Shown here: in pieces, positions 1 through 64,000 of the stretch
Numbering within the stretch: the first letter of the stretch is position 1
Layout: each line of letters starts with the position of its first letter
IMG/VR virus record: IMGVR_UViG_3300023179_005186
Location: 1 to 64,000 of that record
Reading direction: 5' to 3' (one strand)
Length of the DNA stretch: 64,000 nucleotides
Translations under genes and position numbers: made by a program
Notes under the pieces: generated by a model
What the model saw: only the letters and a program-made list of their open reading frames with translations
Told to the model about the DNA's origin: nothing
Database searches by the model: none

Positions 1-109
1 GTTGTCAAAGTGTTGGTATTGGTGATAAATCACTAAAAAAATCACTAGAAAAAAATATTGCATATAATGATTTTACTTACAAGTATTTAGATGCGAAATT
101 AAAAGTTTT

Positions 110-673
110 TTAATTATAATTTTTTATTATACATTTTCTCATTTCAAACGCCGTTTTTTTTGCTTTTATATATTTTTTTCGTTTAGTATTATTTCTTTTA
201 CTAAACTTATTTTTACCACCATTGCTATTATCACTCTCGTTTATATCAATGTTTTGCATTGATTGTTTAAATTTTTCTATTTCATTTTTTTCGTCATAAG
301 GAAACTTAAATACTGTTTCTTCAATTTCATCCATAGGAATTTCGTTTTGTGTAATTAATTCCTTACAAAGACCATGTATGGTTCCAATCCTTCCACTATT
401 TGAAGTATTACTAATTTCTTTTATTACTTTTTCCATTTCTGTTATTGAGTTTTTACATTTTTCTAAATTAATTATACATTCATTGATATAATGCGTTCTT
501 TCCTTGATTTCATTTGTTTTTGTTTCAATTATTTCACGAGTTCTATCATAATATTTTCTTAAATCTTCTGGGTTTGCACATACGTATTTAGAATGTATCA
601 ATTTCATTTGTTCCAACGCATCATCAATTACTTTATTATAATTTGATATAGCTTGTTGAATAGTAAAGCTCAT
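110..673 (-). CDS. hypothetical coiled-coil protein with basic C-terminal tail
   Basis: 187-aa ORF with ATG start, heptad-like helical composition, ends NGGKNKFSKRNNTKRKK. Confidence 0.7.
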   Translation of the reverse strand: MSFTIQQAISNYNKVIDDALEQMKLIHSKYVCANPEDLRKYYDRTREIIETKTNEIKERTHYINECIINLEKCKNSITEMEKVIKEISNTSNSGRIGTIHGLCKELITQNEIPMDEIEETVFKFPYDEKNEIEKFKQSMQNIDINESDNSNGGKNKFSKRNNTKRKKYIKAKKTAFEMRKCIIKNYN

Positions 674-775
674 ATTATATATAATATGATTTTATTTTAA
701 AATGAACGTTTTAAATGAGAAAAGGTGTAAAACTAATGAAAAATTAATTATTTTAATAAATATTATATATATAAT

Positions 776-997
776 ATGTCTCATAATTATTATAATGAAA
801 TCCTCTCATATTTTGTAGGAACTTATTGTGTATATCCAGATTGCTGTATTGATGACTATGACTATAACAAGAGGTCAAAAAACAAATTTCTAAAATTAAT
901 AGGTAAAGCAAGTTGTATTGAAAAAAATACTGGATTTATCCTTGTTTTGGCTGTTCAGAAAAAATTATTACTAAATAAATTATCAAGTAATAAATAA
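776..997 (+). CDS. small hypothetical protein
   Basis: 73-aa ATG ORF filling an otherwise empty gap, preceded by an AT-rich spacer; no recognisable motif. Confidence 0.4.
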   Translation: MSHNYYNEILSYFVGTYCVYPDCCIDDYDYNKRSKNKFLKLIGKASCIEKNTGFILVLAVQKKLLLNKLSSNK

Positions 998-1023
998 TTA
1001 TAATGTATTAAATATTTTTTATA

Positions 1024-1031
1024 AAAATTGA
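1024..1031 (+). promoter_or_regulatory. Mimiviridae early promoter AAAATTGA
   Basis: exact octamer 45 nt upstream of ATG 1076. Confidence 0.8.
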
Positions 1032-1075
1032 TTTAAATTTTAAATCTATACATAATAATATATACATTTAAATTA

Positions 1076-3415
1076 ATGCTAAAAAAGCCAAATATAATTA
1101 TTATTGACGACATTGCAGAAAATTTAGATGAATCATTATCTGAAGTTAAAAAAAATAAATCAAATAATATTCGAAAATGTGAATGGGTCAATCAAAGGGG
1201 AGGTTCTTGTCCTTGGAAGTCACTTGGACCTGATAAATCTTATTGTGAAGCCCATTCTAAATATGAGGGTGTTTATACAAAAGATCATATACCAAACATG
1301 AAAAGGTGTTCTTGTTGTAAAAATTTATGGATGGAAGATGGTATAAATAAAACTTGTTGTAGAGATGAAAGAAAAATTATGAGAAAAAATATCAAAGAAA
1401 AAAATTTAGACTTAACAAAAAAATGTATTGGACTTACACACAAAGGAACACCTTGTCTGAATCAAGCTAATGATTCTGATGATTATTGTGGAAAACACCA
1501 AGCCTATAAAATTTATAAACAAACAATAGATTCTGGTAAAAATATATGTAAAAACTGGGTTAGAGGATGTTTTGAAATAATACCAACAGATAAGAAGAGT
1601 TGTTCTAATTGTAGAAAAAAAGAACAAACAAAAGAAAATATTAATAATTTAAATAAAAAAAATAAAGCAATTGAATATAATAATTCAAATCAAGAAATAA
1701 AAATGTGTGGGGATTGTAATAAAATTGTTAAATCCAATGAATTTGTTAAAAACAAATGTTTAAAATGTTATGATACATATAGAAAAAATGAAGAAAATAG
1801 AAAACCTCAAGACCCATTAATCAGACATTTATCTGACTATAAATCGAGAGCAAAAGATAAAAATTTTAAATGGGAATTAACTGATGATGAAGCAAGAAAT
1901 TATTTTAATTCAAAATGTAATTATTGTAATACACTTAATAATTATAATGGTATAGATAGAGTTGATTCATCAATTGGATATATTAAAAGTAATTTAGTTC
2001 CATGTTGTTCTATTTGTAATTTAATGAAAGGAACTAAATCTCCAAAAGATTTTATTGATACAATCACATTTATTTTAAGTATAAATTTCATGATTAAATC
2101 AATGATTAAATTTTCTTATGAAAAATTATTTAAATGTGGAGAAAATGCTAAATTTTACAGATTTATTTCAGAATGTAAAAATAGGAATATAAATTATGAA
2201 ATTACTGAAGATATATACAAATGGATAATAAAACAACCATGTACCTATTGTAAAAATCAATTTGATAGTGGATGTAGAGGAATTGATAGAATAAATTCAG
2301 AAATAGGATATGTATTGGGTAATATAACTCCTTCCTGTTATACTTGTAATATAATGAAAAATACTTTATCCAAGGATGATTTTTTTTGTCATCTTAAAAA
2401 AATTCATAATTTTAAAGTTGAAAATATTATTACAAATGAAAAAACTTTACGTGAAAAAATTATTGAATTATGTAAAAATATTAAACAATTTGAACATGAA
2501 AAATTTAATCATGAACATGAATATTATTTTAATCTAATTTATAATTCAAATAATATTAAAGATATAAAAAAAATTAAAATCGAGTTGGAATTTGTTAAAA
2601 ATAAAAAACAAAAAGATATTTGGAATTATTTTAGAAGGTATGTATCTAGTTTAAAGATTCAAAAAGGTAGCAAATTAATTGGACGACAAATACATATTTT
2701 AGTTAAAGATAGTAATTCTTCAAAATATTTAGGAATAATATCTTTAAGTAGTGATATATATAATTTAGAATCAAGAGATAATTTAATTAGTTGGAATGTT
2801 GAAACTAAAAACGTTAATTTAAAATATATAATGAATATGAGTACTTGTGTACCATTACAACCATTTGGATTTAATTTTAATGGTGGAAAATTATTAGCAT
2901 CCTTAGCATTTTCAAAAGAAGTTTTAAAGTATTTTAAAAAAGAATACGGTGAGCATTTATTAGCGATCACTACCACATCATTATATGGAAAATCTATTCA
3001 ATATGATAGGTTAAAAAATTTAAAATTTATTGGAAAAACTAAGGGAAATAGTTCTTACAAGGTATCTTCTGAACTAACAAATTTATGTTCTAATTTTTTA
3101 AAAAAAGAATATGGATATAATTATGATAAAAAAAAGAAATTTATTATATTACAAAAGACATTTGATAAATTATGTTTACCAAAAGAAGATGTTTTAACTG
3201 ATAATCCGAAAGGTATATATTTTGGTTTCACATATTCAAAATCAAAATACATTCTGAATCAAAAAGAACCTAATTTTGACTTGATTAATAATTCAGAATT
3301 AAAATCCGCACAAGAAATATTTACATGGTGGATAGATAGATGGGCTAATCAAAGGTTTGAAAATTTAACAAAAAATTTAGGAATTAAAAAAGATATTGAA
3401 ATATTTAATAAATAA
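1076..3415 (+). CDS. Cys-rich N-terminus + two HNH-like (beta-beta-alpha-metal) domains + C-terminal DUF4338/DruA-like domain
   Basis: Two CxxC..GIDR(V/I)(D/N)S..GY...N..P.C..CN.MK units at about 1916-2032 and 2240-2359. C-terminal GRQIHILVKD..YLGIISLSS...RD..ISW...NMSTCVPLQPFGFNFNGGKLLASL...TTTSLYGKSIQYDRL resembles DUF4338/DruA and phage Hef-like proteins. Confidence 0.7.
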   Translation: MLKKPNIIIIDDIAENLDESLSEVKKNKSNNIRKCEWVNQRGGSCPWKSLGPDKSYCEAHSKYEGVYTKDHIPNMKRCSCCKNLWMEDGINKTCCRDERKIMRKNIKEKNLDLTKKCIGLTHKGTPCLNQANDSDDYCGKHQAYKIYKQTIDSGKNICKNWVRGCFEIIPTDKKSCSNCRKKEQTKENINNLNKKNKAIEYNNSNQEIKMCGDCNKIVKSNEFVKNKCLKCYDTYRKNEENRKPQDPLIRHLSDYKSRAKDKNFKWELTDDEARNYFNSKCNYCNTLNNYNGIDRVDSSIGYIKSNLVPCCSICNLMKGTKSPKDFIDTITFILSINFMIKSMIKFSYEKLFKCGENAKFYRFISECKNRNINYEITEDIYKWIIKQPCTYCKNQFDSGCRGIDRINSEIGYVLGNITPSCYTCNIMKNTLSKDDFFCHLKKIHNFKVENIITNEKTLREKIIELCKNIKQFEHEKFNHEHEYYFNLIYNSNNIKDIKKIKIELEFVKNKKQKDIWNYFRRYVSSLKIQKGSKLIGRQIHILVKDSNSSKYLGIISLSSDIYNLESRDNLISWNVETKNVNLKYIMNMSTCVPLQPFGFNFNGGKLLASLAFSKEVLKYFKKEYGEHLLAITTTSLYGKSIQYDRLKNLKFIGKTKGNSSYKVSSELTNLCSNFLKKEYGYNYDKKKKFIILQKTFDKLCLPKEDVLTDNPKGIYFGFTYSKSKYILNQKEPNFDLINNSELKSAQEIFTWWIDRWANQRFENLTKNLGIKKDIEIFNK

Positions 3416-3476
3416 TTATAAAAAATTATGATAGAAAAAGATCTAAATTTATTATATATAAAAAGATAATATATTA

Positions 3477-4400
3477 TTATCGCATTTTTAGTATCCAAAC
3501 TGATTCTTGGTATTCTTTGTATCCTAATATCCTAAATATTTTTTTATAAATAGATTTAATAAAATTACATATTTCTTTTTTTTCATTAATATCATTTATA
3601 TTGTCCATTAACTTTATCATATCTATTAATAATATTTTTGAATCAATTATATTTGTATTTTTTATATAATTATAAAAATATTTTTTGTAAATATCTTTTT
3701 TATTTACTTTAGAATCTAATATAATTTTATATAATTCAATATTCGAAATTGTTCGATTCAATTTGTAATTATTCCTATTATATTTAAAAATATCATAATC
3801 TTCTTCATTTTTAGGTCTAAAACCATATTTAGCGTAAAATGGTATTCCGTGTGTAATTGTTCTTAAATATTTTAATTCTAAACCAATATCATAGCACATC
3901 TTTTTAGATAAATCTGTTAACTCAATTTGTTTAATATGTGAGAATAACTTATCTTTTTTTATTAATTTTATTATTATTTGCATTAAAATATCACCAACTT
4001 TATACACATGATTTTTATCATCACTTTTAATACAATCATCGTGATTTGATATTGATTGAATATATAATGTATTATCAATACTATCGCGAGTATCAAAAAA
4101 TAAAAAAACACAATTGTCACTAGTTTCAGTTATATTCATAAAAGATATTTGTTTTTTTGTATCATCATATGGAACTATAGTATCTATATGATATTCATAA
4201 ATTTTACCATCAGATAATTCAATTAATTTTTTCTTACCACCTATTTGCGATTTAAAATTAATTTTATTTGTTGTCTGTGTTAGTATACCTTTTGATAGTC
4301 TACTATCTCTATATAAAATTTCAAATATATTTTGTGTCTCTTCGGCATATTGTATACCTTTAAATTTATTATATACTGTTTTAGTAATTGACACTTTCAT
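3477..4400 (-). CDS. hypothetical protein, possible GNAT-like fold (Mimiviridae-type family)
   Basis: 307-aa ORF; LYIQSI..DDC...GDILMQIII...IELTD.S...PFYAKYGF resembles GNAT motif A/B spacing. Confidence 0.5.
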   Translation of the reverse strand: MKVSITKTVYNKFKGIQYAEETQNIFEILYRDSRLSKGILTQTTNKINFKSQIGGKKKLIELSDGKIYEYHIDTIVPYDDTKKQISFMNITETSDNCVFLFFDTRDSIDNTLYIQSISNHDDCIKSDDKNHVYKVGDILMQIIIKLIKKDKLFSHIKQIELTDLSKKMCYDIGLELKYLRTITHGIPFYAKYGFRPKNEEDYDIFKYNRNNYKLNRTISNIELYKIILDSKVNKKDIYKKYFYNYIKNTNIIDSKILLIDMIKLMDNINDINEKKEICNFIKSIYKKIFRILGYKEYQESVWILKMR

Positions 4401-4517
4401 TTATTATATAATTAAGATATTATTAGATAAATTTAAAAATTATTAAAAAAAGTATAAATTTTATTTGAATAGGTATTTATACAATAAATAACTATATTTT
4501 TACATATTTAACTAAAA

Positions 4518-5402
4518 CTAAAAATCTTCAAAACCAGCGTCTAACCATACTGAAATGCGTTTTGGATGTAATGCAACCATCATTAATTCTTCAAAATAAA
4601 TATCAACAATTAGTTTTTTCATCGTTTTATAATCAATTTCAAAGATTGACGGATTTCTTGATAAATTATCCCAATAAATTTTATCTTGATTTTTTTCTAA
4701 TAAATGAATTGCATTTGAATTTAATGATAAATTATCCCAATAAATTTTATCTTGATTTTTTTCTAATAAATGAATTGCATTTGAATTTAATGATAAATAA
4801 TACCAATCAATATTATCTAGATTTTTTTCTAATAATTGAATAGCATTTTTATTTCTTGATAACTCCGTCCAATCAATTTTATCTAAATTTTTTTCTAATA
4901 AATGAATAGCATTTGGATTTATTGATAACCCTGTCCAACAAATTTTATCTAAATTTGCTTCTAATAAAGGAATAGCATTTGGATTTTCTGATAAATAATA
5001 CCAATTAATTTTATCCAAATTTGATTCTAATAAATGAATAGTATTTGGATTGTATGATAACAAATCCCAATTAATTTTATCTATATTAGCTTCTAATAAA
5101 TGTATAGCATTTGAATTAGATGATAAATAATCCCAATCAATTTTGTCTGGATTTGCTTCTAATAAATGAATTGCATTTGGATTTTTTGATAGAAAATGCC
5201 AATTAATTTTATCTGGATTTTCTTCTAATAAATGAATTGCATTTGAATTTGCTGATAAAAACCCCCATTTAATTTCATCTGGATTTGCTTTAATCAAACG
5301 AATAGCATTTGGATTGTATGATAAATGAATCCAATCAATTTTATTAATGTCTATCCAATCTAATAATTTGTATAAAGGTTCTAGTTGTATCAATTTTGGT
5401 AT
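4518..5402 (-). CDS. 22-aa tandem-repeat (solenoid) protein; lacks an N-terminal ATG (ATA at 5400-5402 or TTG at 5391-5393)
   Basis: About 11 copies of xDKIxWxxLSxNxNAIxLLExN. The frame opens after TAA with ATA-CCA-AAA-TTG; the first Met is near the C-terminus. Confidence 0.7.
   Translation of the reverse strand: MPKLIQLEPLYKLLDWIDINKIDWIHLSYNPNAIRLIKANPDEIKWGFLSANSNAIHLLEENPDKINWHFLSKNPNAIHLLEANPDKIDWDYLSSNSNAIHLLEANIDKINWDLLSYNPNTIHLLESNLDKINWYYLSENPNAIPLLEANLDKICWTGLSINPNAIHLLEKNLDKIDWTELSRNKNAIQLLEKNLDNIDWYYLSLNSNAIHLLEKNQDKIYWDNLSLNSNAIHLLEKNQDKIYWDNLSRNPSIFEIDYKTMKKLIVDIYFEELMMVALHPKRISVWLDAGFEDF
4660..4798. repeat. perfect 66-bp tandem duplication (about 2.1 copies) within the repeat-protein gene
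   Basis: 4660-4725 is identical to 4726-4791 and the match continues to 4798. Confidence 0.95.
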
Positions 5403-5432
5403 TTAATTAAATATTTTTATAGTAATTATAAA

Positions 5433-5440
5433 TCAATTTT
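5433..5440 (-). promoter_or_regulatory. early promoter AAAATTGA
   Basis: TCAATTTT on the + strand about 30-40 nt upstream of the repeat gene. Confidence 0.75.
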
Positions 5441-5537
5441 TAAATGAGAAAATTGTTAAATTATATAGTAAATATTTATAATATTCAAAAATTTTTATCA
5501 ACCATTCATATTTTATTATAAAAATAAAAATTATAAA

Positions 5538-6401
5538 ATGAAAAATAAAATTACAGAACCTTATTTAATTTTACAACTTATGTTATTTAGTAATTATTTA
5601 AGATTTATTGAAAAAAATAAAAATTTTTCTTCTATTATTGATGAAGAAACTTTACTTAAATCTCTAAAATATTTTGATATTGACAAACAGATTATAACAC
5701 AAATAAAAAAATATATACATGATAAGTTTATATCATTTGGACAAAAGTTTGATTTAATTGTTAATACTAAAAGTCTAGAAATAATTATGATTTATGATAA
5801 TTCTAATTTATTTATTGGCTTTAATGAAACAGAAATATATTTTAATACAAGTAAAATTATTGATACAGTTAAAGATATCAGTACATTTTTAGATATGAGA
5901 TTAAAAACTATTAATAAAAAAATAAAAGTTCATTCTGGATATTATAATATCTTGTTTTATGAAGATATTTTATCAAAAATAATTAAAAAAATAGATACGT
6001 TTAATCAAGAAAATAATATTAAAAATATATATATGTTTGGATTTAGTGCTGGAGGAACTTTAAGTACAATATGTTCATATTTTTTAACACAAAAATTTAA
6101 AGAAATTAATTTTATATTATATCCAATTAGTTATGTAAAACCAGGTAATAAATATTTTATAAAAAAATTAGAAAGTATAATAAATTTATCAATTTATCCT
6201 ATAATAAATAATAAAGATATCGTTCCAAATTTACCACCATTAAATTATTATAAAAATTTTACAAATAATATTTTATTAAAAAAAGATTTTGAAAATATTT
6301 CTGGAGATAAGATAAACATTTGTGAATATAATCATTTAAACGAACATTATCTAAATTCTTATATTATCAAATATGTCAATATATTAGAAAAAAATAACTA
6401 A
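5538..6401 (+). CDS. class 3 lipase (alpha/beta hydrolase)
   Basis: VHSGYY lid motif, nucleophile elbow GFSAGG, DIVPNLPP, C-terminal His (NEHYL). Confidence 0.85.
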   Translation: MKNKITEPYLILQLMLFSNYLRFIEKNKNFSSIIDEETLLKSLKYFDIDKQIITQIKKYIHDKFISFGQKFDLIVNTKSLEIIMIYDNSNLFIGFNETEIYFNTSKIIDTVKDISTFLDMRLKTINKKIKVHSGYYNILFYEDILSKIIKKIDTFNQENNIKNIYMFGFSAGGTLSTICSYFLTQKFKEINFILYPISYVKPGNKYFIKKLESIINLSIYPIINNKDIVPNLPPLNYYKNFTNNILLKKDFENISGDKINICEYNHLNEHYLNSYIIKYVNILEKNN

Positions 6402-6422
6402 ACATTATGTTGTGAAAAATAT

Positions 6423-6470
6423 TTTGATAATATATAATTAATAAGAGCCATATTGTTTTATATTATCAAA
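6423..6470. terminator. AT-rich hairpin between convergent genes (Mimivirus-type 3'-end hairpin)
   Basis: 12-bp inverted repeat TTTGATAATATA (6423-6434) / TATATTATCAAA (6459-6470). Confidence 0.55.
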
Positions 6471-6543
6471 TTATAAAAATTCTTCTAAACATCCTTTACA
6501 ATCAGCAACTAATATATTAAATTTTTTGAGGATATAATTTTTT

Positions 6544-7545
6544 TTACTTAATAAATTTCATAATATTTTCTATTATGTTATCTACTATAATAGGATGTTC
6601 TTTAAACATAACGTGAGCACATTTTGAAGGTAATGATGGATCTGAATAATTTGGAATTTCTATAATAGGAATTGGATAACCCCATGTTTTTTGTATTATA
6701 TTTCTTTGTTCATAAATCGAACCAATTACTTTGTCATCATTTGGATATAGTATAGCTATATTTTCAGCAGTAATTTTTTTAGGACGAAATTTTTTAAATT
6801 CAATTAATTTATGATCTAAATCAAATGAACTTGCAATATCATAATAATCTTTTTCACCTTCTTCATCATAATTTGTATCTCTACAAAATTTATAATAATC
6901 TAATGATTTTATTCTTAAAGGAATGAATAATTTTATAATAAATCTTATAAATGGACCAAATAAACTTGAAAAAATTAAATATTTTAATGGATGTGGATAT
7001 TCAATTAAAAATGGAGCACATAATATTAAATTTGATATTTTACATTTATAATTAAATTCAGATTGAGTTAAATATAATGCAATTACACAACCAGTTGAAA
7101 TTCCTATAATATCAACAGTTTCATATTGTGCTTCTAAAACTTTTAATGCTTCTAAATATGTTAATATCCAATCATTAGGGTGATTTGGTTGAAAAAAAGA
7201 TCTACCATTTCCATATGTTCTTGGAGCATAATAATCTATTGAATTTAATTCAAAATATTTAATAAGTTTATCCCAAAGATATGGTATATCTCTATAACCT
7301 GATATTAATAAAACACATCTTGATTTTTTTTTAACTGTATAAAATCTACTTAATGATACTGAATAAATATTTAGTTCCTTTTCCCAAAAGGTCTTCCTTG
7401 GAAATAATCTATCTAATCTATTAAAATTTTTTTTTATACAATAATAAGAATAAAGATTTCTTGTTATATAAATTAATCCAATAATAGAACTTATTATTAC
7501 TACTGTTTTCTCTTTATTAATTTCAAATATTTTATTACAAATCAT
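6544..7545 (-). CDS. membrane-anchored alpha/beta hydrolase (esterase/lysophospholipase-like)
   Basis: N-terminal hydrophobic helix, LLISGY oxyanion region, GISTG nucleophile elbow, DDKVI acid, CAHV His. Confidence 0.8.
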   Translation of the reverse strand: MICNKIFEINKEKTVVIISSIIGLIYITRNLYSYYCIKKNFNRLDRLFPRKTFWEKELNIYSVSLSRFYTVKKKSRCVLLISGYRDIPYLWDKLIKYFELNSIDYYAPRTYGNGRSFFQPNHPNDWILTYLEALKVLEAQYETVDIIGISTGCVIALYLTQSEFNYKCKISNLILCAPFLIEYPHPLKYLIFSSLFGPFIRFIIKLFIPLRIKSLDYYKFCRDTNYDEEGEKDYYDIASSFDLDHKLIEFKKFRPKKITAENIAILYPNDDKVIGSIYEQRNIIQKTWGYPIPIIEIPNYSDPSLPSKCAHVMFKEHPIIVDNIIENIMKFIK

Positions 7546-7604
7546 ATTTTAATTATATTTATACTATTATATTTATACTTTTTTTTATATTTATAAAATA
7601 TTTT

Positions 7605-8624
7605 TCATATATCTTGTATAACATCTAAAAAAGTAATATGGTTTTTTTTAAAAAAATTATTTTTATCTTCAGGATAATTTATTAAAATATTAACTAAACA
7701 ATTTGAAAAATAATCTGAACTATCTTTTGGTAAAAGTGATGGTAAATTATCTATTGAAATTATTTTAATTTGATGCAATAAATTTAATATATGTACTGGA
7801 TTTTTCCATGTTGTATTTTTATAATTTAATTTTATTGGATTATTTGATTTAGTTATATCGCATGAAATATCTGATATAATCATTGGTTTTATAAACTTTG
7901 TATTAAAATCTAACCATGTTTCATTTTGATCAATATCTAATTTTATACAATTAATTAAAATATCATAATTAGCTAATTTTAATTTATTATCATTTTTTAA
8001 AATTTCATCATATTTTAAATTAAGTAAATTTAATAAAAATTTTGATCCTTTACCACATTTTCCTTCAGATCCTATTATACCAATTGATAAATTAGATATA
8101 TTATTTAAATTTAATTTAATTAAATTAAAAAATAAATCAAAATTTTTCCATGGTTCTAAATTATTTAAAGGTTGTGAATATTCTAACAAAGCTAATCCAC
8201 AACCTATAATTCCAGCCCAAAATCCAAAACTAGTTAATCTATTGTTATTATTATCAAGAAAATATTCTAAATCATATAAAATACTAGATGAATTTTTAAA
8301 ATAATTTAAAATTTCTTTTGAACCAGATTGATTTTGATATGAATGTGAAAAATATAGATGTTTATGTAAATTTAATTTTTCTATATCTTCAAATTGTTTT
8401 AATCCTAAAATTAAACATGAAGAAAATTTAATATTATACCAAGGAAGTTTAGTAATTTTACAATTAACTTTTTCATAAGATTCATCTGAATATATTCTTG
8501 AATTTGAACTTTGAATCCATATTATCCATCCGTTTTCTATTAATTTTTCCATGTCAGCGGGTATTAATGGTGTTCTAAATTCATTAGGATTTAATTCTGC
8601 TCTTAAGTATAAGGATTTAATCAT
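7605..8624 (-). CDS. LYS1: saccharopine dehydrogenase (NAD+, L-lysine-forming), AlaDh/PNT family
   Basis: Collinear with yeast Lys1 motifs: LRAE..E.R.PL.P, ILGLK, FSHSY, LYDLEY, FGFWAG, G.EGKCG.G, DISCD, IDNLPSLLP..SS. Confidence 0.85.
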   Translation of the reverse strand: MIKSLYLRAELNPNEFRTPLIPADMEKLIENGWIIWIQSSNSRIYSDESYEKVNCKITKLPWYNIKFSSCLILGLKQFEDIEKLNLHKHLYFSHSYQNQSGSKEILNYFKNSSSILYDLEYFLDNNNNRLTSFGFWAGIIGCGLALLEYSQPLNNLEPWKNFDLFFNLIKLNLNNISNLSIGIIGSEGKCGKGSKFLLNLLNLKYDEILKNDNKLKLANYDILINCIKLDIDQNETWLDFNTKFIKPMIISDISCDITKSNNPIKLNYKNTTWKNPVHILNLLHQIKIISIDNLPSLLPKDSSDYFSNCLVNILINYPEDKNNFFKKNHITFLDVIQDI

Positions 8625-8727
8625 ATAATTTTACAATATTTGTTTATAATAAAAAAAAAAATTACTGGAAGGAGTTTTTATAATATTTTATATTATAAAA
8701 ATAATGTCATGTAAATTTATATAATAA

Positions 8728-10542
8728 ATGAGAGATTTGATAAATATTGATAATAATCAAATTGATAAACATAATAAATATAAAGTTCAGTATAAACCTT
8801 CCTGTATTTATTGGGGGTTAGGTATAGAAATAGAAGCATATTTAGAATTTGAAAAATATAAAGAAATAAGTAAAAAAGATTTTTTAGAAAATCATAAGAG
8901 AGAAAGATATAGTGTTGATTACTATTCAAATTATAAAAAAAATATTATGAATGAAGTATTTAAATTAATGTATAATAAATTTGGAAATAGTATTTTATAC
9001 ATGCCTGTATTAATGAATTCTCATAGTTTTATGGATACAGATATATTTAATAATTCAAAAACTTTATATACGAAAAAAGGTGGAATAAATCCTGATTTTT
9101 TTGGATTTACTTTACAGGAATATTTAGAAATTAAAAATAAATTTTTTAAACAATCAAATCCTACATGGATTTTTGATGGAGATACAATTGAATTTATTTC
9201 TACAAATTTTTTTAATGTTAAATTATCTAATGTTTTAAAAGAAGTAGAATCTAATAAAAATAGTTTTATTGATAAATTAAATCACGAATTGAAAATTTTA
9301 GACGAAATTAGTTTATTAAAAAAATATGGAAAAATTAAAATAATGGAAAAAAATCATCCATTTGCAATTCATTTAACCAATTATAATAATGTTGCTATAT
9401 TTAATAATGGAACAATTCATTTTAATATTACTCTTCCTACAAAATTAAATGAAAATTCAGAAATATTTAATAAAGAAAAATTTATAAATATACATAAGAA
9501 AGCAATTAAAATGATTCAGTGGTTTGAACCTTTAATTATAGCTGTATATGGTTCACCAGATCCATTTGCTATTTTACAAAAAGAATTACAATGTTCAGAC
9601 AATTTTATTTTTTCTAGTTGTTCACAAAGAAATGCTGTTTCAAGATATGTAAGTATTGGAACATATGATACTGATTTAATGGAAAGTGGAAAAATTCTTG
9701 TAAAGTCTATAGATGACTTGAGTGTTAGTAAATTAGATTATTGGTGGTTTAATAGATTTCATGAAAATAGTGCATATATTAAATTAGATAAAATTGGTTT
9801 AGATATCAATTTTAATAAACATTGGAATCATGGTATTGAAATAAGATTTTTAGATTATATTAATAATAATAATTTAATCAAAGAATGTTTTGAATTTATA
9901 ATATATTTGATGGATTTAAGTTTAGAATCTAAAATAGATGATTTAAAAAATCCAATAATTTCTCCTGAATTTAATGATTTAGTATTTAATATAATGTTCC
10001 AGGGTAGTGATTATTCTTTAGATAAAAATATAATTAAAATTTATGAATCAATATGTAAATTTAACTTAGAAAAAACAAATGTTGAAGAAGTTTATTATGA
10101 AATCTTTGATGGATTAAAAAAAAAATTTAATAAAGAATTTATTGAATTATCAAGTTCACATGAGCTTTATAAAAATAAATCTGAAGTTAATAAATTAATA
10201 ATGCCAGTTGGATTATATTCTAGTTTAGTTTTGGATACTAAATTTTTAAATATAAAAGCTGAAGACATGAATACAATAGATGAATTTAAAATAGAAGATA
10301 AATCAAATACACCAGAATTGATTAAAAACTATTATTTAAATAAACAAATTAATTATATTAATGAACAAATAAATAATTTAGACTATGTTGAAAAATTTAT
10401 AGATTTTACTAACAAAATAGAAAAAATAGAAGTAATAAGTAATTTAAATGAAGAAAAAAATAATTTAGAAACTAAATTGGAATCTATAAATATAAATACT
10501 ATGAATAAAACTGATAAATGTAATTGTTGTATAATAATGTAA
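8728..10542 (+). CDS. glutamate-cysteine ligase/GCS2-like ATP-dependent carboxylate-amine ligase with C-terminal CaaX
   Basis: WGLGIEIE, DTIEF, GTIHFNITLP, HGIEIRFLD match GS/GCS superfamily motif order; ends CNCCIIM-stop. Confidence 0.65.
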   Translation: MRDLINIDNNQIDKHNKYKVQYKPSCIYWGLGIEIEAYLEFEKYKEISKKDFLENHKRERYSVDYYSNYKKNIMNEVFKLMYNKFGNSILYMPVLMNSHSFMDTDIFNNSKTLYTKKGGINPDFFGFTLQEYLEIKNKFFKQSNPTWIFDGDTIEFISTNFFNVKLSNVLKEVESNKNSFIDKLNHELKILDEISLLKKYGKIKIMEKNHPFAIHLTNYNNVAIFNNGTIHFNITLPTKLNENSEIFNKEKFINIHKKAIKMIQWFEPLIIAVYGSPDPFAILQKELQCSDNFIFSSCSQRNAVSRYVSIGTYDTDLMESGKILVKSIDDLSVSKLDYWWFNRFHENSAYIKLDKIGLDINFNKHWNHGIEIRFLDYINNNNLIKECFEFIIYLMDLSLESKIDDLKNPIISPEFNDLVFNIMFQGSDYSLDKNIIKIYESICKFNLEKTNVEEVYYEIFDGLKKKFNKEFIELSSSHELYKNKSEVNKLIMPVGLYSSLVLDTKFLNIKAEDMNTIDEFKIEDKSNTPELIKNYYLNKQINYINEQINNLDYVEKFIDFTNKIEKIEVISNLNEEKNNLETKLESININTMNKTDKCNCCIIM

Positions 10543-10551
10543 ATTAAACAT

Positions 10552-11673
10552 TTATTCTAATAATACATTTAAATATTTAATACATTCATCATAATCATTA
10601 AAAAATTCATTAATAAAATTTTCATAATATTGTACAAATAAATCATATGAATCATTGATCTTAGTAATTTTTCCAATAATATTATTATTAAGGTAAATTT
10701 CCTGATATAAACTTATTAAATTATTTGAATAATTAATATTTTTAATTGAATATTTTGATTTAAATGTATTCGAAATAAATTTATCATTATCATTTGATAA
10801 TTTTTTTACTAATAAATTATGAATATTAGATTTAATACTATATTCATAATCTTTAATAATTTGTAAATGAGATTCTAAACTTTTTTTAATATTTTCTTCA
10901 AGTCTAATACAAGAATATTTTATAATTCTAAATTCTTCATAAAATTTTTCAAGATATGTAATTAAATAATCTAAATTTGTATTTGGTAACAAATTCTTAT
11001 TAATTATAATTTTTTCAGCAATGCTTTGTATTACACAAATAGAATATTCTATTTTTAAAGTTAAATTAAATATAGAATCTTCTAAAGAATTATGTGTAAT
11101 AATATATTTACGATTTGGTATAGATTTATGCATAGAATATGGTATACACATAATATAATAATTTTTTTTATCATAATAAAATGATTCTATCTCAAATCTT
11201 TTTTTACCAACAATACCTGAATTTAAGGAAATTAAAATTGCTAAATTTATATTTGTAAATTTCATATCAAATTTTAATTTATCAATTTGATCTTGATCAA
11301 TTGTTTTATTATAATTTTTAACTTCTACTATAATTTTTATTTTATTTTTAGTTATAATTTGTATATCTCCTGAATGTGGAATTTTTGATGTATTTTCTAT
11401 TTGATAATCTGGAAATCTATCTTTTAGTATATCCATGACAATATTTTCACCAGATGATCCTTTTGAAGTTAGTTTTGATTCTGTAATTGTATTTGAATCT
11501 CCTTGTATATTGTAATTTAAAATAATTGTAGGATCATTTTTAATAAAATTTTTTAACCATAAATTATATCCTTGTGTAAAAATATCATCAAAAATTATAT
11601 TTTGATATTCTGGAGTAATTATACTTAGTAATTTATATTTATTCAAATCAATTTTATATTCTACATCATTCAT
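10552..11673 (-). CDS. PD-(D/E)XK restriction-endonuclease-like nuclease
   Basis: KGSSGE...HSGDIQI....IIVEVKNY...IDKLKFD catalytic pattern. Confidence 0.7.
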   Translation of the reverse strand: MNDVEYKIDLNKYKLLSIITPEYQNIIFDDIFTQGYNLWLKNFIKNDPTIILNYNIQGDSNTITESKLTSKGSSGENIVMDILKDRFPDYQIENTSKIPHSGDIQIITKNKIKIIVEVKNYNKTIDQDQIDKLKFDMKFTNINLAILISLNSGIVGKKRFEIESFYYDKKNYYIMCIPYSMHKSIPNRKYIITHNSLEDSIFNLTLKIEYSICVIQSIAEKIIINKNLLPNTNLDYLITYLEKFYEEFRIIKYSCIRLEENIKKSLESHLQIIKDYEYSIKSNIHNLLVKKLSNDNDKFISNTFKSKYSIKNINYSNNLISLYQEIYLNNNIIGKITKINDSYDLFVQYYENFINEFFNDYDECIKYLNVLLE

Positions 11674-11725
11674 TGAAATTATACTTATCTAATAATTTAT
11701 ATAATTAAATTATTAAATCAAATTT

Positions 11726-12187
11726 TTATGTATAAAAAGTTAATACTGTATAAGATGAATTATTAATTTTTATAATTGGATCAGGAACAAATCCTAATTT
11801 ACTATATAGTCGAAATGCATCAGTATAAATGCTAGAAATTAACATTATAAACTTTATATTTATATTCTTTATATAATAAATCATATTCATCATTAATTTA
11901 AAACCTAATCCTTTACCACGATATTTTTTTATTATATAAAAATAACTTAGGAAATAAACATTTCTACCATCATTTAATTCTTTTATTTCGCCAACCATAT
12001 AACCTAGAATTGTTCCATCATCATTAATTAATAACCAACCTAAAAAATTACTTGAACTTAAAGTATATGTAATATCTTCTATTGTAAAATTAATATCAGG
12101 TTGGTTTTGTAAATCCATAAAATTTATGTAAATAATTTTTGCTAATCTATCAATATTTTTAACCTGTTCTATTCTTTGTAATTTCAT
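11726..12187 (-). CDS. GNAT N-acetyltransferase
   Basis: acetyl-CoA-binding YRGKGLG and C-terminal AFRLYSKLGF. Confidence 0.9.
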   Translation of the reverse strand: MKLQRIEQVKNIDRLAKIIYINFMDLQNQPDINFTIEDITYTLSSSNFLGWLLINDDGTILGYMVGEIKELNDGRNVYFLSYFYIIKKYRGKGLGFKLMMNMIYYIKNINIKFIMLISSIYTDAFRLYSKLGFVPDPIIKINNSSYTVLTFYT

Positions 12188-12270
12188 TTATATTTTTAAA
12201 TATATATATTATATCTAAAATATATAAAAATATGAATATAAAAACTTAAATATTTTAATAAATCTTATAA

Positions 12271-15200
12271 TTATTTTTTTATTTTAGTATTTTTTACTTT
12301 TGAATCATCAGTTTGAATAGTAATTTTAGTTTTACTAATTTCTTTATTATTTTTTTTAGTTGATTTATTAATTTTTTTATTTTTTTGATTTTCTTCTAAA
12401 TCCTGCATTTCATCCATATAATTAATCCATTTATTATATTGAACAATAAGTAAATCTAGTTCATTAATCCATAAATCTTGTACAGTCATTTTCATATAAA
12501 TATCTAATTCCTTAGATTTTTCATCATAATCTTTATTAAGTTCATCAATTTTTTCTAAAGTTAAAGAGAACAAAGGTAAATTAGTTAAATAATCATATGA
12601 TGGTTTTGAATTAATTGATGTAGCTAATTCAGGATACTTTAGATTAATTAAATCTTGAACAATATCTGTTTTTTTTCTACGTTCAATCACGATTTTTTTA
12701 CTTAAAATTTGTTCAATAAATTTTTTTCTATATTTTAATAATAACATTTCATTTTCTAATACCTTTATGTGATATTTTTTTCTTTTTTCATACATTTCTA
12801 ATCTTATTTCTACATAATCTTTAAGAATATGATTAGCAGAATGATATTTTGTAATAATATTTTTTTTGTATAAATGCATATTTGAAGTTTTAATTGTACT
12901 AATTATTTTTAATTTTTTTTCTAATGTATTAGACTTTATTAATTTTTGTAATTCATTGTTTTTAAAATATAATTTAATATCAATCTTAACATTACCAGAA
13001 TTATTTTCATAATCATAAATTAATTCTTCTTTTTGAACTAATCCTGATAAAAAATCAATATAATCTTGAGTCCATGTACCAATAGGTAATTCTTTAATAT
13101 GAACACAATTTTCTGAAATTACTGTAATTTTTCCAACTGAATTGTAAGTATTTTCATTTATTTTTTCTATTGTACCAATAAATCCTCTAAACCATGGATT
13201 TAATTCATCTAGTTCAGATATATCAGTACCTTTTAAATATTTTTTTAAATTTGAAATAATTTCTACAGGATTATGAGGAGGAATATTTGTACTAAATCCT
13301 GTACCAATACCTTCACTACCATTTACTAAAATCATAGGGATGATTGGATAATAACTTTCAGGTTCAACAACATCACCCTCTTCAATATTATATTTAAGAA
13401 CAGCTTCATCTTTATTAATAAATATATTTCTTGTTAAATCAGATAATTGAGTAAAAATATATCTTGCACTAGCTGCATCTTTACCTCCCATACGTCTAGA
13501 ACCAAAGTTACCTAAAGGTTTAAGAAGGTTAAGATTATTGGATCCACAATAATCTTGTGCCATATTAATAATTGCACCTTGTAAACTGGCTTCACCATGA
13601 TGATAACCTGTATGTTCGCTGATATATCCTGATAATTGAGCAACTTTGATTTCTTCATTATCTAATTTGCGTTTAAATGCTCCATATAAAATTTTACGTT
13701 GTGAAGGTTTTAATCCATCAGATATATTAGGAATAGATCTAATATTATCCTCATGTGAGAATTGAATCAAATCTTTATTGACAAATTCATCAAAAGTTAT
13801 TTTCTTTTTATCAAAGTCAATAGCAACTTCTGGATCAAACTTTCTAACCCATTCTTTACGATCATTTGATCTTTGTTTTGCAAAAGCTAATGTTAATGCT
13901 TGATAAGATGGTTCTAATTTATCATTTTCACATTCAGAAACTGATTGAATATCTTCATCAGATTTATCAGAAGAATTTTTAGATTTTGCTGATTTATTTG
14001 ATACCAAGTCTTCATCTTCTTCATATTCATCAATATCATCTTTATTTTTAGATCCACTTTTTATATTTTTATTTAATTTAGAAGAATCCAATGTCCAAAC
14101 ATAATTGACAATTCGATCTTCTAAATCTGTAAATGATTCTTTGGCTTCTTTTGCAGTTGAAGTACCCAATCCCTTATAATATTTGATTGTGTAGTTTTTA
14201 AAGGAATCATTAACTTTATCAGTCCATTTTTTATATTCGGCTAATGTGTAAAAAATTTCAGGATTTGCTTTTTTACTATCTGATTTTTTAAACACTTTAA
14301 TAATAGGAGTTGCAATAGATTGAATAAATCCTTCAATCTTTAATAAACTTGGCCAGAAATAATGAAAGAAATTCATTAATAATCCTTTGATATGGTATCC
14401 ATCACAATCTTGATCAGTTAGAATAACAATTCCTCCATATCTTAACTTTTTAGTATCATTATATACTTGATTTTGTTTTAATCCTAAGATTTGTTTCAAG
14501 TTCTTAATTTCTTCATTACCAAGCAATTGTTTAGGATTAGCTTCACGAACATTTAGCAATTTTCCCTTAAGTGGAAATACACCATACTTGTCTCGTCCAA
14601 TTACTTCTAGTCCTGACATTGCAAATGATTTTGCTGAATCTCCTTCTGTTAAAATTAATCTACATTCGGAAGAACGTTTTGAACCAGCCAATCTAGCATC
14701 ATCTAATTTAGTAAGATTTTTAAGATTTACATTTTTTTTACCATCAGATTTTTCTAATTCAGCTAATTGTTTAACTGAAGCTAATTGAACTAATTCATCA
14801 ACCAATCCAGTTTTACAAATCTTTTGAATAAATTTATCATCAATATCACATTTTATATTGAATAAAGATGATTTTGTTGTTAGAGATTCTTTACTTTGAG
14901 AACTAAAAGAAGGATCTTCAATAGTTGAATTAATAAATACTGTAATATTGTCTTTAATTTGAGATGGTTTAATTTTAAGTGTTTTATGTTTATCTAAAAT
15001 AGTTTTTGTAACACCATCTACAATTTGATTAACAATCATATTCAAATGAGTTCCTCCTAAAAAAGTACTGATTTTATTAACAAAAGTCATGTGTTGGAAT
15101 CCAGAATTATTATCATATACTACACCAACAGACCATCTAGAATTAAATTCTTGATAAATTACTTGAATATTCTCATCTTCCGTATAAAACATCTTGATAT

Positions 15201-17085
15201 AATCTTCAAATGACTTGATATCTAAGTATTTGTCATTCAAATAAACTTTAACATTTGTATTAGTATTACCTGCTAAATCATATGCACGTCTTTTTAAGAG
15301 AGAAGCCATATCTTTATTAAGATTCTTTAATCCAAATCTTTTATAATCAGGTTTAAAAGTAATTTTTGTATAAGATTCTGTAGATTTAGAAATATCAGTA
15401 ATTATTGGTTCTTCTTTATCAAACATATTATTTGTAAATTTTTGATTGTATTTTTTTTTTCTTATTGGATCTGAAATTTCAACTTCAAAAAGCTCGGAAT
15501 AAATATTAGCACAATTATGTGTAACGGTGAAATCATTAATTAAAAATCTCTGATTATCATCAATTTCAAATCCAATATAATCACTAATTTCAATCTTATT
15601 AACTTTGAGATATCCGGTAGTTTTAGAAGAATGGATTCTATCTCCAGAACATTTTTTTCTTGGAAGCAATGTTGGAATATCAGATATATTTTCACCTGAT
15701 ATATTTATATTATATGCTTCTCCCTTTTTTTTTTCACCATTTAACATATATTTAGTATTTCTTTTATGAATAGATGTGTAAAATCCAAGTGAACGTGATA
15801 AGAATACAATATCTTGAGCAAGACGTTCGTGATTTAAAGCTTGTGTTATTACAATTCTAGTACCATCCCTTTTAACAGTTTCATCTGTATCAATAATTCC
15901 ACCTAAAACTTTTAATCTTGTATCACTATCATTAATAATATATTCATTTGGAATATGTTTGTTATTAACTAAATTATATTTATCTAGTTGTTTTTTAAGA
16001 GAATAACCTTTTTTACCTGATTCTTCTAAATAATTAATTAATTCAGGATCATTCTCACCATTACCAAGCCATAACCCCAAAACATATGGATCTAATTCAA
16101 CATCTTTATGTTCCCATTGAACACATTCTCCACGAATACCAGCTAATCTTAATTTAGTTGTTTCATTTAATTTAATATAATCTTGAATATTCATGTCAAC
16201 GATATTATTGTCGGGAATTGACTTGCAAAATTCCTCTAATTCTAATTTTGCTTGAGTAACTTTAAAAGTATCTTGAGAAATTTTAATAGTTTTTTTATTA
16301 ATACAATTCTCTTCGTGATTCCACCATAATACAGACCATCCATTTTCAGATCCATTCCAAAAAATAACTTTATGATCTGGCATATGTAATGTTAATGTAT
16401 GGTTATCATTTACCTTATAAGATTCACCATTTGCTTGAATTATTTTATACATTTGACCATTACCTTTAATAATATTTTTAATATTTCTAATTTTTCCATC
16501 ATCACCAATTAACTTATCTTCTTTTGTTAAATCTTTTGCTTGTTTGATACCACCATTAAAAAGAGGAATTAGTGTATCGGGTGCTAAGCACTTTGATCCT
16601 AGACCATTTTTTCCCCCGACAATTTTACCTTTTTGATCATAGTTACCAGAAGTTAGTAGATTTCCAAAAATAAGTTCAGGAACATAAATATTATATTCTT
16701 TATGTAATTCAATTGGAATTGTTGATCCATTATTATAAACTGAAATTATACCAGATTTTTCATCAATATTAATTTTAATAACATTACATTTTATATCTCT
16801 AACGGTATTATCAGCAGCATTAACCACGATTTCATCAAAGATTTTGTATAAACCTAACACAACGTTGCAATCTTTTTTAATAATCCGATTTTCATCTTCA
16901 TCATAAATATACATGTTGATTATATCATTTTGTACTGACCCTATATATGTATCAGGTAAATCTAATATATGTTGATGCAATGACTTTTTTTTATATTGTT
17001 CCTCAATTGTAGGACCATTATTTTTAACTATTTTTTCTTTTTTTTCTACTTTATCACCAGTTTTTTTTGCATTTTTTGAACTCAT
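12271..17085 (-). CDS. TOP2: DNA topoisomerase II (type IIA), intein-containing
   Basis: EIVVNAADN, GGKNG, TEGDSA, PLKGKLLNV, TDQDCDG, YYKGLGTS, DGLKPSQRK, YHHGEASL, ASARYIF. Confidence 0.98.
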   Translation of the reverse strand: MSSKNAKKTGDKVEKKEKIVKNNGPTIEEQYKKKSLHQHILDLPDTYIGSVQNDIINMYIYDEDENRIIKKDCNVVLGLYKIFDEIVVNAADNTVRDIKCNVIKINIDEKSGIISVYNNGSTIPIELHKEYNIYVPELIFGNLLTSGNYDQKGKIVGGKNGLGSKCLAPDTLIPLFNGGIKQAKDLTKEDKLIGDDGKIRNIKNIIKGNGQMYKIIQANGESYKVNDNHTLTLHMPDHKVIFWNGSENGWSVLWWNHEENCINKKTIKISQDTFKVTQAKLELEEFCKSIPDNNIVDMNIQDYIKLNETTKLRLAGIRGECVQWEHKDVELDPYVLGLWLGNGENDPELINYLEESGKKGYSLKKQLDKYNLVNNKHIPNEYIINDSDTRLKVLGGIIDTDETVKRDGTRIVITQALNHERLAQDIVFLSRSLGFYTSIHKRNTKYMLNGEKKKGEAYNINISGENISDIPTLLPRKKCSGDRIHSSKTTGYLKVNKIEISDYIGFEIDDNQRFLINDFTVTHNCANIYSELFEVEISDPIRKKKYNQKFTNNMFDKEEPIITDISKSTESYTKITFKPDYKRFGLKNLNKDMASLLKRRAYDLAGNTNTNVKVYLNDKYLDIKSFEDYIKMFYTEDENIQVIYQEFNSRWSVGVVYDNNSGFQHMTFVNKISTFLGGTHLNMIVNQIVDGVTKTILDKHKTLKIKPSQIKDNITVFINSTIEDPSFSSQSKESLTTKSSLFNIKCDIDDKFIQKICKTGLVDELVQLASVKQLAELEKSDGKKNVNLKNLTKLDDARLAGSKRSSECRLILTEGDSAKSFAMSGLEVIGRDKYGVFPLKGKLLNVREANPKQLLGNEEIKNLKQILGLKQNQVYNDTKKLRYGGIVILTDQDCDGYHIKGLLMNFFHYFWPSLLKIEGFIQSIATPIIKVFKKSDSKKANPEIFYTLAEYKKWTDKVNDSFKNYTIKYYKGLGTSTAKEAKESFTDLEDRIVNYVWTLDSSKLNKNIKSGSKNKDDIDEYEEDEDLVSNKSAKSKNSSDKSDEDIQSVSECENDKLEPSYQALTLAFAKQRSNDRKEWVRKFDPEVAIDFDKKKITFDEFVNKDLIQFSHEDNIRSIPNISDGLKPSQRKILYGAFKRKLDNEEIKVAQLSGYISEHTGYHHGEASLQGAIINMAQDYCGSNNLNLLKPLGNFGSRRMGGKDAASARYIFTQLSDLTRNIFINKDEAVLKYNIEEGDVVEPESYYPIIPMILVNGSEGIGTGFSTNIPPHNPVEIISNLKKYLKGTDISELDELNPWFRGFIGTIEKINENTYNSVGKITVISENCVHIKELPIGTWTQDYIDFLSGLVQKEELIYDYENNSGNVKIDIKLYFKNNELQKLIKSNTLEKKLKIISTIKTSNMHLYKKNIITKYHSANHILKDYVEIRLEMYEKRKKYHIKVLENEMLLLKYRKKFIEQILSKKIVIERRKKTDIVQDLINLKYPELATSINSKPSYDYLTNLPLFSLTLEKIDELNKDYDEKSKELDIYMKMTVQDLWINELDLLIVQYNKWINYMDEMQDLEENQKNKKINKSTKKNNKEISKTKITIQTDDSKVKNTKIKK
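15514..16590 (-). mobile_element. intein (359 aa) in the Top2 ATPase lid, with degenerate LAGLIDADG endonuclease
   Basis: GGKNGLGSK|CLAPDT ... VNDNH (block B) ... DFTVTHN|CANIYS. Confidence 0.95.
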
Positions 17086-17133
17086 AATTTAATTAGAGAA
17101 TGAATATATTTTAAATCTTTAAGTTATTTTTTA

Positions 17134-17141
17134 TCAATTTT
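17134..17141 (-). promoter_or_regulatory. early promoter AAAATTGA (TOP2)
   Basis: exact octamer about 49 nt upstream of the TOP2 start. Confidence 0.8.
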
Positions 17142-17224
17142 TTTTAATAAAGAAAAAGTATAGTATAAATTTTTTTTAATATTTAAAAAAACAATAATAT
17201 TATAAATTAATAATAATATATTTA

Positions 17225-19534
17225 ATGAGTAATATAAAAAATTTATATAGTGGAGTTAAATTTATTGAAACTCATATTGGAGGAAATAATGATGATACTA
17301 ATCAAATGTTTAAAGATCAAAAAAATTTGATTGATTTAAATACATATGATTATGAAAGATTAATCGACTATTTTAATAAATTACAAAGAGAAAAAAATGA
17401 AAATAATAATTACATTCAAAGATTAGATAATGAATTAAATACAAATCCTTATAGATTAAACACATTACCAACAACAATTGATGGTATAAATTATTCTAAT
17501 CCAGTAGTTTATCCAAAAGAATATGATGAATATTTTGAATATTTACAAAAAAAAGGTATACATGGTTTAAATACAAAAATTGCATTAAAAAAAACATTTA
17601 TAAATGTTGATTCTGCTAATAGAAGTACTGAAACAAGTTTTAATCAAGGTAATTTTTTAAAATTACAAAAAAATACAATAGTATTTACTCCAAATAAAAA
17701 AACATTTAAAATACTTATTAATGATGCAGACAAAAAATATATTGATGGACAACAAATATCATTAAGAGGATTTAAATTTTATAAAATATTATATAACTCT
17801 CTAAATTTTTATTTTAATGATGGACAAAAATATGTTGTATTAGATTTAAAACCAAATTTTGATATAATTATTCCATATTATGATATATTAATTCAAATAA
17901 ATGGTGTAGTAAATGGTAATTCAAAAACCTTTAAAAATATACCATTAAGTGTAATTAATCAAATACATAGAGTTGAAGTAATTAGTATTAATTCAGATCT
18001 AAGAATTAAATTTGAATTACCACTTGAATTTAATACAGATAATGATTCAAATCAAATATTAGTATCAGATTGTGAAATAACTTATTATAATATTGGAAAT
18101 TATCCAATTAGTTTAATTAATGCTACTACTCCGCTATCTGAATTTAATTTAATTACATATCATTCGATTTCTGCTGTCACGAAAGATTATATACAATTAG
18201 ATTTATTAGATGAATTATCTTTAAATAAAGTAGTTAATTTATCAGGATATTGGTTAAATAATAATTTTTATACTGGTCAAGATGTTGAAATATCAACTAT
18301 AATTGCATTTAATTTAGCATATCCTACTGCATCAACATTTACTATTAGTTTAGATAAAAATTTAAATAATATTGCTGCAATTAGAATAATAAGTTCAGAA
18401 ATACCAAATATTCAAAAAAATATTGTTTCTAATATTAAAAATTCAAGATCATTGTTGAATTCTTTAAACACAAAAATAGAATCAGTTAATAATAAATTAT
18501 ATTGGGACAATTTACTTGATTCTGGAATATATTTTATAGAATTACCAACAGGATATTATTCATTTACACAAATACAAAATTTAATTATGGAATATGTTAG
18601 TAAAGTACCACGTATTTCTACACAACCTAATTTATATCCATTCAATAATATTGAAGTTGAATTAAATGAAAGTTCTAATATTGCTTCATTTAAATCATTT
18701 AGCTTATATAATTTACCTAAATGTTTAGATTCTTATACTGAAATAAAAGAATCGATTAATCCTAATTCAAATTTATTTACAATAAAAATTTTACATGAAA
18801 ATCATAATTTAAATTTAGGTGATACTATTTATATTCTTAATTCTATTGATTATTATGTAATTTCCAAAACATATTTAAATACTGAATCAGGTCATGTAAT
18901 AACTAAAATAATTAATAATAATTATTATGAAATAATACTTAAAAATATTAATTTAATACCTGATGTTGGTAATACAGCTGGTGGATTTTCTATACAAATA
19001 AAGGCACCTAACTCATTTAGATTAAGATTTGATTTTGATGATACATTTGGTTCTTTAATTGGTTTTAGATATGTTGGTAATAAAACATCAATTACTGTTT
19101 ATTCAAGTGAAGTTCCCAATAATATTATTACTAATTTACTTCCATATACATATGATATTAGTAAAATTTTAATCACTAATAATACTATTACTGCATCACA
19201 AGCAATTTACGACTTTAACAATAATTATAATACTTATATATTACTTCAATGTAAAGGATTTAATAATGTTGCTAATCCCGATGGTCCTCCTTTTTTTTAT
19301 AAATTTCTTATGTCTAGTGCTCCAAATACTATTGTTTATAATTCATTTGTAAATACACCAACCTATCTAAATCCACCAATTAGAACTTTATCTAGTCTTG
19401 AATTTAAATTTATTGATCCAAAAGGTAATGAGGTAAACTTTTATAATAAAAATTATTCTATTACCATACAAATTGATTCATTTGATAATACACCTGAAAA
19501 TACTGGAATAAATACTTTTACTGCTAGACTATAA
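17225..19534 (+). CDS. beta-rich hypothetical protein, possible virion structural protein
   Basis: 769 aa; INVDSANR, IRIISSEIP, FGSLIGF, LSSLEFKFIDPKG.EVNF..KNYSITI resemble NCLDV minor-capsid/penton-type domains (from memory). Confidence 0.5.
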   Translation: MSNIKNLYSGVKFIETHIGGNNDDTNQMFKDQKNLIDLNTYDYERLIDYFNKLQREKNENNNYIQRLDNELNTNPYRLNTLPTTIDGINYSNPVVYPKEYDEYFEYLQKKGIHGLNTKIALKKTFINVDSANRSTETSFNQGNFLKLQKNTIVFTPNKKTFKILINDADKKYIDGQQISLRGFKFYKILYNSLNFYFNDGQKYVVLDLKPNFDIIIPYYDILIQINGVVNGNSKTFKNIPLSVINQIHRVEVISINSDLRIKFELPLEFNTDNDSNQILVSDCEITYYNIGNYPISLINATTPLSEFNLITYHSISAVTKDYIQLDLLDELSLNKVVNLSGYWLNNNFYTGQDVEISTIIAFNLAYPTASTFTISLDKNLNNIAAIRIISSEIPNIQKNIVSNIKNSRSLLNSLNTKIESVNNKLYWDNLLDSGIYFIELPTGYYSFTQIQNLIMEYVSKVPRISTQPNLYPFNNIEVELNESSNIASFKSFSLYNLPKCLDSYTEIKESINPNSNLFTIKILHENHNLNLGDTIYILNSIDYYVISKTYLNTESGHVITKIINNNYYEIILKNINLIPDVGNTAGGFSIQIKAPNSFRLRFDFDDTFGSLIGFRYVGNKTSITVYSSEVPNNIITNLLPYTYDISKILITNNTITASQAIYDFNNNYNTYILLQCKGFNNVANPDGPPFFYKFLMSSAPNTIVYNSFVNTPTYLNPPIRTLSSLEFKFIDPKGNEVNFYNKNYSITIQIDSFDNTPENTGINTFTARL

Positions 19535-19537
19535 AAA

Positions 19538-22500
19538 TTATGTTTCTTTATCCATAAGTATCTTTAATATTTCTAATAATAAAGATATTTTCTTCATACT
19601 AGATAATAATTTAATTAATTCAAAATAAATATTATAAGAAATGTTTTCAGCAACACTTATGTAAAAATCAATAAATCCATTAAACTGTTCGTTAAATGTT
19701 TCTGTTGCCGATTGTGGATTTAAACCAAATATATTAGTTAAATCTGTTATTAATTTTGCTTTTAATATATCAATATTATTATTTATAGAATCTGGATTTT
19801 GAACACCTAATTTAATATATATACTTGTTTTAAGTATATTTTCAATATCATCCGTAATTAATAATAAAGTATCATCAGATTCTGTTTGAACAATTTTTTT
19901 TCTATTTTTTTCTCCTTCAGTTATATTGATCATATTTTTTATTAGTAAATTATACAATTCTTTACCAATTACATTAATTACATTAATCTTAATTATATTT
20001 AACATAGATTGATTTACTGTATTATGAATATCATCTTCATATTTATCAAAATCCTCAAATTCTGCATATAGATTATTAATTATATTTGAATAATAACTAA
20101 TAAGTACATCTATACTATTTTTTTTAGGTAAACTATCGTAATTTATTGATATTAGATGAATTTGAGAATTTGATATTACTGGTTTATTTTTTATACTTTT
20201 ATTTAGTAATACTAATACTTGATAATAATAATTTTTAAATTTTGAAACTAAATTATCATAGGATTTATAATCTATCGAACCATCTTTCATTAAAATTTCT
20301 TGTTTAATTTCTTCAGCAATATTTAAATTAATTTTTATTTTTTCCTTTAAGTTTAATAATGAATCTATCTTAGACTGAATCGTTTCTTGTTTACTTTCTA
20401 ATTCACTTTTAATTTTATTTATACTTTCTTGTGAAATTAATTTATTTTCTGTAGCTTTATCAAATTGTTTAATTTTATTATTAGTATCATCACGTTCTTT
20501 CATTAAAATTTTTATTTCTTCCTCTTTAATTATCATAAAATTACTTTCTTCTTTAATATAATTTTCTAGATCATGTTCTTTATTTTTATCAAATGATTTT
20601 ATTAATAAATCTTCTTCTTTCTCTATTATTCCAAGTAATTCATTTAATTTTTTTTTATCATCAAGACTCCAAGAACCTGGAAATTCTAAAGTTTTTATCC
20701 AAATAAATTCATTAAACAAATAAAGTGAATGTAATATCAAATTATAAACAAGACCTTCAGATTCATCTAAACTTAATCCTGAAAATTTTTGACTATTAGA
20801 ATTAATTTCATTTTGTAAAACTTGACTATATTTTTGTATTCTAGAATCTAAATTTTTATAGTATTCATTTTTTATTTCCTTAATTTTGTAATGAACATAA
20901 TCAATCGAATTTTCACCACGATGATTTTTAAATGTTTTTAATCCAGGATCTAATTCTGTTAATTTTGTAATTGCATCAATATTAAATTGATCAATTAATT
21001 TATTTAATATTGTATTACCATTAGAATCTTCCTGTCTTAAATTAATTTTACCAAATATTTCAGTAAATTTCTTTATCATATTTTTATTTACACATTTATT
21101 TTCAAATATCCTTGTATTTGTTGTTGGAACTAGTAAATGTGTTTGTCTTAAATTTAATGATGCATCATCCATGATTGAAGTATCTAAATTATCTACAATT
21201 ATATTATCTAAAGATCTTTTTATAGTCTTATAACCTATTTCTAATAATTGTTTTCTCATATACTCATCAGAATATGCTAATTGTAATGTATTAGTATATT
21301 GTTCAACTAATTTATTTGTTTCATCTAAAATTAATTGTGATATAAACAAATTGATATAGTTTATAATATGTTTAGAAACAACTGCTATTTTTACTTTTTC
21401 ATTAGTTTTTATTTTACTTAAAAATTCATCATATTCTTTTTTTTGTTCACCTTCGAGCTTTACATCTGTTAAAAAATAATATATTACTTTTGATAATTGT
21501 TCATCAATTGATTCATCAATACTAAATCTATCTATATTTTTAATAAAGATTTTTATAAATAAATTTGTTAATACTTGAAATAATTGTTTTGAATTATGTA
21601 ATGATATTATTGTAATTTTTTGGTTGTATAAATTTAATGCATTTTCTATAATATTTAATGCATTATTTTTAAAATTTACTAAATAAGGAGGTTCTAAATA
21701 TAATTCATTTAACCATTCGTCGAGCACTTTTGGTTTAAAAATATCTTGATATTCAATATTAGGATATTTATAAATATTAATTTTATTATTATTAAAAAGT
21801 ATATCATAATAATTATAAATATTATTTCTATTATTATTAATAAGTATATCATAACCAATTTTAAATTTATCATAACCAGGGACATAGTCCTCCAAATCAC
21901 GAATATTACTATTATCTAATTGAAAATTTATATTAGTAATATTAAATATATAATCAGCTAAAATACTTTTTGCTCCATTTGTAACTAAATAAATTAAATT
22001 TTGATTAGTTCTTACTGGATTAATAACTTGAGCATTAGCTGGATTTCCAATTATATTATTTATCACTTTAATATATATAGTATCATTATTTCTATATATT
22101 TCATTAAAATCATATGGATAATAAAATGGAAATAAATCAAGAACGTTTGTAAGAGAATAATCATTTATATAAGGTGGTATGCTATTTTTTTTTAAAAATT
22201 CACTATATTTATCTGGAAAATAATTTGGTAATGAAAATTTATTATAAAAAGTATTTGGTATATATAAATTTTCATTTTTTCTACGATATTCATAATTAAT
22301 TGAATTTATAAATTGAATTAAATATTGTGATGAATGATATTTTTCATATTCTATACCTAATTCTTTAATTTTGGTTATAAGATTTTTATTTAATTGATAA
22401 AATCTATTATATTGATTTAAATATTTAGAATCTGAATTAGATTTAATACTTTCAAATTTATCTAATTTATCTTTAGCTTTATCCCAGAATCCCATAAAAT

Positions 22501-25500
22501 GTTTATTTAATAATTCCTTTGAACCATTTGTAATTTCTTTATTTTGTAGTATCCAGTCAAGCATAGTGTTTATATTACCATAAATATTTTTTAATTCATT
22601 GATATCTATTTGATTAATATATCTTTTCATCAACTCTAAATTATTCATATTATTTATTATTAATTGATATACTTGATTAAAATAAACTAAAAAACTATCC
22701 AATGATAGTTTCATTATTGTATCTTTACTTAGCTTAATTAAACAAGATTCTTTTATTATGTCTAAATTATTATTAATTAACTCAATTAATGTATAAATAT
22801 GCCCATGCTTATATCTTTTATCTGCAAAATTATATGGTTGTTCTGAAATAATATTATTAGTATTATTTAATACACCATCAGGTAAGTTTTTTTCAAGAAT
22901 TTGAACTACTGTTAATTCTAATAAATAGTTCATTTTAGAAACTTCATCAGTTGTACCAAAATTTGTATCATTAATTAAACGACTTAATTCTTTTTGTCTT
23001 TCAAATAATAAATCTTGGATATCAGTATTTATTAAATTAAATGCTGCCACTGGTGCCGCTGGTGGAGCACCAGGTGCTGGTGCTCCACCAGGTGGTGGTT
23101 GTAGTCCAAAACCCTGATTTGTTTCTGTTCCTTTATAAATTAATGATTGTCTTGGAACATAATATGAATTAAAAAATGGATGTATTAAATTTAAATAGTT
23201 AAATAATAATTCTAAACTATATTTTTGCGGATTAGGAGCACCAGCACCAGCACCAGCAGCAACTGCAGCAGCATTAAAAGCAGCAGTACCAGTACCATCA
23301 ACACCAAGAATTTGAGGAAAGTTTACAGGAGTTTCAAAATTACCACCAGCATTTCTAGGAGCATAATTTTCTAAATTAAATCGTACTTGTCCACGGGTTT
23401 TTAGAGCAGTATCTAAACTTATAAAATCAGTTATATCAGATTTAATTAAATTTGGATTTATAAAATCTATATTAAAATCATTAGATGGATATTTTCCTTG
23501 TTCAAGTATACTTGCTAAATTTTTTGAATTAATTTGATTTTCACCTCCTTCTGATTTTCCTGGACTATTTATTAAATACATACTTTTAACTTCATAACTT
23601 TTATTATCTAATTCACTATCTTTTTTATTTAATTTAAATTTTCTATTTATTGTAATTAAAGGAATACCTTTCTTTAAAACTCCATTACTTATATCTATTT
23701 CTTTATTATCATTTACTCCTTGTAATTCTACTCTAGAATACATTTTATTTTCATTTACATTATTAGTTATGTCTTTCACTGTACCATACAAATCAAAATA
23801 TTCATAAGTTTCTATATTATTCAATAATCTATCAAGATTTCGTTCAAATATTATTGGTGGATTATATTCAAATAACTTTTCTAATTGATCTAATATAATA
23901 TTTAAAAGTGATTTATTTATACTCATATCAGTAGTATTTGACGTTATATTATAATTTTGTCTATCAATATTCAAGTTACCAAAATCTTTTTTTAGTAATA
24001 TAAATTCAAAATCAACTACTATTCTTTTTGCTGCATTTTGTGCTGCTGTTAATACTGAGGCTGCTGTTGCTCCTACTTTTCTTGATTCATTATTTGCTAC
24101 TTGGACTACTTGATTTACAGCATCTATTATAATTTGTTCTGGTCTAGGTACATTATTTCGTATTACTGCTGCTGCTGCTCCTGCTGCAGCTGCAGCTGGA
24201 GCAGCTGCAGCTGCAGCTGCTGCTCCTGCTGCAGCTGCAGCTACAGCTGTTTTTACTGCTTCTACTGCTTGAATCAATTGATTAATTCTTTCTTGATTTC
24301 TTGCTAATTCACTTAATTTTGAATAGTCATTATGTCTAATATAAAATTTTGGAATATCAAAATCATTTGTTTTTATTGAATCAAAAATTTTATTAGAGTT
24401 ATCTAAAATATTTCCTTTATTTAACAATTTACCAGTAGGTTCATTTTGAATTGAATATCCAACTTCATTTACTTGATAAGTTTGGGACCCTGGATAAATT
24501 AACTTTGGATTTGGAACTTTTGATCTTTTATCATAATAATTTGGAAATGGAAATTTTCTATCTCCTAATGCTTGTATAAAAGAATTGTTATTTATAACAA
24601 CAGCAACAACAGCAACACCAGCAGCAGGAGGAGGATTATTAAAAGTATCAAGACGATGAACATTATTATATTGAATAATATCTGCATCAGGTGGAACTCC
24701 TGGAACTGCTGGAACTGCTGGAACTCCTGGAACAGCTGCAACTGGAGCTTTAAATTCTGCATTTGGAAAAATAATATCACTACTACAATCATTCCAAGGT
24801 TTTCTACCATTAAAGAATCTATCTAAAATTAATTCTTGAGGAAAAACACATTTTTCGTTAATAGGTCTTAAAGTAGATGATAATAGATAAAATAAATAAT
24901 AAACAGTATTTAATAAATATAAACTAGTTTCAACACTATCATTAACAATTCCATCAGATAAACAATTTTTAATATCATCAATTAATTTATGTGTTTCTTC
25001 AATTTTAGTATTAGCATTTGATAAAATTGTATTAGAATCTTCTTTTGCATCTTCTTGAATAATACTATTATCTAAATCAATTTCTGTAAAATCAGAATTA
25101 ATTTTAAAATCATCATATACTGATAAAATATCATTTTTAGTTTTTTCTATATTTTGATTTATTTGTAATTTTAAATTACGAACTTCAGATACATTTGTAG
25201 AATCAATTTCAGTAAATTTTTTATTTAATGATTCACTATTTTCTTTAAATATTTTATTAATTTCTTCTCTTTTAAAAAATATATTTAGGCTTATAAATTC
25301 TTCCATCAATGATTGACAATTATAAAAAAAATTTTCATTTCTATTTTCAGAATTTTTTACTTGTTCATTTATTTTATATAATAAACTCAAAGCTACTTTT
25401 GAAGATGTATCTTCTACTTCTTTTGATTTCTTAGATACTTTTATTTCCTTATTTATTTGATTTAATAATTCATCATTCTTACATTCAGAAACAAAATTAT

Positions 25501-25960
25501 TAATTAATAAATGTATTGGAGTATTACCTTCATTATCTACTAATGTGATATCACATTTTAGTTTAACAAGATATTGAATAATATCAAAATATCCTTTAAA
25601 CGCAGCATAATGTAAAGCATTTCTATTAAATTGGTCCATTGAATTAACAGAAACATTTTTACCAACTAACTCTTTTATTAATAATAATTTTTGTCCTTCA
25701 GTAAGCGAAGGATTTTGATTATCGATTACTGCATGTATTAATGTTTTACCCTCACTATTTCTAACATTTAATATAATACCAGAATTAATATTTGACATTA
25801 ATTGATCATAATCATTTGATACAAAATCTCCATATAATGAATTTATCATACCAGTATCTTCTTTAAAAACAGGAGGTACATTTCTTGGAAATTTTGGTTG
25901 ATATATATTTGATTTTGGTTTTTGTCTTATATTCGGATTTGTTTCCATAATATAATTCAT
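19538..25960 (-). CDS. giant ankyrin-repeat protein with Ala/Pro/Gly low-complexity inserts
   Basis: N-terminal GKTLIH, NRNALHYAA, GNTPIHL repeats; second ankyrin-like unit GNTILNKLI near residue 1650. Confidence 0.85.
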   Translation of the reverse strand: MNYIMETNPNIRQKPKSNIYQPKFPRNVPPVFKEDTGMINSLYGDFVSNDYDQLMSNINSGIILNVRNSEGKTLIHAVIDNQNPSLTEGQKLLLIKELVGKNVSVNSMDQFNRNALHYAAFKGYFDIIQYLVKLKCDITLVDNEGNTPIHLLINNFVSECKNDELLNQINKEIKVSKKSKEVEDTSSKVALSLLYKINEQVKNSENRNENFFYNCQSLMEEFISLNIFFKREEINKIFKENSESLNKKFTEIDSTNVSEVRNLKLQINQNIEKTKNDILSVYDDFKINSDFTEIDLDNSIIQEDAKEDSNTILSNANTKIEETHKLIDDIKNCLSDGIVNDSVETSLYLLNTVYYLFYLLSSTLRPINEKCVFPQELILDRFFNGRKPWNDCSSDIIFPNAEFKAPVAAVPGVPAVPAVPGVPPDADIIQYNNVHRLDTFNNPPPAAGVAVVAVVINNNSFIQALGDRKFPFPNYYDKRSKVPNPKLIYPGSQTYQVNEVGYSIQNEPTGKLLNKGNILDNSNKIFDSIKTNDFDIPKFYIRHNDYSKLSELARNQERINQLIQAVEAVKTAVAAAAAGAAAAAAAAPAAAAAGAAAAVIRNNVPRPEQIIIDAVNQVVQVANNESRKVGATAASVLTAAQNAAKRIVVDFEFILLKKDFGNLNIDRQNYNITSNTTDMSINKSLLNIILDQLEKLFEYNPPIIFERNLDRLLNNIETYEYFDLYGTVKDITNNVNENKMYSRVELQGVNDNKEIDISNGVLKKGIPLITINRKFKLNKKDSELDNKSYEVKSMYLINSPGKSEGGENQINSKNLASILEQGKYPSNDFNIDFINPNLIKSDITDFISLDTALKTRGQVRFNLENYAPRNAGGNFETPVNFPQILGVDGTGTAAFNAAAVAAGAGAGAPNPQKYSLELLFNYLNLIHPFFNSYYVPRQSLIYKGTETNQGFGLQPPPGGAPAPGAPPAAPVAAFNLINTDIQDLLFERQKELSRLINDTNFGTTDEVSKMNYLLELTVVQILEKNLPDGVLNNTNNIISEQPYNFADKRYKHGHIYTLIELINNNLDIIKESCLIKLSKDTIMKLSLDSFLVYFNQVYQLIINNMNNLELMKRYINQIDINELKNIYGNINTMLDWILQNKEITNGSKELLNKHFMGFWDKAKDKLDKFESIKSNSDSKYLNQYNRFYQLNKNLITKIKELGIEYEKYHSSQYLIQFINSINYEYRRKNENLYIPNTFYNKFSLPNYFPDKYSEFLKKNSIPPYINDYSLTNVLDLFPFYYPYDFNEIYRNNDTIYIKVINNIIGNPANAQVINPVRTNQNLIYLVTNGAKSILADYIFNITNINFQLDNSNIRDLEDYVPGYDKFKIGYDILINNNRNNIYNYYDILFNNNKINIYKYPNIEYQDIFKPKVLDEWLNELYLEPPYLVNFKNNALNIIENALNLYNQKITIISLHNSKQLFQVLTNLFIKIFIKNIDRFSIDESIDEQLSKVIYYFLTDVKLEGEQKKEYDEFLSKIKTNEKVKIAVVSKHIINYINLFISQLILDETNKLVEQYTNTLQLAYSDEYMRKQLLEIGYKTIKRSLDNIIVDNLDTSIMDDASLNLRQTHLLVPTTNTRIFENKCVNKNMIKKFTEIFGKINLRQEDSNGNTILNKLIDQFNIDAITKLTELDPGLKTFKNHRGENSIDYVHYKIKEIKNEYYKNLDSRIQKYSQVLQNEINSNSQKFSGLSLDESEGLVYNLILHSLYLFNEFIWIKTLEFPGSWSLDDKKKLNELLGIIEKEEDLLIKSFDKNKEHDLENYIKEESNFMIIKEEEIKILMKERDDTNNKIKQFDKATENKLISQESINKIKSELESKQETIQSKIDSLLNLKEKIKINLNIAEEIKQEILMKDGSIDYKSYDNLVSKFKNYYYQVLVLLNKSIKNKPVISNSQIHLISINYDSLPKKNSIDVLISYYSNIINNLYAEFEDFDKYEDDIHNTVNQSMLNIIKINVINVIGKELYNLLIKNMINITEGEKNRKKIVQTESDDTLLLITDDIENILKTSIYIKLGVQNPDSINNNIDILKAKLITDLTNIFGLNPQSATETFNEQFNGFIDFYISVAENISYNIYFELIKLLSSMKKISLLLEILKILMDKET

Positions 25961-26030
25961 AAAGATATTTTTTTATAAATTTATGTTTATAAATAATTTC
26001 TAATAAAAATTTGTAAAAATATAATAATTA

Positions 26031-26441
26031 TTATTTGTTACATGTTTTACATGATGAAGGATTAATTTGATAATTTTGTAAAGGAGTTTCAGTTAATCTA
26101 TAATCTGGATATATAGGACATTTTAAATTTGCAGGTAATTCCTTCATTTGAAAAATCATATTAGCTTTTAATCTTTCTTGTTCAAAATCTCTTGGATCCA
26201 TACGCAGAGGATAATTATGAACACATGCATTATTCCAACAAGAATCATTTTGTCTAAAATAAATCCATTCAGAATCCATCATTTTAGTAGCGTTAAGTTG
26301 TAAAAATAATCTATAATCATCATCTCTAGTAATACCATTTACATATTTAATGTATTCATTAATAGAAGAAGCTGTTTTATAATTAGTAGTAAATCTACCA
26401 TCATCCATTTTTGGTGGGCAATTTTTGTAATAGTTATCCAT
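26031..26441 (-). CDS. conserved NCLDV hypothetical protein
   Basis: CPPKMDDGRFTTNY...YRLFLQ.NA motif typical of a small conserved Mimiviridae family. Confidence 0.7.
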   Translation of the reverse strand: MDNYYKNCPPKMDDGRFTTNYKTASSINEYIKYVNGITRDDDYRLFLQLNATKMMDSEWIYFRQNDSCWNNACVHNYPLRMDPRDFEQERLKANMIFQMKELPANLKCPIYPDYRLTETPLQNYQINPSSCKTCNK

Positions 26442-26524
26442 TGTTTTATATATATTATTATTAAATAAAAAAAATATATACTTTATATAAAAATTATATT
26501 ATTCTATCAAATTTTTACAATTAT

Positions 26525-27574
26525 TTATTCTATATCAATAACTTTTGATTTTCTTGCATGTGTATTTATTCCTAATTTATTAAAATCAAGATTATTTAAA
26601 TTAATAAAATTATGATCTAAAATTTTAGGATCATCACTTGATATTGAATCTGATCTATCAGATGATTTATATGAACTAGAATTTTCTTCTGATTTTCTCA
26701 TAATTTGTATCATATCAATACCTTTAATAATAAAGTCTCCATCTTCTAAATTTTGTAAATTATTTGAATCTTTAGATAAATCTGATTTTTCTAATATAAA
26801 TCCATTAAGATCTTCTGAATCCATATTATTTAATTTACCCATTGAACTACTTTTAATAATTGTTTCATTTAAAATATTATAAGCAGAATTGGCTAGAGGA
26901 CTGCCTGATTTAATATAATCACTTTTTATGTAACCATCTTGTACTTCTAAAACAGTACTATTTTCAGATTCTTTATCAATATCAATATTCAATACATTAT
27001 TTTTTGATTTTTTTTTTATAGATACATTAGATGAAGATGAATGACTTTGACTTTTTGTTTTAAAATTTTCATATTCAGCTAATTGAATATTAGAAGTTCC
27101 TGAAAATTCATTATTTTTATGATCAGAACTCATATAAAACATTTCTTTTTCTTGATTTTTTAATTGATTTATTTTTATAAAACAATTATTATTTTTGTTA
27201 CCAACTGAATTTTCAACAGAATTAAATATCTGATTTTTTATTTCCTCATTTTCATCTAAACCTTCCATATTTTCATCAAATTGATTAAATTGATTAATTA
27301 TTGATTGATTATTCATTTTATTTACTTCATTTGCTTTATTTTGTAATGAATATAAATCTTTAATTTTTCTATTACAATCTCCTAATCTTTTATCAAGCAT
27401 TTCTTCAAAATTATCTAATTTTTCATTTATATCATCAAATTCTATCTCAATTGAACTTGTAATATTTTCTTTAAGTTTTTCAAAATGTTTTGTTTGAGTA
27501 CTTTTAATACTGTATATCAAATAAATTATAATACCTAACAGTATAATTATTAATAAATATCTTAAATCAAACAT
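26525..27574 (-). CDS. hypothetical protein with N-terminal TM anchor and coiled coil
   Basis: hydrophobic residues 4-22 followed by coiled coil and Ser-rich disordered tail. Confidence 0.75.
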   Translation of the reverse strand: MFDLRYLLIIILLGIIIYLIYSIKSTQTKHFEKLKENITSSIEIEFDDINEKLDNFEEMLDKRLGDCNRKIKDLYSLQNKANEVNKMNNQSIINQFNQFDENMEGLDENEEIKNQIFNSVENSVGNKNNNCFIKINQLKNQEKEMFYMSSDHKNNEFSGTSNIQLAEYENFKTKSQSHSSSSNVSIKKKSKNNVLNIDIDKESENSTVLEVQDGYIKSDYIKSGSPLANSAYNILNETIIKSSSMGKLNNMDSEDLNGFILEKSDLSKDSNNLQNLEDGDFIIKGIDMIQIMRKSEENSSSYKSSDRSDSISSDDPKILDHNFINLNNLDFNKLGINTHARKSKVIDIE

Positions 27575-27664
27575 CTATAGTAATTATTTTGAAAAATTTA
27601 TATAAAATTAAACCTACTATATTAAAATATTTTTATTCTAATATGGTTATACAATAACTTAAAT

Positions 27665-27672
27665 AAAATTGA
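27665..27672 (+). promoter_or_regulatory. early promoter AAAATTGA
   Basis: overlaps the TTG called as start at 27669, implying the real start is ATG 27705. Confidence 0.7.
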
Positions 27673-27704
27673 TTTTATTAAATAAAGATACTATATTATA
27701 TAAA

Positions 27705-27956
27705 ATGATATTAGGAAATTATCATGTTGAATTTAATACTAATTTAAATATAAACTCAATTTCTTCTTATAAAATAATTCGCAGTAAATTTTTTGCAAAA
27801 TATATTAGTATTTATGAATATAAATACTCTGATATAAAAACATTATACACAGATGCATTAATTTATTCAAAATATTATTTATATTATAAAACACAAAATT
27901 GTATATATTCACCTGAAATAATGGATATTATATATAATATTGATTTTTTCAAATAA
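27705..27956 (+). CDS. small hypothetical protein (83 aa; start revised to ATG 27705)
   Basis: in-frame ATG 33 nt after the early promoter motif. Confidence 0.65.
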   Translation: MILGNYHVEFNTNLNINSISSYKIIRSKFFAKYISIYEYKYSDIKTLYTDALIYSKYYLYYKTQNCIYSPEIMDIIYNIDFFK

Positions 27957-27975
27957 TTATTTTTTTATTAAATCC

Positions 27976-29310
27976 TTAATATGCATCTGGATTATTAAGA
28001 ACATTTTTTATATAATCGATATTGATTCCCATATCTCCAGTAAATCTTCTTGCATTATCAAAATCTTCTAAAGGTGCATAACTCATATAATCTCTACCAT
28101 CATTCATTTGAATTGGACATGTGGTACAACTTTTATTAGTTACACATACTGGAGGAAAAGGTGGTATTGGATACCAATTTGTAGGATTAATAAAAGTATA
28201 AGCACGATTAGTCATACCTTTATTAATAGGTGAAAGATAATTATAATCACCATATTTTAGTTCTGAATTAAGTGATTCGTAAGTTTTTGGTGCATTAGTT
28301 GATCTTGTAAATATATCATTATAATATTTTTCACCATCTTTTAAATAATTTTGAACAACTTCTTGATTACCAATACTTGCTCTAAAAATATTATTTTTTA
28401 ATGCTATTTTATTATCTAAAGCTTGTAATCCATCTTGTTGATATTTTACATAACCATCATCAAAAGTAGATTCAATTGGAGCTATAGGATCTTTTGTTCC
28501 ATCAGGTAATTTAATTTTAGGGTTTGGTTTCCCAGTATAAATACCATCAGATGGTGTATCGATGTAGTCACTTAAGGGAATACCTTTAGATTCTTTTTGT
28601 ACAGATAATTTTTCTTTCATTAAATCTATTTTTGAAATCATTTTATTATCTTTAGTTTCTTCTTGATTATTATCTTCTTCATCAATAAAACTATCTAAAA
28701 CTTCAAAACCTTCTATATTACCGTGTGCATATGCATTCCGATCTAATGGAACACCTGCTACCATACTTGCTGTTGGATTTGGTTTTGCATTAGGATCCAT
28801 AGCTAAATTTGGAGAAGCATTATTCATTATAGCTTTTAATGTATTAATATTATTATCATTCATTGTATTTTCTAATGCAACAGGATTAATTAAATTTTGA
28901 TCTGAATTAATTATATCATATTTATCATTTTTTATTTCATCGACTTTTTCTACATAAGTTGGTGGTACATCAATAATCTCATTTATAGTTGAAGAAAGAT
29001 TATTTGTAAATAAATTATTATTTTGTAGAGTTCCTTGAAAATTTTCAATTGATTCTTGTGAAATTGGTAAATTACTAATATCATCTTTTTGAATTTTGCA
29101 TTCATCACAATTTAGTGGATCTGTTGCTTTATTATTTATATAAATAATATTTTCTATAATTAATATTGAAACTGCTATAATACAAGCTAATAGAATAGCT
29201 TCATATGATGGTAAATCAATAATAAATTTTAATAGTAAAAAAATGATAATGAATATGATAGCTATTTTTGAGAAATATTTCAAATTATTAAAAGTTTCTG
29301 ACGAAATCAT
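27976..29310 (-). CDS. membrane protein with Cys motifs, conserved Mimiviridae type
   Basis: two N-terminal TM helices, CDEC, C-terminal WYPIPPFPPVCVTNKSCTTCP. Confidence 0.75.
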   Translation of the reverse strand: MISSETFNNLKYFSKIAIIFIIIFLLLKFIIDLPSYEAILLACIIAVSILIIENIIYINNKATDPLNCDECKIQKDDISNLPISQESIENFQGTLQNNNLFTNNLSSTINEIIDVPPTYVEKVDEIKNDKYDIINSDQNLINPVALENTMNDNNINTLKAIMNNASPNLAMDPNAKPNPTASMVAGVPLDRNAYAHGNIEGFEVLDSFIDEEDNNQEETKDNKMISKIDLMKEKLSVQKESKGIPLSDYIDTPSDGIYTGKPNPKIKLPDGTKDPIAPIESTFDDGYVKYQQDGLQALDNKIALKNNIFRASIGNQEVVQNYLKDGEKYYNDIFTRSTNAPKTYESLNSELKYGDYNYLSPINKGMTNRAYTFINPTNWYPIPPFPPVCVTNKSCTTCPIQMNDGRDYMSYAPLEDFDNARRFTGDMGINIDYIKNVLNNPDAY

Positions 29311-29380
29311 TTATATATTTATATATATAAATCATAAAAAATATTTATTATAATAGAAATTTTTGTATTAAAATATATTT

Positions 29381-29761
29381 TTATTTACTTGTAATTAATA
29401 ATTGAAGTATTTTTACTGCAGTCATAAAACCAATTATCAAAAAAATAAGTATAGTAATTTGTTGATGAGGATTTAGTTCTTTATAATAATTTAAATAAAC
29501 TAAATCGTTGTATACATCAAATGCAATTACTGCTAACAAAGCATTATTTACAGCATCTTCTATAATTTGACCAAGAGTTATAGTTTCTTTATCATTAACA
29601 TTTGTGAAAAAATTAATTAAAAACTGTACAATAAAAATAAATAGAAATAAATATATTTTATGTGGTATAGCTAATTTTCTATCACTAATATTTTCCATAA
29701 AATTATTTAAATAAAATATTAATGCTATAGTTATTATTAATAATTTAAATAAAATATTCAT
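29381..29761 (-). CDS. small multi-pass membrane protein
   Basis: 126 aa with 3-4 hydrophobic segments. Confidence 0.7.
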   Translation of the reverse strand: MNILFKLLIITIALIFYLNNFMENISDRKLAIPHKIYLFLFIFIVQFLINFFTNVNDKETITLGQIIEDAVNNALLAVIAFDVYNDLVYLNYYKELNPHQQITILIFLIIGFMTAVKILQLLITSK

Positions 29762-29814
29762 TATAATTATAATTATATTAGATTTAAAAAATTTTATTTA
29801 TTTTTAAATAAATA

Positions 29815-30168
29815 CTAAAATTTACTTGAACTATATTTAATATTTATAATAATATATATTATTGTTAATTGTAAAATAATTATTATAGATAATAATATTA
29901 AAAAAGTTAAATAATGAGGTAAGATTTTTAAATAAATTTGATTATATACTGGTAAAAAAAATTCTTTTTTAATTTCATCATCTATTAAATTTTCTTTAAC
30001 TTTAACTAAAATATTTTTTATAAATCCACTAGATTGTTTATATTTTTTTTTTCTATTTTTTTCTTCATTTTTTAATTTAGTAGAGTTATTTGATTGACTT
30101 TTATTTGTATTATTTTCATTTTGAGAATTATAAAGTGTTGTACTTGAAAATATATTTGAATTATTCAT
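29815..30168 (-). CDS. small protein with C-terminal TM helix
   Basis: 117 aa; hydrophobic C-terminal third. Confidence 0.65.
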   Translation of the reverse strand: MNNSNIFSSTTLYNSQNENNTNKSQSNNSTKLKNEEKNRKKKYKQSSGFIKNILVKVKENLIDDEIKKEFFLPVYNQIYLKILPHYLTFLILLSIIIILQLTIIYIIINIKYSSSKF

Positions 30169-30208
30169 TTATTATAATTCAAATAAAAAAAAATCTTAAT
30201 TTATACAT

Positions 30209-31879
30209 TTATTTTTTAGAAGTTTTTTTGGATGTTTTTTTTGCTTTAGTTGTTTTTGTCTTAGTTGTTTTACTTTTTGAAGATTTCTTTTTTGGAGAAT
30301 CTGATGTCTCAGTAATATCAAAATTTGTTTCTTCAGATTCATCATTTTTCTTAGATTTCTTTGATTTGATTGATTTCTTACTACCTTTTTTCTCTTCAAT
30401 ATGTTTTTGAATATTCTTTTCTAGTTCATCAAGATCAGGCATATCTTCAATTAAATCAGATATTTGTTGTTCACTCATTTTACTAATTGATAAAATTTTA
30501 TCTAATCCACCCATTTGTGGATTCTTTTCAGTTACTTTTCTATAAATATAAGCTTTAATTAATTTTGCATTTTTTTCATTTGCTTTAATAACAACTGAAT
30601 CTTTAACTATTTCACCTTTATTTAACATTGACATTATCATATCTAAAACTTGTTCATGAAGATTATCTCTTTGTCTTTGCATCATTCTAGATAATTCATT
30701 AGTTACAGCACCATAATCTGATTCGTTGTAAAAAGAAACATATCCTTCTTCTGAAATACCTTGTTCTGAATCATTATTATAATTTATATTAAAAGATTCT
30801 GAACCAAAAGAATTATCTGTTAAAGCTAAATTTCGAAATCCCATAATTTTTTCACCACCTTGTTGTGATCTTCTTCCAGTTTCATTTAATTTATTAATAG
30901 CTTCCATTAATTCATCTGTATCCACAACATCAGAATTAATTGTATTTACATTAACTATATCTTTTTTTTTTTCTTCATTAGAATATTTTTCAGCCAGTTT
31001 TTGAATTAAATTATCAGTATCAGATTTATATTCTTCACTTTTAGGTTCATCTGTTTTCACATTAACTATCTCAATATCACTTCGAAGACCTGGTTGGGTT
31101 TCTCTAAGTGGAGCATATATAATATCACCATCTTGTTTTTTATCTACCATAATATTACCAACAGATTTAATAAAATTTTCTAAATAATTTCTAACAGCTT
31201 GGTTAATATTAGTATTATTTTTATTTTTATTTTGTGGTTTAAAATCTGTTTCAAAATCAAAACTTTCTATACTAGTTTCATTCATATTTTTTTTTGGAAA
31301 TAAATCTTTTAAATTAAAAATAGCTTCACTAGTTTCAATTGTTTTATTAGTTAATTCATTAGCATTTTCATCTTCAGCAATAACATAATTTCCAAAATTA
31401 TCTTTTATTGATAAATCAGCACCTGCTATATCAAGTTTATTAGCTACATTATCATTTTGTTCTTTTATTGCTAATAAAATTGGTGTTTCACCATTATTAT
31501 TTTGTGCATTAATACATGTTGATATATTTTTATTTTTAATTAACATATCAATTTCATCTTCACATTCGTTATTATTTTTAGAACAAAGTACCAAATGATG
31601 TAAAATAGTATTACCATTTTTATCACCACAACCTAAACAACATGTTCCCTGCCTAATTATATATAGAGCTAAATCAATATTCTTTTTATTAAAGGCATTA
31701 AGTGCTTGCATACATGGGCATAAAGATTCTACTCTTCCTCCACCACCCCTCATTGAATTTTGTTTTATATTTGACATAAATGCAGAAGAAGTTGCGGATA
31801 AATCATTAAAGTTTATACCAGAAAAATTGGCGTTGTTTTTACTAGCCATTTTGTTTTTTGTAAAAATAGAATTATTCAT
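30209..31879 (-). CDS. ankyrin-repeat protein with basic C-terminal tail
   Basis: GNTILHHLV and GETPILLAI repeats; Lys/Ser/Thr-rich tail. Confidence 0.85.
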   Translation of the reverse strand: MNNSIFTKNKMASKNNANFSGINFNDLSATSSAFMSNIKQNSMRGGGGRVESLCPCMQALNAFNKKNIDLALYIIRQGTCCLGCGDKNGNTILHHLVLCSKNNNECEDEIDMLIKNKNISTCINAQNNNGETPILLAIKEQNDNVANKLDIAGADLSIKDNFGNYVIAEDENANELTNKTIETSEAIFNLKDLFPKKNMNETSIESFDFETDFKPQNKNKNNTNINQAVRNYLENFIKSVGNIMVDKKQDGDIIYAPLRETQPGLRSDIEIVNVKTDEPKSEEYKSDTDNLIQKLAEKYSNEEKKKDIVNVNTINSDVVDTDELMEAINKLNETGRRSQQGGEKIMGFRNLALTDNSFGSESFNINYNNDSEQGISEEGYVSFYNESDYGAVTNELSRMMQRQRDNLHEQVLDMIMSMLNKGEIVKDSVVIKANEKNAKLIKAYIYRKVTEKNPQMGGLDKILSISKMSEQQISDLIEDMPDLDELEKNIQKHIEEKKGSKKSIKSKKSKKNDESEETNFDITETSDSPKKKSSKSKTTKTKTTKAKKTSKKTSKK

Positions 31880-31947
31880 TATAATATAAGTATATATATA
31901 ATTTTTTTTTACAATAAATATTTTATATATAGAATATATAATCTATA

Positions 31948-32985
31948 ATGAGCAAAGATATACGATTTCTTTTAGTATTTTTAATTGTAGCCCTCGCTGT
32001 GCTTGTTTGGTTACAAAATCAAAGTTGTAATGCTATACCAAATAAAGGCGCCATCAATCAATATTTTACTTCAGATCAATTAACTGGACCTGAACAAACA
32101 AATCAAGCATTAAAGATAAAACAAGCTGAAGATAAAGCTCGTGCTATTTTAGAATCAAATAAAGTTACATCTAAAATTGTTGATAATATTCTTAAAAGTG
32201 AACAGGCAAATAAAAATAACAATATTATTAATTCTCAAGATTTAAGTTCAATGGGTTCACAAATGAGTAATAATGTTCGTAGTGAATTTGCCAATCCAAT
32301 TTTAGAAGATATAAACAATGATAGAAATTCAATGAGTTCAAGTCAAGCTGCTCTTGAAGCATTAATTCAAGATGTTAATACAGGTAATAATTTACTAGTT
32401 GATAGTCCACAAGGTCAATTATATAGAGATAAATCTAAAAGTATTGATGCTGCTCCTCCAGGAACTTACCGCAAAGTATCTTACAAAGATTCCAAATATA
32501 GATATGATTTTGACAATGATGGATCTCCATCTCAATCTAGTCAAGATGAATTAAATAGTTTATATGATGATGCTTTAATATTTAAGAATAATGAATATTT
32601 AAACAATAATGGATATACTGGATTTAATGAGATGCAAACTACTTTTGGTGATGCTAATTTAAAAGATTTTACACCAATGGGTAAACAAACTCAACAAGAA
32701 AAAATTATGGCTCTTTACAATTCAAATGAATATTTACCAAATAATGATTTATTAGATAATAAATTAACCAAAGGTTTTCAAATCTTAGAAAATCCTGTTT
32801 CTGTATCAAATCCAAATTTAATCCCTGTACTTAAATCTATTCCAGTTTCATCAATCTTAGGATCTAAAAGAAATTCAACATGGGATATTAGAGCAGAACC
32901 TCCTTGTCCTAAAACAGTTGTTTCACCTTTCCTCAATTCATCAATTATGCCAGATATTTATGCTACTCAAAGAGGTTGTCTATAA
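31948..32985 (+). CDS. putative minor capsid protein (P11-like C-terminus), N-terminal TM/signal
   Basis: C-terminal KRNSTWDIRAEPPCPKTVVSPFLNSSIMPD resembles the NCLDV P11 conserved region (from memory). Confidence 0.6.
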   Translation: MSKDIRFLLVFLIVALAVLVWLQNQSCNAIPNKGAINQYFTSDQLTGPEQTNQALKIKQAEDKARAILESNKVTSKIVDNILKSEQANKNNNIINSQDLSSMGSQMSNNVRSEFANPILEDINNDRNSMSSSQAALEALIQDVNTGNNLLVDSPQGQLYRDKSKSIDAAPPGTYRKVSYKDSKYRYDFDNDGSPSQSSQDELNSLYDDALIFKNNEYLNNNGYTGFNEMQTTFGDANLKDFTPMGKQTQQEKIMALYNSNEYLPNNDLLDNKLTKGFQILENPVSVSNPNLIPVLKSIPVSSILGSKRNSTWDIRAEPPCPKTVVSPFLNSSIMPDIYATQRGCL

Positions 32986-33011
32986 TTTTTTTTTTAATTT
33001 TGTAAATAAAA

Positions 33012-33019
33012 AAATTGAT
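33012..33019 (+). promoter_or_regulatory. early promoter AAAATTGA
   Basis: exact octamer about 35 nt upstream of ATG 33054. Confidence 0.8.
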
Positions 33020-33053
33020 AAATTATTATTAATATATCAATTTATAGTGAAAA

Positions 33054-33767
33054 ATGAATACTGATAAATATATTGAACAATATTTAGATGAAATTTTAGA
33101 AAATACTAATTTTTTACTTGAAAATGATATTAATACAGTTAATTCATTAAATGAAGATGATTGTCAAGATGATATTACTAGTGAATTGTATCAAAGTATG
33201 TATGAAAATAAATTTAATTCAGATAAATCTAAGCAAAAAGTAAATTTTAATTTAGATAATAATAATATTTTTGAATTTGATAATATAGATGATAATGATA
33301 AAAATAATTTAATTGATTTAGATATTGAGCTAGGATATTATTTAAATTTAATAAATATATTTATGCTTTATTATAATGAAAAGTTTGAAAAATCTGAAAA
33401 TTTTTTTTCAGGTGTTCATAATGTTGATATGGATACATCTAATCAAATGGAATTATTTTTTGAAGCAATTATTGAATTTAAAAATTTAAAAAGTAAAATA
33501 TCAAAAGATATTGAACTTAATGATAAAAATGATGTTATATTAGAAAATGAAAATTCTTTAAATAATATTACAATGAAATTTATATTTAATGAAACACAAG
33601 AAGATAAAATAAAATATTTATTTGATTTATGGGAAGGACAAATTTATTGTTTAAATATTTCATCTGAAAAATTTTTTACTCCTTCACTAATTGTATGTTT
33701 AAATTATATACAAACAAATAATTTAGAATTTGGAACATATAATATATTTAATTTAAGAAATTATTAA
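33054..33767 (+). CDS. acidic hypothetical protein
   Basis: 237-aa ATG ORF with early promoter. Confidence 0.75.
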   Translation: MNTDKYIEQYLDEILENTNFLLENDINTVNSLNEDDCQDDITSELYQSMYENKFNSDKSKQKVNFNLDNNNIFEFDNIDDNDKNNLIDLDIELGYYLNLINIFMLYYNEKFEKSENFFSGVHNVDMDTSNQMELFFEAIIEFKNLKSKISKDIELNDKNDVILENENSLNNITMKFIFNETQEDKIKYLFDLWEGQIYCLNISSEKFFTPSLIVCLNYIQTNNLEFGTYNIFNLRNY

Positions 33768-33809
33768 AATAAATTAAAAAAATAAATATAATTATCAATT
33801 AATAGAAAG

Positions 33810-34577
33810 ATGGATAAAGAAAAAAATATTTTTAAAAAAATACAAAATGATATTATACAATCAAATCCTAAAATTATAAATAGTTCAGATAATTTATCTA
33901 ATATTAAAAAAAATTTAGATTCTAAATATACCGAAGATTTATCAGATAGTGATGATGATTTATCTTCTTATAAATTACGAAACAGAGATGTTATAAATCA
34001 AATGAAAACTAAGACAAAACAAAATGTTAAATCTAAAACTTTAAAATTACCTATTACTGAAGAAATTAATCAAATAGAAAAAGAAATTAATCAAATGACT
34101 GAAGAACAATTTGGATCTAATGCCAGTTCAATAGATCCAAAAGATAAAAAAACAAAAAATAATTCAAATTCTGAATTAAATTCTGATAATAGTGATGATT
34201 CTGAACTTGAATATGAATATACTGAAGAATTAGCTTTAAAAGTTAAATCATATGTCAAAAATGATGATAGAATTAGAGAATTACAAACAGAATTAAAAAA
34301 ATTAAATAGTGAAAAAAAAATAGCAGAAATGGATATTTTAAAACATTTAGAAAGATTAGGTGAATCTAATATTAATATAACTGGTGGAAAACTAAGAATT
34401 AATCAATATGAATCAAAAGGTAGTTTAGCAGAAGATGTTGTAAGAGAAGCTATTCAAGATAAAATTAAGGATCCAAAAATAATTGAAAAAATTTTTGAAA
34501 AAATTAATGAAAAAAGAGCTGCTAATGGTAAAATTCAAATATCCCTTAAACGCACTTTTGAAAGAGGAAAAAAATAA
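33810..34577 (+). CDS. coiled-coil hypothetical protein (conserved NCLDV family)
   Basis: VKSYVKNDDRIRELQ..LK.LN.EKK...INITGGKLR C-terminal domain. Confidence 0.75.
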   Translation: MDKEKNIFKKIQNDIIQSNPKIINSSDNLSNIKKNLDSKYTEDLSDSDDDLSSYKLRNRDVINQMKTKTKQNVKSKTLKLPITEEINQIEKEINQMTEEQFGSNASSIDPKDKKTKNNSNSELNSDNSDDSELEYEYTEELALKVKSYVKNDDRIRELQTELKKLNSEKKIAEMDILKHLERLGESNINITGGKLRINQYESKGSLAEDVVREAIQDKIKDPKIIEKIFEKINEKRAANGKIQISLKRTFERGKK

Positions 34578-34614
34578 ATTTTTTTAAGAAATAAATATAT
34601 AAATTATTACATAT

Positions 34615-35142
34615 TTAACTATAAGTTATTAAAGTTGGTAAATTATTATTAAGTGAAACATTAACATATGGAGTAAATGAAGTACTAAATGTTGGTATTA
34701 AAACATTTGGAATACCATAAATAGTAGGATAATAAGTAACACTTAAAACATTATCCTTAATCTTTGATTTTGAATTTGGATAATAAACATAATCATCTGA
34801 AGAAGAATCTGAAGAATCTGATGAACTAGATGATGAATTATCATATCTTTTTTTTCTACCACCATTTTGACTAATAACTTCATTTAATAAATCATCATCA
34901 ACATTTTTGTTAAATTTACTTAGAGTATATTTAACTTTACCACCTTCTAGATTTTCTAAAACCTTAAAGTGATAAAATTTATTTTTATTGGTATCTTGAA
35001 TTGAATAAAAAAATTCAGGAATAAATTGTTTAATATTACTTGATAATTCATTCCAAATTTCTTCAGCAGCATCATTTACTGATTTTTTGTTTGATTCTAG
35101 GACTTTGCCCTCTACATAAGGATTTGCTAAAATATAACTCAT
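34615..35142 (-). CDS. conserved Mimiviridae hypothetical protein
   Basis: Y.L.NPY.EG....A...W..LS N-terminus; Ser tract; YYP.IY C-terminus. Confidence 0.75.
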   Translation of the reverse strand: MSYILANPYVEGKVLESNKKSVNDAAEEIWNELSSNIKQFIPEFFYSIQDTNKNKFYHFKVLENLEGGKVKYTLSKFNKNVDDDLLNEVISQNGGRKKRYDNSSSSSSDSSDSSSDDYVYYPNSKSKIKDNVLSVTYYPTIYGIPNVLIPTFSTSFTPYVNVSLNNNLPTLITYS

Positions 35143-35170
35143 TAATATATATTTATATAATAAATAAAAA

Positions 35171-35178
35171 AAAATTGA
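35171..35178 (+). promoter_or_regulatory. early promoter AAAATTGA (PCNA)
   Basis: exact octamer about 34 nt upstream of ATG 35212. Confidence 0.85.
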
Positions 35179-35211
35179 TTTATAATTTAAATTTTAATAT
35201 ATTATAAAATA

Positions 35212-36129
35212 ATGAATCAGAATATTAGTAAAAAAATCCTCTATCTTAAGACGGGTTATGTTATACCTATTAAAACTTTAACTGAAGTATTATCAAATGT
35301 ACTTACAGAAACAACATGGGTATTTACAGCACCTGATCCTAAAGATCCAGAAAAATTTGCAGGTTTAGAAATAGCAACCGCTGATACATCAAGAACAATT
35401 TTTATTAAAGTAAGATTAGATGCTAAAGAATTTGAACCTTATCATTGTAAATATGATAGATTAGAATTAGGAGTTAGTTTAATAAATCTATATAAACTTT
35501 TAAAATCGGTTGATAAAGATGATACAATGTCATTATATGTTGAAGAAAATGATAGACAAAATTTAATTATTGAAATAGAAAATCAAGAAAAAAAATCTAA
35601 AACATTTTACAAATTAAAGTTAATGGATTTAGATCAACCTCAAAAAAAAACAGCTAAAATTGATTTTGATATTAAAATTACAATGCCTAGTAATGAATTT
35701 CATAAACTTTGTAGAGAAATGAATAATATAGCTGAATATGTTGATATTAAATGTACTAGTAAAAATATTATTTTTACTTGTAAAGGTGATTGTGCTGAAA
35801 GAAGTACTATATTTAAATCAGAAGAAGGTGGATTAAATATTTCTAATGAAAATAAAAAAAATCACAATATTGTACAAGGAATTTATGAATTAAAAAATAT
35901 TGTATTATTTACAAAATGTGCAAATCTATGTAATGATATTGAAATTTATATGAAAAATGATTTTGCTTTAACTATAATTTATACAATAGCTACATTAGGT
36001 ACAATTATTATTGCATTGTCACCTGTTAAAGAAGAAAATATTAAAAATATTTCTTATTCCTATTCTGATGATGAAGAAGATTTAGATATTATCGGTGGAG
36101 GTGCAAATATACTTAAAGAAGATGCTTAA
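35212..36129 (+). CDS. PCNA: proliferating cell nuclear antigen (sliding clamp)
   Basis: F..Y.C....LGVSL..LYKLLKS, KLKLMDLD, MPSNEF.KLCREM, CKGD, EIYM.ND.AL.I.Y.IA.LG....LSP. Confidence 0.95.
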   Translation: MNQNISKKILYLKTGYVIPIKTLTEVLSNVLTETTWVFTAPDPKDPEKFAGLEIATADTSRTIFIKVRLDAKEFEPYHCKYDRLELGVSLINLYKLLKSVDKDDTMSLYVEENDRQNLIIEIENQEKKSKTFYKLKLMDLDQPQKKTAKIDFDIKITMPSNEFHKLCREMNNIAEYVDIKCTSKNIIFTCKGDCAERSTIFKSEEGGLNISNENKKNHNIVQGIYELKNIVLFTKCANLCNDIEIYMKNDFALTIIYTIATLGTIIIALSPVKEENIKNISYSYSDDEEDLDIIGGGANILKEDA

Positions 36130-36149
36130 AATTTTTTTATAAAAAATCA

Positions 36150-36668
36150 CTAATCTTTCGTTCCACCATCATATCTTTTAGCTAATCCTTTTTCAATCAT
36201 TAAATTATTTATATTTTCATTATTATAATAGATTGTACATAATGGTCTACCATATTTATCATTTGTACTAAATTCAACTTTTACTACTTTATTTTCTATT
36301 AAATTTAATAAAAAATTTTTTGCTTTAACTGCTTTGTTAATATGTTCTTCTCTATTTGGTATATTTTTTAAAGGTTTTAATTCTGGTGTATCAATCCCCA
36401 TTAATCTAGTTCTAATTTCAAATAAATTTATAGCAGAATCTGGATTTGAACTAGAATTATTATCTATTTTATCTTTTGAAATAAAAGAATAAACTGACAT
36501 TCTTATTGGAACTAATAAAACAATTGTATCACCATCATAAACAGATTTTACATAAAAATTACCTTTAATTTTTGAAAGATTAAATTTTAATGTTTCATTA
36601 TTTGTTATATCTAAAATCATTGGATTTTCATTTAAATCTAAATTAGTTTTTGTATTTATGCATCCCAT
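36150..36668 (-). CDS. thermonuclease (staphylococcal nuclease family)
   Basis: VYDGDT, RLMGIDTPE, DKYGRPL, NINNLMIEKGLA..YDGG. Confidence 0.95.
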   Translation of the reverse strand: MGCINTKTNLDLNENPMILDITNNETLKFNLSKIKGNFYVKSVYDGDTIVLLVPIRMSVYSFISKDKIDNNSSSNPDSAINLFEIRTRLMGIDTPELKPLKNIPNREEHINKAVKAKNFLLNLIENKVVKVEFSTNDKYGRPLCTIYYNNENINNLMIEKGLAKRYDGGTKD

Positions 36669-36699
36669 TATATTTATAATCTAATATTTATTATTTTAA

Positions 36700-36707
36700 T
36701 CAATTTT
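36700..36707 (-). promoter_or_regulatory. early promoter AAAATTGA (thermonuclease)
   Basis: exact octamer about 32 nt upstream of the start. Confidence 0.8.
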
Positions 36708-36734
36708 TATTGATTAAAATATTTATATAAAAAT

Positions 36735-37583
36735 TTAATATTCAGGTTTAATAGCCTTAAATTTAATTGATAATTTAGAAATTAATTTATACATATCATC
36801 ACTTAATATTTTATCTATTGTACCATAATGAATAATATTTATTTTAAACCATATTTTAATAATTACACATGCAGAATTAATACTTATATGATCTAACTTT
36901 CTTGGACTAAAAGATAATCCATTGACTACATTCCAAGTATTCTGAGAAAATTTTAATAAAGTATTATTTACCATTTGATAACAAAATGATTTTAATATAT
37001 TATATGCTTCTTCTAATGAATCAATTTTAATTTGACATAAAGAACCATTTCTATTATCAATATCTTCCCATAAAGGACTAATATCTCTTTTCATAATAAA
37101 AATATCAAAATCAGAATATGAACTTTCTCCAGAAGCTATATTTAATGTATTAAAAAATTTTGGTACATCACCCCATTTATTTAAAGTTGTAATATTATGA
37201 TAACTTAAAAAATCCCAATTTTTATCATCATTATGATGAGCTAATACTCTAAAATAATTAGTCATTTTATTTTCAAAAAAATTTTCTTCAAATTGTTTAT
37301 ATTCACATTCAATAACTGGTTTCTTCTTATTATTTGAAACAATAAGAAATTCTTCATCATTATTTAAATTTTGATTTATATTCTTATTATATTTATTTTT
37401 TGAATCTTTTTTAACAGTAAAATATTTAAAAACTTCTTCTTCTAATTTATCTAAAACAGGAGAACCTATTGTTTTATTATTGGTATTAATTATCGTTTTT
37501 GTCTCTTCGTCATCACTTTCTTCATTTAATAATGAAAAACGATTACTACCTGCTTTATTTTCTAATAACTGTTTTTCAGACAT
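36735..37583 (-). CDS. eIF4E: cap-binding translation initiation factor eIF4E
   Basis: NWDFLSY..I.TL, FIMKRDISPLWEDIDNRNGS, VNGLSFSP, IKIW. Confidence 0.9.
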   Translation of the reverse strand: MSEKQLLENKAGSNRFSLLNEESDDEETKTIINTNNKTIGSPVLDKLEEEVFKYFTVKKDSKNKYNKNINQNLNNDEEFLIVSNNKKKPVIECEYKQFEENFFENKMTNYFRVLAHHNDDKNWDFLSYHNITTLNKWGDVPKFFNTLNIASGESSYSDFDIFIMKRDISPLWEDIDNRNGSLCQIKIDSLEEAYNILKSFCYQMVNNTLLKFSQNTWNVVNGLSFSPRKLDHISINSACVIIKIWFKINIIHYGTIDKILSDDMYKLISKLSIKFKAIKPEY

Positions 37584-37621
37584 TTTAACTATATATTAAA
37601 TAATAATTAATTAATTTTTAA

Positions 37622-37629
37622 TCAATTTT
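37622..37629 (-). promoter_or_regulatory. early promoter AAAATTGA (eIF4E)
   Basis: exact octamer about 39 nt upstream of the start. Confidence 0.8.
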
Positions 37630-37662
37630 TTTTATTATATAAAATTATTATTTTTTTTTGTA

Positions 37663-38739
37663 TTACTTTTCTAAATAAAAAATTGATAAGAATGATATTA
37701 ATTGAATATTATCATTATTACAATATGTTAAATTTTCATTTATTAAACATAAATTTTTAATTATACTAACTACTTTTTCCATTTTATACTTGATTATTTC
37801 TTTATTATTATTTATAATAAAGTCTATAAAATAATCATAAACATAATTTATTAATTCAGCAAGAGATATACCATTTTCTATAGTTAAATTATTTACATAA
37901 TTATATGATTTATTAAAATCATTTTTTTGAATAAAACTAAGTATTTGAACTATATGTTTATGTGTAGGACATGATAATATTTTTGATATACTTGTTTCAT
38001 TTATAATTATTTGATTTGAATTAATTTTATCAGAATTAGATATTATTTCTGATTTTTTACAAATAATATTATCCAAATACATATTAACTGATTGTAAAAT
38101 ATTTAATAATTTTCTCATATCACCAGATGATCTTTTAATTATTAATTTTATTGCATTTGAAGTAATTTGTAAGTTTTCTTTTTTACAAATAGATATTACA
38201 AAACTATAAAGATAATCAAATGGTATTGGATTAAATCTAAAAATTACACATCTTGATTGTATTGCTGGATTAATTTTTTTAAGATAATTACAAATAAAAC
38301 AAAATCTAACATTTGATACATATTTTTCAATTACTTTTCGCAATATAGCTTGTGCATCTTCAGTCATTGCATCTATTTCGTCTAAAATTATTAATTTAAA
38401 AGTTGGTGTATTTGGATTTTCAGAAATACCTTTTGTTATTACAAATTGTTTTATTCTATTTCTAACTGTTTCTATACCACGTTCTTCTGAAGCATTTAAT
38501 ACTAATATCATATTGTCATAATCTTCACCATAATAATGTTTGGCCACTGCTATTATTAATGAAGTTTTACCTGTTCCAGGTGGACCATAAAATAATAAAT
38601 GTGGTAACTTTTTATGATCCATATAATTTACTATTGCTTTAGTTATTTTTTCATGATATATAATATTATTTATTGCAGATGGTCTGTATTTTTCTGACCA
38701 TGGTAAATTATTATATTTTTTTAAACTAGATAATGACAT
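37663..38739 (-). CDS. RFC: replication factor C small subunit
   Basis: PWSEKYRP, GPPGTGKTS, LNASEERGI, ILDEIDAMT, AIQSRC. Confidence 0.97.
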   Translation of the reverse strand: MSLSSLKKYNNLPWSEKYRPSAINNIIYHEKITKAIVNYMDHKKLPHLLFYGPPGTGKTSLIIAVAKHYYGEDYDNMILVLNASEERGIETVRNRIKQFVITKGISENPNTPTFKLIILDEIDAMTEDAQAILRKVIEKYVSNVRFCFICNYLKKINPAIQSRCVIFRFNPIPFDYLYSFVISICKKENLQITSNAIKLIIKRSSGDMRKLLNILQSVNMYLDNIICKKSEIISNSDKINSNQIIINETSISKILSCPTHKHIVQILSFIQKNDFNKSYNYVNNLTIENGISLAELINYVYDYFIDFIINNNKEIIKYKMEKVVSIIKNLCLINENLTYCNNDNIQLISFLSIFYLEK

Positions 38740-38867
38740 TATTTAACTATTATCTATATATATTAATTAATATTTAATAGGATTTACAAATTTTTTAATT
38801 TTATATATTTTAAATAAATTTATAAAAATTATTATATAAATTAATTTTTATACAAATTTTTTATATA

Positions 38868-38875
38868 AAAATTGA
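38868..38875 (+). promoter_or_regulatory. early promoter AAAATTGA (RPB1)
   Basis: exact octamer about 46 nt upstream of ATG 38921. Confidence 0.85.
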
Positions 38876-38920
38876 TTTTATTTATAAATAATATAAAGTA
38901 ATAGAATATATATATATATC

Positions 38921-39955
38921 ATGAATGTTCATAGGTATAATGAGAAGACATCCTCAATTGAAAGGATTGATTTTACAATCCTTGGTAATAAGGAAATCAA
39001 AAATATGTCTGTGTTAAATGATAAATCTGGTCCTGGTCCAGGATTAGTTGTACCTGATTTATATGATAATACTGAACCCAAAAAAGGTGGTCTTATTGAT
39101 CAACGAATGGGTGTTACTTCAAATGAACTAGAATGCACAACATGTGGTTTAAGTACAAACTATTGTGTTGGTCATTTTGGTCATATGGAATTAGCAGAAC
39201 CAGTATTTCACATGGGATTTTATGATTATGTCATCTCAATTTTAAGATGTGTATGTATTAAATGTTCTAAAATATTAGTTTATAAAAATGAAAAAGAAAT
39301 TATGGATATTTTAAAAAATAAAACAGGTAAAGGTAGACTTAATGAAATTAAAAATTTAGTTAAAAATGTTACTTATTGTCAAAAAGCTTTTTATGGATGT
39401 GGTGCACCAGTACCTAAAATAAAATCTGATAAAAAAAAAACAAGTGAAGTATATATTGTTGCTGAATATTTATTATCTTCTTCTACTGAAGAAGATCTAG
39501 AAAAAAAACCGATTAAAGAAACATTAACACCAAATTTAGTTTATAATATATTAAAAAATATTTCTGATACAGATTGTATGATAATTGGATTTGATCCAAA
39601 AAAAAATAGACCTGAAGATTTAATTCACACTATTTTTCCGGTACCTCCTGTACAAGTTAGACCTTCTGTTAGAGGTGATTTTGGTTCTTCTACTACACGT
39701 GAAGATCATTTAACTGTGATACTTTCAAATATATTAAAAGCTAACATTAGAATGAATAAAAATAAAGAAAATGTTACAGAAAATTCATTAAAATATATAC
39801 CTGATCATACTACTTTACTTCAATATCATGTAGCTGTTTATTATGATAGTGATTCTCTTAAAATTCCTGAAACTCAAAGAAAGAATATCACTACTAAATC
39901 ATTAAGTACACGTTTAAAAGGTAAAGAAGGACGTATTCGAAATAATCTGATGGGT
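38921..39955 (+). CDS. RPB1: RNA polymerase largest subunit, exon 1 (345 codons)
   Basis: Zn sites CTTC..CVGHFGH and CVC.KC; PPVQVRPS; ends RLKGKEGRIRNNLMG at U39955. Confidence 0.95.
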
Positions 39956-41321
39956 AATCTGTTTCTCTAGGAAAGAAACAATAGCTTGCTCACAATAGGC
40001 GACTGCTTATTTGGTTGTTGTATCACCAAATAAGGAAAACAGTATAAATACAATCTAGTAATAGTATATAATCGTCTAGTGGATAAATTAAATTATTTAT
40101 CTGCAACACTTCCAAATTGCGGGAACATCTAATTTTGCATTTGCAAATAACTATTTTATACTTCCAGAATATTGAAAAATATTTTGTAATCAACGGAGAA
40201 ATTCGTTAAAAAATAATATGCTTAAAAATTAAAATATATAAAAAGATATATGAAAAATGAATATTGGTGAAATTTATAAAATTACTAATTTAATAAATAA
40301 TAAAATATATATTGGTAAAACTAAAAAATATTATAAAAATATTGAATTTGGTTATTTAAAACGTTTTATTAATCACAAAGTATCAGCAAATTCAGAATCT
40401 AAAAAAAATGATTGTCCTAGACTATATAATGCTATAAGAAAATATGGTAATAAAAATTTTAAAGTCGAAATGATTCATGAATGTGAATTAAAAATCATTG
40501 ATGAAAAAGAAATTGAATTTATAAAAAAGTACAATTCAACTGACAGAAATATAGGTTATAATATCGCCCTTGGTGGTGGTGGTCGTAGTGTTGTTAATAT
40601 ATCTGAAGAAATTCGTTATAAAATTTCAAAGAAACAAAATACTGAACATCCAATGAATATTAAACCTTATTTAAAAAACAATGTACTTGTTGGTTATACA
40701 GTTCAACGAAGAGAAAATGGTATGGTTTTTAGAAAATATTTTACAAATTCTAAAAATATTCCAGAAATTAATCTTGAACTTGCAAAAAACTGGTTAAATG
40801 ATATAATAGATAACAAAATCGATAATACAAATATTAACAAATATAATAGAGATAGTAATTTACCAAAAAATATATATCAAATTATTGAAAATGATAAATT
40901 AGTTGGTTATAAAGTAAATATAATGATTGATGGAAAAAAATATACAAAATCATTTCAATCAAATACTACACTAATTGAAGAGCTTTTGCAAAAAGCTATT
41001 AAATATAAAGAAAGCATATTAAACAGTTATAATTAAAATAGTGAACTGGGAAACCAGTATTAGACAATCCGCAGCCAAGTTCCTAAGTATATTTTTAATA
41101 TATATGGAAAAGGTTCAGAGACTAGATGGTAGTGGGTACTTGAATTTTTAATTCTTGTGCTTAAGGTATAGTCCGTGTCTTGGTGACAAGACTTCCAACT
41201 TTTAAGGAGTTGGGGTTTAAATGATTTAAAATAGTTATTTAAGCTAGTAGATATCAACCTAGACCTAAAGGTTAAATTAATTTAAAAACTAATTTAGCCC
41301 ATGGTTGAAGATATCGATTCG
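39956..41321 (+). mobile_element. group I intron 1 of RPB1 (1366 nt)
   Basis: 5' exon ends in U, intron ends in G. Core P AAATTGCGGGAA 40114-40125, Q AATCCGCAGC 41066-41075, R GTTCAGAGACTAGA 41113-41126, S AAGGTATAGTCC 41163-41174. Splicing restores LMG|KRTDFSGR. Confidence 0.93.
40257..41036 (+). CDS. intron-encoded GIY-YIG homing endonuclease
   Basis: GEIYKITNLINNKIYIGKT, KRFINH, LYNAIRKYG, E.EFIKKYNS..GYN; AP2-like C-terminal DNA-binding units. Confidence 0.9.
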   Translation: MNIGEIYKITNLINNKIYIGKTKKYYKNIEFGYLKRFINHKVSANSESKKNDCPRLYNAIRKYGNKNFKVEMIHECELKIIDEKEIEFIKKYNSTDRNIGYNIALGGGGRSVVNISEEIRYKISKKQNTEHPMNIKPYLKNNVLVGYTVQRRENGMVFRKYFTNSKNIPEINLELAKNWLNDIIDNKIDNTNINKYNRDSNLPKNIYQIIENDKLVGYKVNIMIDGKKYTKSFQSNTTLIEELLQKAIKYKESILNSYN

Positions 41322-41747
41322 AAGAGAACAGATTTTTCGGGGCGTACAGTAATTACGCCTGATCCAAACTTATCTATTAATGAACTTGGAATGCCAATAA
41401 CAATTGCTATGAATATAACATTTCCAGAAATAGTAACTCCTCATAATAAGGATTATTTGGAAAAATTAGTTAGAAATGGTCGTGAAGTTTATCCAGGAGC
41501 TAATTTTATTATTCCTGCAACTTTAAGTGATTCGGATTCCAAGTCAATTATTGATTTAAGATTTAGAAAAAATAAAATTGAATTAAGATATGGTGACATT
41601 GTAGAAAGACATACAAAAAATAATGATATTGTTTTACTCAATCGTCAACCAACTTTACATAAACAAAGTATGATGGGACATAGAGTTAAGGTTATTAATA
41701 ATCCTAACTATTGTACGTTTAGAATTAATCCTAACGTAACAACTCCT
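41322..41747 (+). CDS. RPB1: RPB1 exon 2 (142 codons)
   Basis: [15 protein letters not shown] ... [14 protein letters not shown] ... [10 protein letters not shown]. Confidence 0.95.
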
Positions 41748-43072
41748 TAATGTCAGGGAGTAAAAGCATGAGAAAAACCTTATGCTAGTTTGCTAACAAT
41801 TTATATTAATTGTTATACAAGCGAAATAGTGATATGCGGGAAAGTCCTAAAGTTTTAGATACTAAGTTGAATAAAGAAATTTGTTTGATGGCTTTGGTGA
41901 AAAATCAAGGGTATAGTAAAAATTCTAAAAATAATTAAAGTATTTTAAAAATTATTTAATATAGATATAATAGCTATGGATGAAAGTCAAGATACTGGAG
42001 TTATATATTGTATTGAAAATATAATCACACATAAAAAATATATTGGTCAAGCAAAATCTTATATATTAAAAAAAGGTAAAATTGTTAAACACGGTTTATC
42101 AGGTAGGTTTAAAACACATTTAAAAAGTGCTTTTTCTGGTAAAAATAGTTGTCCTAAATTATACAATTCAATTGTAAAGTATGGATATAAAAGTTTTTCC
42201 ATATCTTTATTAGAAATTTGTTATTTAGAATTTTTAAATGAAAAAGAAACTTTTTACATAAAAAAATTTAATACTGTAGAAGATGGTTATAATATATTAT
42301 ATAGTAATTCAACAATTCATAAAAACTTTGATAGTAGAAAAAATGTTATTGAAAAAATATCAAATACTATGAAAGATAAATGGTCTAATGATGAACAATA
42401 TATAAATAAAACTACTAAAAATAATCTTAAAGCAGTTATTGAAAGAACCAAAAGAGGAACTAGAATTATAAACAAAGAATTACCAAATAATATATATAAA
42501 ACAAAAAATGGTTTTGATATAAGAATAATGAGAAATGGTGTATATAAAATTACATCAGTTGAAAGTAAAATTTTAACTCATGAAGAACTTATTTTAAAAG
42601 CAATTGAGAAAAGAGACAAAATATTTGAACAAATTAAAAATAATGATGTGATTAATTTTCAAAAAAAATATGACCACAATGGTAATGATTTACCAATTGG
42701 TATTCATCTTAAAAAAGCAAGAAATCAAGATGCATATGGAGTAAAAATTATTATTGATGGTAAAATTTATGAAAAATGTGTATCTGATAAAAAACTTTCA
42801 ATGGATGAAAAATTAATAAAAGCTAAAATATTATTAAATGAATTAAAAATACTTTATAAAATGGAAAATCCGCAGGTTCAAGTCTAAATTCGTTATGATA
42901 GAATATGACAAGGACCTCAGAGACTACGTTGCTATTGGTCAATAATGATAGTTTAATCAACTGGAATTGGCTTAAGGTATAGTCCACTCCCACAGGAAAC
43001 TGTGTATACAAGTAGAATTGTATAAGATTGTGATAACAAGAGGAAATGCTTGTTTGAATCTGGTATTTAAGG
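41748..43072 (+). mobile_element. group I intron 2 of RPB1 (1325 nt)
   Basis: P1: exon ACUCCU pairs with GGGAGU (41756-41761) with a U-G wobble at the splice site. P TGCGGGAA 41835, Q AATCCGCAGG 42867, R CTCAGAGACTAC 42916, S AAGGTATAGTCC 42974; terminal G43072. Confidence 0.93.
41976..42887 (+). CDS. intron-encoded GIY-YIG homing endonuclease
   Basis: GVIYCIENIITHKKYIGQA, GRFKTH, LYNSIVKYG, E.FYIKKFNT..GYN; repeated LP.NIY/LPIGIH AP2-like units. Confidence 0.9.
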   Translation: MDESQDTGVIYCIENIITHKKYIGQAKSYILKKGKIVKHGLSGRFKTHLKSAFSGKNSCPKLYNSIVKYGYKSFSISLLEICYLEFLNEKETFYIKKFNTVEDGYNILYSNSTIHKNFDSRKNVIEKISNTMKDKWSNDEQYINKTTKNNLKAVIERTKRGTRIINKELPNNIYKTKNGFDIRIMRNGVYKITSVESKILTHEELILKAIEKRDKIFEQIKNNDVINFQKKYDHNGNDLPIGIHLKKARNQDAYGVKIIIDGKIYEKCVSDKKLSMDEKLIKAKILLNELKILYKMENPQVQV

Positions 43073-43096
43073 TACAACGCAGATTTTGACGGTGAT
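43073..43096 (+). CDS. RPB1: RPB1 exon 3: 24-nt micro-exon encoding YNADFDGD (catalytic Mg2+-binding motif)
   Basis: TAC AAC GCA GAT TTT GAC GGT GAT between omega-G43072 and intron 3; joins TTP|YNADFDGD|EMN in frame. Confidence 0.95.
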
Positions 43097-43598
43097 AGAT
43101 CATTTTGTCACCAACAGCAAGCTGCCAATTAAGTTACTATTCATACTTAATTGGGTAAACAGTGTAAGAATAGTCTAGATATAACTTGCTAGTCTTGTTT
43201 TAAATAAGGCAAGATTACCAATTTGTTCGGGAACCCCTTAAAGCACTACATACTAAACATAATTTGAAAAAATTATGTGGTTTTGCGCAATGGCAAAAAT
43301 TTTTCATAGCAGAATATAATAAACTTTTAAATATACTTAAAAAAAGCTATGAAATAAGTAAAAATTGTAGTGATATTCCTAAAGGATAATAGGAAACCCG
43401 CAGCCGGTCATCTAAGTTCGTTTGATAGAATATGATGATGGTTCAGAGACTTGATGGTAGTCGGTCGGTAATGAAGGTCTAATCAACCTGAACTGGCTTA
43501 AGATAAAGTCCAATTGTCTTCCGAAAGGAAGAATGAAAGATATTTTAAAAATATAAACCTAAGTCAATAAAATGATATGGTTTATGGATATCTTCATG
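43097..43598 (+). mobile_element. group I intron 3 of RPB1 (502 nt, no ORF)
   Basis: P1: exon GGUGAU pairs with GUCACC (43107-43112) with a U-G wobble. P10: UCAUUUU (43100-43106) pairs with exon 4 GAAAUGA. P 43226, Q AACCCGCAGC 43395, R GTTCAGAGACTTGA 43441, S AAGATAAAGTCC 43500; terminal G43598. Confidence 0.93.
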
Positions 43599-46500
43599 GA
43601 AATGAACATTTTTGCACCTCAGAGTATTGAAACCCAATATGAATTAGAGGAAATTGCAGATTTAAAATTACAAATAATTACACCTCAATCTTCTTCACCA
43701 ATTATAGCGATGAAGCAAGATCAATTATTAGGTGCATATAATTTAACTTCTGAATATTATAAATTAGATTGGAGAACTACTATGAATTTATTAGCGTCCA
43801 CTCAAATGGAATCACTTGATAATGTTCCTAAAAACAAAGATTATGCTGGAAAAGAAATTTTCTCTTATTTAATTCCTAAAAAAATTAATCTTATGAAGGG
43901 TGATCCTACTAAACCAACTATTTTAGTTAAAAATGGTATTATGGAATCAGGTATTTTAGGGGATGATTCGCTAGGTGTAAAAAAATCACCTAGTTTAGTA
44001 CAATTAGTCTGGGATGAATATGGTGTTGAGAAAACAAAAACTTTTTTGGATAATACTACCAAATTAGCAAATAACTTTAATTTATTTCACGGTATGACTG
44101 TTGGTATTAAAGATCTTTATATCAGTAATGAACTTGATAATAAAATGCAACAGACTTTTGATACTAAAAAATTAGAAATTCAACATGAAATTACTGAAAT
44201 TGAAAATAATCCAGATATGATGGATGGTGATCTTTTTGAAATGTCCGTTAATCAAAAATTATCAGTTATTCGTGATGATGTATCCAAAGTTATTATGGCT
44301 AGTATGACTAAAGAAAATAATTTTAGGATTATGATTGAATCTGGATCAAAAGGTAAACCAATTAATATCACTCAAATGGCTGGATTAGTTGGTCAACAAG
44401 ATTATCATGGTGGACGCATATTGAAAAACTTTAATAATAGATCTTTACCTTATTTTTTTCAAAATGATGATCGTGCCGAATCAAGAGGTTTTATTGAAAG
44501 ACCTTTTATGCATGGATTAAATATCTCAGAATTTATTTTTCATCATCTATCTTCTAGAGAAGGTCTAATTGATCAAACTGTGCGATCTGTTACTCCTGAT
44601 ACTAGAATTACTATTATTGAAAATTCGATTCCCAAAACTGTTGAAATAGGTCCTTGGATTGATTCGATAATTAAAATAAAATCTGATCAAGTCGAACACG
44701 ATGTTAACGAATTTGAATTAGTTAATGTAACTGGTATTACAATCCCAACTGTTGACTCTGTTGGAAAAGTTACTTGGGCTAATGTAACTGCAGTTACTAG
44801 ACATGCTAAAGGAAATCAATTGTTTGAAATCGTAACTAGAGGTGGTAGAAAAGTTAAAGTTCCTGAATCTAAATCACTTTTGATCTGGAATAATGAGACT
44901 AAACAATTTGAAGATAAACTTACTCCAGATGTTAAAGTCGGAGATTTCGTTCCTGTTACAATGAATTTACCTCAACCTCCTATTATAAATAATCATATTG
45001 ATATGACAGAATTTAAAATACAGGAAGAGAAAGATTCGTTATTACCAGATAAATTTATATTAAATAAATTAAATGGTCAATTCATTGGATTATTCTTAGC
45101 TGATGGTAATGTTAATTATGAAAATGGCTATATACATTTAAATAATTGTAATGAAAATGTGTTAAACTTTATTAAAAAGTACTTTGACGGTCTAGATATT
45201 AGTTATAATGAGAATAAAAAAATATTAGAAATAGAAACTATTACTGATATTAGTGGTTATTCTAGAATTTTATGCAAGTTCCTATATGCTACTTGTGGTA
45301 ATGATGCTTATGAAAAACATGTTCCTGATTTTGCATTCAATGCTCCTGAAGAGTTTGTTATTGGACTAATTGATGGATATATATCTAGAAATGCTTGTGT
45401 AACCGAATCCTCTATTACTACCTTATCTTGTTCATTAAAGTTAATTGATGGAATTAATATGTTATTAAATAGAATTGGTGTATTTTCTAAAATTAGTACT
45501 CATAAATATGATAACAAAAACAATGATATTAAAGCCAATTATAATATTATTGAAATTGGTATTAGAGCACAATGGGTGCGCAAATTTAAATCTAAAATGA
45601 TATCTCTAATTAACTTTAATAAAAATGATAAATTTTATAAAATAGAAAGTTCAACAATTACTCATACAAATTACATAGAACAAGAAGATGTTGTACTTGA
45701 TCAAATTGTTGAAATTAATCAACTTAATCCTGAAAATTATCCTAAACTATATGATTTAACTGTTCCTGGAACTTTTAACTTTATAATAAGTAATGGAATG
45801 GGTTGTCGAGATACTGCAGATAGTGGTTATATTCAAAGAAAGCTAATCAAATCAACTGAAGATTTCATGGTAAATTATGATGGTACAGTTAGAAATGCTG
45901 TAGGTAGAATTCAACAATTCGTGTATGGTGAATCAGGTGCAGACACAGTTAAACAATATGAATATAAATTTCAAATAATGGAACTTTCAAATTCAGAAAT
46001 TGCTAACAAATTTAAATTTACTAAAGAAGAACTTACTAAAGTCAAAAATTTTACTGAATCTGATAATAATAAATTTTATCAAAATATATTAAAATGTCGT
46101 GATCATTTAAGGTTTACTCAAATGAAATCAACTGTTGAATATAAAATTCTTAATATAAAATACATGTTACCAGTTAATATATATCGTATTATAAATAATA
46201 TTAGAAATGATCCTGATAAAAAAGGTAATGTAAATTATGATTGTGAATATATTCTAAACTTAATTGATAGAATTTTAGAAAGTAAAAATACCAAGTTATA
46301 TTGCATGACTGAAGAAGAAATGAAAGATGAATCTTCTATTAAATATAAAGATGATCAAATGGCAAAGACAGCCTTAAAATATGCTTTATTAGAATCACTT
46401 GCTCCAAAAAAATGTATTTATACTTATAAATTTACAAAGGAACAGTTAGAAGATGTAGCTACTGATATTATTTCAAGTTTTAACTCAAGTATTGTTGAAC

Positions 46501-48464
46501 CAGGCGAAATGGTTGGAATTATTGCTGCACAAAGTTTAGGTGAACCAGTTACACAGCTTATGTTAAATAGCCTTGACTGGACTGAAGAAATACTTATTCA
46601 TGATTCAAAATCAAATCAGGATACAGTTTTACCTATTGGTCAATTTATTGACAACTTAATTGATAATAATAAAGGTCAGGTAACTAATCCTATTGATAAC
46701 TTGGAAGCTGAAATGAAAAATATTTATTATCTAGATACAAATGATTGTAATTATCAAATCAAGTCAGTTGATGAAAATGGTAAAGTATCATGGAAAAAAA
46801 TAGAAGCAGTTACAAAACATTTACCTATTAATAAAGATGGTACTAATACTTTAATTAGGGTAACAACTAGAACTGGTAAATCTGTTATTGCTACTAAAGG
46901 AAAATCATTCTTAACACAAAAAAATAATAAGATTGTTCCTATTAGGGGTGATGAATTAGAAATTAAAACTTGTTTACCTATAATGAATAAATGTTTAAAT
47001 TTAGATGGTATTACCTATGAATATTATAAACATAATATTCATAATATACAAGAATTTGGTGATGTGTTTATGGATGAAATTATATCAATTGAAGATATTC
47101 AACCAACAAACACTTATGTTTATGATTTTACTGTTCAAGATACTAAAACATTTATTATTTCAAATGGTTTATGTTGTATGGATAGCTTTCACTCGTCAGG
47201 AGTAGGTGGTAAAGGTAGTAAAAGTATTGGTGTTGATCGAATCAAAGAAGTTTTTAGTTTATCAAAAAATCCAAAAGAACCAATAATGATGATTTATTTG
47301 AATAAAGAACATAGAGAAAAGAAAGATTTTGCGAATAAAATAGCTTCTCACATTAAATTTACCACCATTAAAGACTTGAGGACTAAAATTGAAATATATT
47401 ATGATCCTAAACCTTATAGTAAAAATGGATTTATGGAAAAAGATAACATTAATACTATATTCTATACTTATCAACAATCTAAACAATGTTGTGCTAATAC
47501 TATTGATGGATTACCTTGGTTAATGAGAATTGAATTTGATAGAGAAAAATTACTTTCTAAAGAAGTTTCTCTTTTAGATATTAAATCTCAATTCTGTTTT
47601 AGTTGGGAAAAACGTTATCAAGATATTAAAAGTGTTAAACGAGAAAAACGTGTTATTTTAGAAAAAATTTCACAATTAGCTGTATTATCTAACACTGATA
47701 ATGATGATATACCAACAGTGCATTTAAGATTCGATATGACTAACTTTAATTCATCTACATTAATTGACTTTATGGATATGTTTGTTGATGACTTTAAACT
47801 TAAAGGTATGTCGAATATTGATGATATTAGAGGTGGTGGTAAAGCAATTGAAGAACGTTATATTAGTTTTGATAATCCTGAAAATTCTTTTGAAAAGAAA
47901 AATGAATATGTCGTTTATACTAATGGAATTAACATGTATGATATTCGAAATATTATAGGTATTGATTTAACTAGAACTTATTGTAATGATATTATTACCA
48001 CTTATGAAATATTTGGTATTGAAGCTGCACGTAATCTTATTATACGTGAAATTATTAATGTATTATCTTCCAATGGTTCTGGTACTAACTATCAACACAT
48101 TGGTATGTTTGGTGATTTAATGACTAATCAGGGAACTTTAACATCAATAGATAGACATGGTTTAAATAAATTAGATACTGATCCATTCTCTAGAGCATCA
48201 TTTGAAAAAACTGTTGATCAATTAATTACTGCTGCAGTATTTAATGAAGTTGATCATATGAAATCAGTTTCTTCTAGAATTATGGCTGGTCTTTGTATTA
48301 AAGGTGGTACTGGTTTATGTGATCTAATTTTAGATAAAGATTTGTTAGAAAATTCAGAATACACTATAGATATTGGACAATTATACAATAAAACTTATCA
48401 AGATATTACTGTTCAACAAAAACAACAAGAAATAGATATTGAAGTATTTATTCCTGATTTATAA
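43599..48464 (+). CDS. RPB1: RPB1 exon 4, containing two inteins
   Basis: EMNIFAPQ, SGSKG, REGLID, GYIQRK, GIIAAQSLGEP, FGIEAAR, ASFE. Removing all introns and inteins gives about 1502 aa. Confidence 0.96.
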   Translation, partial: EMNIFAPQSIETQYELEEIADLKLQIITPQSSSPIIAMKQDQLLGAYNLTSEYYKLDWRTTMNLLASTQMESLDNVPKNKDYAGKEIFSYLIPKKINLMKGDPTKPTILVKNGIMESGILGDDSLGVKKSPSLVQLVWDEYGVEKTKTFLDNTTKLANNFNLFHGMTVGIKDLYISNELDNKMQQTFDTKKLEIQHEITEIENNPDMMDGDLFEMSVNQKLSVIRDDVSKVIMASMTKENNFRIMIESGSKGKPINITQMAGLVGQQDYHGGRILKNFNNRSLPYFFQNDDRAESRGFIERPFMHGLNISEFIFHHLSSREGLIDQTVRSVTPDTRITIIENSIPKTVEIGPWIDSIIKIKSDQVEHDVNEFELVNVTGITIPTVDSVGKVTWANVTAVTRHAKGNQLFEIVTRGGRKVKVPESKSLLIWNNETKQFEDKLTPDVKVGDFVPVTMNLPQPPIINNHIDMTEFKIQEEKDSLLPDKFILNKLNGQFIGLFLADGNVNYENGYIHLNNCNENVLNFIKKYFDGLDISYNENKKILEIETITDISGYSRILCKFLYATCGNDAYEKHVPDFAFNAPEEFVIGLIDGYISRNACVTESSITTLSCSLKLIDGINMLLNRIGVFSKISTHKYDNKNNDIKANYNIIEIGIRAQWVRKFKSKMISLINFNKNDKFYKIESSTITHTNYIEQEDVVLDQIVEINQLNPENYPKLYDLTVPGTFNFIISNGMGCRDTADSGYIQRKLIKSTEDFMVNYDGTVRNAVGRIQQFVYGESGADTVKQYEYKFQIMELSNSEIANKFKFTKEELTKVKNFTESDNNKFYQNILKCRDHLRFTQMKSTVEYKILNIKYMLPVNIYRIINNIRNDPDKKGNVNYDCEYILNLIDRILESKNTKLYCMTEEEMKDESSIKYKDDQMAKTALKYALLESLAPKKCIYTYKFTKEQLEDVATDIISSFNSSIVEPGEMVGIIAAQSLGEPVTQLMLNSLDWTEEILIHDSKSNQDTVLPIGQFIDNLIDNNKGQVTNPIDNLEAEMKNIYYLDTNDCNYQIKSVDENGKVSWKKIEAVTKHLPINKDGTNTLIRVTTRTGKSVIATKGKSFLTQKNNKIVPIRGDELEIKTCLPIMNKCLNLDGITYEYYKHNIHNIQEFGDVFMDEIISIEDIQPTNTYVYDFTVQDTKTFIISNGLCCMDSFHSSGVGGKGSKSIGVDRIKEVFSLSKNPKEPIMMIYLNKEHREKKDFANKIASHIKFTTIKDLRTKIEIYYDPKPYSKNGFMEKDNINTIFYTYQQSKQCCANTIDGLPWLMRIEFDREKLLSKEVSLLDIKSQFCFSWEKRYQDIKSVKREKRVILEKISQLAVLSNTDNDDIPTVHLRFDMTNFNSSTLIDFMDMFVDDFKLKGMSNIDDIRGGGKAIEERYISFDNPENSFEKKNEYVVYTNGINMYDIRNIIGIDLTRTYCNDIITTYEIFGIEAARNLIIREIINVLSSNGSGTNYQHIGMFGDLMTNQGTLTSIDRHGLNKLDTDPFSRASFEKTVDQLITAAVFNEVDHMKSVSSRIMAGLCIKGGTGLCDLILDKDLLENSEYTIDIGQLYNKTYQDITVQQKQQEIDIEVFIPDL
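44586..45812 (+). mobile_element. RPB1 intein A (409 aa; Ser1...Asp C-terminus, +1 Thr) with LAGLIDADG-type domain
   Basis: LIDQTVR|SVTPDT ... FIGLFLADG ... IGLIDGY ... YDLTVPGTFNFIISNGMGCRD|TADSGY; removal restores the bridge-helix sequence. Confidence 0.9.
46569..47183 (+). mobile_element. RPB1 intein B (205-aa mini-intein; Ser1...Asp C-terminus, +1 Ser)
   Basis: GEPVTQLMLN|SLDWTE ... YVYDFTVQDTKTFIISNGLCCMD|SFHSSG; removal restores the trigger-loop sequence. Confidence 0.9.
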
Positions 48465-48516
48465 TTTTAAAAAATTTATTTATTATTAAAAAATTTATTT
48501 ATTATTAAAAAAATAT

Positions 48517-49224
48517 TTAGTAATTTTTCATTCTTACAAGTTTATCAACGTTAAACCTATTAAAATTTTCAAGCTTTTCATCTTCAGTTAAATCTAAACT
48601 AAGTTTATTTTTATACTTGATAAATCTTGAATCTTTTTTATTATTTATGATTGCACAATCATAATTTTCCTTTATATTTTTTAACTTTATAAAATTTTTA
48701 CCTCTTGTAATTAATATTTTATCTATTTTTTCTATATCTTCATTCGATAGTTTAGGTCCCATAGTTATTATTGAAAAATTATGTTCAGGTGGTAAATAAC
48801 AATCAATTATTGGTAATCTGAATAAATATTTCTCAGGATTTGAACCTCTTGATTTTATTTCTAAATCAGGACCAGCTCCCACTAAATCACCATAATATCC
48901 TTCAAATTGTCCTTCAGGAGGATTCCACAATCCTTTAAATCTATTCAAATAATAATAATTATACAGATTAAATGCATTAAAACATAATGGTCCTATTGGA
49001 TCTTCATCTATAATCATTCCAGTATATGGATCCCATCTATAATTATATTCAAATAATAAATTACTTGGTATTTCTTGATCAGTTAATGGATCTATTTTAA
49101 ACTGTCTTTTAATTCTATATATTTCGGTAGTTGTTTTATCATATTTTTTTAAATTTGTTAAATTATTCTTATTTATAACATGATTTCCTTTTAAATCGTC
49201 AAAATCTATATAGTTAAAATCCAT
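48517..49224 (-). CDS. conserved Mimiviridae hypothetical protein
   Basis: WDPYTG....DPIGPLCF...YYGDLVG.G...RG..PE.YLFRLP..DCYL. Confidence 0.8.
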   Translation of the reverse strand: MDFNYIDFDDLKGNHVINKNNLTNLKKYDKTTTEIYRIKRQFKIDPLTDQEIPSNLLFEYNYRWDPYTGMIIDEDPIGPLCFNAFNLYNYYYLNRFKGLWNPPEGQFEGYYGDLVGAGPDLEIKSRGSNPEKYLFRLPIIDCYLPPEHNFSIITMGPKLSNEDIEKIDKILITRGKNFIKLKNIKENYDCAIINNKKDSRFIKYKNKLSLDLTEDEKLENFNRFNVDKLVRMKNY

Positions 49225-49261
49225 TATATTAATAATATATTAGTATAATGTTATATTTTTA

Positions 49262-49269
49262 TCAATTTT
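49262..49269 (-). promoter_or_regulatory. early promoter AAAATTGA
   Basis: exact octamer about 38 nt upstream of 49224. Confidence 0.8.
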
Positions 49270-49301
49270 TTACTTTATATAGCAAATATCATATTTAAAA
49301 A

Positions 49302-49327
49302 AAAATTGATTTATTAAAAAAAATTGA
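49302..49327 (+). promoter_or_regulatory. tandemly duplicated early promoter AAAATTGA (49302-49309, 49320-49327)
   Basis: two exact octamers within an 18-19-nt direct duplication upstream of ATG 49380. Confidence 0.8.
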
Positions 49328-49379
49328 TTTTATTAAAAAATAACTATAATTTAAATATAAAAATATACTTATTAATAAC

Positions 49380-50675
49380 ATGAGTCGTAAAATTGTATTT
49401 GAACCTATTGCCTTTGAAGATGAAAGGCAAAAAAAATCAACTCAATTTAGTACTACAGTTGGATTAATGAAGGATGGAAAAAAAGTATATCCTGATGAAA
49501 CTACCGGCTTTATGTACCAAATGTATTCTGGATTTGCATCATCAATGTTTAATCCTCCTGAAAATCGTGATTGGATTAAACTTGATATTAATGAAAATGA
49601 AAATACTTATGTTGAATTTATGAATACTATCAATGAGTATGATAATGAATTTGAAAAACAAAAAGATAATATTTTTGGTAAATTTTCTAAATTTTACAAT
49701 ATTGTTCGATCTGTTAAAGAGCCTAAAGAAGATGATGAACTTGAAATGGAAGCTAATGCTGATAAACCTGTTAAACCTAAATATAAATCAATTAAATTAA
49801 AACTAAAAATGGGTTGGAATTATTATTATGATAATGTTTTACTCGATCAAATTAATGCATCAATTATCCGTAAATCTGTTAACGAAACTCTTGCAAAAAA
49901 TAATGATAAGAAACTACTAGAAAACCTTACTTTTACACTTAAAATTACTGATGAAAATGGAAAAAAAATAGATAAGAAAATTAAAATGAGTGAAATCGAA
50001 TCTCGTAAGGAAATTATTACTAAAGTTTATTATCGTCAAAAAGATGATTCTGTTGACCTTAAAAAAGTTACTGATTGTACTGATAATGATGAATTAGAAG
50101 AAATTTATGGTAAACCTGAAGAAGTATTTGTAAAAACACCTGAAGATTTTGATAGATATCATAAATATAGATGTTTTGTTCGTTATCTTTATTCACCTTC
50201 TAAAGTTTGGGCTTCAAAATCTAAAGGTGATGATGGTAAACGTAGAACAAGTCTTCAATTTGTATGTCATCAAATTGATATTATACACATTAAAGAAAAA
50301 AAAAATAATACATCTGCTGTTCGTTCAATTTATTCTGGATATGGATTTGGCTCAAGACCTGATACTGTTTTTGATGTAACTGAGAAAGGTATTGACAAAT
50401 TAGAAAAAGAAACATCTATTCCAAAAAATAAAATTAAAGATAAAGATAAAGATGAAGATGAAGATGAAGATGAAGATGAAGATGAAGATGAAGATGAAGA
50501 TGAAGACGAAGATGAAGAAGATAAAGAAGATAAAGAAGTCATTAAATCTAATAAACATACATTAAAAGTTGAATCTGATTCTGATTCTGATGAATCAAAA
50601 CCTCCTAAAAAAAATTCTAAAAATAAAATTGTTGAACAAGTAAAAACTACAAAAAAGAATACTAAACGTAAGTAA
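49380..50675 (+). CDS. putative ssDNA-binding protein (DUF2738/OB-fold-like) with acidic tail
   Basis: alternating beta-strand pattern with aromatics (KVW...SLQF.C.QI.I) followed by (DE)n tract, as in phage-type SSBs; assignment by resemblance. Confidence 0.5.
   Translation: MSRKIVFEPIAFEDERQKKSTQFSTTVGLMKDGKKVYPDETTGFMYQMYSGFASSMFNPPENRDWIKLDINENENTYVEFMNTINEYDNEFEKQKDNIFGKFSKFYNIVRSVKEPKEDDELEMEANADKPVKPKYKSIKLKLKMGWNYYYDNVLLDQINASIIRKSVNETLAKNNDKKLLENLTFTLKITDENGKKIDKKIKMSEIESRKEIITKVYYRQKDDSVDLKKVTDCTDNDELEEIYGKPEEVFVKTPEDFDRYHKYRCFVRYLYSPSKVWASKSKGDDGKRRTSLQFVCHQIDIIHIKEKKNNTSAVRSIYSGYGFGSRPDTVFDVTEKGIDKLEKETSIPKNKIKDKDKDEDEDEDEDEDEDEDEDEDEDEEDKEDKEVIKSNKHTLKVESDSDSDESKPPKKNSKNKIVEQVKTTKKNTKRK
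50451..50520 (+). repeat. (GATGAA)n hexamer tract encoding (DE)n
   Basis: direct reading of the sequence. Confidence 0.9.
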
Positions 50676-50718
50676 ATATTAATTTATTAAAATATATTTA
50701 TCTAATTAAAATTTTATT

Positions 50719-50747
50719 TTAACTTATTTTTTATTAAAATAAGTTAA
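50719..50747 (+). terminator. perfect 12-bp hairpin after the 49380-50675 gene
   Basis: TTAACTTATTTT / loop TTATT / AAAATAAGTTAA; fits the Mimivirus hairpin rule for polyadenylation. Confidence 0.7.
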
Positions 50748-50751
50748 GACT

Positions 50752-51936
50752 TTGTATTTTATTTATATATATATAATGGACGACGAAAAAAAAAATATTA
50801 TTAGTCCTTTTGATATTAATGATAACAAATTATTAGATGCAATTGAAGAAATGACAATTTCTGAAAACAAAAATGCTGATTATATGGGTTTAACTATTTA
50901 TTTATCAAGACTTGAATATAATAAATTACCATTTTTATTTAGACTAGATAATATTAAAGTTGTTAAAAATGATGCCATTAATAGTAAATTTGTTGTTAAA
51001 ATTGATAATAAAATTATTAAAATTTTAAATAAATTTGATATTAAATGTCAAGAATTATTAAAAAATAGTATTATAATTAATAATGATGATGAAGATGAAC
51101 CTTTTTGTATTAGTTATATGGATAGTTATGAAGATGGTAAATTATTTGATATCATGTATAACTATAAAACTAATATTCTATGTAATGATGTTGAAATGGC
51201 TCCTGCTGATGTGCAAATTGGAGATAAAATTAGCGCTATTTTAATGATCGATTCTATAATATTTATTGTTAATACTAGAGAAGCAAAAACTAAATATAAT
51301 ATCGTTTTAATAGATCTGTATACAAAAAAACCAAGAGAATCTACAAAAAAAAATATGATTGAAGAATTTATTTATGAATTAATTAAAAATAAAATTTCAC
51401 AAGATGAAAAATTTATTCAAGAAAAAAATGAAGAAAATAAAGAAAATGAAGAAAATGAAGAAAATGAAGAAAATGAAGTAAATGAAGTAAATGAAGTAAA
51501 TTTTAATAATAAAATAGTAAAAGATAATTCTGTACAATTGAAATCAAAAACTGTTAAAAAAATAGATGAAAAGAAACCAGTTAAATCAGTTGAAAATAAT
51601 AAAAGAAAAAAACCTGTAAAACAAATTGAAACAGTTGTAACAATTGAACCAGTTGAAACAGTTGAATCAATTGTAAATAAAAAAACAAAAAGTAAAAAAA
51701 CTGTAAAATCTGCTGAAACTGTTAAACCAGTTATAAATAAAAAAACAAAAGTCAAAGATAAAAAAAATGTTTTAACAGTTAAAACTATTGAGACGGTTGA
51801 ACCAGTTGAACCGGTTGAATCAATTGTACCTGTTGAATCAGTTGTACCTGTTGAAAATAAAAAAACAAAAGGAAAAAAGACTAAAAAATCTGTTGAGACA
51901 ATTGAACAGGTTAAAAATAATAAAACAAAAAATTAA
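50752..51936 (+). CDS. hypothetical protein with ENE/VNE and VE(P/T/S)V low-complexity repeats
   Basis: 394-aa ORF (real start probably MDDEKK); globular N-half, repetitive Lys/Glu/Val C-half. Confidence 0.75.
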   Translation: MYFIYIYIMDDEKKNIISPFDINDNKLLDAIEEMTISENKNADYMGLTIYLSRLEYNKLPFLFRLDNIKVVKNDAINSKFVVKIDNKIIKILNKFDIKCQELLKNSIIINNDDEDEPFCISYMDSYEDGKLFDIMYNYKTNILCNDVEMAPADVQIGDKISAILMIDSIIFIVNTREAKTKYNIVLIDLYTKKPRESTKKNMIEEFIYELIKNKISQDEKFIQEKNEENKENEENEENEENEVNEVNEVNFNNKIVKDNSVQLKSKTVKKIDEKKPVKSVENNKRKKPVKQIETVVTIEPVETVESIVNKKTKSKKTVKSAETVKPVINKKTKVKDKKNVLTVKTIETVEPVEPVESIVPVESVVPVENKKTKGKKTKKSVETIEQVKNNKTKN

Positions 51937-51949
51937 AAAAATAGTATTT

Positions 51950-52084
51950 TTATAACTTACCTTTTAAAGATTCAACTAATGAATCTTTAGGAACAATTAT
52001 TTTAGCATCAATTGCTTGAATTAATAAAAATATTAATATTATTAAACTAATTCCATATAATAATAAATTTGTTATTGAATTCAT
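51950..52084 (-). CDS. 44-aa single-pass membrane microprotein (not in the ORF track)
   Basis: MNSITNLLLYGISLIILIFLLIQAIDAKIIVPKDSLVESLKGKL-stop; fills the gap between genes. Confidence 0.6.
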   Translation of the reverse strand: MNSITNLLLYGISLIILIFLLIQAIDAKIIVPKDSLVESLKGKL

Positions 52085-52138
52085 TTAATATATAAATATA
52101 TAATTTTTTTATAATCAAATTTATTATAAATTATTTAA

Positions 52139-53044
52139 TTATAATTCTAAAAAAATATTTCTTGATACAATAGGATTCTTATATTTTATTTTTTTATCTT
52201 TTTTAATTTTATATTTTGATTCTGAAGATTTAGATTCTGATTTTGAATCTAAAGATTTTGATTCTGTTGATGTTAATTCTACAGATTTTGATTTAGAATC
52301 TGATTTTTCATCAGTAGTACTGAAAGAATTATTTTCAATAACATGTTTTTTAAAGTAACTATTAACGTGTGATAATTTAGTTATAATATTTCTATAATTT
52401 TCTTCAGTATATTTTATTATATCATATGATATAGCCCATCTGAAAAAATTTAATTGACCTAAAGTTGTTAATATAACTAAATTATTTTTTTCACATATAT
52501 AAAAAAACTTCTTCTTTCTTCTAAATGGATCAAAATATTTTTTTTTAAAAGATTTTAATTGTGCCTTATAACTTATATTAATATTAAAATCTTTCTGTTT
52601 TATATATGAATTATCAACATTAATTGATAATTTATATAAGTAACAATATCTTGTTACAAACCAATCTAAAAATCTTAATGATACTAAATGATTACCATTA
52701 ATTATATCAACCATCGTTTGACATTCTTCTTTTGTACTATTATTAAAAAAATTATCTAATTTTTTATAATGCATCAATTCTTTACATTTTAAATCTTTTA
52801 TACTAATAACATTATACATTAAATTTTCATCAACAACGTTACATTGAACATCTGTTTTATTTAAATTAGGATCTTGTTCACAATCTAATTCATTATTTAA
52901 GTTTGAAGTATATTCAGAATCTTTTGTTAATTTAACATCTAATTTGTTATTTTTTAATAAATTATGAATCTCTTCTAGTTCATCTAAATCATTTAAAACA
53001 GATTTAGATATTTCTGAACTATTTTTTTTTATATTTTTTGACAT
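52139..53044 (-). CDS. conserved NCLDV protein (Mimivirus L507-like, from memory)
   Basis: VSLRFLDWFVTRY, SYKAQLKSFKKKYFDPFRR, TTLGQLNFFRWAI. Confidence 0.8.
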   Translation of the reverse strand: MSKNIKKNSSEISKSVLNDLDELEEIHNLLKNNKLDVKLTKDSEYTSNLNNELDCEQDPNLNKTDVQCNVVDENLMYNVISIKDLKCKELMHYKKLDNFFNNSTKEECQTMVDIINGNHLVSLRFLDWFVTRYCYLYKLSINVDNSYIKQKDFNINISYKAQLKSFKKKYFDPFRRKKKFFYICEKNNLVILTTLGQLNFFRWAISYDIIKYTEENYRNIITKLSHVNSYFKKHVIENNSFSTTDEKSDSKSKSVELTSTESKSLDSKSESKSSESKYKIKKDKKIKYKNPIVSRNIFLEL

Positions 53045-53101
53045 TATATGATAAGATTATTGTATTAAATTTATATTAATTTAATTTTATTAAAAAAATA
53101 A

Positions 53102-55459
53102 TTATTTTGTCTGATTTGATTTATAAATATCTTCTTCTACAGAATCTTTAATTAATAATCTAAATACTTTTATTTTACTATGTTTATTTCCTAATCTTCT
53201 TACTCTACCTATAGCTTGATTTTCTGTATTTAATCTATATTGTTTATCTCCATAAATAGGATCTAAGAAGATAACTTCTTCAGCATTATTTAAATTTGAA
53301 CCTGAAACAGTACTTTCTGATGATAACATGATAATTTTAAAATCATTATTATCTGGATCTTGACTGTTAAATAATCTTAAAACTTTATCTTTTTGATAAA
53401 CATTACCTTGACAATACAATTGCTTAATACCGTTAGATTCTAATACTTTGCCAACTTCTTTTAATAAATAATCCCATTGAGAAAAAATAATTCTATATTT
53501 ATTTGGTGTTGATTTTATGTAATTTATTATATAAGCGAGTTTAGTACCTAAATTATTTACTTCAGATGATTTATTTGAAGAAATTAAAAATATTTTATCT
53601 AATTCTAAAAATTTTTTACAACAAGGACAATTACTTTTAATACCAGATCCTTTTGATTCCTTAACTATTGTACTAATACAACTATAGCAAAAAATATGAC
53701 CACAGAAAGTAATACCTAGATCATTTTCTTTAATTTGATCCAAACAAATTGTACAACTTTCTTGTGTAACTTTACTCATATCTGAAATTAATTCTATAAA
53801 AGTTTTATAATATAAAACTGTTTTTTCTTTACCATCACGAATTTTTTTATATTCATGTAGTTTTAATTGAGCTAATTCTAAATCTTCTTTTAAATCCTGA
53901 TATCCTTTTAAATTAATCTTTCCATCCTTTTCCATTTCTTTCATATCTTTTTTAAATGTTTCAATTCTATTTAAACAATTATTATAGATTTCATCAGCTT
54001 TTTCATATTCACTCATATACATTTTTTTAATCTGATTTCTTATATCTTCTAAAGATTCAACTTTATTAGATATATTTTCTCTAATTTTTTCTGAGATCAT
54101 TGGATGACAACAAATTTGTCTCAAAAAAACATCATTCATTGTATTGTTTGGATCAGCTAAATATGCATTATAAATCATTCTTTCAGTTTCTGTAAAATTT
54201 AACCAAATTGTTTCTTCAATTATTTCTGGTAATTTTAATATTTTTATATTCTTACTATGAGTATTTCTACTAAAATGATTTTTAATATATGAGTATTCTT
54301 CTATTTTACAAATATCTAGTACATTAATATTATTATTACCAAAACTTATATAATCAATTACAGATGATAATGATGTTGTGTCGATTTCATTGTGATCATC
54401 TATAATTTTTTCTTTAAACGGTGTTCCAGAAATTATCCATCTATAATCTGACTCTAAATATTTTAATTTTACAAATAAATTAGAATCTTCTATTTCATGG
54501 AATTCATCTATTACTACACGATGCCAATATATTGAAAAAATATTTACATCTTTATCAAATATATTTATTATATTATATAATGGATCAATTTCCTCATGTT
54601 GATTTAATTTACAATTTGTAAAAAAGTTTGCTGAAATTATTACTACATCTGCATTTATAAAATTAAAATAACTATATTTTTTATAATGAACTTTCGTTAA
54701 TAAATTTATTATAGTAATTTCTTTTTGTAAATGGATACCAAATTCCCTTGACCATTGACCGCATAAATGATTTGGAACTATTATTAATGTTGCTTTGCTA
54801 AATATTTTTTCTTTATATACTAAACATTTTTTTTTACTTTTATTTGAATTTATTAATGTAATTATTTGTAAAGTTTTACCCATACCAACCTCATCAAATA
54901 AACCTCCACCTTTAAAATATACTTTATTAGTTAATTTCTCATGTATTTCAGAATAATTTTTATTTTCAATATCTAACATCCAATTTAAATTATTTATTTG
55001 ATACGGATATAATTCAGTTTTAATATTATAAAATTTGGTTATAATTACATCGGATTCTGGAGAATTATCTAAAATTTTTGCAATTAAGTAATTTGCTATT
55101 TCTGTTTTAATTTTATTTAAAATATAATATCCATTTTCATAATCTTCATCTAATATTGAATTAGAAATTCTACTAATAATATTATTTTTTTCATTATCAT
55201 ACTCTTTTTTTTTACACTCAAAAATATTTTCTAATTCATTTGATGTTTTATTTTCTAAATTCTTAGTATTTAAAATATCTTCATCTGATTCATATGTATA
55301 TTTAGAAACTTTAATTTTATTTTTGGATTTTGAAGTTTCAACTGTACCAAAATTATGAATATTTATATAGGATTTTAAAGCATCATTATATACCTCATTA
55401 TATGTATCAACTATTTTTAAAAGTTCAGTAAATAATATAGAATCATTTCTTATATCCAT
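53102..55459 (-). CDS. SNF2-family ATPase with RING finger (Rad5/Rad16-like)
   Basis: GGGLFDEVGMGKT, WHRVVIDEFH, SGTP, RING CTIC...CGH.FC..C...CPCC, QAIGRVRRLG. Confidence 0.93.
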   Translation of the reverse strand: MDIRNDSILFTELLKIVDTYNEVYNDALKSYINIHNFGTVETSKSKNKIKVSKYTYESDEDILNTKNLENKTSNELENIFECKKKEYDNEKNNIISRISNSILDEDYENGYYILNKIKTEIANYLIAKILDNSPESDVIITKFYNIKTELYPYQINNLNWMLDIENKNYSEIHEKLTNKVYFKGGGLFDEVGMGKTLQIITLINSNKSKKKCLVYKEKIFSKATLIIVPNHLCGQWSREFGIHLQKEITIINLLTKVHYKKYSYFNFINADVVIISANFFTNCKLNQHEEIDPLYNIINIFDKDVNIFSIYWHRVVIDEFHEIEDSNLFVKLKYLESDYRWIISGTPFKEKIIDDHNEIDTTSLSSVIDYISFGNNNINVLDICKIEEYSYIKNHFSRNTHSKNIKILKLPEIIEETIWLNFTETERMIYNAYLADPNNTMNDVFLRQICCHPMISEKIRENISNKVESLEDIRNQIKKMYMSEYEKADEIYNNCLNRIETFKKDMKEMEKDGKINLKGYQDLKEDLELAQLKLHEYKKIRDGKEKTVLYYKTFIELISDMSKVTQESCTICLDQIKENDLGITFCGHIFCYSCISTIVKESKGSGIKSNCPCCKKFLELDKIFLISSNKSSEVNNLGTKLAYIINYIKSTPNKYRIIFSQWDYLLKEVGKVLESNGIKQLYCQGNVYQKDKVLRLFNSQDPDNNDFKIIMLSSESTVSGSNLNNAEEVIFLDPIYGDKQYRLNTENQAIGRVRRLGNKHSKIKVFRLLIKDSVEEDIYKSNQTK

Positions 55460-55493
55460 AATTTTATATTATTTTGTAAATTTATAATTTTAT

Positions 55494-55501
55494 TCAATTT
55501 T
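55494..55501 (-). promoter_or_regulatory. early promoter AAAATTGA (SNF2)
   Basis: exact octamer about 35 nt upstream of the start. Confidence 0.8.
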
Positions 55502-55563
55502 TTATTAACCACTAAATTAATAAAACATTTAAAATTTTTGATATTAATAATTTTATATAGACC

Positions 55564-56298
55564 ATGATAAAAATTAATAATAAAATTTTAGATGAAAAAA
55601 CAACTATAAAAGAACAAGATGTTGATAAAAATAATCTAATTAATAATGAAAATGATTCTAATAATCCCTATCAAAAAATAATTACACAAGCATATGTACA
55701 TTTTGAAAAAGCTAATGAAGAAAATAAAAATGGATTATTATATTTAAAAAAATTAAATAAAGTATTATCTAAATTAAATAATAGTAATACTAAAAATAAA
55801 AAAAATACAGTTGTTGTTAAAAAACAAACAGGTTTTAGTGAATTAAGAATTGTACCTGAAGAACTAAAAGAATTATTAGGAATTAATGAAAATATTTTAG
55901 CTAGAACTGAAATAACTAAAAAAGTTTATAAATATATTGACGATAATAAATTAAAATATCCAAATAATAAAAGAATTATTAGAGTTGATGATAAATTAGC
56001 TAAAGCATTAAAATTATCAAAAGATGAAATAGAAAAAATTAATAATTCACAAGAGCAAAAAGATGCAAATGGATTAAATTTTTTTAATATACAAACTTGG
56101 CTTGCTAAATTATATGTTGTTGATAAAAATGATCAAATTGATCAAATTAATCAATTAAAAACAATGGATATACCTTCTAAAAATATAAGTAATACTAATA
56201 TAACTGATTCAACTGATTCAATTAATAATAATATTATATTAAATGATGATCTTGTAATATTAAAAAAAAATAAATCACTTAAAACTAAAAAAAAATAA
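55564..56298 (+). CDS. SWIB/MDM2-domain protein
   Basis: TGFS....VPEEL.ELLG....LARTEITKKVYKYI..NKL....NKRII..D.KL.K.L ... FFNIQ..L..LY. Confidence 0.9.
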   Translation: MIKINNKILDEKTTIKEQDVDKNNLINNENDSNNPYQKIITQAYVHFEKANEENKNGLLYLKKLNKVLSKLNNSNTKNKKNTVVVKKQTGFSELRIVPEELKELLGINENILARTEITKKVYKYIDDNKLKYPNNKRIIRVDDKLAKALKLSKDEIEKINNSQEQKDANGLNFFNIQTWLAKLYVVDKNDQIDQINQLKTMDIPSKNISNTNITDSTDSINNNIILNDDLVILKKNKSLKTKKK

Positions 56299-56303
56299 AT
56301 TTT

Positions 56304-57224
56304 TTAATTTGAATTTAATTTTATTAAATATAAATTACCTCTAATCATTTCTAAATTATTTGAATCAATAATATTATCATCAGTATTATAATAAAATAAT
56401 CCTTTATTATATATAGTATATATATATCCTATATCTACTTTTTCTTTATTTAATTTTTCTAAATTAAATAAATAGTCTATTTTATCTGGTAATTTTAATA
56501 ATATTTTTTCATCACAAATTTTATCATATGATATTTTTACATATAGATCATTCAATATTATATTATATTTTAAATCATCATAAATTGATTCATTTATTTC
56601 AATATTTACTATTAAATTACCTGTAAATTTAAATGAATTTAACATTATACTTTCACCTTCACCTTCATATATTTGTTTTTTATCTATTGGATGTATATAT
56701 TCTATAAATATTTCTCTACTTATTCTATCATATTCTAATAATCTTGCTTTATTTATATATAATTCTTCAAAACTAAATTTTAAAGTTACTTCTATATCTA
56801 ATATTGTTGTAATTTTTTTTAATAATTCTATTTTATTACCAAATAAAATATTTGAAATCATTAAATCTAAATCAAACACATTACTTGAATTTTCTAACTT
56901 TTTTTTTATTATTTCATACAATGTGATATAATTTTTATCTTCAATATTTTGTTTAAACCACTCATCAAAACCTATTTTTACTTTACTTTTTGAATCATAT
57001 TCTTTTCTTGTATTTTCATTTGATAATATTTCATAAGCAAACTTTATTTGATAAAATTTTTCATTTAATTCTATCGAATTTTTATTATTTACATTCTTAT
57101 CTGGATGATATTTTAATGCAAGTTTTTTAAATGCTTTTTTTATTTCTTCTTGACTACAATTTTTTTCTAAATCTAAAATTTTATATAAATCTAATATTTT
57201 TTTAGATTCATTAGCATAATTCAT
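56304..57224 (-). CDS. dnaJ: DnaJ (J-domain) co-chaperone
   Basis: DLYKILDL...EIKKAFKKLALKYHPDK...AYEILS...R..YD. Confidence 0.92.
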   Translation of the reverse strand: MNYANESKKILDLYKILDLEKNCSQEEIKKAFKKLALKYHPDKNVNNKNSIELNEKFYQIKFAYEILSNENTRKEYDSKSKVKIGFDEWFKQNIEDKNYITLYEIIKKKLENSSNVFDLDLMISNILFGNKIELLKKITTILDIEVTLKFSFEELYINKARLLEYDRISREIFIEYIHPIDKKQIYEGEGESIMLNSFKFTGNLIVNIEINESIYDDLKYNIILNDLYVKISYDKICDEKILLKLPDKIDYLFNLEKLNKEKVDIGYIYTIYNKGLFYYNTDDNIIDSNNLEMIRGNLYLIKLNSN

Positions 57225-57351
57225 TTTATTATATATTTTTGTATTATTATAATATAATTTATTTTTACTTAAATATTATTTTATTTACATATTATTTCAA
57301 GTTTATTTATAAATATTTAAATACTATATTATAGTATAATTTAAATTAAAA

Positions 57352-58062
57352 ATGAATAATGTAAGAGATAGAGATACTTATAATATGAAAAAAATTAAAA
57401 AATTTAATTCTGTCGATCATGCATATAATACTGAAGATCTTAAAAATCTTATTCTTAAACAAGAAAATATAGAAAAACCAAATATTGATATTAAAGCATT
57501 AGCAAATCAGCGTGAAAAAATTAATTTAATTGAATTTAAAGAATCTGAAAAAAAAAGAGTTAATAATCCATATAAAGGAATTATAAAAGATTTTAATTAT
57601 GATCAAAAATTAAAAAAACAAGAAGACTTGATTATTCATAAAGTTACTCAAGGTGATAAAGATAAAGATCAATTTGATCAAAAAATGGGTGTTTATAAAA
57701 CTAATATTACTTCTCACAATGATGAAATTAAAGAAGTTTATTCAATTGATAAAAAAAATCAACATAAAAAAGTTTTTGAATATCAGCATAAATATAAGTA
57801 TAGAACAAAATTAGATAATAATAACGAAGAAGCTGATTTAAGAGTAGATCGAATAGACTTTTATAAAAAAGAACAACAAAAACTTGAAGATAATAAAAAA
57901 AAAATTGATAATATTTTAATGGATCTAATTGATGTAGGAATTTTATCAGATTCTATGGATTCTATTAATTTTGATAAAATTGATGCTGATAAATTAGCAG
58001 AAACATTGAAAAAAACATTTGGTCATGAAGAATACGAAAAACTAATTAAAGAACTTAGTTAA
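57352..58062 (+). CDS. conserved hypothetical protein
   Basis: 236-aa ORF; KRVNNPYKGIIK...EDLIIHKVT motif. Confidence 0.75.
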   Translation: MNNVRDRDTYNMKKIKKFNSVDHAYNTEDLKNLILKQENIEKPNIDIKALANQREKINLIEFKESEKKRVNNPYKGIIKDFNYDQKLKKQEDLIIHKVTQGDKDKDQFDQKMGVYKTNITSHNDEIKEVYSIDKKNQHKKVFEYQHKYKYRTKLDNNNEEADLRVDRIDFYKKEQQKLEDNKKKIDNILMDLIDVGILSDSMDSINFDKIDADKLAETLKKTFGHEEYEKLIKELS

Positions 58063-58081
58063 TTTTTTTATAATTTAATAA

Positions 58082-58106
58082 GGTTTAATACTGTTATTAT
58101 TAAACC
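58082..58106 (+). terminator. 9-bp hairpin after the 57352-58062 gene
   Basis: GGTTTAATA / loop CTGTTAT / TATTAAACC. Confidence 0.55.
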
Positions 58107-58136
58107 ACATAAAGTTTTATTAACAATATTATTTAA

Positions 58137-60842
58137 ATGAATATACATCAAGGAAAAAAATCTAAACCTGATTTAAATAAAAAAAAATCAGATAGTGATA
58201 ATTCAGATACTGATTTAGATGATACTGTAAAAGTTGATAAAGGTCATAGAGATAGTTCTGATAGTTCTGATAGTTCTGATAGTTCTGATAGTTCTGATAG
58301 TTCTGATAGTTCTGATAGTTCTGATGAAAAAAATACAAAAAAGTCTAAAATTATTAATAAAAAAAGAAATAAATCTAATAAAAAAAATTCTAAATTAGAA
58401 CCTAAAATAAAAAAACAAAAAAATAATAATTTAGAAATAGATACTGAATCAGATGATAGTATCAATGGAGATTCTTATGGTAAATCATATGGACTAAATT
58501 TATTAAAGAAAATTAAAAGACACAATAAAAAACTTTCAACTAAATTAATATGTGATTTATATCACAAATCAGTAGTAAAATTAGATTCAAAACTTAAAAA
58601 AATTACTGATAAAAAATCTAAAAAATATATTGATTTAAAAATGTTTTTAGATGAATCAAAAGAATTAGATAATAAAATTAAAGATGAATATGATTCAAAA
58701 AAAAATTTTAATATTAATAATTTTATTAAAGAACAAGAAAAAAATCAAATTACAAAATTAGATGATTTAATATTTACAATTTTTTTTAATCAAAATGATC
58801 AAAATGATAAAAATAATTTCTTGTTGACAAATTCCTATAATGCTGAAATGGATATTGATGACGATGATGAAGATGACGATGATGAAGATGATGATGACGA
58901 TGATGAAGATGATGATGACGATGATGAAGATGATAAAGATAATAAAAAACTAAATAATTTAACAAAATCATCTTATTTAAGAAAAAAAACTGGTAAATTA
59001 GATAAAGAATTTGAGGAATTATATGATCAAGAAAATGTTAATAATCAAAATGGTTTAAAATACTTTAGAACTTTATCACTTGATAAAAAAAAATTATATT
59101 TAGAAAAACTAAAGAAGGTAAAACATTCTTTTAAAGAAGAAGAAAAAAGACCAAATTATATGAAAATTTTAGATTGTGATACAACTGAATCTAATAAAGC
59201 ATTAATTTTACAAAAAATAAATACATTTGATAATTTAAAGGGATCATCTGAATTTTATAAATTAAAAAATTGGATAAATAAAATTATGAAAGTACCTTTT
59301 GGTAAATATATACAACCACCTGTTTGTAAAATAGATGGATCTGATAAAATTCGTGAATATTTACGTGGAGTAAGAAAACAATTAGATGATGGTATTTATG
59401 GTCATGATGTAACTAAAGATCAATTAATCAAGATTCTCGCTCATACCATCACAAATCCTCAAGAAGGTGGTAATATATTCGCGTTACAGGGTCCACCAGG
59501 TGTTGGTAAGACTGCTTTAATCCAAGATGGTATTGCAAAAGCTTTAGGACGTCCATATTCTTTTATAAGTTTAGGTGGTGCAACTGATTCATGTTTTCTA
59601 GAGGGACATGATTATACATATGAAGGATCAAATCATGGTAGAATTATTGAGTTAATTCAACAAGCTGGTTGTATGAATCCTGTAATTTATTTTGATGAAT
59701 TAGATAAAGTTTCTGAAACAGCAAAAGGAGAAGAAATTATTAATATTTTAATGCATATAACTGATGCTACTCAAAATTCTCATTTTAATGATAAATATTT
59801 TGGAGGATTAGATTTTGATCTTTCAAAAGCCATAATTATTTTTTCTTTCAATGATGAACAAAAAATATCAAGAATTTTACGAGATCGCATGAAAATTATT
59901 AGAGTTAAAGGATATAAAATTTTGGATAAGATTAATATAGCAAAACATTATTTAATACCAAAATTAATTAAAACAATTGGATTAGAAGATCTTAATATAA
60001 CTTTTCCAGAAAATATACTTACTTGGTTAATTGATAATTATACAAATGAAGGTGGTGTTCGAAAATTAAAAGAATTATTAAATGATATTTTATTAGAAGT
60101 TAATTTAAGAAATTTAGAAGATACTAAAATTAATTCAGAGACAATTGGTAAATTAATTATATTTGATCAAGCTATGTTAGAAAATGATTTAATTAAAAAA
60201 AAAAGAAAGATTGAACATTTAAAAATTAATTCTGAACCAAGAATCGGAATTGTAAATGGTCTATGGGCTAATGAATTAGGTGTTGGTGGATTAATTCCTA
60301 TTGAATGTTGTTGGATTCCTTCTACAGATAAATTACAATTAGAGCTAACAGGTATGCAAGGAAAAGTTATGAAAGAATCAATGTCTGTAGCTAGAACTGT
60401 TGCATGGAGAATTTTACCTGATGAAATTAAAGAAATGGTTAATAAAAAATGGAAAAAATCATTTGATTATGGTATTCATATTCATTGTCCGGATGGTGCA
60501 ACTCCTAAAGATGGACCTAGTGCTGGTGGAGCAATTACAACATGTTTAATATCTCTATTATCGGGAATACCTGTTGATAATACGGTTGCAATGACTGGTG
60601 AAATTAATTTAAAAGGTCATATAACTGCTATTGGTGGATTAGAAGAAAAAATATTTGGTGCTATTAAAGCAGGTGCAAAAAAAGTATTATGTCCTAAAGA
60701 AAACTCTCATGATTTGGATGAAATTTTATATAAATATCCTAATTTAGTTAATAATGAATTTCAAATTGTTATGATTGAAAATATCTGGCAAGTATTAGAA
60801 AATGTTTTACTTTCTAATATAAATTGGATTCGTTTTGATTAA
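58137..60842 (+). CDS. lon: Lon ATP-dependent protease with disordered acidic N-terminus
   Basis: GPPGVGKT, LGGATD, FDELDK, LRDRM, GGVRKL, catalytic KDGPSAG and GGLEEK. Confidence 0.97.
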   Translation: MNIHQGKKSKPDLNKKKSDSDNSDTDLDDTVKVDKGHRDSSDSSDSSDSSDSSDSSDSSDSSDEKNTKKSKIINKKRNKSNKKNSKLEPKIKKQKNNNLEIDTESDDSINGDSYGKSYGLNLLKKIKRHNKKLSTKLICDLYHKSVVKLDSKLKKITDKKSKKYIDLKMFLDESKELDNKIKDEYDSKKNFNINNFIKEQEKNQITKLDDLIFTIFFNQNDQNDKNNFLLTNSYNAEMDIDDDDEDDDDEDDDDDDEDDDDDDEDDKDNKKLNNLTKSSYLRKKTGKLDKEFEELYDQENVNNQNGLKYFRTLSLDKKKLYLEKLKKVKHSFKEEEKRPNYMKILDCDTTESNKALILQKINTFDNLKGSSEFYKLKNWINKIMKVPFGKYIQPPVCKIDGSDKIREYLRGVRKQLDDGIYGHDVTKDQLIKILAHTITNPQEGGNIFALQGPPGVGKTALIQDGIAKALGRPYSFISLGGATDSCFLEGHDYTYEGSNHGRIIELIQQAGCMNPVIYFDELDKVSETAKGEEIINILMHITDATQNSHFNDKYFGGLDFDLSKAIIIFSFNDEQKISRILRDRMKIIRVKGYKILDKINIAKHYLIPKLIKTIGLEDLNITFPENILTWLIDNYTNEGGVRKLKELLNDILLEVNLRNLEDTKINSETIGKLIIFDQAMLENDLIKKKRKIEHLKINSEPRIGIVNGLWANELGVGGLIPIECCWIPSTDKLQLELTGMQGKVMKESMSVARTVAWRILPDEIKEMVNKKWKKSFDYGIHIHCPDGATPKDGPSAGGAITTCLISLLSGIPVDNTVAMTGEINLKGHITAIGGLEEKIFGAIKAGAKKVLCPKENSHDLDEILYKYPNLVNNEFQIVMIENIWQVLENVLLSNINWIRFD
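58251..58322 (+). repeat. perfect (GATAGTTCT)x8 tandem repeat encoding (DSS)8
   Basis: direct count of 8 copies. Confidence 0.95.
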
Positions 60843-61696
60843 TTTTTATTTATTAAAGATATTTGAGTATCATATGGAGGCTTTGTTTCTAAAATCATTG
60901 GTACATTTTTATAAGGTAAAATAAATTTTATTAATTGATCTATTTGAATATATCCTTTACCTATTTGTTCATGTCTATCAATATGTTGACCAACTTGATG
61001 GTATGAATCATTCAAATGTATTAATTGTATTTTTTCTTTAATAGGTTCTAAAGTTTTATGAATTTTTTTTATAACTTTATCAGAATTTAAATCATATCCT
61101 GCTTGAAAAATATGACAAGTATCTAAACATAAATTTAAATTTGAATAAAAATATAAGTTTTTAAATCTTAATATAAATTTTACTAACTCATCTATTTCAA
61201 ATAACATTTCTCCTCCTTGACCTGCTGGTGTTTCTAAAAGTAAATTTATATCTAATTTTTTAGATTTTAATTTTCTAAATAATTCAATAATAAATTTTAC
61301 CATATTATTATAAACATGATCTGGATCATATTGTTTTTTAACATTTTTACCAGTATGTAATACTATTGCTTTCATACCTATTCTTACACCATATTCTATT
61401 TCTTTTATTAATATATCAATACCAATATTATAAAGATCAGTTTGAGATGGTAACAAATCTGTACCCATATTTATTTGATATGATGCATGAACATATATTT
61501 TTTTATATTTAGATAAAATATAATTAATTGATTTAATCTCTTCTTTACTTAATTTTGTTTTTGTAAACATTATCTGTATACATGAAAATTTTTTGGCTAA
61601 AGATTTTATTATTTCAATATCCTCTACTGAATAATCTGGAATTTCTGAAGTATAATCCATTGGCATACTTGTACTAAATCCTGTTTGAATTTTCAT
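60839..61696 (-). CDS. nfo: endonuclease IV (AP endonuclease family 2); likely start MKIQ at 61696
   Basis: HASYQIN, VLHTG, LETPAGQG, CLDTCHIF, HLNDS, DRHE, ILET metal ligands. Confidence 0.92.
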   Translation of the reverse strand: MKIQTGFSTSMPMDYTSEIPDYSVEDIEIIKSLAKKFSCIQIMFTKTKLSKEEIKSINYILSKYKKIYVHASYQINMGTDLLPSQTDLYNIGIDILIKEIEYGVRIGMKAIVLHTGKNVKKQYDPDHVYNNMVKFIIELFRKLKSKKLDINLLLETPAGQGGEMLFEIDELVKFILRFKNLYFYSNLNLCLDTCHIFQAGYDLNSDKVIKKIHKTLEPIKEKIQLIHLNDSYHQVGQHIDRHEQIGKGYIQIDQLIKFILPYKNVPMILETKPPYDTQISLINKN

Positions 61697-61807
61697 TATA
61701 AAAAAATTACAAATTAATATATTTATATTTGATAAAAATATATATATAAAAAAAAATGAATTAATATATGAATATATCATTTATTAATATTAAACCAATT
61801 GTAAATA

Positions 61808-62974
61808 ATGGATGAAATCCCTATTACCGAAATTAATGCTAAATCTTCCAAATGTAATATAGAATTTTTAGTTGATAAATATATTCCTAAAAATATTTCA
61901 GATATATTTGATGAAGATACTGAATATTTACAAAAATTAAATAAAAATATTAAATTAGAAACTGATTCTTGGATAAATACAAATCCTTCCAAGTGTTTTT
62001 TTCATAAAGAAATTTTTAATAAATTAAAAAAAATTGCTGAAGATGATGGTATGCCTCATGTTATTTTTTATGGTAATCCTGGTACTGGAAAAAAAACTAT
62101 GATAAATTTATTTTTAGAAATGATTTTTGATAAATCAATTTATAAATTAGATGATTCTAAATATACTGTAATTAGTTCAGGCAATATTGAAAATGAAGTA
62201 ATTGTTAAACAAAGTGATCATCATATTATAATTGAACCTAATAATAATAATTTTGATAGGTATTTAATCCAAGATATTGTTAAAGAATATGCACGAAAAT
62301 ATCCTTTATGTATTTTTGAAAAAAATAGAAATTTTAAAATGGTTCAAATTAATAATTTAGATAACTTATCATATTATGCACAAACTTCACTAAGACGCAC
62401 TATAGAAAAATATTCTAAAACATGTAGATTTATCATGTGGTGTTATTCGTTATCAAAGGTTATTGAACCATTAAGAAGTAGATGTCTTTGTATTCATGTA
62501 CCAACTCAATCTGAACAAGATCTAGTTCAATGGACATTTAATATTAGTTCACTTGAAAATGTTAATATTAATTTTCCTGTTTTAAGTTGGATTGTTCAAA
62601 ATTCTAATGGAAATCTTAAAGATATACTATGGAAGTTAGATTTATACAAATATTGTGGTAAAATTCAAAATGGATATCAAAAATCTTTGGTATTATTAAT
62701 TAATGAAATTACAACTGATGGAGATATTCAAATTATTAGAGATTATATTTATAAAATGATGATTACTAATATTTCTTCAAATGTTATTATTAAAGATATT
62801 CTTAATATTATATTAATAAAACTTGATAATGATAAATATCCTAATTCTAAAAAAAAATCTAGTAAAATTATAGATCATGCTTCTAATTTTGAATATAGAC
62901 TTTCTAAAGGCCGCAGAGATATTATTCACATTGAAGCATTTATTTTAAATATTATTAATGTACTTAAATCATAA
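61808..62974 (+). CDS. RFC: replication factor C small subunit (RFC3/5-like)
   Basis: FLVDKY.P, GNPGTGKKT, AQTSLRRT.EKYS..CRFI, IEPLRSRC, IHIEAFI. Confidence 0.93.
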   Translation: MDEIPITEINAKSSKCNIEFLVDKYIPKNISDIFDEDTEYLQKLNKNIKLETDSWINTNPSKCFFHKEIFNKLKKIAEDDGMPHVIFYGNPGTGKKTMINLFLEMIFDKSIYKLDDSKYTVISSGNIENEVIVKQSDHHIIIEPNNNNFDRYLIQDIVKEYARKYPLCIFEKNRNFKMVQINNLDNLSYYAQTSLRRTIEKYSKTCRFIMWCYSLSKVIEPLRSRCLCIHVPTQSEQDLVQWTFNISSLENVNINFPVLSWIVQNSNGNLKDILWKLDLYKYCGKIQNGYQKSLVLLINEITTDGDIQIIRDYIYKMMITNISSNVIIKDILNIILIKLDNDKYPNSKKKSSKIIDHASNFEYRLSKGRRDIIHIEAFILNIINVLKS

Positions 62975-63035
62975 ATATATTTTTTTATTTAATAAAGTTA
63001 AATAAATAACAATTTATTTAATTATAAATTTAATT

Positions 63036-64000
63036 ATGTGTGGAATTTGGGGTGTACTTTCTTCAAAATCAATTGAATTAGATCAAAATAAATTATTTAA
63101 TGCATTTAACCAAATTAAAAATAGAGGTCCTGATAAATCTATTTTAATTCAAAATTCTAATTATATTATTGGATTTCATAGATTAGCAATTATAGATACT
63201 AGTATTCAAGGGGATCAACCATTCTCTCATTCTTATTATTATACTAATGATTCAAATGAAAAAATACTTAGAACAATTTATTTAATTGTTAATGGAGAAA
63301 TTTATAATCATAAAGAATTAAAAAATTCTATTGAAGTTAATGATGTTTTGAGCAAATATAATTATACATTTAAATCAGGATCAGATTGTGAAGTTATATT
63401 ACCAATGTATTTAGCTGAAACTAATGTTGATTCACCAAATAAATCTGGTATATCAAATCTAATTTCTAAATTATCTGGTGAATTTGCTTTCGCTATTTTT
63501 GATATTAATTATAATACTGTTTCTAAAATTGAAACATATAATTTATGGACAGGACGTGATCGTTTTGGTATTCGACCATTGTTTTTTTCTAAAATAGATG
63601 AATATACTATTGTATTTGGTTCAGAAGTCAAATCACTTATTGGATTAAATTCTTTATCTAATAATAAAATAGAAGTTCATGATCCTAGAAGTTGGACTAG
63701 TTGGTCTGGTCAAACTAATAAACCATTAGAAATTAAATCTAAATTATATTATGCAGTTGGAAATCTTCCTGTTGTTATTAATCCAGAACCAAGTGATGTT
63801 TATCGTATGATTCAAACTAAATTAACTATGGCTGTTAAATCTAGATTAGAATCTGATCGTGAAATTGGATGTTTGCTTTCAGGAGGTCTTGATTCAAGTT
63901 TAGTTTCTGCAATTGCAGCTAAAGAATTAGATAAAGAAGGTAAAAAATTAAAAACATTTAGTATTGGTATGGAAGATTCTCCAGATGTACACTTTGCCAA
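63036..64000 (+). CDS. asnB: asparagine synthase (glutamine-hydrolysing), 3'-truncated by the window edge
   Basis: Translated manually: MCGIW, RGPD, GFHRLAII, NGEIYNH, SDCEV, RDRFGIRPL, LLSGGLDSSLV. Confidence 0.93.
   Translation, partial: MCGIWGVLSSKSIELDQNKLFNAFNQIKNRGPDKSILIQNSNYIIGFHRLAIIDTSIQGDQPFSHSYYYTNDSNEKILRTIYLIVNGEIYNHKELKNSIEVNDVLSKYNYTFKSGSDCEVILPMYLAETNVDSPNKSGISNLISKLSGEFAFAIFDINYNTVSKIETYNLWTGRDRFGIRPLFFSKIDEYTIVFGSEVKSLIGLNSLSNNKIEVHDPRSWTSWSGQTNKPLEIKSKLYYAVGNLPVVINPEPSDVYRMIQTKLTMAVKSRLESDREIGCLLSGGLDSSLVSAIAAKELDKEGKKLKTFSIGMEDSPDVHFA

Follow-up and report, generated by a model that had tools for sequence, protein, structure and literature searches.

What kind of protein does a giant virus encode when a single reading frame joins nuclease-like units to a domain otherwise known from the bacterial Druantia defence system, and why would such a gene be kept? 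This question is raised by one ORF in a window of 64,000 nt, which is the whole stretch of DNA analysed here and covers positions 1 to 64,000 of the 315-kb IMG/VR record IMGVR_UViG_3300023179_005186. The record is that of a freshwater giant virus (Nucleocytoviricota) from a lake, and its giant-virus origin is supported by a GC content of about 20%, by NCLDV capsid genes, and by topoisomerase II and RPB1 genes carrying inteins. The initial annotation, made from sequence alone, had described a Cys/His-rich N-terminus, two tandem HNH-like units, a DruA/DUF4338-like C-terminal block and an early promoter, without other Druantia genes nearby. We confirmed this observation. Its interpretation was only partly supported, as set out below.

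Architecture of the nuclease-DruA ORF

The ORF starts with ATG, has no internal stop and is intact, and about 49 full-length orthologues were found at 37-91% identity. The positions of its parts and of the neighbouring features are collected in Table 1.

Table 1. Features of the locus (window positions; residue numbers refer to the 779-aa protein)
Positions	Strand	Residues	Feature
1024..1031	+		AAAATTGA, promoter-like octamer, 52 nt upstream of the ATG
1076..3415	+	1-779	Intact ORF of 779 aa (stop codon included in the positions): zinc modules, two PacI-type nuclease units, DruA-like domain
1166..1795	+	31-240	Basic Cys/His-rich region, presumed to bind DNA, with five predicted zinc-binding clusters (two CCCH of DUF5763 type, three Cys4 ribbons): C35/C45/C57/H60; C78/C81/C94/C95; C117/C127/C138/H141; C158/C165/C176/C179; C211/C214/C228/C231
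1805..2080	+	about 244-335	PacI-type beta-beta-alpha-metal unit 1; core C281, C284, D294, R295, Y302, N306, C311, C314, N315, K318
2141..2416	+	about 356-447	PacI-type beta-beta-alpha-metal unit 2; core C389, C392, D404, R405, Y412, N416, C421, C424, N425, K428
2441..3412	+	456-779	DruA-like domain with predicted GNAT fold (Pfam envelope 466-715)
3477..4400	-		Conserved 307-aa gene of unknown function, convergent with the nuclease gene; far anchor of the variable interval that begins at the capsid gene in related genomes

In the C-terminal block, the motifs GRQI..LVKD (residues 536-545), RD..ISW (567-573), VPLQPFG.N..GGKLLA (592-608) and TTTSLYG..QY.RL (632-646) are all present, and they are the most conserved columns among 32 orthologues. 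A match to the DUF4338 profile had been named beforehand as the critical check, and the block matched Pfam PF14236 with E=3.4e-25 (89.3 bits against a cut-off of 27) and the PADLOC DruA profile with E=1.6e-24. The AF2 model of the domain has a pLDDT of 93.8 and a pTM of 0.89, and its top Foldseek hit in AFDB Swiss-Prot is E. coli DruA P0DW34 (E=9.1e-22, TM 0.77, 342 columns), where both structures are predictions. All listed PDB hits of the model are GNATs, structural alignment with VIA-align gave 347 chains with Z of 8 or more, of which those listed are GNATs, and PMC10853773 also calls DUF4338 a GNAT. With respect to acyl-CoA (or aminoacyl-tRNA) binding and transfer, which is conjectural, only the conserved glycine-rich loop after strand 4 and the Tyr after strand 5 are seen. 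The Tyr at residue 643 and the Gly at residue 604 are invariant. The domain is strongly basic, with a net charge of +23 and a pI of 9.6, and the charge is positive in 99% of 142 family members.

The two CxxC-GIDR-CxxCN units, with cores at C281-K318 and C389-K428, are 36% identical to each other over 90 residues (E=3e-16), and their C, D, R, Y, N and K positions are invariant or nearly so in 32-45 orthologues, down to 28-39% identity, which argues for purifying selection. No Pfam HNH model matches, and the canonical catalytic His is absent from both units. However, we could refine the HNH-like assignment, because the units are specifically of the PacI type (His-Me finger group 20). For unit 1, PacI is the top Foldseek hit (E=1.3e-3, probability 1.0), VIA-align to PacI 3ldy_A gave Z 6.8 and an rmsd of 1.8 A over 82 residues at 23% identity, and PHROG 1035 matched with E=1.6e-26. 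For unit 2, a profile search against PDB sequences found PacI at E=8.7e-7, and the alignment places D404, R405, Y412, N416, C421, C424, N425 and K428 on PacI D92, R93, Y100, N104, C109, C112, N113 and K116. Unit 1 has D294, R295, Y302 and N315, and in both units the Asp and Asn metal ligands and the loop Tyr of the PacI pattern are kept. According to PMC5714182, from which the residue roles are taken, PacI-group enzymes lack the His, a loop Tyr takes over its role, and most members are from giant viruses. Thus, the absence of the canonical His does not argue for inactivity, and by this analogy the units are probably active.

The N-terminal clusters are conserved Cys/His columns in the orthologues, modelled by AF2 with pLDDT 75-97, although the pTM of the N-terminal model is only 0.59. 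The region gave a weak PF19067 hit, and its net charge of +18 lies at the 97th percentile of the ORFs of this virus; DNA binding is inferred.

The raw count of AAAATTGA in the window equals chance and only a positional test was informative. In the 315-kb record, 36 of 208 ORFs carry the octamer in sense within 110 nt upstream, against about 4.7 expected, and 33 of those 36 lie 39-62 nt from the ATG. Moreover, 22 of 50 non-redundant relatives have it 36-65 nt before the ATG. Hence the site is promoter-like, whereas its early timing is inferred from Mimivirus promoters. Evidence for transcription is limited to one metatranscriptome run, which holds 70% of the sampled words. A hairpin terminator after the stop codon was not better than shuffles (z = -0.89).

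No other Druantia part was found: the ten neighbouring ORFs scanned, including one of 2140 aa, gave no PADLOC hit, and the 315-kb record holds a single PF14236 match. The locus is therefore not seen as a type I Druantia operon with DruB, DruC, DruD and the DruE helicase, within the ORFs scanned.

A family at the flank of the capsid gene

The DruA-like domain forms a large family in giant-virus sequences, with 1436 cluster representatives matching its profile, and is fused to PacI-type HNH, LAGLIDADG, GIY-YIG or HNH_3 nucleases. Of 54 long members, 35 carry LAGLIDADG_3, 21 LAGLIDADG_1, 10 NUMOD3, 7 HTH_7, 4 SegE-type GIY-YIG and 3 HNH_3. In one lineage a separate LAGLIDADG gene lies beside a DruA-like gene, while in another the two are fused. 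A scan of bacterial and archaeal genomes with the family alignment returned no confirmed relative.

These genes nearly always abut the 3′ end of a major capsid protein (MCP) gene, in either orientation. In 79 of 80 IMG/VR loci an MCP ORF abuts; in 67 it is upstream on the same strand, with a gap of at most 300 nt in 56 of those, and in 12 the genes are convergent. IMG/VR giant-virus contigs may have been recognised through capsid genes, which would inflate co-occurrence, but this cannot explain abutment within about 150 nt, nor the result from unselected assemblies, where 7 of 7 contexts have an MCP gene upstream. In contrast, 3 of 3 stand-alone DruA-like genes are not beside an MCP gene.

In relatives whose MCP is 73-100% identical, within flanks limited to 6 kb and without resolution of MCP paralogy, the content of this interval is variable. 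Some have this fusion on the + strand, and others have a zinc-module plus double PacI-unit gene without DruA on the - strand, a GIY-YIG gene, or a DUF559/Vsr-like fragment. LAGLIDADG and HNH_3 genes or fusions also occur at the locus. In one relative, a 69%-identical orthologue of the convergent 307-aa gene bounds the differently filled interval. Under the same limits, MCP identity and DruA-domain identity correlated only weakly (Spearman 0.22), and pairs with MCP at least 90% identical have DruA domains 51-87% identical.

A probable selfish endonuclease and its alternatives

Our analysis itself establishes the composition of the protein (basic zinc-module region, duplicated PacI-type units, DruA-type domain with GNAT fold in the model), its membership in a giant-virus family in which the DruA-like domain is joined to different homing-endonuclease catalytic domains, the position of these genes at the 3′ end of an MCP gene, and the presence of other nuclease genes in that interval in close relatives; cleavage, target site, homing, DNA binding and early expression are all inferred, and any acyl transfer is conjectural. 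The reading which we favour, although it is only about as likely as not, is that of an early-expressed, free-standing, homing-type selfish endonuclease; a free-standing selfish endonuclease of unusual architecture was one of the alternatives offered by the initial annotation. This reading fits the comparative data best, given the capsid-gene flank, the swapping of nuclease classes within the family and the variable gene content in close relatives. In this view, the two PacI-type units would act as a covalent pseudo-dimer (PacI itself works as a homodimer), in each unit the Asp and Asn would hold the metal and the loop Tyr (Y302, Y412) would replace the missing His, and together they would make a double-strand break at a specific site in co-infecting relatives that lack the gene, plausibly in or next to the conserved capsid gene. 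Recombinational repair would then copy the gene, or exclude the rival's markers. The DruA-like domain is the constant accessory module of the family, and because it is strongly basic and its polar residues are conserved, we suppose that it binds nucleic acid and directs, licenses or chemically marks the substrate, DNA recognition or modification being most likely. On the other hand, long-lived full-length orthologues down to 37% identity at the same locus also fit a domesticated, vertically kept function, and double PacI-unit genes without DruA at this locus indicate that the domain is not needed for that location or for self-tolerance.

A non-mobile conflict weapon, in which the DruA-like domain senses foreign nucleic acid and activates the fused nuclease against virophages, co-infecting viruses or host DNA, as a one-protein analogue of a bacterial defence system kept in a ‘conflict island’ beside the capsid gene, is possible but less likely. 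Such action was also proposed by the initial annotation and is conjecture on present evidence. It would agree with the homology to DruA of an experimentally validated anti-phage system, with the swapping of effectors on a constant domain, which is typical of immune systems, with the early-type promoter motif, with the long-term retention of orthologues with conserved catalytic residues, and with the speculation in PMC5714182 that viral PacI homologues may be viral restriction enzymes. However, the fused nucleases are site-specific homing classes with their own NUMOD/HTH modules and not typical indiscriminate effectors, no partner genes were found, and the strict position in both orientations and the replacement by other nuclease genes in close relatives are hallmarks of homing elements. 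Moreover, the role of DruA in Druantia is itself unknown, and the mechanistic Druantia papers found in our literature search concern type III, which lacks DruA. A decaying or dead relic, suggested by the missing His and the absence of a Pfam HNH match, is very unlikely, because active PacI has the same His-less pattern, the ORF is full length and the pattern residues are conserved across distant orthologues.

Two further readings rest on the predicted GNAT fold. A single-chain restriction-modification enzyme, which would acylate bases in the virus's own DNA as phage Mu Mom does and cut unmodified DNA, appears unlikely. Mom (8bv8) ranks second in a second structural comparison, with one of the longest alignments (Z 10.4, 183 residues), the RNA-base acetyltransferases Kre33/NAT10 and TmcA also appear, Mom is now known to glycylate adenine in dsDNA from Gly-tRNA (PMC13219725), a cyanophage homologue has been annotated as Mom from structure, and the basic charge and the conserved loop and Tyr would agree. 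But the list of GNAT matches is flat (Z 9-10.5) and does not single out Mom, profile comparison with Mom (hhalign) gave a probability of 1.9%, the Pfam scan gave no PF25680 hit, and nuclease-only relatives occur at the same locus. No 8-bp palindrome, including the PacI site, is avoided in the 315-kb record; TTAATTAA occurs 155 times against 127 expected, and only TAATTA and GAATTC are modestly depleted, a test which we judged uninformative as TAA stop codons confound it. Very unlikely, too, is a protein acetyltransferase connected with capsid biology, which would explain the capsid-gene neighbourhood, and to which homing endonuclease genes invading the conserved locus would merely have fused. 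The top structural neighbours include the N-terminal acetyltransferases NatF/Naa60 and RimI, the capsid gene is constantly adjacent, and the interval is clearly invaded by mobile nucleases; yet the adjacency goes with the nuclease-associated forms and not with stand-alone DruA-like genes, the early-type promoter contrasts, by inference, with late capsid expression, and both halves of the fusion are conserved across about 49 orthologues.

A more speculative and unlikely possibility, of great interest if true, is that the DruA/DUF4338 domain is a DNA-directed modifying or base-reading module which mobile elements across all domains attach to their DNA-cutting enzymes, namely homing endonucleases in giant viruses, transposases in bacteria and ParB-like nucleases in phages. 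The giant-virus protein would then be a single-chain ‘modify self, cut non-self’ enzyme driving itself into rival genomes at the capsid locus, and Druantia's DruA an exapted copy of the module.

We found no paper linking Druantia-type domains with giant viruses, and the family, its position and the variable interval are new. As the biochemical role of DruA, the signature protein of type I Druantia, is unknown, a large viral family in which the same domain is covalently tied to well-understood site-specific nucleases gives a tractable one-protein system for finding out what it does. It also shows that the capsid-gene flank of mimivirus-like giant viruses is a hot spot where at least five nuclease classes compete, which bears on how giant viruses exchange genes and exclude rivals during co-infection. 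On the inferred active-site pattern, it extends the His-less, Tyr-dependent PacI mechanism to a covalently duplicated single-chain form, and such enzymes could be a source of new rare-cutting nucleases.

Related systems

Restriction endonuclease PacI (PDB 3LDY/3M7K) and group 20 of Jablonska et al. 2017 (PMC5714182), for which no Pfam model exists, share the beta-beta-alpha-metal core with flanking Cys4 zinc site and the pattern C-x-Y-C ... G-[IV]-D-R-x-[DN]-S ... Y ... N ... C-x-x-C-N-x-x-K, with Arg in place of the catalytic His. PacI is a 142-aa homodimer from a bacterium, whereas here two diverged units sit in one chain, preceded by extra zinc modules and followed by a 320-aa DruA-like domain. 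DruA of type I Druantia (E. coli UMEA 4076-1) is homologous over the whole domain (residues 3-317 of the domain against 57-379 of DruA) at 23% identity, but it is bacterial, whereas the viral domain is fused to nucleases and lacks DruB-E partners among the ORFs scanned; as DruA's own biochemical function is unknown, the homology gives no mechanism. Mom, which has an essential HTH-like insertion, shares a GNAT fold acting on double-stranded DNA, but the match is no better than to ordinary acetyltransferases.

Free-standing homing endonucleases of T4-like phages (Seg, Mob, Hef) are likewise intergenic genes lodged beside highly conserved genes, with different nuclease classes replacing one another at the same locus (PMC2988022). 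Those genes also show patchy presence among relatives, to which the variable interval content and weak identity correlation seen here, within 6-kb flanks and without resolution of MCP paralogy, may correspond. None of those carries a DruA/GNAT domain. The claim of the initial annotation that DUF4338 occurs in T4-like phage Hef proteins is not supported. Hef-type endonucleases are placed in the Vsr-like family (PMC3239194), no Vsr-like (EDxHD) domain was found in this ORF by the Pfam scan, and tblastn with the DruA-like domain hit only cyanophage, pelagiphage and marine-virus records and no coliphage record.

Stand-alone DruA-like proteins of T4-like cyanophages and pelagiphages (S-PRM1, S-SCSM2R, HTVC008M, Mosig), already noted by the Phold preprint, have the same domain at 25-38% identity with PF14236 above cut-off. 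The match of pelagiphage HTVC008M to residues 404-742 was considered as a possible HNH-DruA fusion in phages, but this was rejected since the phage protein has no Cys-rich unit, and the three phage proteins inspected are stand-alone, without an HNH unit or other nuclease domain; they are not next to capsid genes and lie among replication genes. Finally, according to automatic cluster annotation in the ESM Atlas, the same domain is fused to IS4, Tn5-like, ISAs1 and IS701 transposases in bacteria and to ParB_N in phages. There it would likewise be attached to a DNA-cutting or DNA-joining enzyme of a mobile element, with different catalytic partners and hosts, and the TM by query is 0.53-0.78.

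Structure of the ORF and its viral setting

The region 1076-3415 (+) is a single intact ORF of 779 aa, in a window with about 20% G+C that forms the first 64 kb of a 315,722-bp IMG/VR virus record, estimated by CheckV to be about 28% complete. The window and the record carry giant-virus hallmarks, namely a topoisomerase II gene and an RNA polymerase RPB1 gene, each interrupted by an intein, and three NCLDV capsid paralogues elsewhere in the record; this genome is rich in homing elements. In the ESM Atlas, the cluster containing this protein has 125 members, all of which are viral, with Nucleocytoviricota the commonest phylum. Public runs holding the sequence are lake and freshwater metagenomes from several studies between 2011 and 2024, and a 2015 metatranscriptome run holds 70% of the sampled words.

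The observation in the initial annotation held, as every element that it listed was present. The C-terminal block matched Pfam PF14236 (DruA, formerly DUF4338) at E=3.4e-25, with 89.3 bits against a cut-off of 27, over residues 466-715, and matched the PADLOC DruA model at 1.6e-24. Its four motif strings, GRQI..LVKD, RD..ISW, VPLQPFG.N..GGKLLA and TTTSLYG..QY.RL, fall at residues 536-545, 567-573, 592-608 and 632-646, respectively, and are the best conserved columns of the family. The two CxxC-GIDR-CxxCN units are a genuine duplication, being 36% identical over 90 residues (E=3e-16), and the N-terminus holds five conserved Cys/His clusters. The octamer AAAATTGA lies 52 nt before the ATG. Although it is no commoner in the window than in shuffles, it behaves positionally as a promoter element, since in the 315-kb record 36 of 208 ORFs have it in sense within 110 nt upstream, against about 4.7 expected, and 33 of the 36 lie 39-62 nt from the ATG. 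This motif marks early genes in Mimivirus, and early timing in the present virus is inferred by analogy. The statement that no other Druantia genes are nearby was correct, as none was found among ten neighbouring ORFs.

The two predicted halves of the protein

No Pfam HNH model matched the protein, whereas PHROG families annotated as ‘endonuclease VII’ and ‘HNH endonuclease’ did, and tblastn found many small free-standing phage genes matching either unit. The decisive comparison was with the restriction enzyme PacI. A profile of 45 orthologous N-terminal regions found PacI among all PDB sequences at E=8.7e-7, and the alignment places C389/C392, D404, R405, Y412, N416, C421/C424, N425 and K428 on PacI C63/C66, D92, R93, Y100, N104, C109/C112, N113 and K116. 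Moreover, an AlphaFold2 model of residues 1-455 (pLDDT 87.5) had PacI as its top Foldseek match, and unit 1 superposed on PacI at 1.8 A over 82 residues, with Z 6.8. According to the systematic classification of His-Me fingers (PMC5714182), the PacI group lacks the catalytic histidine, a tyrosine in the loop takes over that role, no Pfam model exists for it, and it consists mainly of giant-virus proteins. Therefore, the missing His is not a sign of decay. The Asp, Arg, Tyr, Asn, Cys and Lys positions are invariant or nearly so in both units across orthologues down to about 30% identity. PacI works as a homodimer, and we infer that two units in one chain could cut both strands as a monomer, although the pTM of the N-terminal model is only 0.59.

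A model of residues 456-779, built on 142 diverse family members, was confident (pLDDT 93.8, pTM 0.89). Its best match among reviewed UniProt models was DruA of the E. coli type I Druantia system (E=9e-22, TM 0.77), covering essentially the whole domain, and all listed PDB matches were GNAT acyltransferases, in agreement with the statement that DUF4338 is a GNAT domain (PMC10853773). In a second structural alignment phage Mu Mom ranked second (Z 10.4, 183 residues), but the list was flat, with Z between 9 and 10.5, and a profile comparison with Mom gave no signal (probability 1.9%). Mom is relevant because it has recently been shown to transfer glycine from Gly-tRNA to adenine in double-stranded DNA (PMC13219725), and a cyanophage homologue of the present domain has also been annotated as Mom on structural grounds. 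The domain is strongly basic, with a net charge of +23 and a pI of 9.6, at the 95th percentile of this virus's ORFs, and 99% of 142 family members have a net positive charge. Its conserved positions include a glycine-rich loop after strand 4 and a tyrosine after strand 5, which are the places where GNATs bind the cofactor and protonate the leaving group. From these data we infer that the domain probably binds nucleic acid and may be catalytically competent.

Family members and their position at the capsid gene

The ORF has about 49 full-length orthologues at 37-91% identity, all from metagenomes and none with an informative name. A profile of the DruA-like domain found 1436 cluster representatives among 1.84 billion proteins, 348 of them below 1e-30, and most of the best 150 have the Asn/Lys/Ile-rich composition of AT-rich giant viruses. 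We scanned 54 long members that lack the PacI pattern; all have PF14236, and the other domains found were LAGLIDADG_3 in 35 members, LAGLIDADG_1 in 21, NUMOD3 in 10, HTH_7 in 7, SegE-type GIY-YIG in 4 and HNH_3 in 3. In one lineage a DruA-like gene and a LAGLIDADG gene are separate neighbours, and in another they are fused. Stand-alone forms of about 325 aa also exist, in giant-virus contigs, in Faunusvirus and in bdelloid rotifer assemblies.

Phage homologues were found only in T4-like cyanophages, pelagiphages and marine-virus records, and the three that were inspected are stand-alone and lack any nuclease unit. A scan of bacterial and archaeal genomes found no confirmed relative. According to automatic cluster annotation in the ESM Atlas, the same domain is fused to DDE transposase domains (IS4, Tn5-like with Tnp_DNA_bind and Dimer_Tnp_Tn5, ISAs1 and IS701) in bacterial clusters of 50-199 members, and to ParB_N in a 235-member phage cluster, which suggests a general link between DruA-like domains and mobile-element enzymes. 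The domain is thus a recurrent partner of enzymes that cut or join DNA for mobile elements.

The genomic position is the strongest new result. In seven contexts fetched from unselected assemblies, all seven nuclease-associated family members lie downstream of an NCLDV major capsid protein (MCP) gene. One of these is a 524-kb assembly of the window's own lineage, in which the capsid gene ends 3.8 kb upstream and a DUF559/Vsr-like fragment and other ORFs lie in between; the window itself starts only 1 kb upstream of the gene, so its capsid gene is cut off. In IMG/VR, 278 loci encode the domain, and of the best 80, 79 have a capsid ORF abutting the DruA-like ORF, the one exception being a contig that ends 2.2 kb upstream. 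In 67 the capsid ORF is upstream on the same strand, with a gap of at most 300 nt in 56 of those, and in 12 the two genes are convergent, so that in both arrangements the gene sits at the 3′ end of the capsid gene. IMG/VR giant-virus contigs may have been selected through capsid genes, but this cannot produce abutment within about 150 nt and does not apply to the seven unselected contexts. By contrast, three of three stand-alone DruA-like genes on long contigs are not next to a capsid gene.

Among 24 loci centred on capsid genes 73-100% identical to that of the window's lineage, the downstream content varies: some carry this fusion on the + strand at gaps of 417-2935 nt, and others carry, on the - strand, a gene with the same zinc modules and two PacI-type units but no DruA domain. 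In one of the relatives' loci, L123, the interval between the capsid gene and the orthologue of the window's 307-aa gene (69% identical) holds that DruA-less nuclease gene and a GIY-YIG gene instead. With flanks limited to 6 kb and capsid paralogues not separated, identity of the DruA-like domain tracks identity of the adjacent capsid gene only weakly (Spearman 0.22), and pairs with capsid genes at least 90% identical have DruA-like domains 51-87% identical.

Coordinates of the features in the window and in loci of other contigs (L numbers denote these loci)
Location	Strand	Feature
Window 1076-3415	+	Fusion ORF with zinc modules, two PacI-type units and DruA-like domain
Window 900-3500		Segment recurring in freshwater and lake metagenomes
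Window 4518-5393	-	291-aa ORF made almost entirely of a repeat of about 22 residues, of the form LS.NPNAI.LLE.N.DKI.W
Window 10552-11673	-	373-aa ORF with a weak, sub-threshold NERD nuclease-related match (E=4e-4, 21.3 bits against a cut-off of 22.1)
Window 12271-17085	-	Topoisomerase II gene; intein with a homing endonuclease (Hom_end_hint E=7e-12, Hom_end E=2e-6) between the ATPase and the DNA_gyraseB/Toprim parts
Window 43572-48464	+	RPB1 gene; intein (Intein_splicing E=2e-28) with a LAGLIDADG_3 endonuclease domain
L123:5723-10410; L013:3221-7000; L018:1612-5000; L019:2747-5000		Hypervariable island 3′ of giant-virus major capsid genes, holding in different lineages a DruA-less double PacI-unit gene, a GIY-YIG gene with CCHC knuckles, a DUF559/Vsr-like fragment, a serine resolvase plus a Cas12f/TnpB-like fragment, a separate LAGLIDADG gene, or a Bro-N gene
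L127:5001-5996		Stand-alone DruA-like gene in a 329-kb giant-virus contig, about 650 nt upstream of the DNA polymerase B gene, another highly conserved gene
L128:5001-6023 and 9785-10807		Two copies of a stand-alone 340-aa DruA-like gene among 7tm_1 receptor genes on a 210-kb contig

Homologues of near-identical length to the two L128 copies are annotated in bdelloid rotifer genomes (Adineta, Rotaria, Didymodactylos), and they may be eukaryotic acquisitions of the viral gene.

Interpretation and sequence composition of the record

Site-specific nuclease classes, lodging beside a highly conserved essential gene in either orientation, replacement by other nuclease genes in near relatives and an apparently partly decoupled history together match the behaviour of free-standing homing endonuclease genes in T4-like phages (PMC2988022). 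We therefore favour, with no more than moderate confidence, a selfish, homing-type endonuclease that would be expressed early in infection. The architecture, the family and the genomic position were read from sequences, profile matches and predicted structures, but nuclease, transferase and homing activities, like all mechanistic steps, are inferences from homology, conservation and genomic context. Long retention of full-length orthologues with intact motifs also fits a domesticated weapon against competitors or virophages, a reading that we regard as possible but less likely. A restriction-modification-like enzyme, in which the GNAT domain would mark the virus's own DNA, remains possible though unlikely, being weakened by the existence of DruA-less versions of the nuclease at the same locus and by the absence of a specific link to Mom. 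The role of the DruA-like domain is the main point on which these readings are uncertain; it is not required for the locus or for tolerance of the nuclease, and it is nevertheless the constant element joined to four nuclease classes.

The interpretation in the initial annotation was supported in part. In particular, its statement that DUF4338 occurs in T4-like phage Hef proteins is not supported, as Hef-type enzymes are assigned to the Vsr-like family (PMC3239194) and the domain found no coliphage record. Each component of the protein is already known: PacI-type units in giant viruses were noted in 2017 (PMC5714182), DUF4338 was called a GNAT in 2024 (PMC10853773) and DruA-like proteins in cyanophages were noted in 2025. 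We found no paper connecting Druantia-type domains with giant viruses, and met none, in the searches that were run, describing the fusion family, its nuclease swapping or its capsid-flank position.

In the whole 315-kb record, relative to a maximal-order Markov model, GAATTC is about 2.5-fold under-represented (43 observed, 110 expected), TAATTA is depleted (878 against 1176) and CAATTG is enriched (141 against 91).

What the first reader, a model, noticed from the sequence alone, without database searches (positions are those of the whole stretch)
38921..48464. One RPB1 gene carrying five selfish elements at its most conserved motifs
Seen: three phase-0 group I introns (at LMG|KR, TP|YNADFDGD and DGD|EMN) and two inteins (bridge helix, trigger loop). 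About 5.0 kb of the 9.5-kb locus is parasitic, and removing all five gives a ~1502-aa RPB1. Established: introns and inteins in RNA polymerase genes are reported for Bodo saltans virus and other Mimiviridae. Inference: this density implies frequent co-infection and homing competition, and three RNA-splicing plus two protein-splicing events are needed to make the enzyme.
Basis: partly seen in the sequence, partly recalled or inferred. Interest (0 to 1): 0.65.

Follow-up and report, generated by a model that had tools for sequence, protein, structure and literature searches.

The report
Giant-virus RPB1 gene with five selfish inserts
The gene for the largest RNA polymerase subunit of an uncultured freshwater giant virus is interrupted by three self-splicing group I introns and two inteins at its catalytic motifs; this kind of invasion is already described for Bodo saltans virus, but this copy is the most heavily loaded of about 58 full-length relatives compared.

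Summary
Exons are 38921-39955, 41322-41747, 43073-43096 (24 nt, YNADFDGD) and 43599-48464. The three phase-0 introns are 1366, 1325 and 502 nt. Each follows a U, ends in G, has an internal guide sequence complementary to its 5' exon, and carries the P/Q/R/S group I core. Introns 1 and 2 hold intact GIY-YIG homing-endonuclease ORFs.

Two HINT inteins lie at 44586-45812 (409 aa, LAGLIDADG) and 46569-47183 (205 aa, mini). They sit at yeast K830|T831 (bridge helix) and N1082|T1083 (trigger loop). Removing all five elements gives a 1502-aa protein. It is 84% identical to an element-free, syntenic allele and ungapped at all five junctions.

In 80 related loci the same sites are occupied variably: 27 of 58 full-length genes carry no element, and only the window carries five. 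A 94%-identical sister strain has a different intron 3 nt away and a different endonuclease content. That fits ongoing homing and decay.

Both inteins are atypical: Ser1, Lys in place of the block B His, and a terminal Asp. These features are conserved in about 80 alleles.

No RNA evidence for splicing was obtained. Contigs from one RNA library are unspliced and look like DNA carry-over.

Verdict: real and correctly read; a new member of a known kind.

The parts
38921..48464 (+). RPB1 (largest RNA polymerase subunit) gene, start codon to stop codon, 9544 nt
   Evidence: Pfam Rpb1 domains 1-7 lie in order across the exons. The spliced ORF is 6351 nt and the mature protein 1502 aa.
38921..39955 (+). 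Exon 1 (345 aa), ending ...RIRNNLMG; last base is T
   Evidence: Aligns to human RPB1 17-356 and ends exactly at G356. Rpb1_1 E=8e-81.
39956..41321 (+). Group I intron A (1366 nt). Guide sequence GCTCA(C) at 39988-39993 pairs with exon UGGGU. P 40118, Q 41067, R 41115, S 41163; terminal G at 41321.
   Evidence: A covariance model built from relatives only hits 41067-41205 at 117 bits, E=6e-30. The 3' core is 73-78% identical to the L002/L003/L004 orthologues, and the ORF-less L002 orthologue scores 94 bits on Rfam RF00028.
40257..41036 (+). Intron A ORF, 259 aa, GIY-YIG homing endonuclease, inserted in the P5 loop
   Evidence: GIY/YIG/Arg/Glu/Asn motifs are readable in the translation. PHROG homing-endonuclease families match at E=9e-21, and the GIY-YIG family at 1.4e-11. 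Pfam SegE_GIY-YIG scores 22.3 bits, below the cut-off of 25.
41322..41747 (+). Exon 2 (142 aa), KRTDFSGR...NPNVTTP; last base is T
   Evidence: Aligns to human RPB1 357-491 end to end. Rpb1_2 E=2.5e-45.
41748..43072 (+). Group I intron B (1325 nt). Guide sequence GGGAGT at 41756-41761 pairs with exon ACUCCU. P 41835, Q 42868, R 42917, S 42974; terminal G at 43072.
   Evidence: Model R1 hits 42868-43016 at 116 bits, E=1.6e-29. The core is 71-73% identical to L002/L004 B' introns, and the L002 copy scores 67 bits on RF00028.
41976..42887 (+). Intron B ORF, 303 aa, GIY-YIG homing endonuclease, a paralogue of the intron A ORF. Its last 20 nt overlap the ribozyme Q/P6 core.
   Evidence: BLASTP against the intron A ORF gives 31% identity over the full length, E=5e-20. 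PHROG homing-endonuclease families match at E=5e-14.
43073..43096 (+). Exon 3, a 24-nt micro-exon encoding YNADFDGD (the metal-A aspartates; yeast 478-485)
   Evidence: Sequence read directly. It fills exactly the 8-residue gap between the PDB alignments of exon 2 and exon 4, and is identical to the element-free allele.
43097..43598 (+). Group I intron C (502 nt, no ORF). Guide sequence GTCACC at 43107-43112 pairs with exon GGUGAU. P 43226, Q 43396, R 43443, S 43500; terminal G at 43598.
   Evidence: Rfam RF00028 gives a full-length match of 44.2 bits, E=5e-10 (gathering score 50). Model R1 gives 127 bits, E=1e-32. The guide sequence covaries with the Gly codon third base in 11 orthologues.
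43599..48464 (+). Exon 4 (1621 codons plus stop), EMNIFAPQ... to the C-terminus, containing both inteins
   Evidence: Open frame. Rpb1 domains 3-7 plus Intein_splicing and LAGLIDADG_3.
44586..45812 (+). Intein 1 (409 aa) in the bridge helix, between R|T (yeast K830|T831). Ser1, block B ...PESK..., terminal Asp, +1 Thr. LAGLIDADG motifs at 45087-45113 and 45363-45389.
   Evidence: Intein_splicing 56 bits and LAGLIDADG_3 43 bits. The flanks abut on PDB RPB1. The element is absent from P0005/L092. It is about 75 aa shorter than the 480-485-aa alleles.
46569..47183 (+). Intein 2 (205 aa mini-intein, no endonuclease) in the trigger loop, between N|S (yeast N1082|T1083). Ser1, block B ATKGK, terminal Asp, +1 Ser.
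   Evidence: Intein_splicing 47.8 bits. The nearest solved structures are archaeal TFIIB mini-inteins 5o9i/5o9j, E=3e-10. It is a paralogue of intein 1, E=2e-9. The sister strain has a 535-aa version with an endonuclease.

Best explanation
This is the functional RPB1 gene of an uncultured, very AT-rich (20% GC) Mimiviridae-like giant virus from lake water. It has been invaded by five mobile elements.

The roughly 9.5-kb primary transcript must lose three group I ribozymes by guanosine-initiated self-splicing. The P1 helices are UGGGU/GCUCA, ACUCCU/GGGAGU and GGUGAU/GUCACC, and the terminal G residues lie at 41321, 43072 and 43598. Splicing joins four exons, one of them only 24 nt and encoding the catalytic NADFDGD loop.

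The resulting 2116-aa precursor must then excise two related HINT inteins from the bridge helix and the trigger loop. The expected chemistry is a Ser1 N-O shift, transesterification to Thr or Ser at +1, and cyclisation of a terminal Asp instead of Asn. The product is a 1502-aa enzyme.

Introns A and B carry paralogous GIY-YIG homing endonucleases, and intein 1 carries a partly deleted LAGLIDADG endonuclease. Intron C and intein 2 have lost theirs. The elements persist because they sit in invariant, essential sequence, and they spread or decay through the homing cycle during mixed infections.

Shown: the anatomy, the exact boundaries, homology to confirmed group I introns and inteins, covariation of ribozyme helices and guide sequences, and polymorphic occupancy in relatives. 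Inferred: that splicing actually occurs, that the endonucleases are active, and that co-infection drives the pattern.
For: - Exact residue-level abutment of the pieces on solved RPB1 structures.
- Ungapped 84.4% identity of the predicted mature protein to an element-free syntenic allele, and blastn blocks that break at the predicted boundaries.
- Every intron follows a U and ends in G.
- Rfam RF00028 matches intron C full-length at E=5e-10. ORF-less orthologues of all three introns score 94, 67 and 69 bits.
- A covariance model built without window sequences hits exactly the three predicted cores in 64 kb, at 116-127 bits.
- Across 48 cores, 94.8% of cells are paired, 215 cells show changes on both sides, and 0 of 500 shuffles reach this.
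- Guide sequences track the synonymous third base of the Gly and Ala codons at the splice sites.
- The intron ORFs match homing-endonuclease PHROGs at E=9e-21 and 5e-14.
- Both inteins exceed the Pfam Intein_splicing cut-off and match solved mini-inteins.
- Ser1, terminal Asp and Thr/Ser at +1 are invariant in 59 and about 20 alleles, while intein-free alleles may have Ala at +1.
- Two DNA data sets from different studies carry the same junctions.
Against: - No spliced RNA was seen. Contigs from a metatranscriptome library (X4) run unspliced across four of the six intron boundaries (both ends of intron A, the 5' end of intron B and the 3' end of intron C). X4 contigs do not reach the 3' end of intron B or the 5' end of intron C. 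These contigs share break points with a DNA run of the same study, so they are probably DNA carry-over, but unspliced pre-mRNA cannot be excluded.
- Rfam gave no hit to introns A and B in their native form, and intron C is below the gathering score. The likely reason is the 0.17-0.95-kb inserts in the P5 loop.
- Both inteins lack the canonical block B His, the penultimate His and the terminal Asn.
- Intein 1 lacks about 75 aa present in most alleles.
- How the internal endonuclease ORFs would be translated in a eukaryotic cytoplasm is unknown.
Confidence: 0.85

Rival explanations
1. The gene is a decaying pseudogene or a permanently split gene. On this view the inserts are not removed, and the virus relies on another RPB1 copy, the host polymerase, or separately translated fragments.
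For: No spliced RNA was found, and RNA-library contigs are unspliced. The contig is only about 28% of a genome by CheckV, so a second copy cannot be excluded. The inteins have non-canonical catalytic residues.
Against: All exons are intact and in phase, with no internal stop. Identity to an uninterrupted allele is 84%. A 24-nt exon encoding the catalytic aspartates cannot work as a separate product. Ribozyme helices and guide sequences show compensatory change. Intein termini are invariant across about 80 alleles. In Bodo saltans virus the same kind of gene was shown to be spliced (PMC5871332).
Confidence: 0.05
2. All five elements are spliced, but they are now fixed, immobile passengers. The pattern would then reflect ancient invasions inherited vertically, not current homing or competition between co-infecting viruses.
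For: Intron C and intein 2 have no endonuclease, and intein 1 has a 75-aa deletion. The BsV authors judged the RNA polymerase inteins fixed. The bridge-helix intein is present in 59 of 79 database alleles with very conserved ends.
Against: Two intact paralogous GIY-YIG ORFs are present. Occupancy is patchy even among close relatives: none of the five sites is occupied at 84% identity. The 94% sister strain has a different, endonuclease-bearing intron 3 nt away, an ORF-less intron B and full-length endonuclease inteins. An A-type intron core sits at site C in L005, with a retuned guide sequence.
Confidence: 0.25
3. The layout is an assembly chimera of several strains or of unrelated intron-containing contigs.
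For: The contig is metagenome-derived. Many short, spurious joints appear in the source run.
Against: A single 8588-nt contig in X1 spans 39592-45400 with no differences. X2, from another study and sampled five years earlier, covers every junction with 0-1 differences. The sister contig L091 has the same order of elements.
Confidence: 0.01

Closest known systems
Bodo saltans virus polr2a/polr2b (Deeg et al. 2018, eLife; PMC5871332)
   Same: This is a Mimiviridae RNA polymerase large-subunit gene. It is interrupted by several related group I introns, some with GIY-YIG or HNH endonuclease ORFs and some ORF-less 'offspring', and by inteins as well. The authors give the same interpretation: homing elements in essential genes that act in competition between viruses. 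The paper also notes fragmented polymerase genes in catovirus and klosneuvirus.
   Different: This is a different virus, an uncultured freshwater contig with 20% GC. The exact insertion sites in BsV could not be compared here because figures are not held. BsV splicing was verified by RT-PCR, whereas this gene has no RNA evidence. BsV inteins were judged to lack endonucleases, whereas intein 1 here keeps both LAGLIDADG motifs.
Phage T4 td/nrdB group I introns with the GIY-YIG endonucleases I-TevI and I-TevII (own knowledge)
   Same: A group I ribozyme carries a free-standing GIY-YIG endonuclease ORF looped out of a peripheral helix. It is inserted in highly conserved coding sequence of an essential enzyme and is mobile by homing during mixed infection.
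   Different: The host is a eukaryotic-virus RNA polymerase gene. Three introns lie within 3.6 kb, two of them only 24 nt apart. The ORF sits in the P5 loop. PHROG similarity is only at family level.
Archaeal TFIIB mini-inteins (PDB 5o9i, 5o9j) and archaeal rPol A'/A'' inteins (cited in PMC1635734)
   Same: HINT splicing domain. These are the best solved-structure matches to intein 2, at E=3e-10. Inteins in the archaeal homologues of the largest RNA polymerase subunit are on record.
   Different: Whether the archaeal rPol inteins occupy the same sites was not tested. The TFIIB inteins have the canonical block B Thr-x-x-His, where the window inteins have Lys at the His position.
Inteins with a terminal Asp or Gln (Amitai, Dassa and Pietrokovski 2004, PMID 14593103, cited in PMC1635734), and inteins lacking the block B His (Tko/Pho CDC21-1; own knowledge; weak match to PDB 6rpq)
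   Same: Non-canonical catalytic residues that are still compatible with splicing. PMC10710043 notes atypical C-terminal residues in Nucleocytoviricota inteins.
   Different: Here both deviations occur together, with Ser1, and are invariant in about 80 RPB1 alleles at two different sites. Activity is untested.
Haloarchaeal MCM helicase with four neighbouring intein sites (PMC10643990)
   Same: One essential gene has several closely spaced insertion sites, where neighbouring elements can interfere with one another's homing.
   Different: That system involves inteins only, in archaea. Here a mix of introns and inteins is involved, and insertion sites lie as little as 3 nt apart.

Membership tests
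Group I self-splicing intron (Rfam RF00028) | Conserved catalytic core (P3-P8, with the P/Q/R/S consensus elements) | tested here: met
   P, Q, R and S are found in order in all three introns. Intron C gives a full-length RF00028 match at E=5e-10. A relatives-only covariance model gives 116-127 bits on all three. P6, P7 and P8 covary.
Group I self-splicing intron (Rfam RF00028) | Score at or above Rfam's gathering threshold (50 bits) | tested here: inconclusive
   Window intron C scores 44.2 bits. Introns A and B give no hit in native form because they carry 0.8-0.95-kb ORF inserts in the P5 loop. Their ORF-less orthologues in L002 score 94, 67 and 69 bits.
Group I self-splicing intron (Rfam RF00028) | U at the end of the 5' exon, paired with G in a P1 helix formed with an internal guide sequence | tested here: met
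   All three 5' exons end in T, and guide sequences of 5-6 bp are present. Guide sequences covary with codon third positions at sites s2 and s4 in relatives.
Group I self-splicing intron (Rfam RF00028) | Terminal G at the 3' splice site | tested here: met
   G at 41321, 43072 and 43598.
Group I self-splicing intron (Rfam RF00028) | Guanosine-dependent self-splicing | not testable with these tools
   Requires an in vitro assay or RNA data. The RNA-library contigs were unspliced and inconclusive.
GIY-YIG homing endonuclease | N-terminal GIY...YIG module with conserved Arg, Glu and Asn | tested here: met
   ORF A shows GEIY...IYIGKT...R...E...GYN, and ORF B shows GVIY...KYIGQA...R...E...GYN, both read. 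The PHROG GIY-YIG family matches at E=1.4e-11 and 2.9e-8. Pfam scores are below cut-off, at 22.3 and 16.6 against 25.
GIY-YIG homing endonuclease | Site-specific cleavage of the intron-less allele | not testable with these tools
   A candidate target is available in the empty allele L092.
Intein (HINT protein-splicing domain) | In-frame insertion at a conserved host site that is absent from close homologues | tested here: met
Intein (HINT protein-splicing domain) | Intein_splicing/HINT domain above the curated cut-off | tested here: met
   56.0 and 47.8 bits against a cut-off of 35.8. PDB mini-intein match at E=3e-10.
Intein (HINT protein-splicing domain) | Nucleophile at position 1 and at +1 | tested here: met
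   Ser1 with Thr+1, and Ser1 with Ser+1. These are invariant in 59 and about 20 alleles.
Canonical class 1 intein catalytic set | Block B Thr-x-x-His, and a C-terminal His-Asn | tested here: not met
   Block B reads PESK and TKGK, with the Lys conserved at over 90%. The termini read ...R-D and ...M-D, with the Asp invariant. These are therefore filed as atypical inteins, not canonical ones.
LAGLIDADG homing endonuclease (intein 1) | Two LAGLIDADG motifs with acidic residues, in an intact DNA-binding scaffold | tested here: inconclusive
   Both motifs are present (GLFLADGNV, GLIDGYISR), and Pfam LAGLIDADG_3 scores 43 bits. However, about 75 aa upstream of the first motif are missing relative to the 480-485-aa alleles.

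The most novel reading that the evidence does not exclude
The roughly 30 nt that encode TP-YNADFDGD-EMN in Mimiviridae-like RPB1 genes may be a previously uncharted battleground for group I introns. At least seven distinct insertion sites were seen (P|Y, D|F, FD|GD, G|D, D|E, inside the Met codon, and others). Up to three introns are stacked there, leaving micro-exons of 24, 21, 17, 12 and even 6 nt. Related ribozymes have retuned their guide sequences to new sites. Non-homologous introns occupy positions 3 nt apart in strains that are 94% identical. This suggests that introns exclude or displace one another by destroying each other's target sites. In parallel, a conserved intein class with Ser1, block B Lys and a terminal Asp occupies the bridge helix and trigger loop.
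Probability: 0.45. Interest if true: 0.6.

Novelty: new member of a known kind. Interest (0 to 1): 0.5.

Why it matters
The enzyme can only be made if five autocatalytic reactions all succeed, so the gene is a natural stress test of how much parasitic load an essential gene can carry.

The comparison set offers ready material for studying the homing cycle, intron-intron exclusion, and minimal exon requirements for group I splicing in eukaryotic viruses. That set comprises an element-free allele, a sister strain with swapped endonuclease content, and relatives with 6-24-nt micro-exons.

The Asp-terminated, His-less inteins are conserved enough to be worth testing as a distinct mechanistic variant. 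In practical terms, gene callers split this RPB1 into fragments, which affects the marker-gene phylogenies used for giant-virus metagenomics.

Tried and rejected
- **Rfam over the whole locus.** Scanning 38500-49000 at E<=1 gave no group I hit. Only a narrow scan recovered intron C. Introns A and B had to be identified through ORF-less orthologues and a custom model.
- **RNA evidence.** One search for runs and one laying of reads were allowed. The metatranscriptome X4 holds 68% of the sampled words, which at first looked like a spliced transcript. Its contigs, however, run unspliced across four of the six intron boundaries and share loose ends (40324, 42194, 43529, 43893) with the DNA run X2 of the same study. 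They were judged to be DNA carry-over and are not used as evidence either way. The joints listed for X1 have only 20-22 nt on one side and were dismissed as spurious.
- **Spliceosomal introns.** Rejected, because the inserts do not have GT..AG ends and they carry group I cores.
- **Early-promoter octamer AAAATTGA.** It occurs 46 nt upstream of the ATG, but the motif is no more frequent in the window than chance (31 seen against 33.6 expected), so it is not used.
- **Supplement of PMC10710043.** This covers atypical intein termini in giant viruses, but it is not held.
- **Not attempted.** Exact BsV insertion sites (figures are not held), archaeal rPol A'/A'' site comparison, structure prediction of the inteins, and group I subgroup assignment.


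Full report

ORF listing of 37.5-50 kb shows four in-phase RPB1 pieces on the + strand, separated by non-coding or foreign-ORF stretches. Pfam places Rpb1 domain 1 in the first piece, domain 2 in the second, and domains 3-7 in the last. The last piece also contains Intein_splicing and LAGLIDADG_3 matches.

Joining 38921-39955, 41322-41747, 43073-43096 and 43599-48464 gives a 6351-nt ORF with one terminal stop. All exon lengths are multiples of three, so the introns are phase 0. Introns are 1366, 1325 and 502 nt, and inteins are 409 and 205 aa. Inserted sequence is therefore 5035 of 9544 nt.

**2. Are the boundaries exact?**

Each piece was aligned to solved RPB1 structures:
- Exon 1 ends at human G356, and exon 2 covers 357-491.
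- Exon 4 starts at 500, leaving 492-499 for the 8 residues YNADFDGD of the 24-nt exon.
- The N-extein ends at 853, the middle extein covers 854-1105, and the C-extein starts at 1106.

In yeast numbering the inteins lie at K830|T831 and N1082|T1083. From my own knowledge of Pol II, these positions are in the bridge helix and the trigger loop.

A database relative, P0005 (1498 aa), is a single uninterrupted ORF. The predicted mature protein is 84.4% identical to it, with no gap at any of the five junctions. Its contig (L092) has the same gene order of eIF4E homologue, RFC small subunit and RPB1. The blastn blocks between it and the window break at 39957/41322, 41749, 43599, 44585/45808 and 46568/47196.

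**3. Is it an assembly artefact?**

No. Contigs from the probable source run X1 include one 8588-nt contig covering 39592-45400 with no differences. Contigs of X2, from a different study and sampled in 2013 rather than 2018, cover every junction with 0-1 differences.

**4. Are the introns group I introns?**

- All three follow a T and end in G.
- The classical P, Q, R and S consensus elements occur in order in each.
- Rfam found nothing in a scan of the whole locus. A narrow scan matched intron C to RF00028 over the full model (44.2 bits, E=5e-10, gathering score 50). The alignment shows a roughly 170-nt insert in the P5 loop.
- In introns A and B the same loop holds the 0.8-0.95-kb ORFs, which explains the misses.
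- The relative L002 has ORF-less introns at the corresponding places, and these score 94, 67 and 69 bits.
- The window's 3' cores are 73-82% identical to their positional counterparts in L002, L003 and L004.
- A covariance model built only from eight relatives' cores hits the 64-kb window exactly three times, at 41067-41205, 42868-43016 and 43396-43542, with 116-127 bits.
- Over 83 sources it finds 48 cores, all in the RPB1 orientation. In their alignment 94.8% of cells are paired, against 77% for shuffles and 23-52% for slid registers. There are 215 cells with changes on both sides, and P6a, P6b, P7 and P8 all show compensatory change. That alignment was fitted to the model, so these numbers lean towards the structure.

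Independent of that model, the P1 guide sequences track synonymous variation of the exon. At DGD|EMN the Gly codons ggT, ggA, ggG and ggC face GUCACC, GUCUCC, GUCCCC and GUCGCC. At NAD|FDGD all four Ala codons have matching guides.

For the window the P1 helices are:
- UGGGU/GCUCA for intron A.
- ACUCCU/GGGAGU for intron B.
- GGUGAU/GUCACC for intron C.

**5. The intron ORFs.**

The ORFs in introns A and B are paralogues (31% identity, E=5e-20). They show GIY, YIG, Arg, Glu and Asn motifs. They match PHROG homing-endonuclease families at E=9e-21 and 5e-14, including a GIY-YIG family. Pfam matches are below cut-off. The last 20 nt of ORF B overlap the ribozyme Q/P6 core. Intron C has no ORF.

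**6. The inteins.**

Both exceed the Pfam Intein_splicing cut-off, at 56 and 47.8 bits against 35.8. They are related to each other (E=2e-9 and 1e-8). Intein 2 matches the solved archaeal TFIIB mini-inteins at E=3e-10.

That alignment, together with family alignments, shows a Lys where the block B His normally sits (ATKGK and PESK). It also shows Asp at the terminal position in place of Asn, with no penultimate His.

Among the 120 best database relatives:
- 59 carry the bridge-helix intein. All begin SV(T), end in D and are followed by T.
- About 20 carry the trigger-loop intein. All begin S-x-D-W, end in D and are followed by S or T.
- Intein-free alleles often have Ala at +1.

This conservation argues that the atypical residues are functional. 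Splicing with a terminal Asp has precedent (Amitai et al. 2004, cited in PMC1635734). PMC10710043 mentions atypical C-terminal residues in Nucleocytoviricota inteins.

Intein 1 keeps both LAGLIDADG motifs but is about 75 aa shorter than most alleles. Intein 2 has lost the endonuclease that the sister strain retains.

**7. Comparative picture.**

Eighty related RPB1 loci were fetched from IMG/VR and chained with tblastn against the mature protein.

| Site | Occupied / loci covering the site |
|---|---|
| LMG\|KR | 3/80 (closest clade only) |
| Catalytic loop | 27/78 |
| Bridge helix | 16/68 |
| Trigger loop | 15/62 |

| Elements per full-length gene | 0 | 1 | 2 | 3 | 4 | 5 |
|---|---|---|---|---|---|---|
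| Number of genes (of 58) | 27 | 16 | 8 | 5 | 1 | 1 (the window) |

Both tables come, and the counts are rough.

Inside the catalytic loop the insertion points differ: P|Y, D|F, FD|GD, G|D, D|E and inside the Met codon. L015 and L027 have three introns there, with micro-exons of 12+17 and 12+12 nt. L055 has a 6-nt micro-exon.

The window's intron B is homologous to the B' introns of L002 and L004 but sits 12 nt upstream, with a different guide sequence.

The 94%-identical sister contig L091 differs in three ways:
- It has the same intron B without its ORF.
- It has a different intron at FDG|DEMN, 3 nt from the window's site, which carries a 227-aa endonuclease-like ORF.
- Both of its inteins have full endonuclease domains.

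**8. Mechanism.**

The best-supported reading is an essential gene that needs three ribozyme-catalysed and two protein-catalysed splicing steps. The elements appear to be at different stages of the homing cycle. Rival readings (pseudogene or split gene, fixed immobile passengers, chimera) are weighed in the Rival explanations section.

The main gap is RNA evidence. A metatranscriptome library (X4) contains the locus, but its contigs are unspliced across four of the six intron boundaries. They also share break points with the DNA run of the same study, so they most likely reflect DNA in the library.

**9. Comparison with known systems and novelty.**

The Bodo saltans virus paper describes the same phenomenon in polr2a and polr2b. 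It reports related group I introns with and without endonucleases, inteins, RT-PCR proof of splicing, and the interference-competition hypothesis. It also notes fragmented polymerase genes in klosneuvirus metagenome assemblies (PMC5871332). The finding is therefore a new member of a known kind.

Features that seem not to be described in the held literature are:
- the extreme load of this copy;
- the fine-scale multiplicity of insertion sites in the NADFDGD-coding stretch, with its micro-exons;
- the conserved intein variant with block B Lys and a terminal Asp at two RPB1 sites.

Noticed in passing
G000:C1 about 133300-140850 (locus L011 4300-11846): The RPB2 gene of the same contig is also invaded. 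It has an intein of about 430 aa in domain 3 (Intein_splicing, Hint). A LAGLIDADG-like ORF is fused in frame after Rpb2 domain 6, followed by a group I core (RF00028 58 bits; model R1 73 bits at L011:10658-10785). There is also an unexplained insert of about 150 aa between Rpb2 domains 6 and 7.
   Followed up: partly
L055:8781-8786; L015:9729-9740 and 10171-10187; L027:8743-8754 and 9088-9099; L091 about 1607-1627: In relatives, micro-exons of 6, 12, 17 and 21 nt lie between adjacent group I introns inside the NADFDGD-coding stretch. At least seven different insertion points occur within about 30 nt across loci.
   Followed up: partly
L091:1628-2706: The sister strain (94% aa identity) has, in place of the window's intron C, a different intron 3 nt upstream at FDG|DEMN. 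It carries a 227-aa Cys-rich ORF of the same family as the L001 intron ORF, which matches PHROG endonuclease / endonuclease VII families only weakly.
   Followed up: partly
L036:11344-11532 and L070:8571-8717: Group I intron cores, not inteins, lie within a few codons of the bridge-helix intein site in two distant relatives.
   Followed up: no
L005 about 13560-15010: A canonical intein (Ser1 ... His-Asn | Thr) sits in the trigger loop three residues upstream, at TQM|TLN, of the Asp-terminated intein site. The trigger loop therefore has at least two intein sites.
   Followed up: no
L092:5450-5460 and about 7225-7235, compared with window 41745-41747 and 47184-47186: In the element-free allele the Pro codon before site B is CCG, so there is no U for a group I 5' splice site. 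The residue after the trigger-loop site is Ala, so there is no nucleophile for an intein. These states would make the empty allele incompatible with the elements as they stand.
   Followed up: partly
window 36735-38739 (- strand): An eIF4E-like ORF and a replication factor C small-subunit ORF lie directly upstream of RPB1 and are divergently oriented. The same order is found in L092 and L093 (Pfam IF4E, Rad17/AAA/Rep_fac_C).
   Followed up: partly
window 38868-38875: The octamer AAAATTGA lies 46 nt upstream of the RPB1 start codon. It is known to me as the mimivirus early-promoter motif, but it is not enriched in the window (31 seen against 33.6 expected).
   Followed up: yes
window 39500-45400 in run X4: A library labelled metatranscriptomic holds this locus as unspliced contigs with the same break points as a DNA run of the same study. 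It probably contains viral DNA.
   Followed up: partly
window 50400-50560 (ORF 49380-50675): A 431-aa ORF downstream carries a long acidic DEDEDE... low-complexity run. Its function is unknown.
   Followed up: no

What the first reader, a model, noticed from the sequence alone, without database searches (positions are those of the whole stretch)
43073..43096. The RNA polymerase catalytic motif YNADFDGD is a 24-nt micro-exon between two self-splicing introns
Seen: exactly eight codons, holding all three Mg2+-binding Asp, flanked by omega-G of intron 2 and a perfect P1 (GGUGAU/GUCACC with U-G wobble) of intron 3. No ORF caller recovers it, so annotation would report a broken or catalytically dead RPB1. 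The micro-exon must serve as 3' exon for intron 2 and as P1 substrate for intron 3, which may impose splicing order. Skipping it would be in frame and give a full-size inactive subunit. Inference: a possible splicing-dependent switch on the viral polymerase. The intron-split target may also be immune to rival homing endonucleases.
Basis: partly seen in the sequence, partly recalled or inferred. Interest (0 to 1): 0.85.

Follow-up and report, generated by a model that had tools for sequence, protein, structure and literature searches.

The report
Catalytic micro-exon between two self-splicing introns
In this giant virus, the eight codons for the RNA polymerase metal-binding site form a 24-base exon between two mobile group I introns; dozens of related viruses show similar layouts, so it looks like a by-product of selfish introns and not a regulatory switch.

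Summary
Window 43073-43096 encodes YNADFDGD. These are exactly the eight residues missing between exon 2 (ends ...NPNVTTP at 41747) and exon 4 (starts EMNIF at 43599) of an RPB1 gene from a freshwater giant-virus contig.

Both flanks are group I introns. Each has U•G at the 5' splice site, a terminal G and matching guide sequences. An 82%-identical relative has the same region uninterrupted, with exactly the predicted junctions.

The arrangement is not unique:
- At least 55 distinct IMG/VR loci have the motif on a micro-exon, usually 33 nt (TKPYNADFDGD).
- Close relatives of this virus have 21 nt, a single intron, or none.
- Four insertion sites lie within 11 codons.
- The guide sequences covary with the exon codons across about 60 loci.
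- In 32 of 39 complete pairs, exactly one of the two flanking introns carries a homing endonuclease.

Best reading: two selfish introns sit in adjacent homing sites and splice independently. Nothing forces a splicing order, and nothing supports a skipping "switch".

RNA evidence is missing. The one metatranscriptome that holds the locus shows only unspliced contigs at DNA-like depth.

It is a new member of a known kind and matters mainly for annotation.

The parts
38921..39955 (+). RPB1 exon 1 (345 aa, ends ...RIRNNLMG)
   Evidence: ORF list. Colinear with the uninterrupted L002 sequence ...RNNLMG|KRTDFS. The last base is U.
39956..41321 (+). Group I intron 1, carrying a GIY-YIG-type endonuclease ORF at 40257-41036. 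Guide GCUCA at 39988-39992 pairs with exon UGGGU. The terminal G is 41321.
   Evidence: The 3' half scores 58.2 bits on RF00028, above the gathering score of 50. A contig of a ~90% relative in run X26 joins 39955 to 41322. P1 scan. Pfam SegE_GIY-YIG 22.3 bits, below cut-off.
41322..41747 (+). RPB1 exon 2 (142 aa, KRTDFS...NPNVTTP)
   Evidence: Aligns to solved RPB1 up to the residue just before YNADFDGD. 82% identical to the L002 homolog.
41748..43072 (+). Group I intron 2. Guide GGGAGU at 41756-41761 pairs with exon ACUCCU (U•G at the splice site). GIY-YIG-type ORF at 41976-42887 whose end overlaps the ribozyme core. Terminal G is 43072.
   Evidence: The 3' half scores 41 bits, E 1.8e-9, on RF00028, below gathering. 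GGGAGU is the only full 6-bp P1 match in the intron. P3 (AAUAGUG/UGCUAUU) pairs across the ORF, read. An ORF-less homolog sits at the same site in L271 and L273. P1 shows compensatory changes against L109.
43073..43096 (+). 24-nt micro-exon TACAACGCAGATTTTGACGGTGAT = YNADFDGD (metal A Asp triad)
   Evidence: Compared with intron-free L002 it has 4 synonymous and 0 non-synonymous differences.
43097..43598 (+). Group I intron 3, with no endonuclease ORF. P10 guide UCAUUUU at 43100-43106, P1 guide GUCACC at 43107-43112, terminal G at 43598.
   Evidence: RF00028 at 44.2 bits, E 4.5e-10, full model length, below gathering 50. 75% identical to the L004 intron at the same site. Family alignment of 16 introns: 56 of 78 pairs show compensatory changes. 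P1 and P10 covary with the exon in about 60 loci. The P1 hairpin folds at -17.3 kcal/mol, z = -4.3.
43599..48464 (+). RPB1 exon 4 (starts EMNIFAPQS). Bases 43599-43605 (GAAAUGA) are the P10 target of intron 3. Contains two inteins, at 44586-45812 and 46569-47183.
   Evidence: Aligns to solved RPB1 from the residue right after the motif. Pfam Intein_splicing and LAGLIDADG_3. Intein coordinates.

Best explanation
The window holds a giant-virus RPB1 gene cut by three mobile group I introns of one family. Introns 2 and 3 sit in two homing sites only 24 nt apart, in the most conserved stretch of the gene. The catalytic motif YNADFDGD is therefore left as a free-standing micro-exon.

Inferred mechanism:
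- Each intron folds into its own ribozyme.
- Intron 2 holds exon 2 through P1 (ACUCCU/GGGAGU) and ligates it to the micro-exon after its terminal G (43072).
- Intron 3 holds the last six bases of the micro-exon through P1 (GGUGAU/GUCACC), holds exon 4 through a 7-bp P10 (GAAAUGA/UCAUUUU), and ligates after G 43598.
- The guide elements do not overlap, so the two reactions can occur in either order.
- The product reads ...NPNVTTP-YNADFDGD-EMNIF..., as in intron-free relatives. Two inteins are then removed from the protein.

The micro-exon is a by-product of selfish-element colonisation and not a regulatory device. The GIY-YIG endonuclease in intron 2 probably cuts intron-free alleles in co-infecting relatives. 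Because intron 3 lies only 24 nt away, repair would copy both introns together (inferred).

Shown: the sequence anatomy, homology, covariation, and presence/absence among relatives. Inferred: actual splicing, endonuclease activity and co-conversion.
For: 1. Exactly 8 residues are missing between exons 2 and 4 relative to solved RPB1s, and the micro-exon supplies them.

2. L002 (82% aa identity) has ...NPNVTTPYNADFDGDEMNIF... and ...NNLMGKRTDFS... uninterrupted, matching all three predicted junctions. Twenty-two further intron-free relatives were found in metagenomes.

3. Group I signatures: RF00028 hits for intron 1 (58.2 bits), intron 3 (44.2) and the 3' half of intron 2 (41). U precedes each 5' splice site and pairs with G, and each intron ends in G.

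4. In 61 distinct loci with an intron after ...FDGD, the free third base of the Gly codon pairs with the free base of the guide in 58 cases by Watson-Crick (all four pair types) and 2 by wobble. P10 covaries in 44 of 46.

5. RNAalifold on 16 ORF-less family members gives 56 of 78 pairs with compensatory changes.

6. The P|Y-site intron shows compensatory P1 changes between the window (ACUCCU/GGGAGU) and L109 (ACCCU/GGGGU).

7. The micro-exon differs from L002 only by 4 synonymous changes.

8. The arrangement recurs: 55 distinct IMG/VR loci have introns on both sides of the motif. The 94% relative L271 and the 85% relative L273 have a 21-nt micro-exon with a different downstream intron. L272 has one intron only.

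9. Of 39 complete intron pairs, 32 have exactly one endonuclease ORF.

10. An independent DNA sample reproduces the arrangement.
Against: There is no RNA evidence of splicing. The only metatranscriptome holding the locus (X4) gives unspliced contigs at flat, DNA-like depth. No spliced or intron-free contig above 82% identity exists in the metagenome collection.

Introns 2 and 3 fall below Rfam's gathering score, and the 5' part of intron 2 alone gives no Rfam hit.

P10 of intron 2 is weak: at most 3 bp, and out of register.

The endonuclease ORFs match Pfam GIY-YIG only below cut-off.

Co-conversion of the two introns is an inference.
Confidence: 0.85

Rival explanations
1. Splicing-dependent switch. 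The micro-exon is sometimes skipped, joining 41747 to 43599. This would give a full-length but catalytically dead RPB1 that tunes or times viral transcription.
For: Skipping would be in frame (24 nt). The micro-exon holds all three metal-binding Asp residues. Nothing measured here excludes rare skipping.
Against: Being in frame follows from the U-at-minus-1 rule at third codon positions, and all four insertion sites seen are phase 0.

I find no pairing between intron 2's guide region (UAAUGUCA GGGAGU) and exon 4 that would support ligating exon 2 to exon 4.

Close relatives have 24-nt, 21-nt, single-intron and intron-free versions. No conserved regulatory unit exists, and the polymerase evidently works without the introns.

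Endonuclease ORFs mark the introns as selfish elements.
Confidence: 0.04
2. The locus is a dead or decaying RPB1. The 24 nt are a relic, and the active polymerase is encoded elsewhere or is not needed.
For: No transcript evidence. The gene is broken into four pieces plus two inteins.
Against: All exons are open and colinear with relatives. The micro-exon carries only synonymous differences from L002. The ribozyme cores, guides and terminal G residues are intact. Only one RPB1 exon-2 homolog was found on the 315-kb source contig, and only one NADFDGD in the window. The same layout persists in many lineages.
Confidence: 0.03
3. Metagenome assembly chimera: the introns or the micro-exon were joined from different organisms.
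For: The window comes from a metagenome contig.
Against: Several independent DNA runs from other samples and years hold 0.77-0.89 of the sampled words. A 1215-nt contig from run X2 covers 42276-43490 with no mismatch. Relatives L271 and L273 from other assemblies show the same upstream intron plus micro-exon.
Confidence: 0.01

Closest known systems
Group I introns with homing endonucleases in the RNA polymerase genes of Bodo saltans virus and klosneuviruses (PMC5871332)
   Same: A giant-virus RPB1 (polr2a) is invaded by several related group I introns. Some carry GIY-YIG or HNH endonucleases, and others are ORF-less 'offspring' in the same gene. Inteins sit in the same gene. Splicing in BsV was confirmed by RT-PCR. 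The authors proposed a role in competition between viruses.
   Different: The text of that paper does not mention a micro-exon or an active-site location. This window has endonuclease ORFs in introns 1 and 2, whereas BsV has one 'parental' intron. I could not fetch the BsV locus to compare insertion sites.
Mini-exons between self-splicing introns in mitochondrial genes such as cox1 (PMC10352661, PMC12308204)
   Same: Very short exons are flanked on both sides by autocatalytic introns. They encode highly conserved residues, gene callers miss them, and they have to be found from the gap in a protein alignment.
   Different: Those are organellar genes, with exons as short as 1-3 nt. This case is in a virus with a large DNA genome, the exon is 24 nt (21-33 nt in relatives), and it coincides with the polymerase metal-binding motif.
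Jumbo phage PhiPA3 intron with endonuclease gp210 in an RNA polymerase beta subunit gene (PMC11620839)
   Same: A group I intron with a homing endonuclease is inserted immediately after conserved Asp residues of a viral multisubunit RNA polymerase gene. The endonuclease cuts the intron-free allele of a co-infecting relative.
   Different: That is a phage, the enzyme is an HNH nickase, there is a single intron in the beta-like subunit, and there is no micro-exon. Its function was shown experimentally, whereas here it is only inferred.
Phage T4 td intron with I-TevI (my own knowledge, not tested here)
   Same: A GIY-YIG endonuclease is encoded in a loop of a group I intron inside a conserved enzyme gene. 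Homing proceeds with co-conversion of flanking sequence.
   Different: Different host and gene, and a single intron. The cleavage offset and the target of the window's enzymes are unknown.

Membership tests
Group I intron (Rfam RF00028) | The 5' splice site follows a U that pairs with G of an internal guide sequence (P1) | tested here: met
   Intron 1 UGGGU/GCUCA, intron 2 ACUCCU/GGGAGU, intron 3 GGUGAU/GUCACC. P1 covaries with the exon in 58 of 61 loci.
Group I intron (Rfam RF00028) | The intron ends in G (omega-G) immediately before the 3' exon | tested here: met
   G at 41321, 43072 and 43598. The 13 micro-exon loci found by the scan, whose pattern did not fix this base, are all preceded by G. 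The loci found by the pattern had the G imposed.
Group I intron (Rfam RF00028) | Conserved catalytic core (P3-P9) detectable by covariance model and by covariation | tested here: met
   Intron 1 3' half 58.2 bits (above gathering 50). Intron 3 44.2 bits and intron 2 3' half 41 bits (both below gathering, E about 1e-9 in small searches). Family alignment: 56 of 78 pairs with compensatory changes. The whole-window scan at gathering finds nothing.
Group I intron (Rfam RF00028) | P10 pairing of the guide with the 3' exon | tested here: inconclusive
   Intron 3 has 7 bp (GAAAUGA/UCAUUUU), and this pairing covaries in 44 of 46 loci. Intron 2 has at most 3 bp, out of register. The L109 homolog of intron 2 has 7 bp.
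Group I intron (Rfam RF00028) | Self-splicing with guanosine and Mg2+ | not testable with these tools
   No spliced RNA was seen. X4 contigs are unspliced, and no spliced contig was found.
GIY-YIG homing endonuclease | N-terminal GIY-YIG catalytic domain | tested here: inconclusive
   Pfam SegE_GIY-YIG scores 22.3 and 16.6 bits against a cut-off of 25. IY...YIG motifs are visible. About 40% identity to ORFs of more than 25 introns at the FDGD site.
GIY-YIG homing endonuclease | Cuts the intron-free allele near the insertion site | not testable with these tools
   Needs an enzyme assay on an L002-like target.
RPB1 (largest subunit of a multisubunit RNA polymerase) | NADFDGD metal A motif in register between the flanking conserved segments | tested here: met
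   Met only after joining 41747/43073 and 43096/43599. Colinear with L002.
Mini-exon between self-splicing introns (organellar type) | An exon of a few codons with an autocatalytic intron on each side, needed to complete a conserved protein segment | tested here: met
Twintron (intron inside an intron) - considered | The two introns are nested or directly abutting, with no coding sequence between them | tested here: not met
   The 24 nt between them are required coding sequence.
Regulated cassette exon - considered | Both inclusion and skipping isoforms exist | not testable with these tools
   No transcript data. Comparative data argue against a conserved unit.

The most novel reading that the evidence does not exclude
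Tandem ribozymes 21-33 nt apart occasionally join exon 2 directly to exon 4. This would produce a full-length, metal-site-less RPB1 that acts as a dominant-negative subunit. It could time transcription, or it could poison the polymerase pool of a co-infecting relative. On this reading the recurrent micro-exon would be selected for and would not be a mere by-product.
Probability: 0.03. Interest if true: 0.8.

Novelty: new member of a known kind. Interest (0 to 1): 0.4.

Why it matters
RPB1 is a core marker for giant-virus phylogeny and for estimating genome completeness. Here, and in at least 55 other environmental genomes, the catalytic motif sits on a 21-33-nt exon. ORF callers and default Rfam scans both miss it, so automatic annotation reports a fragmented or catalytically dead polymerase.

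The census shows that the 11 codons around the metal-binding site are a hot-spot with four intron insertion sites. Presence and absence vary among close relatives, and there is a roughly one-endonuclease-per-pair pattern. This is a natural system for studying intron homing, hitch-hiking of ORF-less introns, and competition between co-infecting giant viruses. It is also a natural case of two ribozymes that must fold side by side on a very short spacer.

Tried and rejected
1. RNA evidence. Both run searches and the single read-laying run were used. X4 gives unspliced, DNA-like coverage, and X25 and X26 give only fragments of relatives. No splice junction at the micro-exon could be seen or excluded.

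2. Search for a spliced or intron-free form of this virus in metagenome contigs. Only relatives at 82% nt identity or less were found.

3. Rfam on the whole gene region or the whole window finds no intron, because the endonuclease ORFs split the cores. Only short sub-windows give hits. The 5' part of intron 2 alone gives none.

4. The first two pattern scans failed on a syntax rule and were resent in corrected form.

5. Identifying Bodo saltans virus or other isolates among the protein hits, to compare insertion sites. The hits carry no organism names, so I do not know whether BsV has the same micro-exon.

6. Literature searches for NADFDGD plus intron, and for micro-exon plus group I intron in giant viruses, gave no description of this arrangement.

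7. I considered a formal pair count including the P7 and P10 pseudoknots. It would have needed a 675-character typed structure string, so I relied instead.

8. Twintron, pseudogene and assembly-chimera readings were considered and rejected (see rivals and the membership test).

Full report
**What is in the window**

The window is the first 64 kb of a 315-kb freshwater giant-virus contig. It is AT-rich, about 22% G+C.

Between 38921 and 48464 on the + strand lies an RPB1 gene in four coding pieces:
- Exon 1 ends ...RIRNNLMG at 39955.
- Exon 2 runs 41322-41747 (KRTDFS...NPNVTTP).
- Exon 4 starts at 43599 (EMNIFAPQS).

Against solved RPB1 structures, exon 2 ends at residue 491 of chain 7ega_o (477 in yeast 1i3q_A), and exon 4 begins at residue 500 (486 in yeast). 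Exactly eight residues are missing.

Window 43073-43096 translates to YNADFDGD. It is the only such motif in six frames of the window. The expected number of chance occurrences is about 8e-8. No ORF in the right frame covers it, even at a 20-aa cut-off.

**The flanks are group I introns**

- Intron 3 (43097-43598) matches Rfam RF00028 over the full model at 44.2 bits, E 4.5e-10 in a 516-nt search. That is below the gathering score of 50.
- The 3' half of intron 2 (41748-43072) scores 41 bits.
- The 3' half of intron 1 (39956-41321) scores 58.2 bits, above gathering.

A scan of the whole window at gathering threshold finds nothing, because endonuclease ORFs split introns 1 and 2.

Each 5' splice site follows a U that can pair with a G of a guide sequence. 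These guides lie where the family alignment places them:
- Intron 1: UGGGU/GCUCA (39988-39992).
- Intron 2: ACUCCU/GGGAGU (41756-41761). This is the only full 6-bp match in that intron.
- Intron 3: GGUGAU/GUCACC (43107-43112).

Each intron ends in G (41321, 43072, 43598).

Intron 3 also has a 7-bp P10. UCAUUUU (43100-43106), directly 5' of the P1 guide, pairs with GAAAUGA, the first bases of exon 4. The P1 hairpin folds at -17.3 kcal/mol, z = -4.3.

Intron 2 has only a weak P10. Its P3 helix (AAUAGUG/UGCUAUU) pairs across the inserted ORF (read).

**Relatives fix the junctions**

L002, 82% identical in exon 2, reads ...RNNLMGKRTDFS... and ...NPNVTTPYNADFDGDEMNIF... without interruption. All three predicted junctions are therefore exactly colinear with an intron-free gene. 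The micro-exon differs from L002 by four synonymous changes and no non-synonymous ones. Twenty-two more intron-free relatives with TTPYNADFDGDEMNIF exist in metagenome contigs. The closest is 82% identical in nucleotides.

L004 is a 55% relative from the same metagenome. It has only the intron after ...DFDGD. That intron is 75% identical to intron 3.

**Covariation**

It still gave 61 distinct RPB1 loci with an intron at this site.

- The third base of the Gly codon and the matching guide base were both left free in the pattern. They form a Watson-Crick pair in 58 loci (G-C 36, U-A 11, A-U 7, C-G 4), a wobble in 2, and a mismatch in 1.
- The P10 position, which was not part of the pattern at all, pairs in 44 of 46.
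- RNAalifold on 16 ORF-less members recovers P1, P2, P2.1, P3, P4, P5, P6, P8 and P9, with compensatory changes in 56 of 78 pairs.

The family is therefore a genuine, structurally constrained group I intron, and its splice sites are exactly at D|E.

**The micro-exon is recurrent**

In total, 152 distinct motif-bearing loci were fetched:

| Intron position relative to the motif | Loci |
|---|---|
| Both sides | 55 (after removing one misclassified locus) |
| Downstream only | 55 |
| Upstream only | 13 |
| Neither | 28 |

In 54 of the 55, the micro-exon is 33 nt (TKPYNADFDGD). The upstream intron sits at ...FRMNVAD|TKP, with P1 GCCGAU/GUCGGC and P10 ACAAA/UUUGU, and both pairings covary.

L109 (and L141, which is identical to it around the motif) has the same 24-nt micro-exon as the window. 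Its upstream intron has P1 ACCCU/GGGGU, with two compensatory changes relative to the window, and a 7-bp P10 onto the first seven bases of the micro-exon.

**Close relatives differ**

- L271 is a 94% aa relative. It has an ORF-less homolog of intron 2 at P|Y, then a 21-nt micro-exon (YNADFDG). Next comes a different 1079-nt intron carrying an HNH-like ORF at G|D, with P1 GAUGGU/GCCAUC.
- L273 (85%) has the same layout.
- L272 (85%) has only an ORF-less G|D intron, which scores 29 bits on RF00028.
- L002 has no introns here.

Four insertion sites (VAD|TKP, P|Y, G|D, D|E) thus lie within 11 codons, and occupancy varies among near relatives.

**The elements are selfish**

The ORFs in introns 1 and 2 carry IY...YIG motifs. 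They hit Pfam SegE_GIY-YIG below the cut-off and are 31% identical to each other. They are about 40% identical in the N-terminal domain to ORFs of more than 25 introns at the FDGD site.

Introns at the upstream and downstream sites of one locus can be 92% identical in the core. Introns from the different sites interleave in a tree of cores. This echoes the 'offspring' introns described in Bodo saltans virus (PMC5871332).

Among 39 complete pairs, 26 have an endonuclease ORF only downstream, 6 only upstream, 3 in both and 4 in neither. The window fits the 'exactly one' pattern. This is consistent with the ORF-less partner being copied along during repair. That is my inference and was not shown.

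- Splicing order. The guide elements of introns 2 and 3 touch non-overlapping parts of the micro-exon, so no splicing order is imposed.
- In-frame skipping. All four sites are phase 0 because the 5' splice site needs a U, and here that U is the third base of CCU, GAU or GGU codons. I found no pairing that would bring exon 4 to intron 2's guide.
- A conserved switch. With intron-free, one-intron, 21-nt, 24-nt and 33-nt versions among relatives, a conserved switch is unlikely.
- Protection against homing endonucleases. Protection of an occupied site, and harm to intron-free competitors, are plausible. The PhiPA3 intron in a phage RNA polymerase gene is an experimental precedent (PMC11620839). 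Neither effect was tested here.

**RNA evidence**

The only metatranscriptome that holds the locus (X4) yields contigs that run straight across exon-intron borders (40417-42643 and 43156-44124). Their depth is similar to that of the DNA run from the same study, so DNA carry-over is the likely source. One contig in RNA run X26, from a ~90% relative, joins 39955 to 41322. That agrees with the intron 1 boundaries, but it could come from an intron-free relative. An independent DNA contig (X2, 42276-43490, no mismatch) confirms the genomic arrangement.

**Comparison with what is known**

- Multiple group I introns with endonucleases in giant-virus RNA polymerase genes are described for BsV, with RT-PCR support (PMC5871332).
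- Mini-exons between self-splicing introns are routine in mitochondrial genes (PMC10352661, PMC12308204).
- I found no paper describing the catalytic motif as a micro-exon, and I could not inspect the BsV locus.

**Verdict**

The regulatory interpretation is not supported. The finding is a new member of a known kind. It has practical weight for annotation, and it identifies a useful comparative result: a four-site intron hot-spot at the polymerase active site.

Noticed in passing
window 44586-45812 and 46569-47183: There are two inteins in RPB1 exon 4: 409 aa with a LAGLIDADG domain, and a 205-aa mini-intein. Both start with Ser and end ...SNG(M/L)xC(R/M)D, that is with Asp and not the usual His-Asn. 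They are followed by Thr or Ser. After removal the extein junctions read GLIDQTVR|TADSGYIQ and PVTQLMLN|SFHSSGV, matching cellular RPB1.
   Followed up: partly
window 41297-41302: GCCCAU sits 20 nt before the 3' end of intron 1. It is a perfect complement, with a U•G wobble, to the last six bases of exon 1 (AUGGGU), and it pairs better than the 5-bp guide at the canonical position (39988-39992). From base composition I estimate about 0.05 chance occurrences of this 6-mer in the intron (hand estimate). Its meaning is unknown.
   Followed up: partly
L271 1607-1627 and 1628-2706; L273 about 3387: Relatives at 94% and 85% aa identity carry a 21-nt micro-exon (YNADFDG). Their downstream intron is a different one, with an HNH-like ORF, and sits one codon earlier (G|D). 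Their copy of intron 2 lacks the endonuclease ORF.
   Followed up: yes
window 41939-42825 compared with L271 about 1362: The GIY-YIG ORF of intron 2 is present in the window but absent from the otherwise 87%-identical intron in L271. The ORF therefore behaves as a separate insertion or deletion module within the intron.
   Followed up: partly
54 IMG/VR loci, e.g. L031 1279-1312, L061 2749-2782: A 33-nt micro-exon TKPYNADFDGD is flanked by two related group I introns. In L031 the two flanking introns are 92% identical in the core. ORFs in the upstream introns start with a CxxC...CxxC zinc-finger-like segment and are not GIY-YIG.
   Followed up: partly
window 38850-44750, run X4: A run labelled as a metatranscriptome covers introns and exons evenly and unspliced, at a depth similar to the DNA run of the same study. 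It probably contains DNA and cannot serve as expression evidence.
   Followed up: yes
window 39955/41322, run X26: A 198-nt contig in an RNA library, from a ~90% relative, joins exon 1 directly to exon 2. It is either a spliced transcript or an intron-free relative.
   Followed up: no
window 43250-43400: Intron 3 carries an AT-rich insert of about 100 nt in its P5 region that L004 lacks. The insert includes a 41-aa ORF (43264-43389) with no Pfam match. It may be the remnant of a lost endonuclease gene.
   Followed up: partly
window 35212-38739 compared with L272 1-3437: The gene order upstream of RPB1 is PCNA, a staphylococcal-nuclease-like gene, an eIF4E-like gene, then the replication factor C small subunit. 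This order is conserved in an 85% relative from an NCBI metagenome assembly.
   Followed up: no

What the first reader, a model, noticed from the sequence alone, without database searches (positions are those of the whole stretch)
44586..47183. Two RPB1 inteins with a shared non-canonical chemistry: Ser1, block-B Lys, no penultimate His, C-terminal Asp
Seen: intein A begins SVTPDT, has block B KVPESKSL and ends NGMGCRD|T. Intein B begins SLDWTE, has block B IATKGKSF and ends NGLCCMD|S. Both replace the block-B His with Lys, lack the penultimate His, end in Asp instead of Asn and carry Cys at -2. Block-F Asp (YDLTV/YDFTV) is kept. Established: canonical splicing uses TxxH and a terminal His-Asn; Asp-terminated or His-less inteins are rare single exceptions. 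RPB1 is essential and both sites are in the active-centre bridge helix and trigger loop, so these inteins presumably splice. Inference: a distinct giant-virus intein lineage with an alternative mechanism (Asp cyclisation, Lys or Cys-assisted), possibly conditional or redox-sensitive. The Top2 intein in the same window is canonical, which argues against a sequencing artefact.
Basis: partly seen in the sequence, partly recalled or inferred. Interest (0 to 1): 0.85.

Follow-up and report, generated by a model that had tools for sequence, protein, structure and literature searches.

The report
Asp-ended, Lys-for-His inteins in RPB1
Two self-splicing protein inserts in a giant virus's RNA polymerase belong to a very large intein lineage, not described in the papers I could search, that has replaced two near-universal catalytic residues (block-B His to Lys, terminal Asn to Asp) and so points to a natural alternative active site for protein splicing.

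Summary
Window 44586-45812 (409 aa) and 46569-47183 (205 aa) are HINT-fold inteins. They sit exactly between yeast-Rpb1 K830|T831 (bridge helix) and N1082|T1083 (trigger loop). Both have Ser1, Lys where block B normally has His, no penultimate His, a terminal Asp (GAT) and Thr/Ser at +1.

This is not a peculiarity of this genome. In 267 RPB1 relatives, 132/132 bridge-helix inteins and 176/176 trigger-loop inteins end in Asp. About 90% carry Lys at B:10. A third intein site lies three residues upstream and is shared with archaeal RpoA''. It is canonical (His, His-Asn) in 95 of 97 cases, and the two exceptions carry Lys and Asp together.

With the trait columns removed, a tree unites all Lys/Asp inteins. 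The bridge-helix family is nested inside the trigger-loop family, so this looks like one lineage that moved between sites.

All three families keep the [R/K]-His 'NX' motif of Ser1 oxyester inteins and the block-F Asp. The best reading is active class-1 oxyester inteins that resolve the branch by Asp cyclisation.

The Cys at -2 is not conserved, so a Cys or redox mechanism is not supported. Splicing itself is untested. This is a new variant of a known kind.

The parts
43599..48464 (+). Last RPB1 exon (Rpb1 domains 3-7), which hosts both inteins
   Evidence: Pfam RNA_pol_Rpb1_3/4/5/6/7. The exon start follows from the group I intron end at 43598.
44586..45812 (+). Intein A (409 aa), bridge-helix site, between residues equivalent to yeast Rpb1 K830|T831
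   Evidence: Family of 132 members: all have Ser1, a terminal Asp and Thr+1.
44586..44588 (+). Intein A Ser1 (TCT), the N-terminal nucleophile
   Evidence: Ser in 132/132.
44802..44804 (+). Intein A His73 in the motif T-R-H, the proposed NX-motif histidine
   Evidence: His in 132/132, preceded by Arg or Lys. The motif is described in PMC10189870.
44856..44879 (+). Intein A block B, KVPESKSL. Lys96 (44871-44873, AAA) occupies B:10 and Pro occupies B:7.
45090..45380 (+). LAGLIDADG homing-endonuclease remnant. Motif 1 is LFLADGN. Motif 2 reads GLIDGYISRNAC where relatives have ...SGDG. There is also a 75-aa deletion upstream.
   Evidence: Pfam LAGLIDADG_3 and the alignment to 484-aa relatives.
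45753..45755 (+). Intein A block F Asp (F:4) in YDLTV
   Evidence: Asp in 132/132.
45810..45815 (+). Intein A terminal Asp (GAT) followed by the C-extein Thr+1 (ACT)
   Evidence: Asp in 132/132 and Thr in 132/132. An independent DNA contig covers 45594-46092 with 0 differences.
46569..47183 (+). Intein B (205-aa mini-intein), trigger-loop site, between residues equivalent to yeast Rpb1 N1082|T1083
   Evidence: AlphaFold2 model pLDDT 87.3; best fold match is the Mvu TFIIB mini-intein 5o9i.
46569..46571 (+). Intein B Ser1 (AGC)
   Evidence: Ser in 173/176.
46818..46820 (+). Intein B His84 in T-K-H, the proposed NX-motif histidine
   Evidence: Aligns with the His of SRH in the TFIIB inteins. Conserved in family B.
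46887..46910 (+). Intein B block B, IATKGKSF. Thr is at B:7 and Lys112 (46902-46904, AAA) is at B:10.
47124..47126 (+). Intein B block F Asp (F:4) in YDFTV
   Evidence: Asp in 176/176.
47181..47186 (+). Intein B terminal Asp (GAT) followed by the C-extein Ser+1 (AGC)
   Evidence: Asp in 176/176. In 64/64 IMG/VR relatives the residue is Asp, encoded GAT 46 times and GAC 18 times.

Best explanation
Both inserts are functional class-1 inteins of the Ser1/Thr(Ser)+1 'oxyester' subgroup. They belong to one lineage, here called Lys/Asp, that carries a remodelled active site.

Proposed steps, all inferred from sequence and precedent:
1. N-to-O acyl shift at Ser1. The invariant [R/K]-His NX-motif histidine (His73 in A, His84 in B) and the block-F Asp provide the help. 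The residue at B:10 is usually Lys. It supplies a positive or hydrogen-bonding group to the scissile amide in place of the lost block-B His, but it is not strictly required.
2. Trans-esterification onto Thr+1 or Ser+1.
3. The branch is resolved when the terminal Asp cyclises to a succinic anhydride, instead of Asn cyclising to a succinimide. This happens without a penultimate His.
4. O-to-N shift, giving an intact bridge helix and trigger loop.

Evolution: the lineage arose once from a canonical Ser1 intein at the neighbouring trigger-loop site (TQM|TLN), a site shared with archaeal RpoA''. It then colonised TLN|TFH, and from within that family it colonised the bridge helix. In this window both copies have lost homing activity and persist only because they still splice.
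For: HINT fold and intein blocks are present.

The junctions map to adjacent Rpb1 residues.

Nucleophiles and key residues are conserved:
- Family A: Ser1, Asp(G:7) and Thr+1 in 132/132.
- Family B: Asp in 176/176, Ser1 in 173/176, +1 Thr 154 and Ser 22.
- Block-F Asp in 308/308 and NX His essentially invariant.

The +1 nucleophile is constrained only where an intein is present. Empty site-b alleles read Ala 14, Ser 13, Thr 4.

Asp is kept with synonymous variation (GAT 46, GAC 18) across genomes of 21-57% GC. In this ~25% GC genome GAT is one G-to-A transition from Asn. This indicates selection for Asp itself.

The same proteins carry canonical His/His-Asn inteins three residues away (95 of 97). 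The two site-c exceptions have Lys and Asp together.

With the trait columns removed, the tree puts A+B on one side of a starred branch (97/81) and nests A inside B (99/96). Forcing all Lys/Asp inteins into one clade raises lnL by 4.0, p-AU 0.59.

Precedents from papers:
- Inteins with C-terminal Asp, Gln or Glu are taken to use the same pathway with cyclisation of that residue. Loss of the penultimate His occurs in about 5% of functional inteins (PMC4031507).
- In the Ser1 PolB16 intein the NX His is essential and the block-B His is dispensable (PMC10189870).
- Tko CDC21-1 splices without the B:10 His, using a Lys.

Homing-endonuclease decay or loss in this window shows these copies persist without homing. 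No second near-identical RPB1 was found on the 315-kb contig.
Against: No biochemical or proteomic evidence of splicing was available here.

The RNA-library contigs cover Ser1 and the Lys codons but not the Asp codons. That library may also contain DNA.

B:10 is Gln, Leu, Arg, Glu, Asn or His in about 10% of members, so a catalytic role for Lys is uncertain.

The Lys/Asp covariation rests on one, or at most two, evolutionary events. It is not statistical proof of functional coupling.

The equivalence of the T-[RK]-H motif to the published NX motif is inferred from its description and from alignment to the TFIIB inteins. It was not checked by superposition.

The AlphaFold model's coordinates could not be inspected, so the geometry around Lys, Asp and His is unknown.

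The outgroup used for the root (the Top2 intein) sits on a very long branch.
Confidence: 0.7

Rival explanations
1. One reading: a distinct mechanism in which the Cys at -2 (G:5) or a disulfide assists or gates Asp cyclisation, making splicing redox-sensitive.
For: Both window inteins have Cys at G:5, and B also has one at G:4 (NGMGCRD, NGLCCMD). Disulfide-switched inteins are known (a reference cited in PMC4031507).
Against: G:5 is Val in 87/132 of family A with Cys in only 13. In family B it is Leu, Met or Val in 102/176 with Cys in only 23. The catalytic nucleophiles are Ser and Thr, not Cys.
Confidence: 0.05
2. The inteins are dead relics that stay in the mature polymerase as tolerated insertions.
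For: Three hallmark catalytic residues are missing. The homing endonuclease is decayed. Bacterial RNA polymerases tolerate large trigger-loop insertions (my own knowledge).
Against: Ser1, the +1 Ser/Thr, F:4 Asp, the NX His and the terminal Asp are invariant over hundreds of sequences that are otherwise 35-65% identical, with synonymous codon change. The +1 residue relaxes to Ala only in empty alleles. Site a lies in the middle of the bridge helix.
Confidence: 0.05
3. The elements only cleave and do not ligate, so RPB1 is matured into non-covalently assembled fragments. This would echo the natural A'/A'' split of the archaeal enzyme.
For: Asp-X bonds can cleave through an anhydride without any branch intermediate (general chemistry, my own knowledge). 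The archaeal subunit is naturally split (searches show separate A' and A'' ORFs).
Against: Cleavage alone needs no +1 nucleophile, yet +1 is Ser or Thr in 308/308 occupied sites and is Ala in 45% of empty site-b alleles. The cut points would fall inside the bridge helix and the first trigger-loop helix.
Confidence: 0.07
4. Lys(B:10) and Asp(G:7) form a functionally coupled pair, for example a salt bridge that holds back Asp cyclisation until the branch forms, or that makes splicing pH-dependent. On this view the lineage is a genuinely separate mechanistic class and not a tolerant variant of class 1.
For: His/Asn versus Lys/Asp covary perfectly between the clades and in the two site-c exceptions. 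Further lineage-specific changes exist: Gly versus Glu 13 residues before the NX His, and Thr versus Ser two residues before it. Asn never reappears despite AT mutation pressure.
Against: About 10% of members have lost the Lys without losing the Asp. Only one or two independent transitions exist, so shared ancestry explains the covariation. No structure is available to show proximity.
Confidence: 0.13

Closest known systems
Canonical site-c inteins of giant-virus RPB1 and Woesearchaeota RpoA'' (TQM|S...HN|TLN)
   Same: Same host protein, and the insertion point is only three residues upstream of intein B. Same subfamily architecture: Ser1, W...[ST]-[RK]-H NX motif, G-R, T-x-x-[HK]-S-F-L, YDLTV block F, Thr+1. 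These are the sister group in the tree.
   Different: They keep the block-B His (77/77) and His-Asn (95/97). The window's inteins have Lys, a variable residue, and Asp at those positions.
Asp-terminated inteins such as Chy RIR1 (Amitai, Dassa & Pietrokovski 2004, J Biol Chem 279:3121; cited in PMC4031507 and PMC1635734)
   Same: C-terminal Asp in place of Asn. Reviews state that such inteins splice by the class-1 route with Asp cyclisation.
   Different: Those are isolated cases in another host protein. The paper itself was not readable here, so I could not check their other residues. In the window's lineage Asp is fixed in more than 300 sequences and comes together with loss of both the block-B His and the penultimate His.
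Tko CDC21-1 intein and its orthologues (Tori et al. 2012; PDB 6rpq and 6rpp are the Pho and Pab orthologues)
   Same: A functional intein without the block-B His, in which a Lys is proposed to activate the N-terminal junction. Its orthologues are structural neighbours of the intein B model.
   Different: Its compensating Lys58 lies outside the conserved blocks. It undergoes an N-to-S acyl shift, implying a Cys nucleophile where the window's inteins have Ser1. Its C-terminal residues were not checked here. In the window's inteins the Lys sits at B:10 itself.
PolB16 OarG and other Ser1/Ser(Thr)+1 'cysteine-less' inteins with the NX motif (Pasch et al. 2023, PMC10189870)
   Same: Ser1 and Thr/Ser+1 oxyester chemistry. 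A [R/K]-His motif upstream of block B. The block-B His is functionally dispensable in PolB16.
   Different: PolB16 and all 58 Ser1 inteins examined in that paper still carry the block-B His and end in Asn. Here the His is actually gone and the terminus is Asp.
Mvu and Mja TFIIB mini-inteins (PDB 5o9i, 5o9j)
   Same: Best sequence match (E 3e-10) and best fold match (TM 0.87 on the target) to intein B. The Ser1/SRH/TxxH architecture aligns residue by residue.
   Different: Archaeal, in a different host protein, and with His at B:10 in the aligned block. The alignment stops short of the C-terminus, so their terminal residues were not compared.
Bodo saltans virus polr2a/polr2b inteins and group I introns (Deeg et al. 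2018, PMC5871332)
   Same: The same overall picture: a klosneuvirus-type RPB1 broken by group I introns that carry endonuclease ORFs and by inteins that appear to lack an active endonuclease.
   Different: That paper does not discuss the inteins' catalytic residues. I could not retrieve the BsV sequence, so I do not know whether it belongs to the Lys/Asp lineage.

Membership tests
Intein (HINT-domain protein-splicing element) | HINT fold and intein splicing blocks | tested here: met
   Pfam PF14890 E 5e-15 (A) and 2e-12 (B). AlphaFold2 pLDDT 87. Foldseek top hits are all inteins; 5o9i has TM 0.87 on the target.
Intein (HINT-domain protein-splicing element) | In-frame insertion at a conserved host site, with host sequence contiguous once the insert is removed | tested here: met
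   The flanks align to yeast Rpb1 residues 830|831 and 1082|1083. Intein-less alleles exist.
Intein (HINT-domain protein-splicing element) | Demonstrated excision with ligation of the exteins | not testable with these tools
   Needs expression or proteomics. Only indirect evidence from conservation is available.
Class 1 inteins, canonical residue set | Ser/Cys/Thr at position 1 and at +1 | tested here: met
   A has Ser1 and Thr+1; B has Ser1 and Ser+1. This holds family-wide.
Class 1 inteins, canonical residue set | Block B TxxH, with His at B:10 | tested here: not met
   A reads P-E-S-K and B reads T-K-G-K. The same column is His in 77/77 of the canonical sister family.
Class 1 inteins, canonical residue set | Block F Asp (F:4) | tested here: met
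   YDLTV and YDFTV. Asp is invariant in all three families.
Class 1 inteins, canonical residue set | Penultimate His (G:6) and terminal Asn (G:7) | tested here: not met
   The ends are R-D and M-D. G:7 is Asp in 308/308 and G:6 is His in only 3/308.
Ser1 oxyester inteins with NX motif (Pasch et al. 2023) | Ser1 with Ser/Thr+1, and a His preceded by Arg or Lys upstream of block B | tested here: met
   T-R-H (A) and T-K-H (B). His is present in 132/132 of A and about 173/176 of B. It aligns with SRH of the TFIIB inteins. Structural equivalence is inferred.
Ser1 oxyester inteins with NX motif (Pasch et al. 2023) | Block-B (N3:10) His 'absolutely conserved' in the 58 Ser1 inteins examined | tested here: not met
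   Lys in both window inteins.
Class 3 inteins (WCT triad) | No N-terminal nucleophile, with Trp B:12, Cys F:4 and Thr G:5 | tested here: not met
   Ser1 is present and F:4 is Asp. The class definition is from PMC4031507.
Class 2 inteins (Mja KlbA type) | Ala1, with the +1 Cys attacking the N-terminal junction directly | tested here: not met
   Ser1 and Thr/Ser+1.
Asp-terminated inteins (Chy RIR1 type) | C-terminal Asp that cyclises in step 3 | tested here: inconclusive
   Asp is present and invariant. Cyclisation itself cannot be tested with these tools.

The most novel reading that the evidence does not exclude
The Lys/Asp inteins are a fourth mechanistic class. Lys at B:10 and the terminal Asp act as a coupled pair, for example an ion pair that gates anhydride formation or makes splicing depend on pH. 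Maturation of the viral RNA polymerase's bridge helix and trigger loop would then be conditional on the state of the infected cell or the virus factory.
Probability: 0.13. Interest if true: 0.85.

Novelty: new variant of a known kind. Interest (0 to 1): 0.62.

Why it matters
The block-B histidine is called the most conserved intein residue, and the terminal Asn defines the 'asparagine lyase' step (PMC4031507). Here a natural lineage of hundreds of diverged inteins has replaced both and dropped the penultimate His, inside the catalytic core of an essential enzyme of abundant aquatic giant viruses.

That provides a ready-made comparative series for asking what the minimal intein active site is and why Asp is preferred over Asn in this context: canonical sister inteins three residues away, Lys/Asp inteins at three sites, and natural Lys-to-Gln/Leu/Arg variants.

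The 205-aa mini-intein, whose catalytic nucleophiles are Ser and not Cys, is also a candidate tool for protein ligation under oxidising conditions.

It documents an intein lineage hopping between neighbouring active-centre sites of one protein.

Tried and rejected
- A wide Rfam scan of 39800-43700 found nothing. Narrower scans then found three group I introns, so the first result was a filter artefact.
- tblastn of intein B against the phage and plasmid collections gave no match, so no extra outgroups came from there.
A family-C alignment worked but returned only archaeal site-c alleles. These fall inside family C and do not root the tree.
- The cluster look-up of the NCBI-sourced relatives returned no virus names, so I could not link the lineage to a cultured isolate.
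- The Amitai 2004 paper is not held.
- Laying reads showed no RNA-level removal or editing, but the RNA contigs do not reach either Asp codon and may derive from DNA, so transcription is not shown.
- The structure tool returns no coordinates, so Lys-Asp-His distances could not be measured.
- I considered shifted junctions, for example an intein ending at ...IISN. I rejected this because the next residue (Gly) is not a nucleophile and the flanks already map to adjacent Rpb1 residues.
- I considered that Lys/Asp arose independently in A and B. I rejected this because A is nested in B and a single Lys/Asp clade is not rejected.
Full report
WHAT IS THERE

The window is the first 64 kb of a 315,722-bp IMG/VR giant-virus contig from lake water. 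It has about 17-28% GC in 2-kb windows. ORF 43572-48464(+) carries Rpb1 domains 3-7 plus two Pfam Intein_splicing matches and a LAGLIDADG_3 match.

Intein A is 44586-45812 (409 aa) and intein B is 46569-47183 (205 aa).

The extein flanks align to adjacent residues of yeast Rpb1 (PDB 1i3q chain A). For intein A the N-flank ends at 830 and the C-flank starts at 831. For intein B the N-flank ends at 1082 and the C-flank starts at 1083. From my own knowledge these positions lie in the bridge helix and two residues before the trigger-loop His1085.

Other evidence fixes the same junctions. Intein-less relatives read ...TQLMLN|SFHSSG.... A metatranscriptome contig of a relative reads REGLIDGAIK and then joins the window exactly at 45813.

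Contigs from independent DNA runs of 2013 and 2019 cover both inteins, including both Asp codons, without a single difference. The unusual residues are therefore not assembly errors.

The Top2 gene at 12271-17085(-) has a canonical Cys...His-Asn|Cys intein.

THE RESIDUE ASSIGNMENTS

In the phmmer alignment to the solved Mvu and Mja TFIIB mini-inteins (E 3e-10), B's A-T-K-G-K-S pairs with V-T-G-S-H-S. The second Lys therefore occupies the block-B His position.

An AlphaFold2 model of B with five flanking residues on each side has pLDDT 87.3 and pTM 0.85. Its best structural match is the Mvu TFIIB mini-intein, with TM 0.87 on the target, followed only by other inteins.

Both Asp codons are GAT and both Lys codons are AAA.

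THE FAMILY

Searching with A returned 893 RPB1-length proteins. Searching with B against 1.84 billion cluster representatives returned 896, of which 491 had E below 1e-10. IMG/VR holds 425 loci.

I parsed the 267 retrieved proteins by extein motifs.

- Site a (bridge helix), n=132. Ser1, terminal Asp and Thr+1 are present in 132/132.
- Site b (TLN|[ST]FH), n=176. Asp is present in 176/176 and Ser1 in 173. The +1 residue is Thr in 154 and Ser in 22.
- Site c, three residues upstream of b (TQ[ML]|TLN), about 97 occupied. Of these, 95 end His-Asn|Thr, and 77/77 aligned members have His at B:10.

Many proteins therefore carry a canonical intein and an Asp-ended intein separated only by Thr-Leu-Asn.

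At B:10, family A has Lys 120, Gln 8, Glu 2, His 1 and Asn 1. Family B has Lys 155, Leu 8, Arg 6, Glu 2, Asn 1 and His 1, and three B rows are gapped or misaligned at that column.

The penultimate residue is variable and is Arg or Lys in just over half of members.

Residues invariant in all three families are Ser1, a Trp, the motif [TS]-[RK]-His about 23-28 residues before B:10, Ser at B:11, the block-F Tyr-Asp, and a Phe.

Only a few columns separate the Lys/Asp inteins from the canonical family:
- B:10: Lys versus His
- G:6: variable versus His
- G:7: Asp versus Asn
- Gly versus Glu, 13 residues before the motif His
- Thr versus Ser, two residues before the motif His

The two site-c exceptions (P0164, P0229) read ATLAKSFL...RD|TLN, so they carry Lys and Asp together.

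ARE THEY ALIVE?

Direct proof is missing. The pattern is what purifying selection on splicing predicts.

- The +1 nucleophile is Ser or Thr in every occupied site. In empty site-b alleles it is Ala 14, Ser 13, Thr 4. In empty site-c alleles it is Met or Val in 46 of 140.
- In 64 distinct IMG/VR site-b inteins from genomes of 21-57% GC, the terminal residue is always Asp, encoded GAT 46 times and GAC 18 times. Lys is encoded AAA 31 times and AAG 23 times.
- In an AT-rich genome, GAT to AAT (Asn) is a single favoured transition, yet Asn is never seen.
- The window's intein A has a 75-aa deletion and a damaged second LAGLIDADG motif. Intein B has no endonuclease at all, whereas relatives are 480-535 aa. 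These copies can no longer home, so they persist only if they do not harm RPB1.
- Only one RPB1 C-terminal locus was found on the contig. That search would miss a divergent copy.

ORIGIN

I built a maximum-likelihood tree of 70 representatives using the N- and C-terminal splicing regions, with the B:10, G:6 and G:7 columns removed.

- A+B fall on one side of a starred branch (97/81).
- A is monophyletic (97/80) and nested within B (99/96 and 95/84).
- The B members closest to A, such as P0024, really do sit at TLN|...|TFH and look like A.
- The two site-c Lys/Asp inteins fall, unresolved, at the base of family C.
- Forcing all Lys/Asp inteins into one clade gives a tree 4.0 log-likelihood units better than the free search, p-AU 0.59.
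- Woesearchaeota RpoA'' genes carry a canonical site-c intein (TQM|S...THN|TLNTFH). One of them (L002) was placed in the tree and nests inside family C.

The simplest history is a canonical Ser1 intein at site c, then a Lys/Asp variant, then a move to site b, then a move to site a. The root rests on a very long Top2 outgroup branch, so it is weak.

MECHANISM

Mills, Johnson and Perler (PMC4031507) state three relevant points. [quoted passage not shown] About 5% of functional inteins lack the penultimate His. Inteins ending in Asp, Gln or Glu are thought to follow the class-1 route by cyclising that residue.

Pasch et al. 2023 (PMC10189870) found that Ser1/Ser(Thr)+1 inteins share an overlooked 'NX' histidine that is always preceded by Arg or Lys. 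It is essential in three tested inteins. In PolB16 the block-B His is dispensable. All 58 Ser1 inteins they examined nevertheless kept that His.

The T-[RK]-His motif here fits the NX description and is invariant. The B:10 position tolerates Gln, Leu and Arg.

My best reading (confidence about 0.7) has four parts. Ser1 is activated mainly through the NX His and block-F Asp. Lys at B:10 is a helpful but replaceable substitute for His. The branch is resolved by Asp cyclising to an anhydride. The product is a normally ligated RPB1. All mechanistic steps are inferred.

A coupled Lys-Asp pair, or conditional pH-dependent splicing, is possible. It rests on one or two evolutionary events and on the fact that Asn never returns. 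I give it about 0.13.

Help from Cys or redox, dead insertions, and cleavage-only maturation are each unlikely, for the reasons given under the rival explanations.

WHAT IS KNOWN, AND NOVELTY

Inteins and group I introns in klosneuvirus RPB1 and RPB2 are published (Deeg et al. 2018, PMC5871332). Neither that paper, nor the survey of eukaryotic and viral inteins (PMC5784728), nor the RNA-polymerase intein paper (PMC1635734), nor two reviews mentions an Asp-ended, His-less RPB1 intein lineage. Seven targeted full-text searches found nothing on it. Subscription journals are not covered, so prior description cannot be excluded.

I file this as a new variant of a known kind. It is a class-1-like oxyester intein lineage in which three 'hallmark' positions are changed together and fixed.

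Noticed in passing
window 39971-43598: The RPB1 gene is split by three group I introns (Rfam RF00028, all just under the 50-bit gathering score). The cores are at 40991-41193 (49.1 bits), 42780-43006 (29.7 bits) and 43173-43533 (44.2 bits). The first two introns hold ORFs (40257-41036 and 41976-42887). The first ORF matches a GIY-YIG Pfam domain weakly, below its cutoff. The second resembles it at its N-terminus by eye but has no Pfam hit.
   Followed up: partly
window 43073-43096: A 24-nt micro-exon encodes only YNADFDGD, the catalytic metal-binding motif of RPB1. It lies between introns 2 and 3. The upstream exon ends in T (43096), intron 3 ends in G (43598), and the next exon starts EMNIFAPQS at 43599.
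   Followed up: partly
window 12271-17085 (-): The topoisomerase II gene carries a canonical VMA-type intein (GSK|CLAPD...FTVTHN|CANIY) with a Hom_end endonuclease domain. The same genome therefore uses standard intein chemistry elsewhere.
   Followed up: yes
relatives P0112, P0121, P0082 and others; L002-L004 (Woesearchaeota RpoA''): A third RPB1 intein site (TQM|TLN) lies three residues upstream of site b. It is empty in this window and occupied in many relatives by a canonical Ser...His-Asn intein. That intein is allelic and homologous (34-41% identity) to an archaeal RpoA'' intein. Some viral RPB1s carry three inteins.
   Followed up: yes
window 45813 (run X19): A metatranscriptome contig from another lake sample carries an intein-less allele of a related RPB1 (REGLIDGAIK directly joined to the C-extein). 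Filled and empty alleles therefore co-occur in freshwater.
   Followed up: no
window 39800-43700: One Rfam call over 3.9 kb reported no match, while 0.5-1.4 kb calls over the same DNA found three group I introns with E values from 3e-5 to 4e-11. A negative from a wide call is not reliable in this AT-rich sequence.
   Followed up: yes
window 19538-25960 (-): A 2140-aa ORF with N-terminal ankyrin repeats and no other Pfam match.
   Followed up: no
window 49380-51936 (+): Two adjacent ORFs have long acidic (DEDEDE...) and Lys/Glu/Asn-rich low-complexity tails. The antisense strand gives a spurious poly-Ser ORF at 50330-50542.
   Followed up: no
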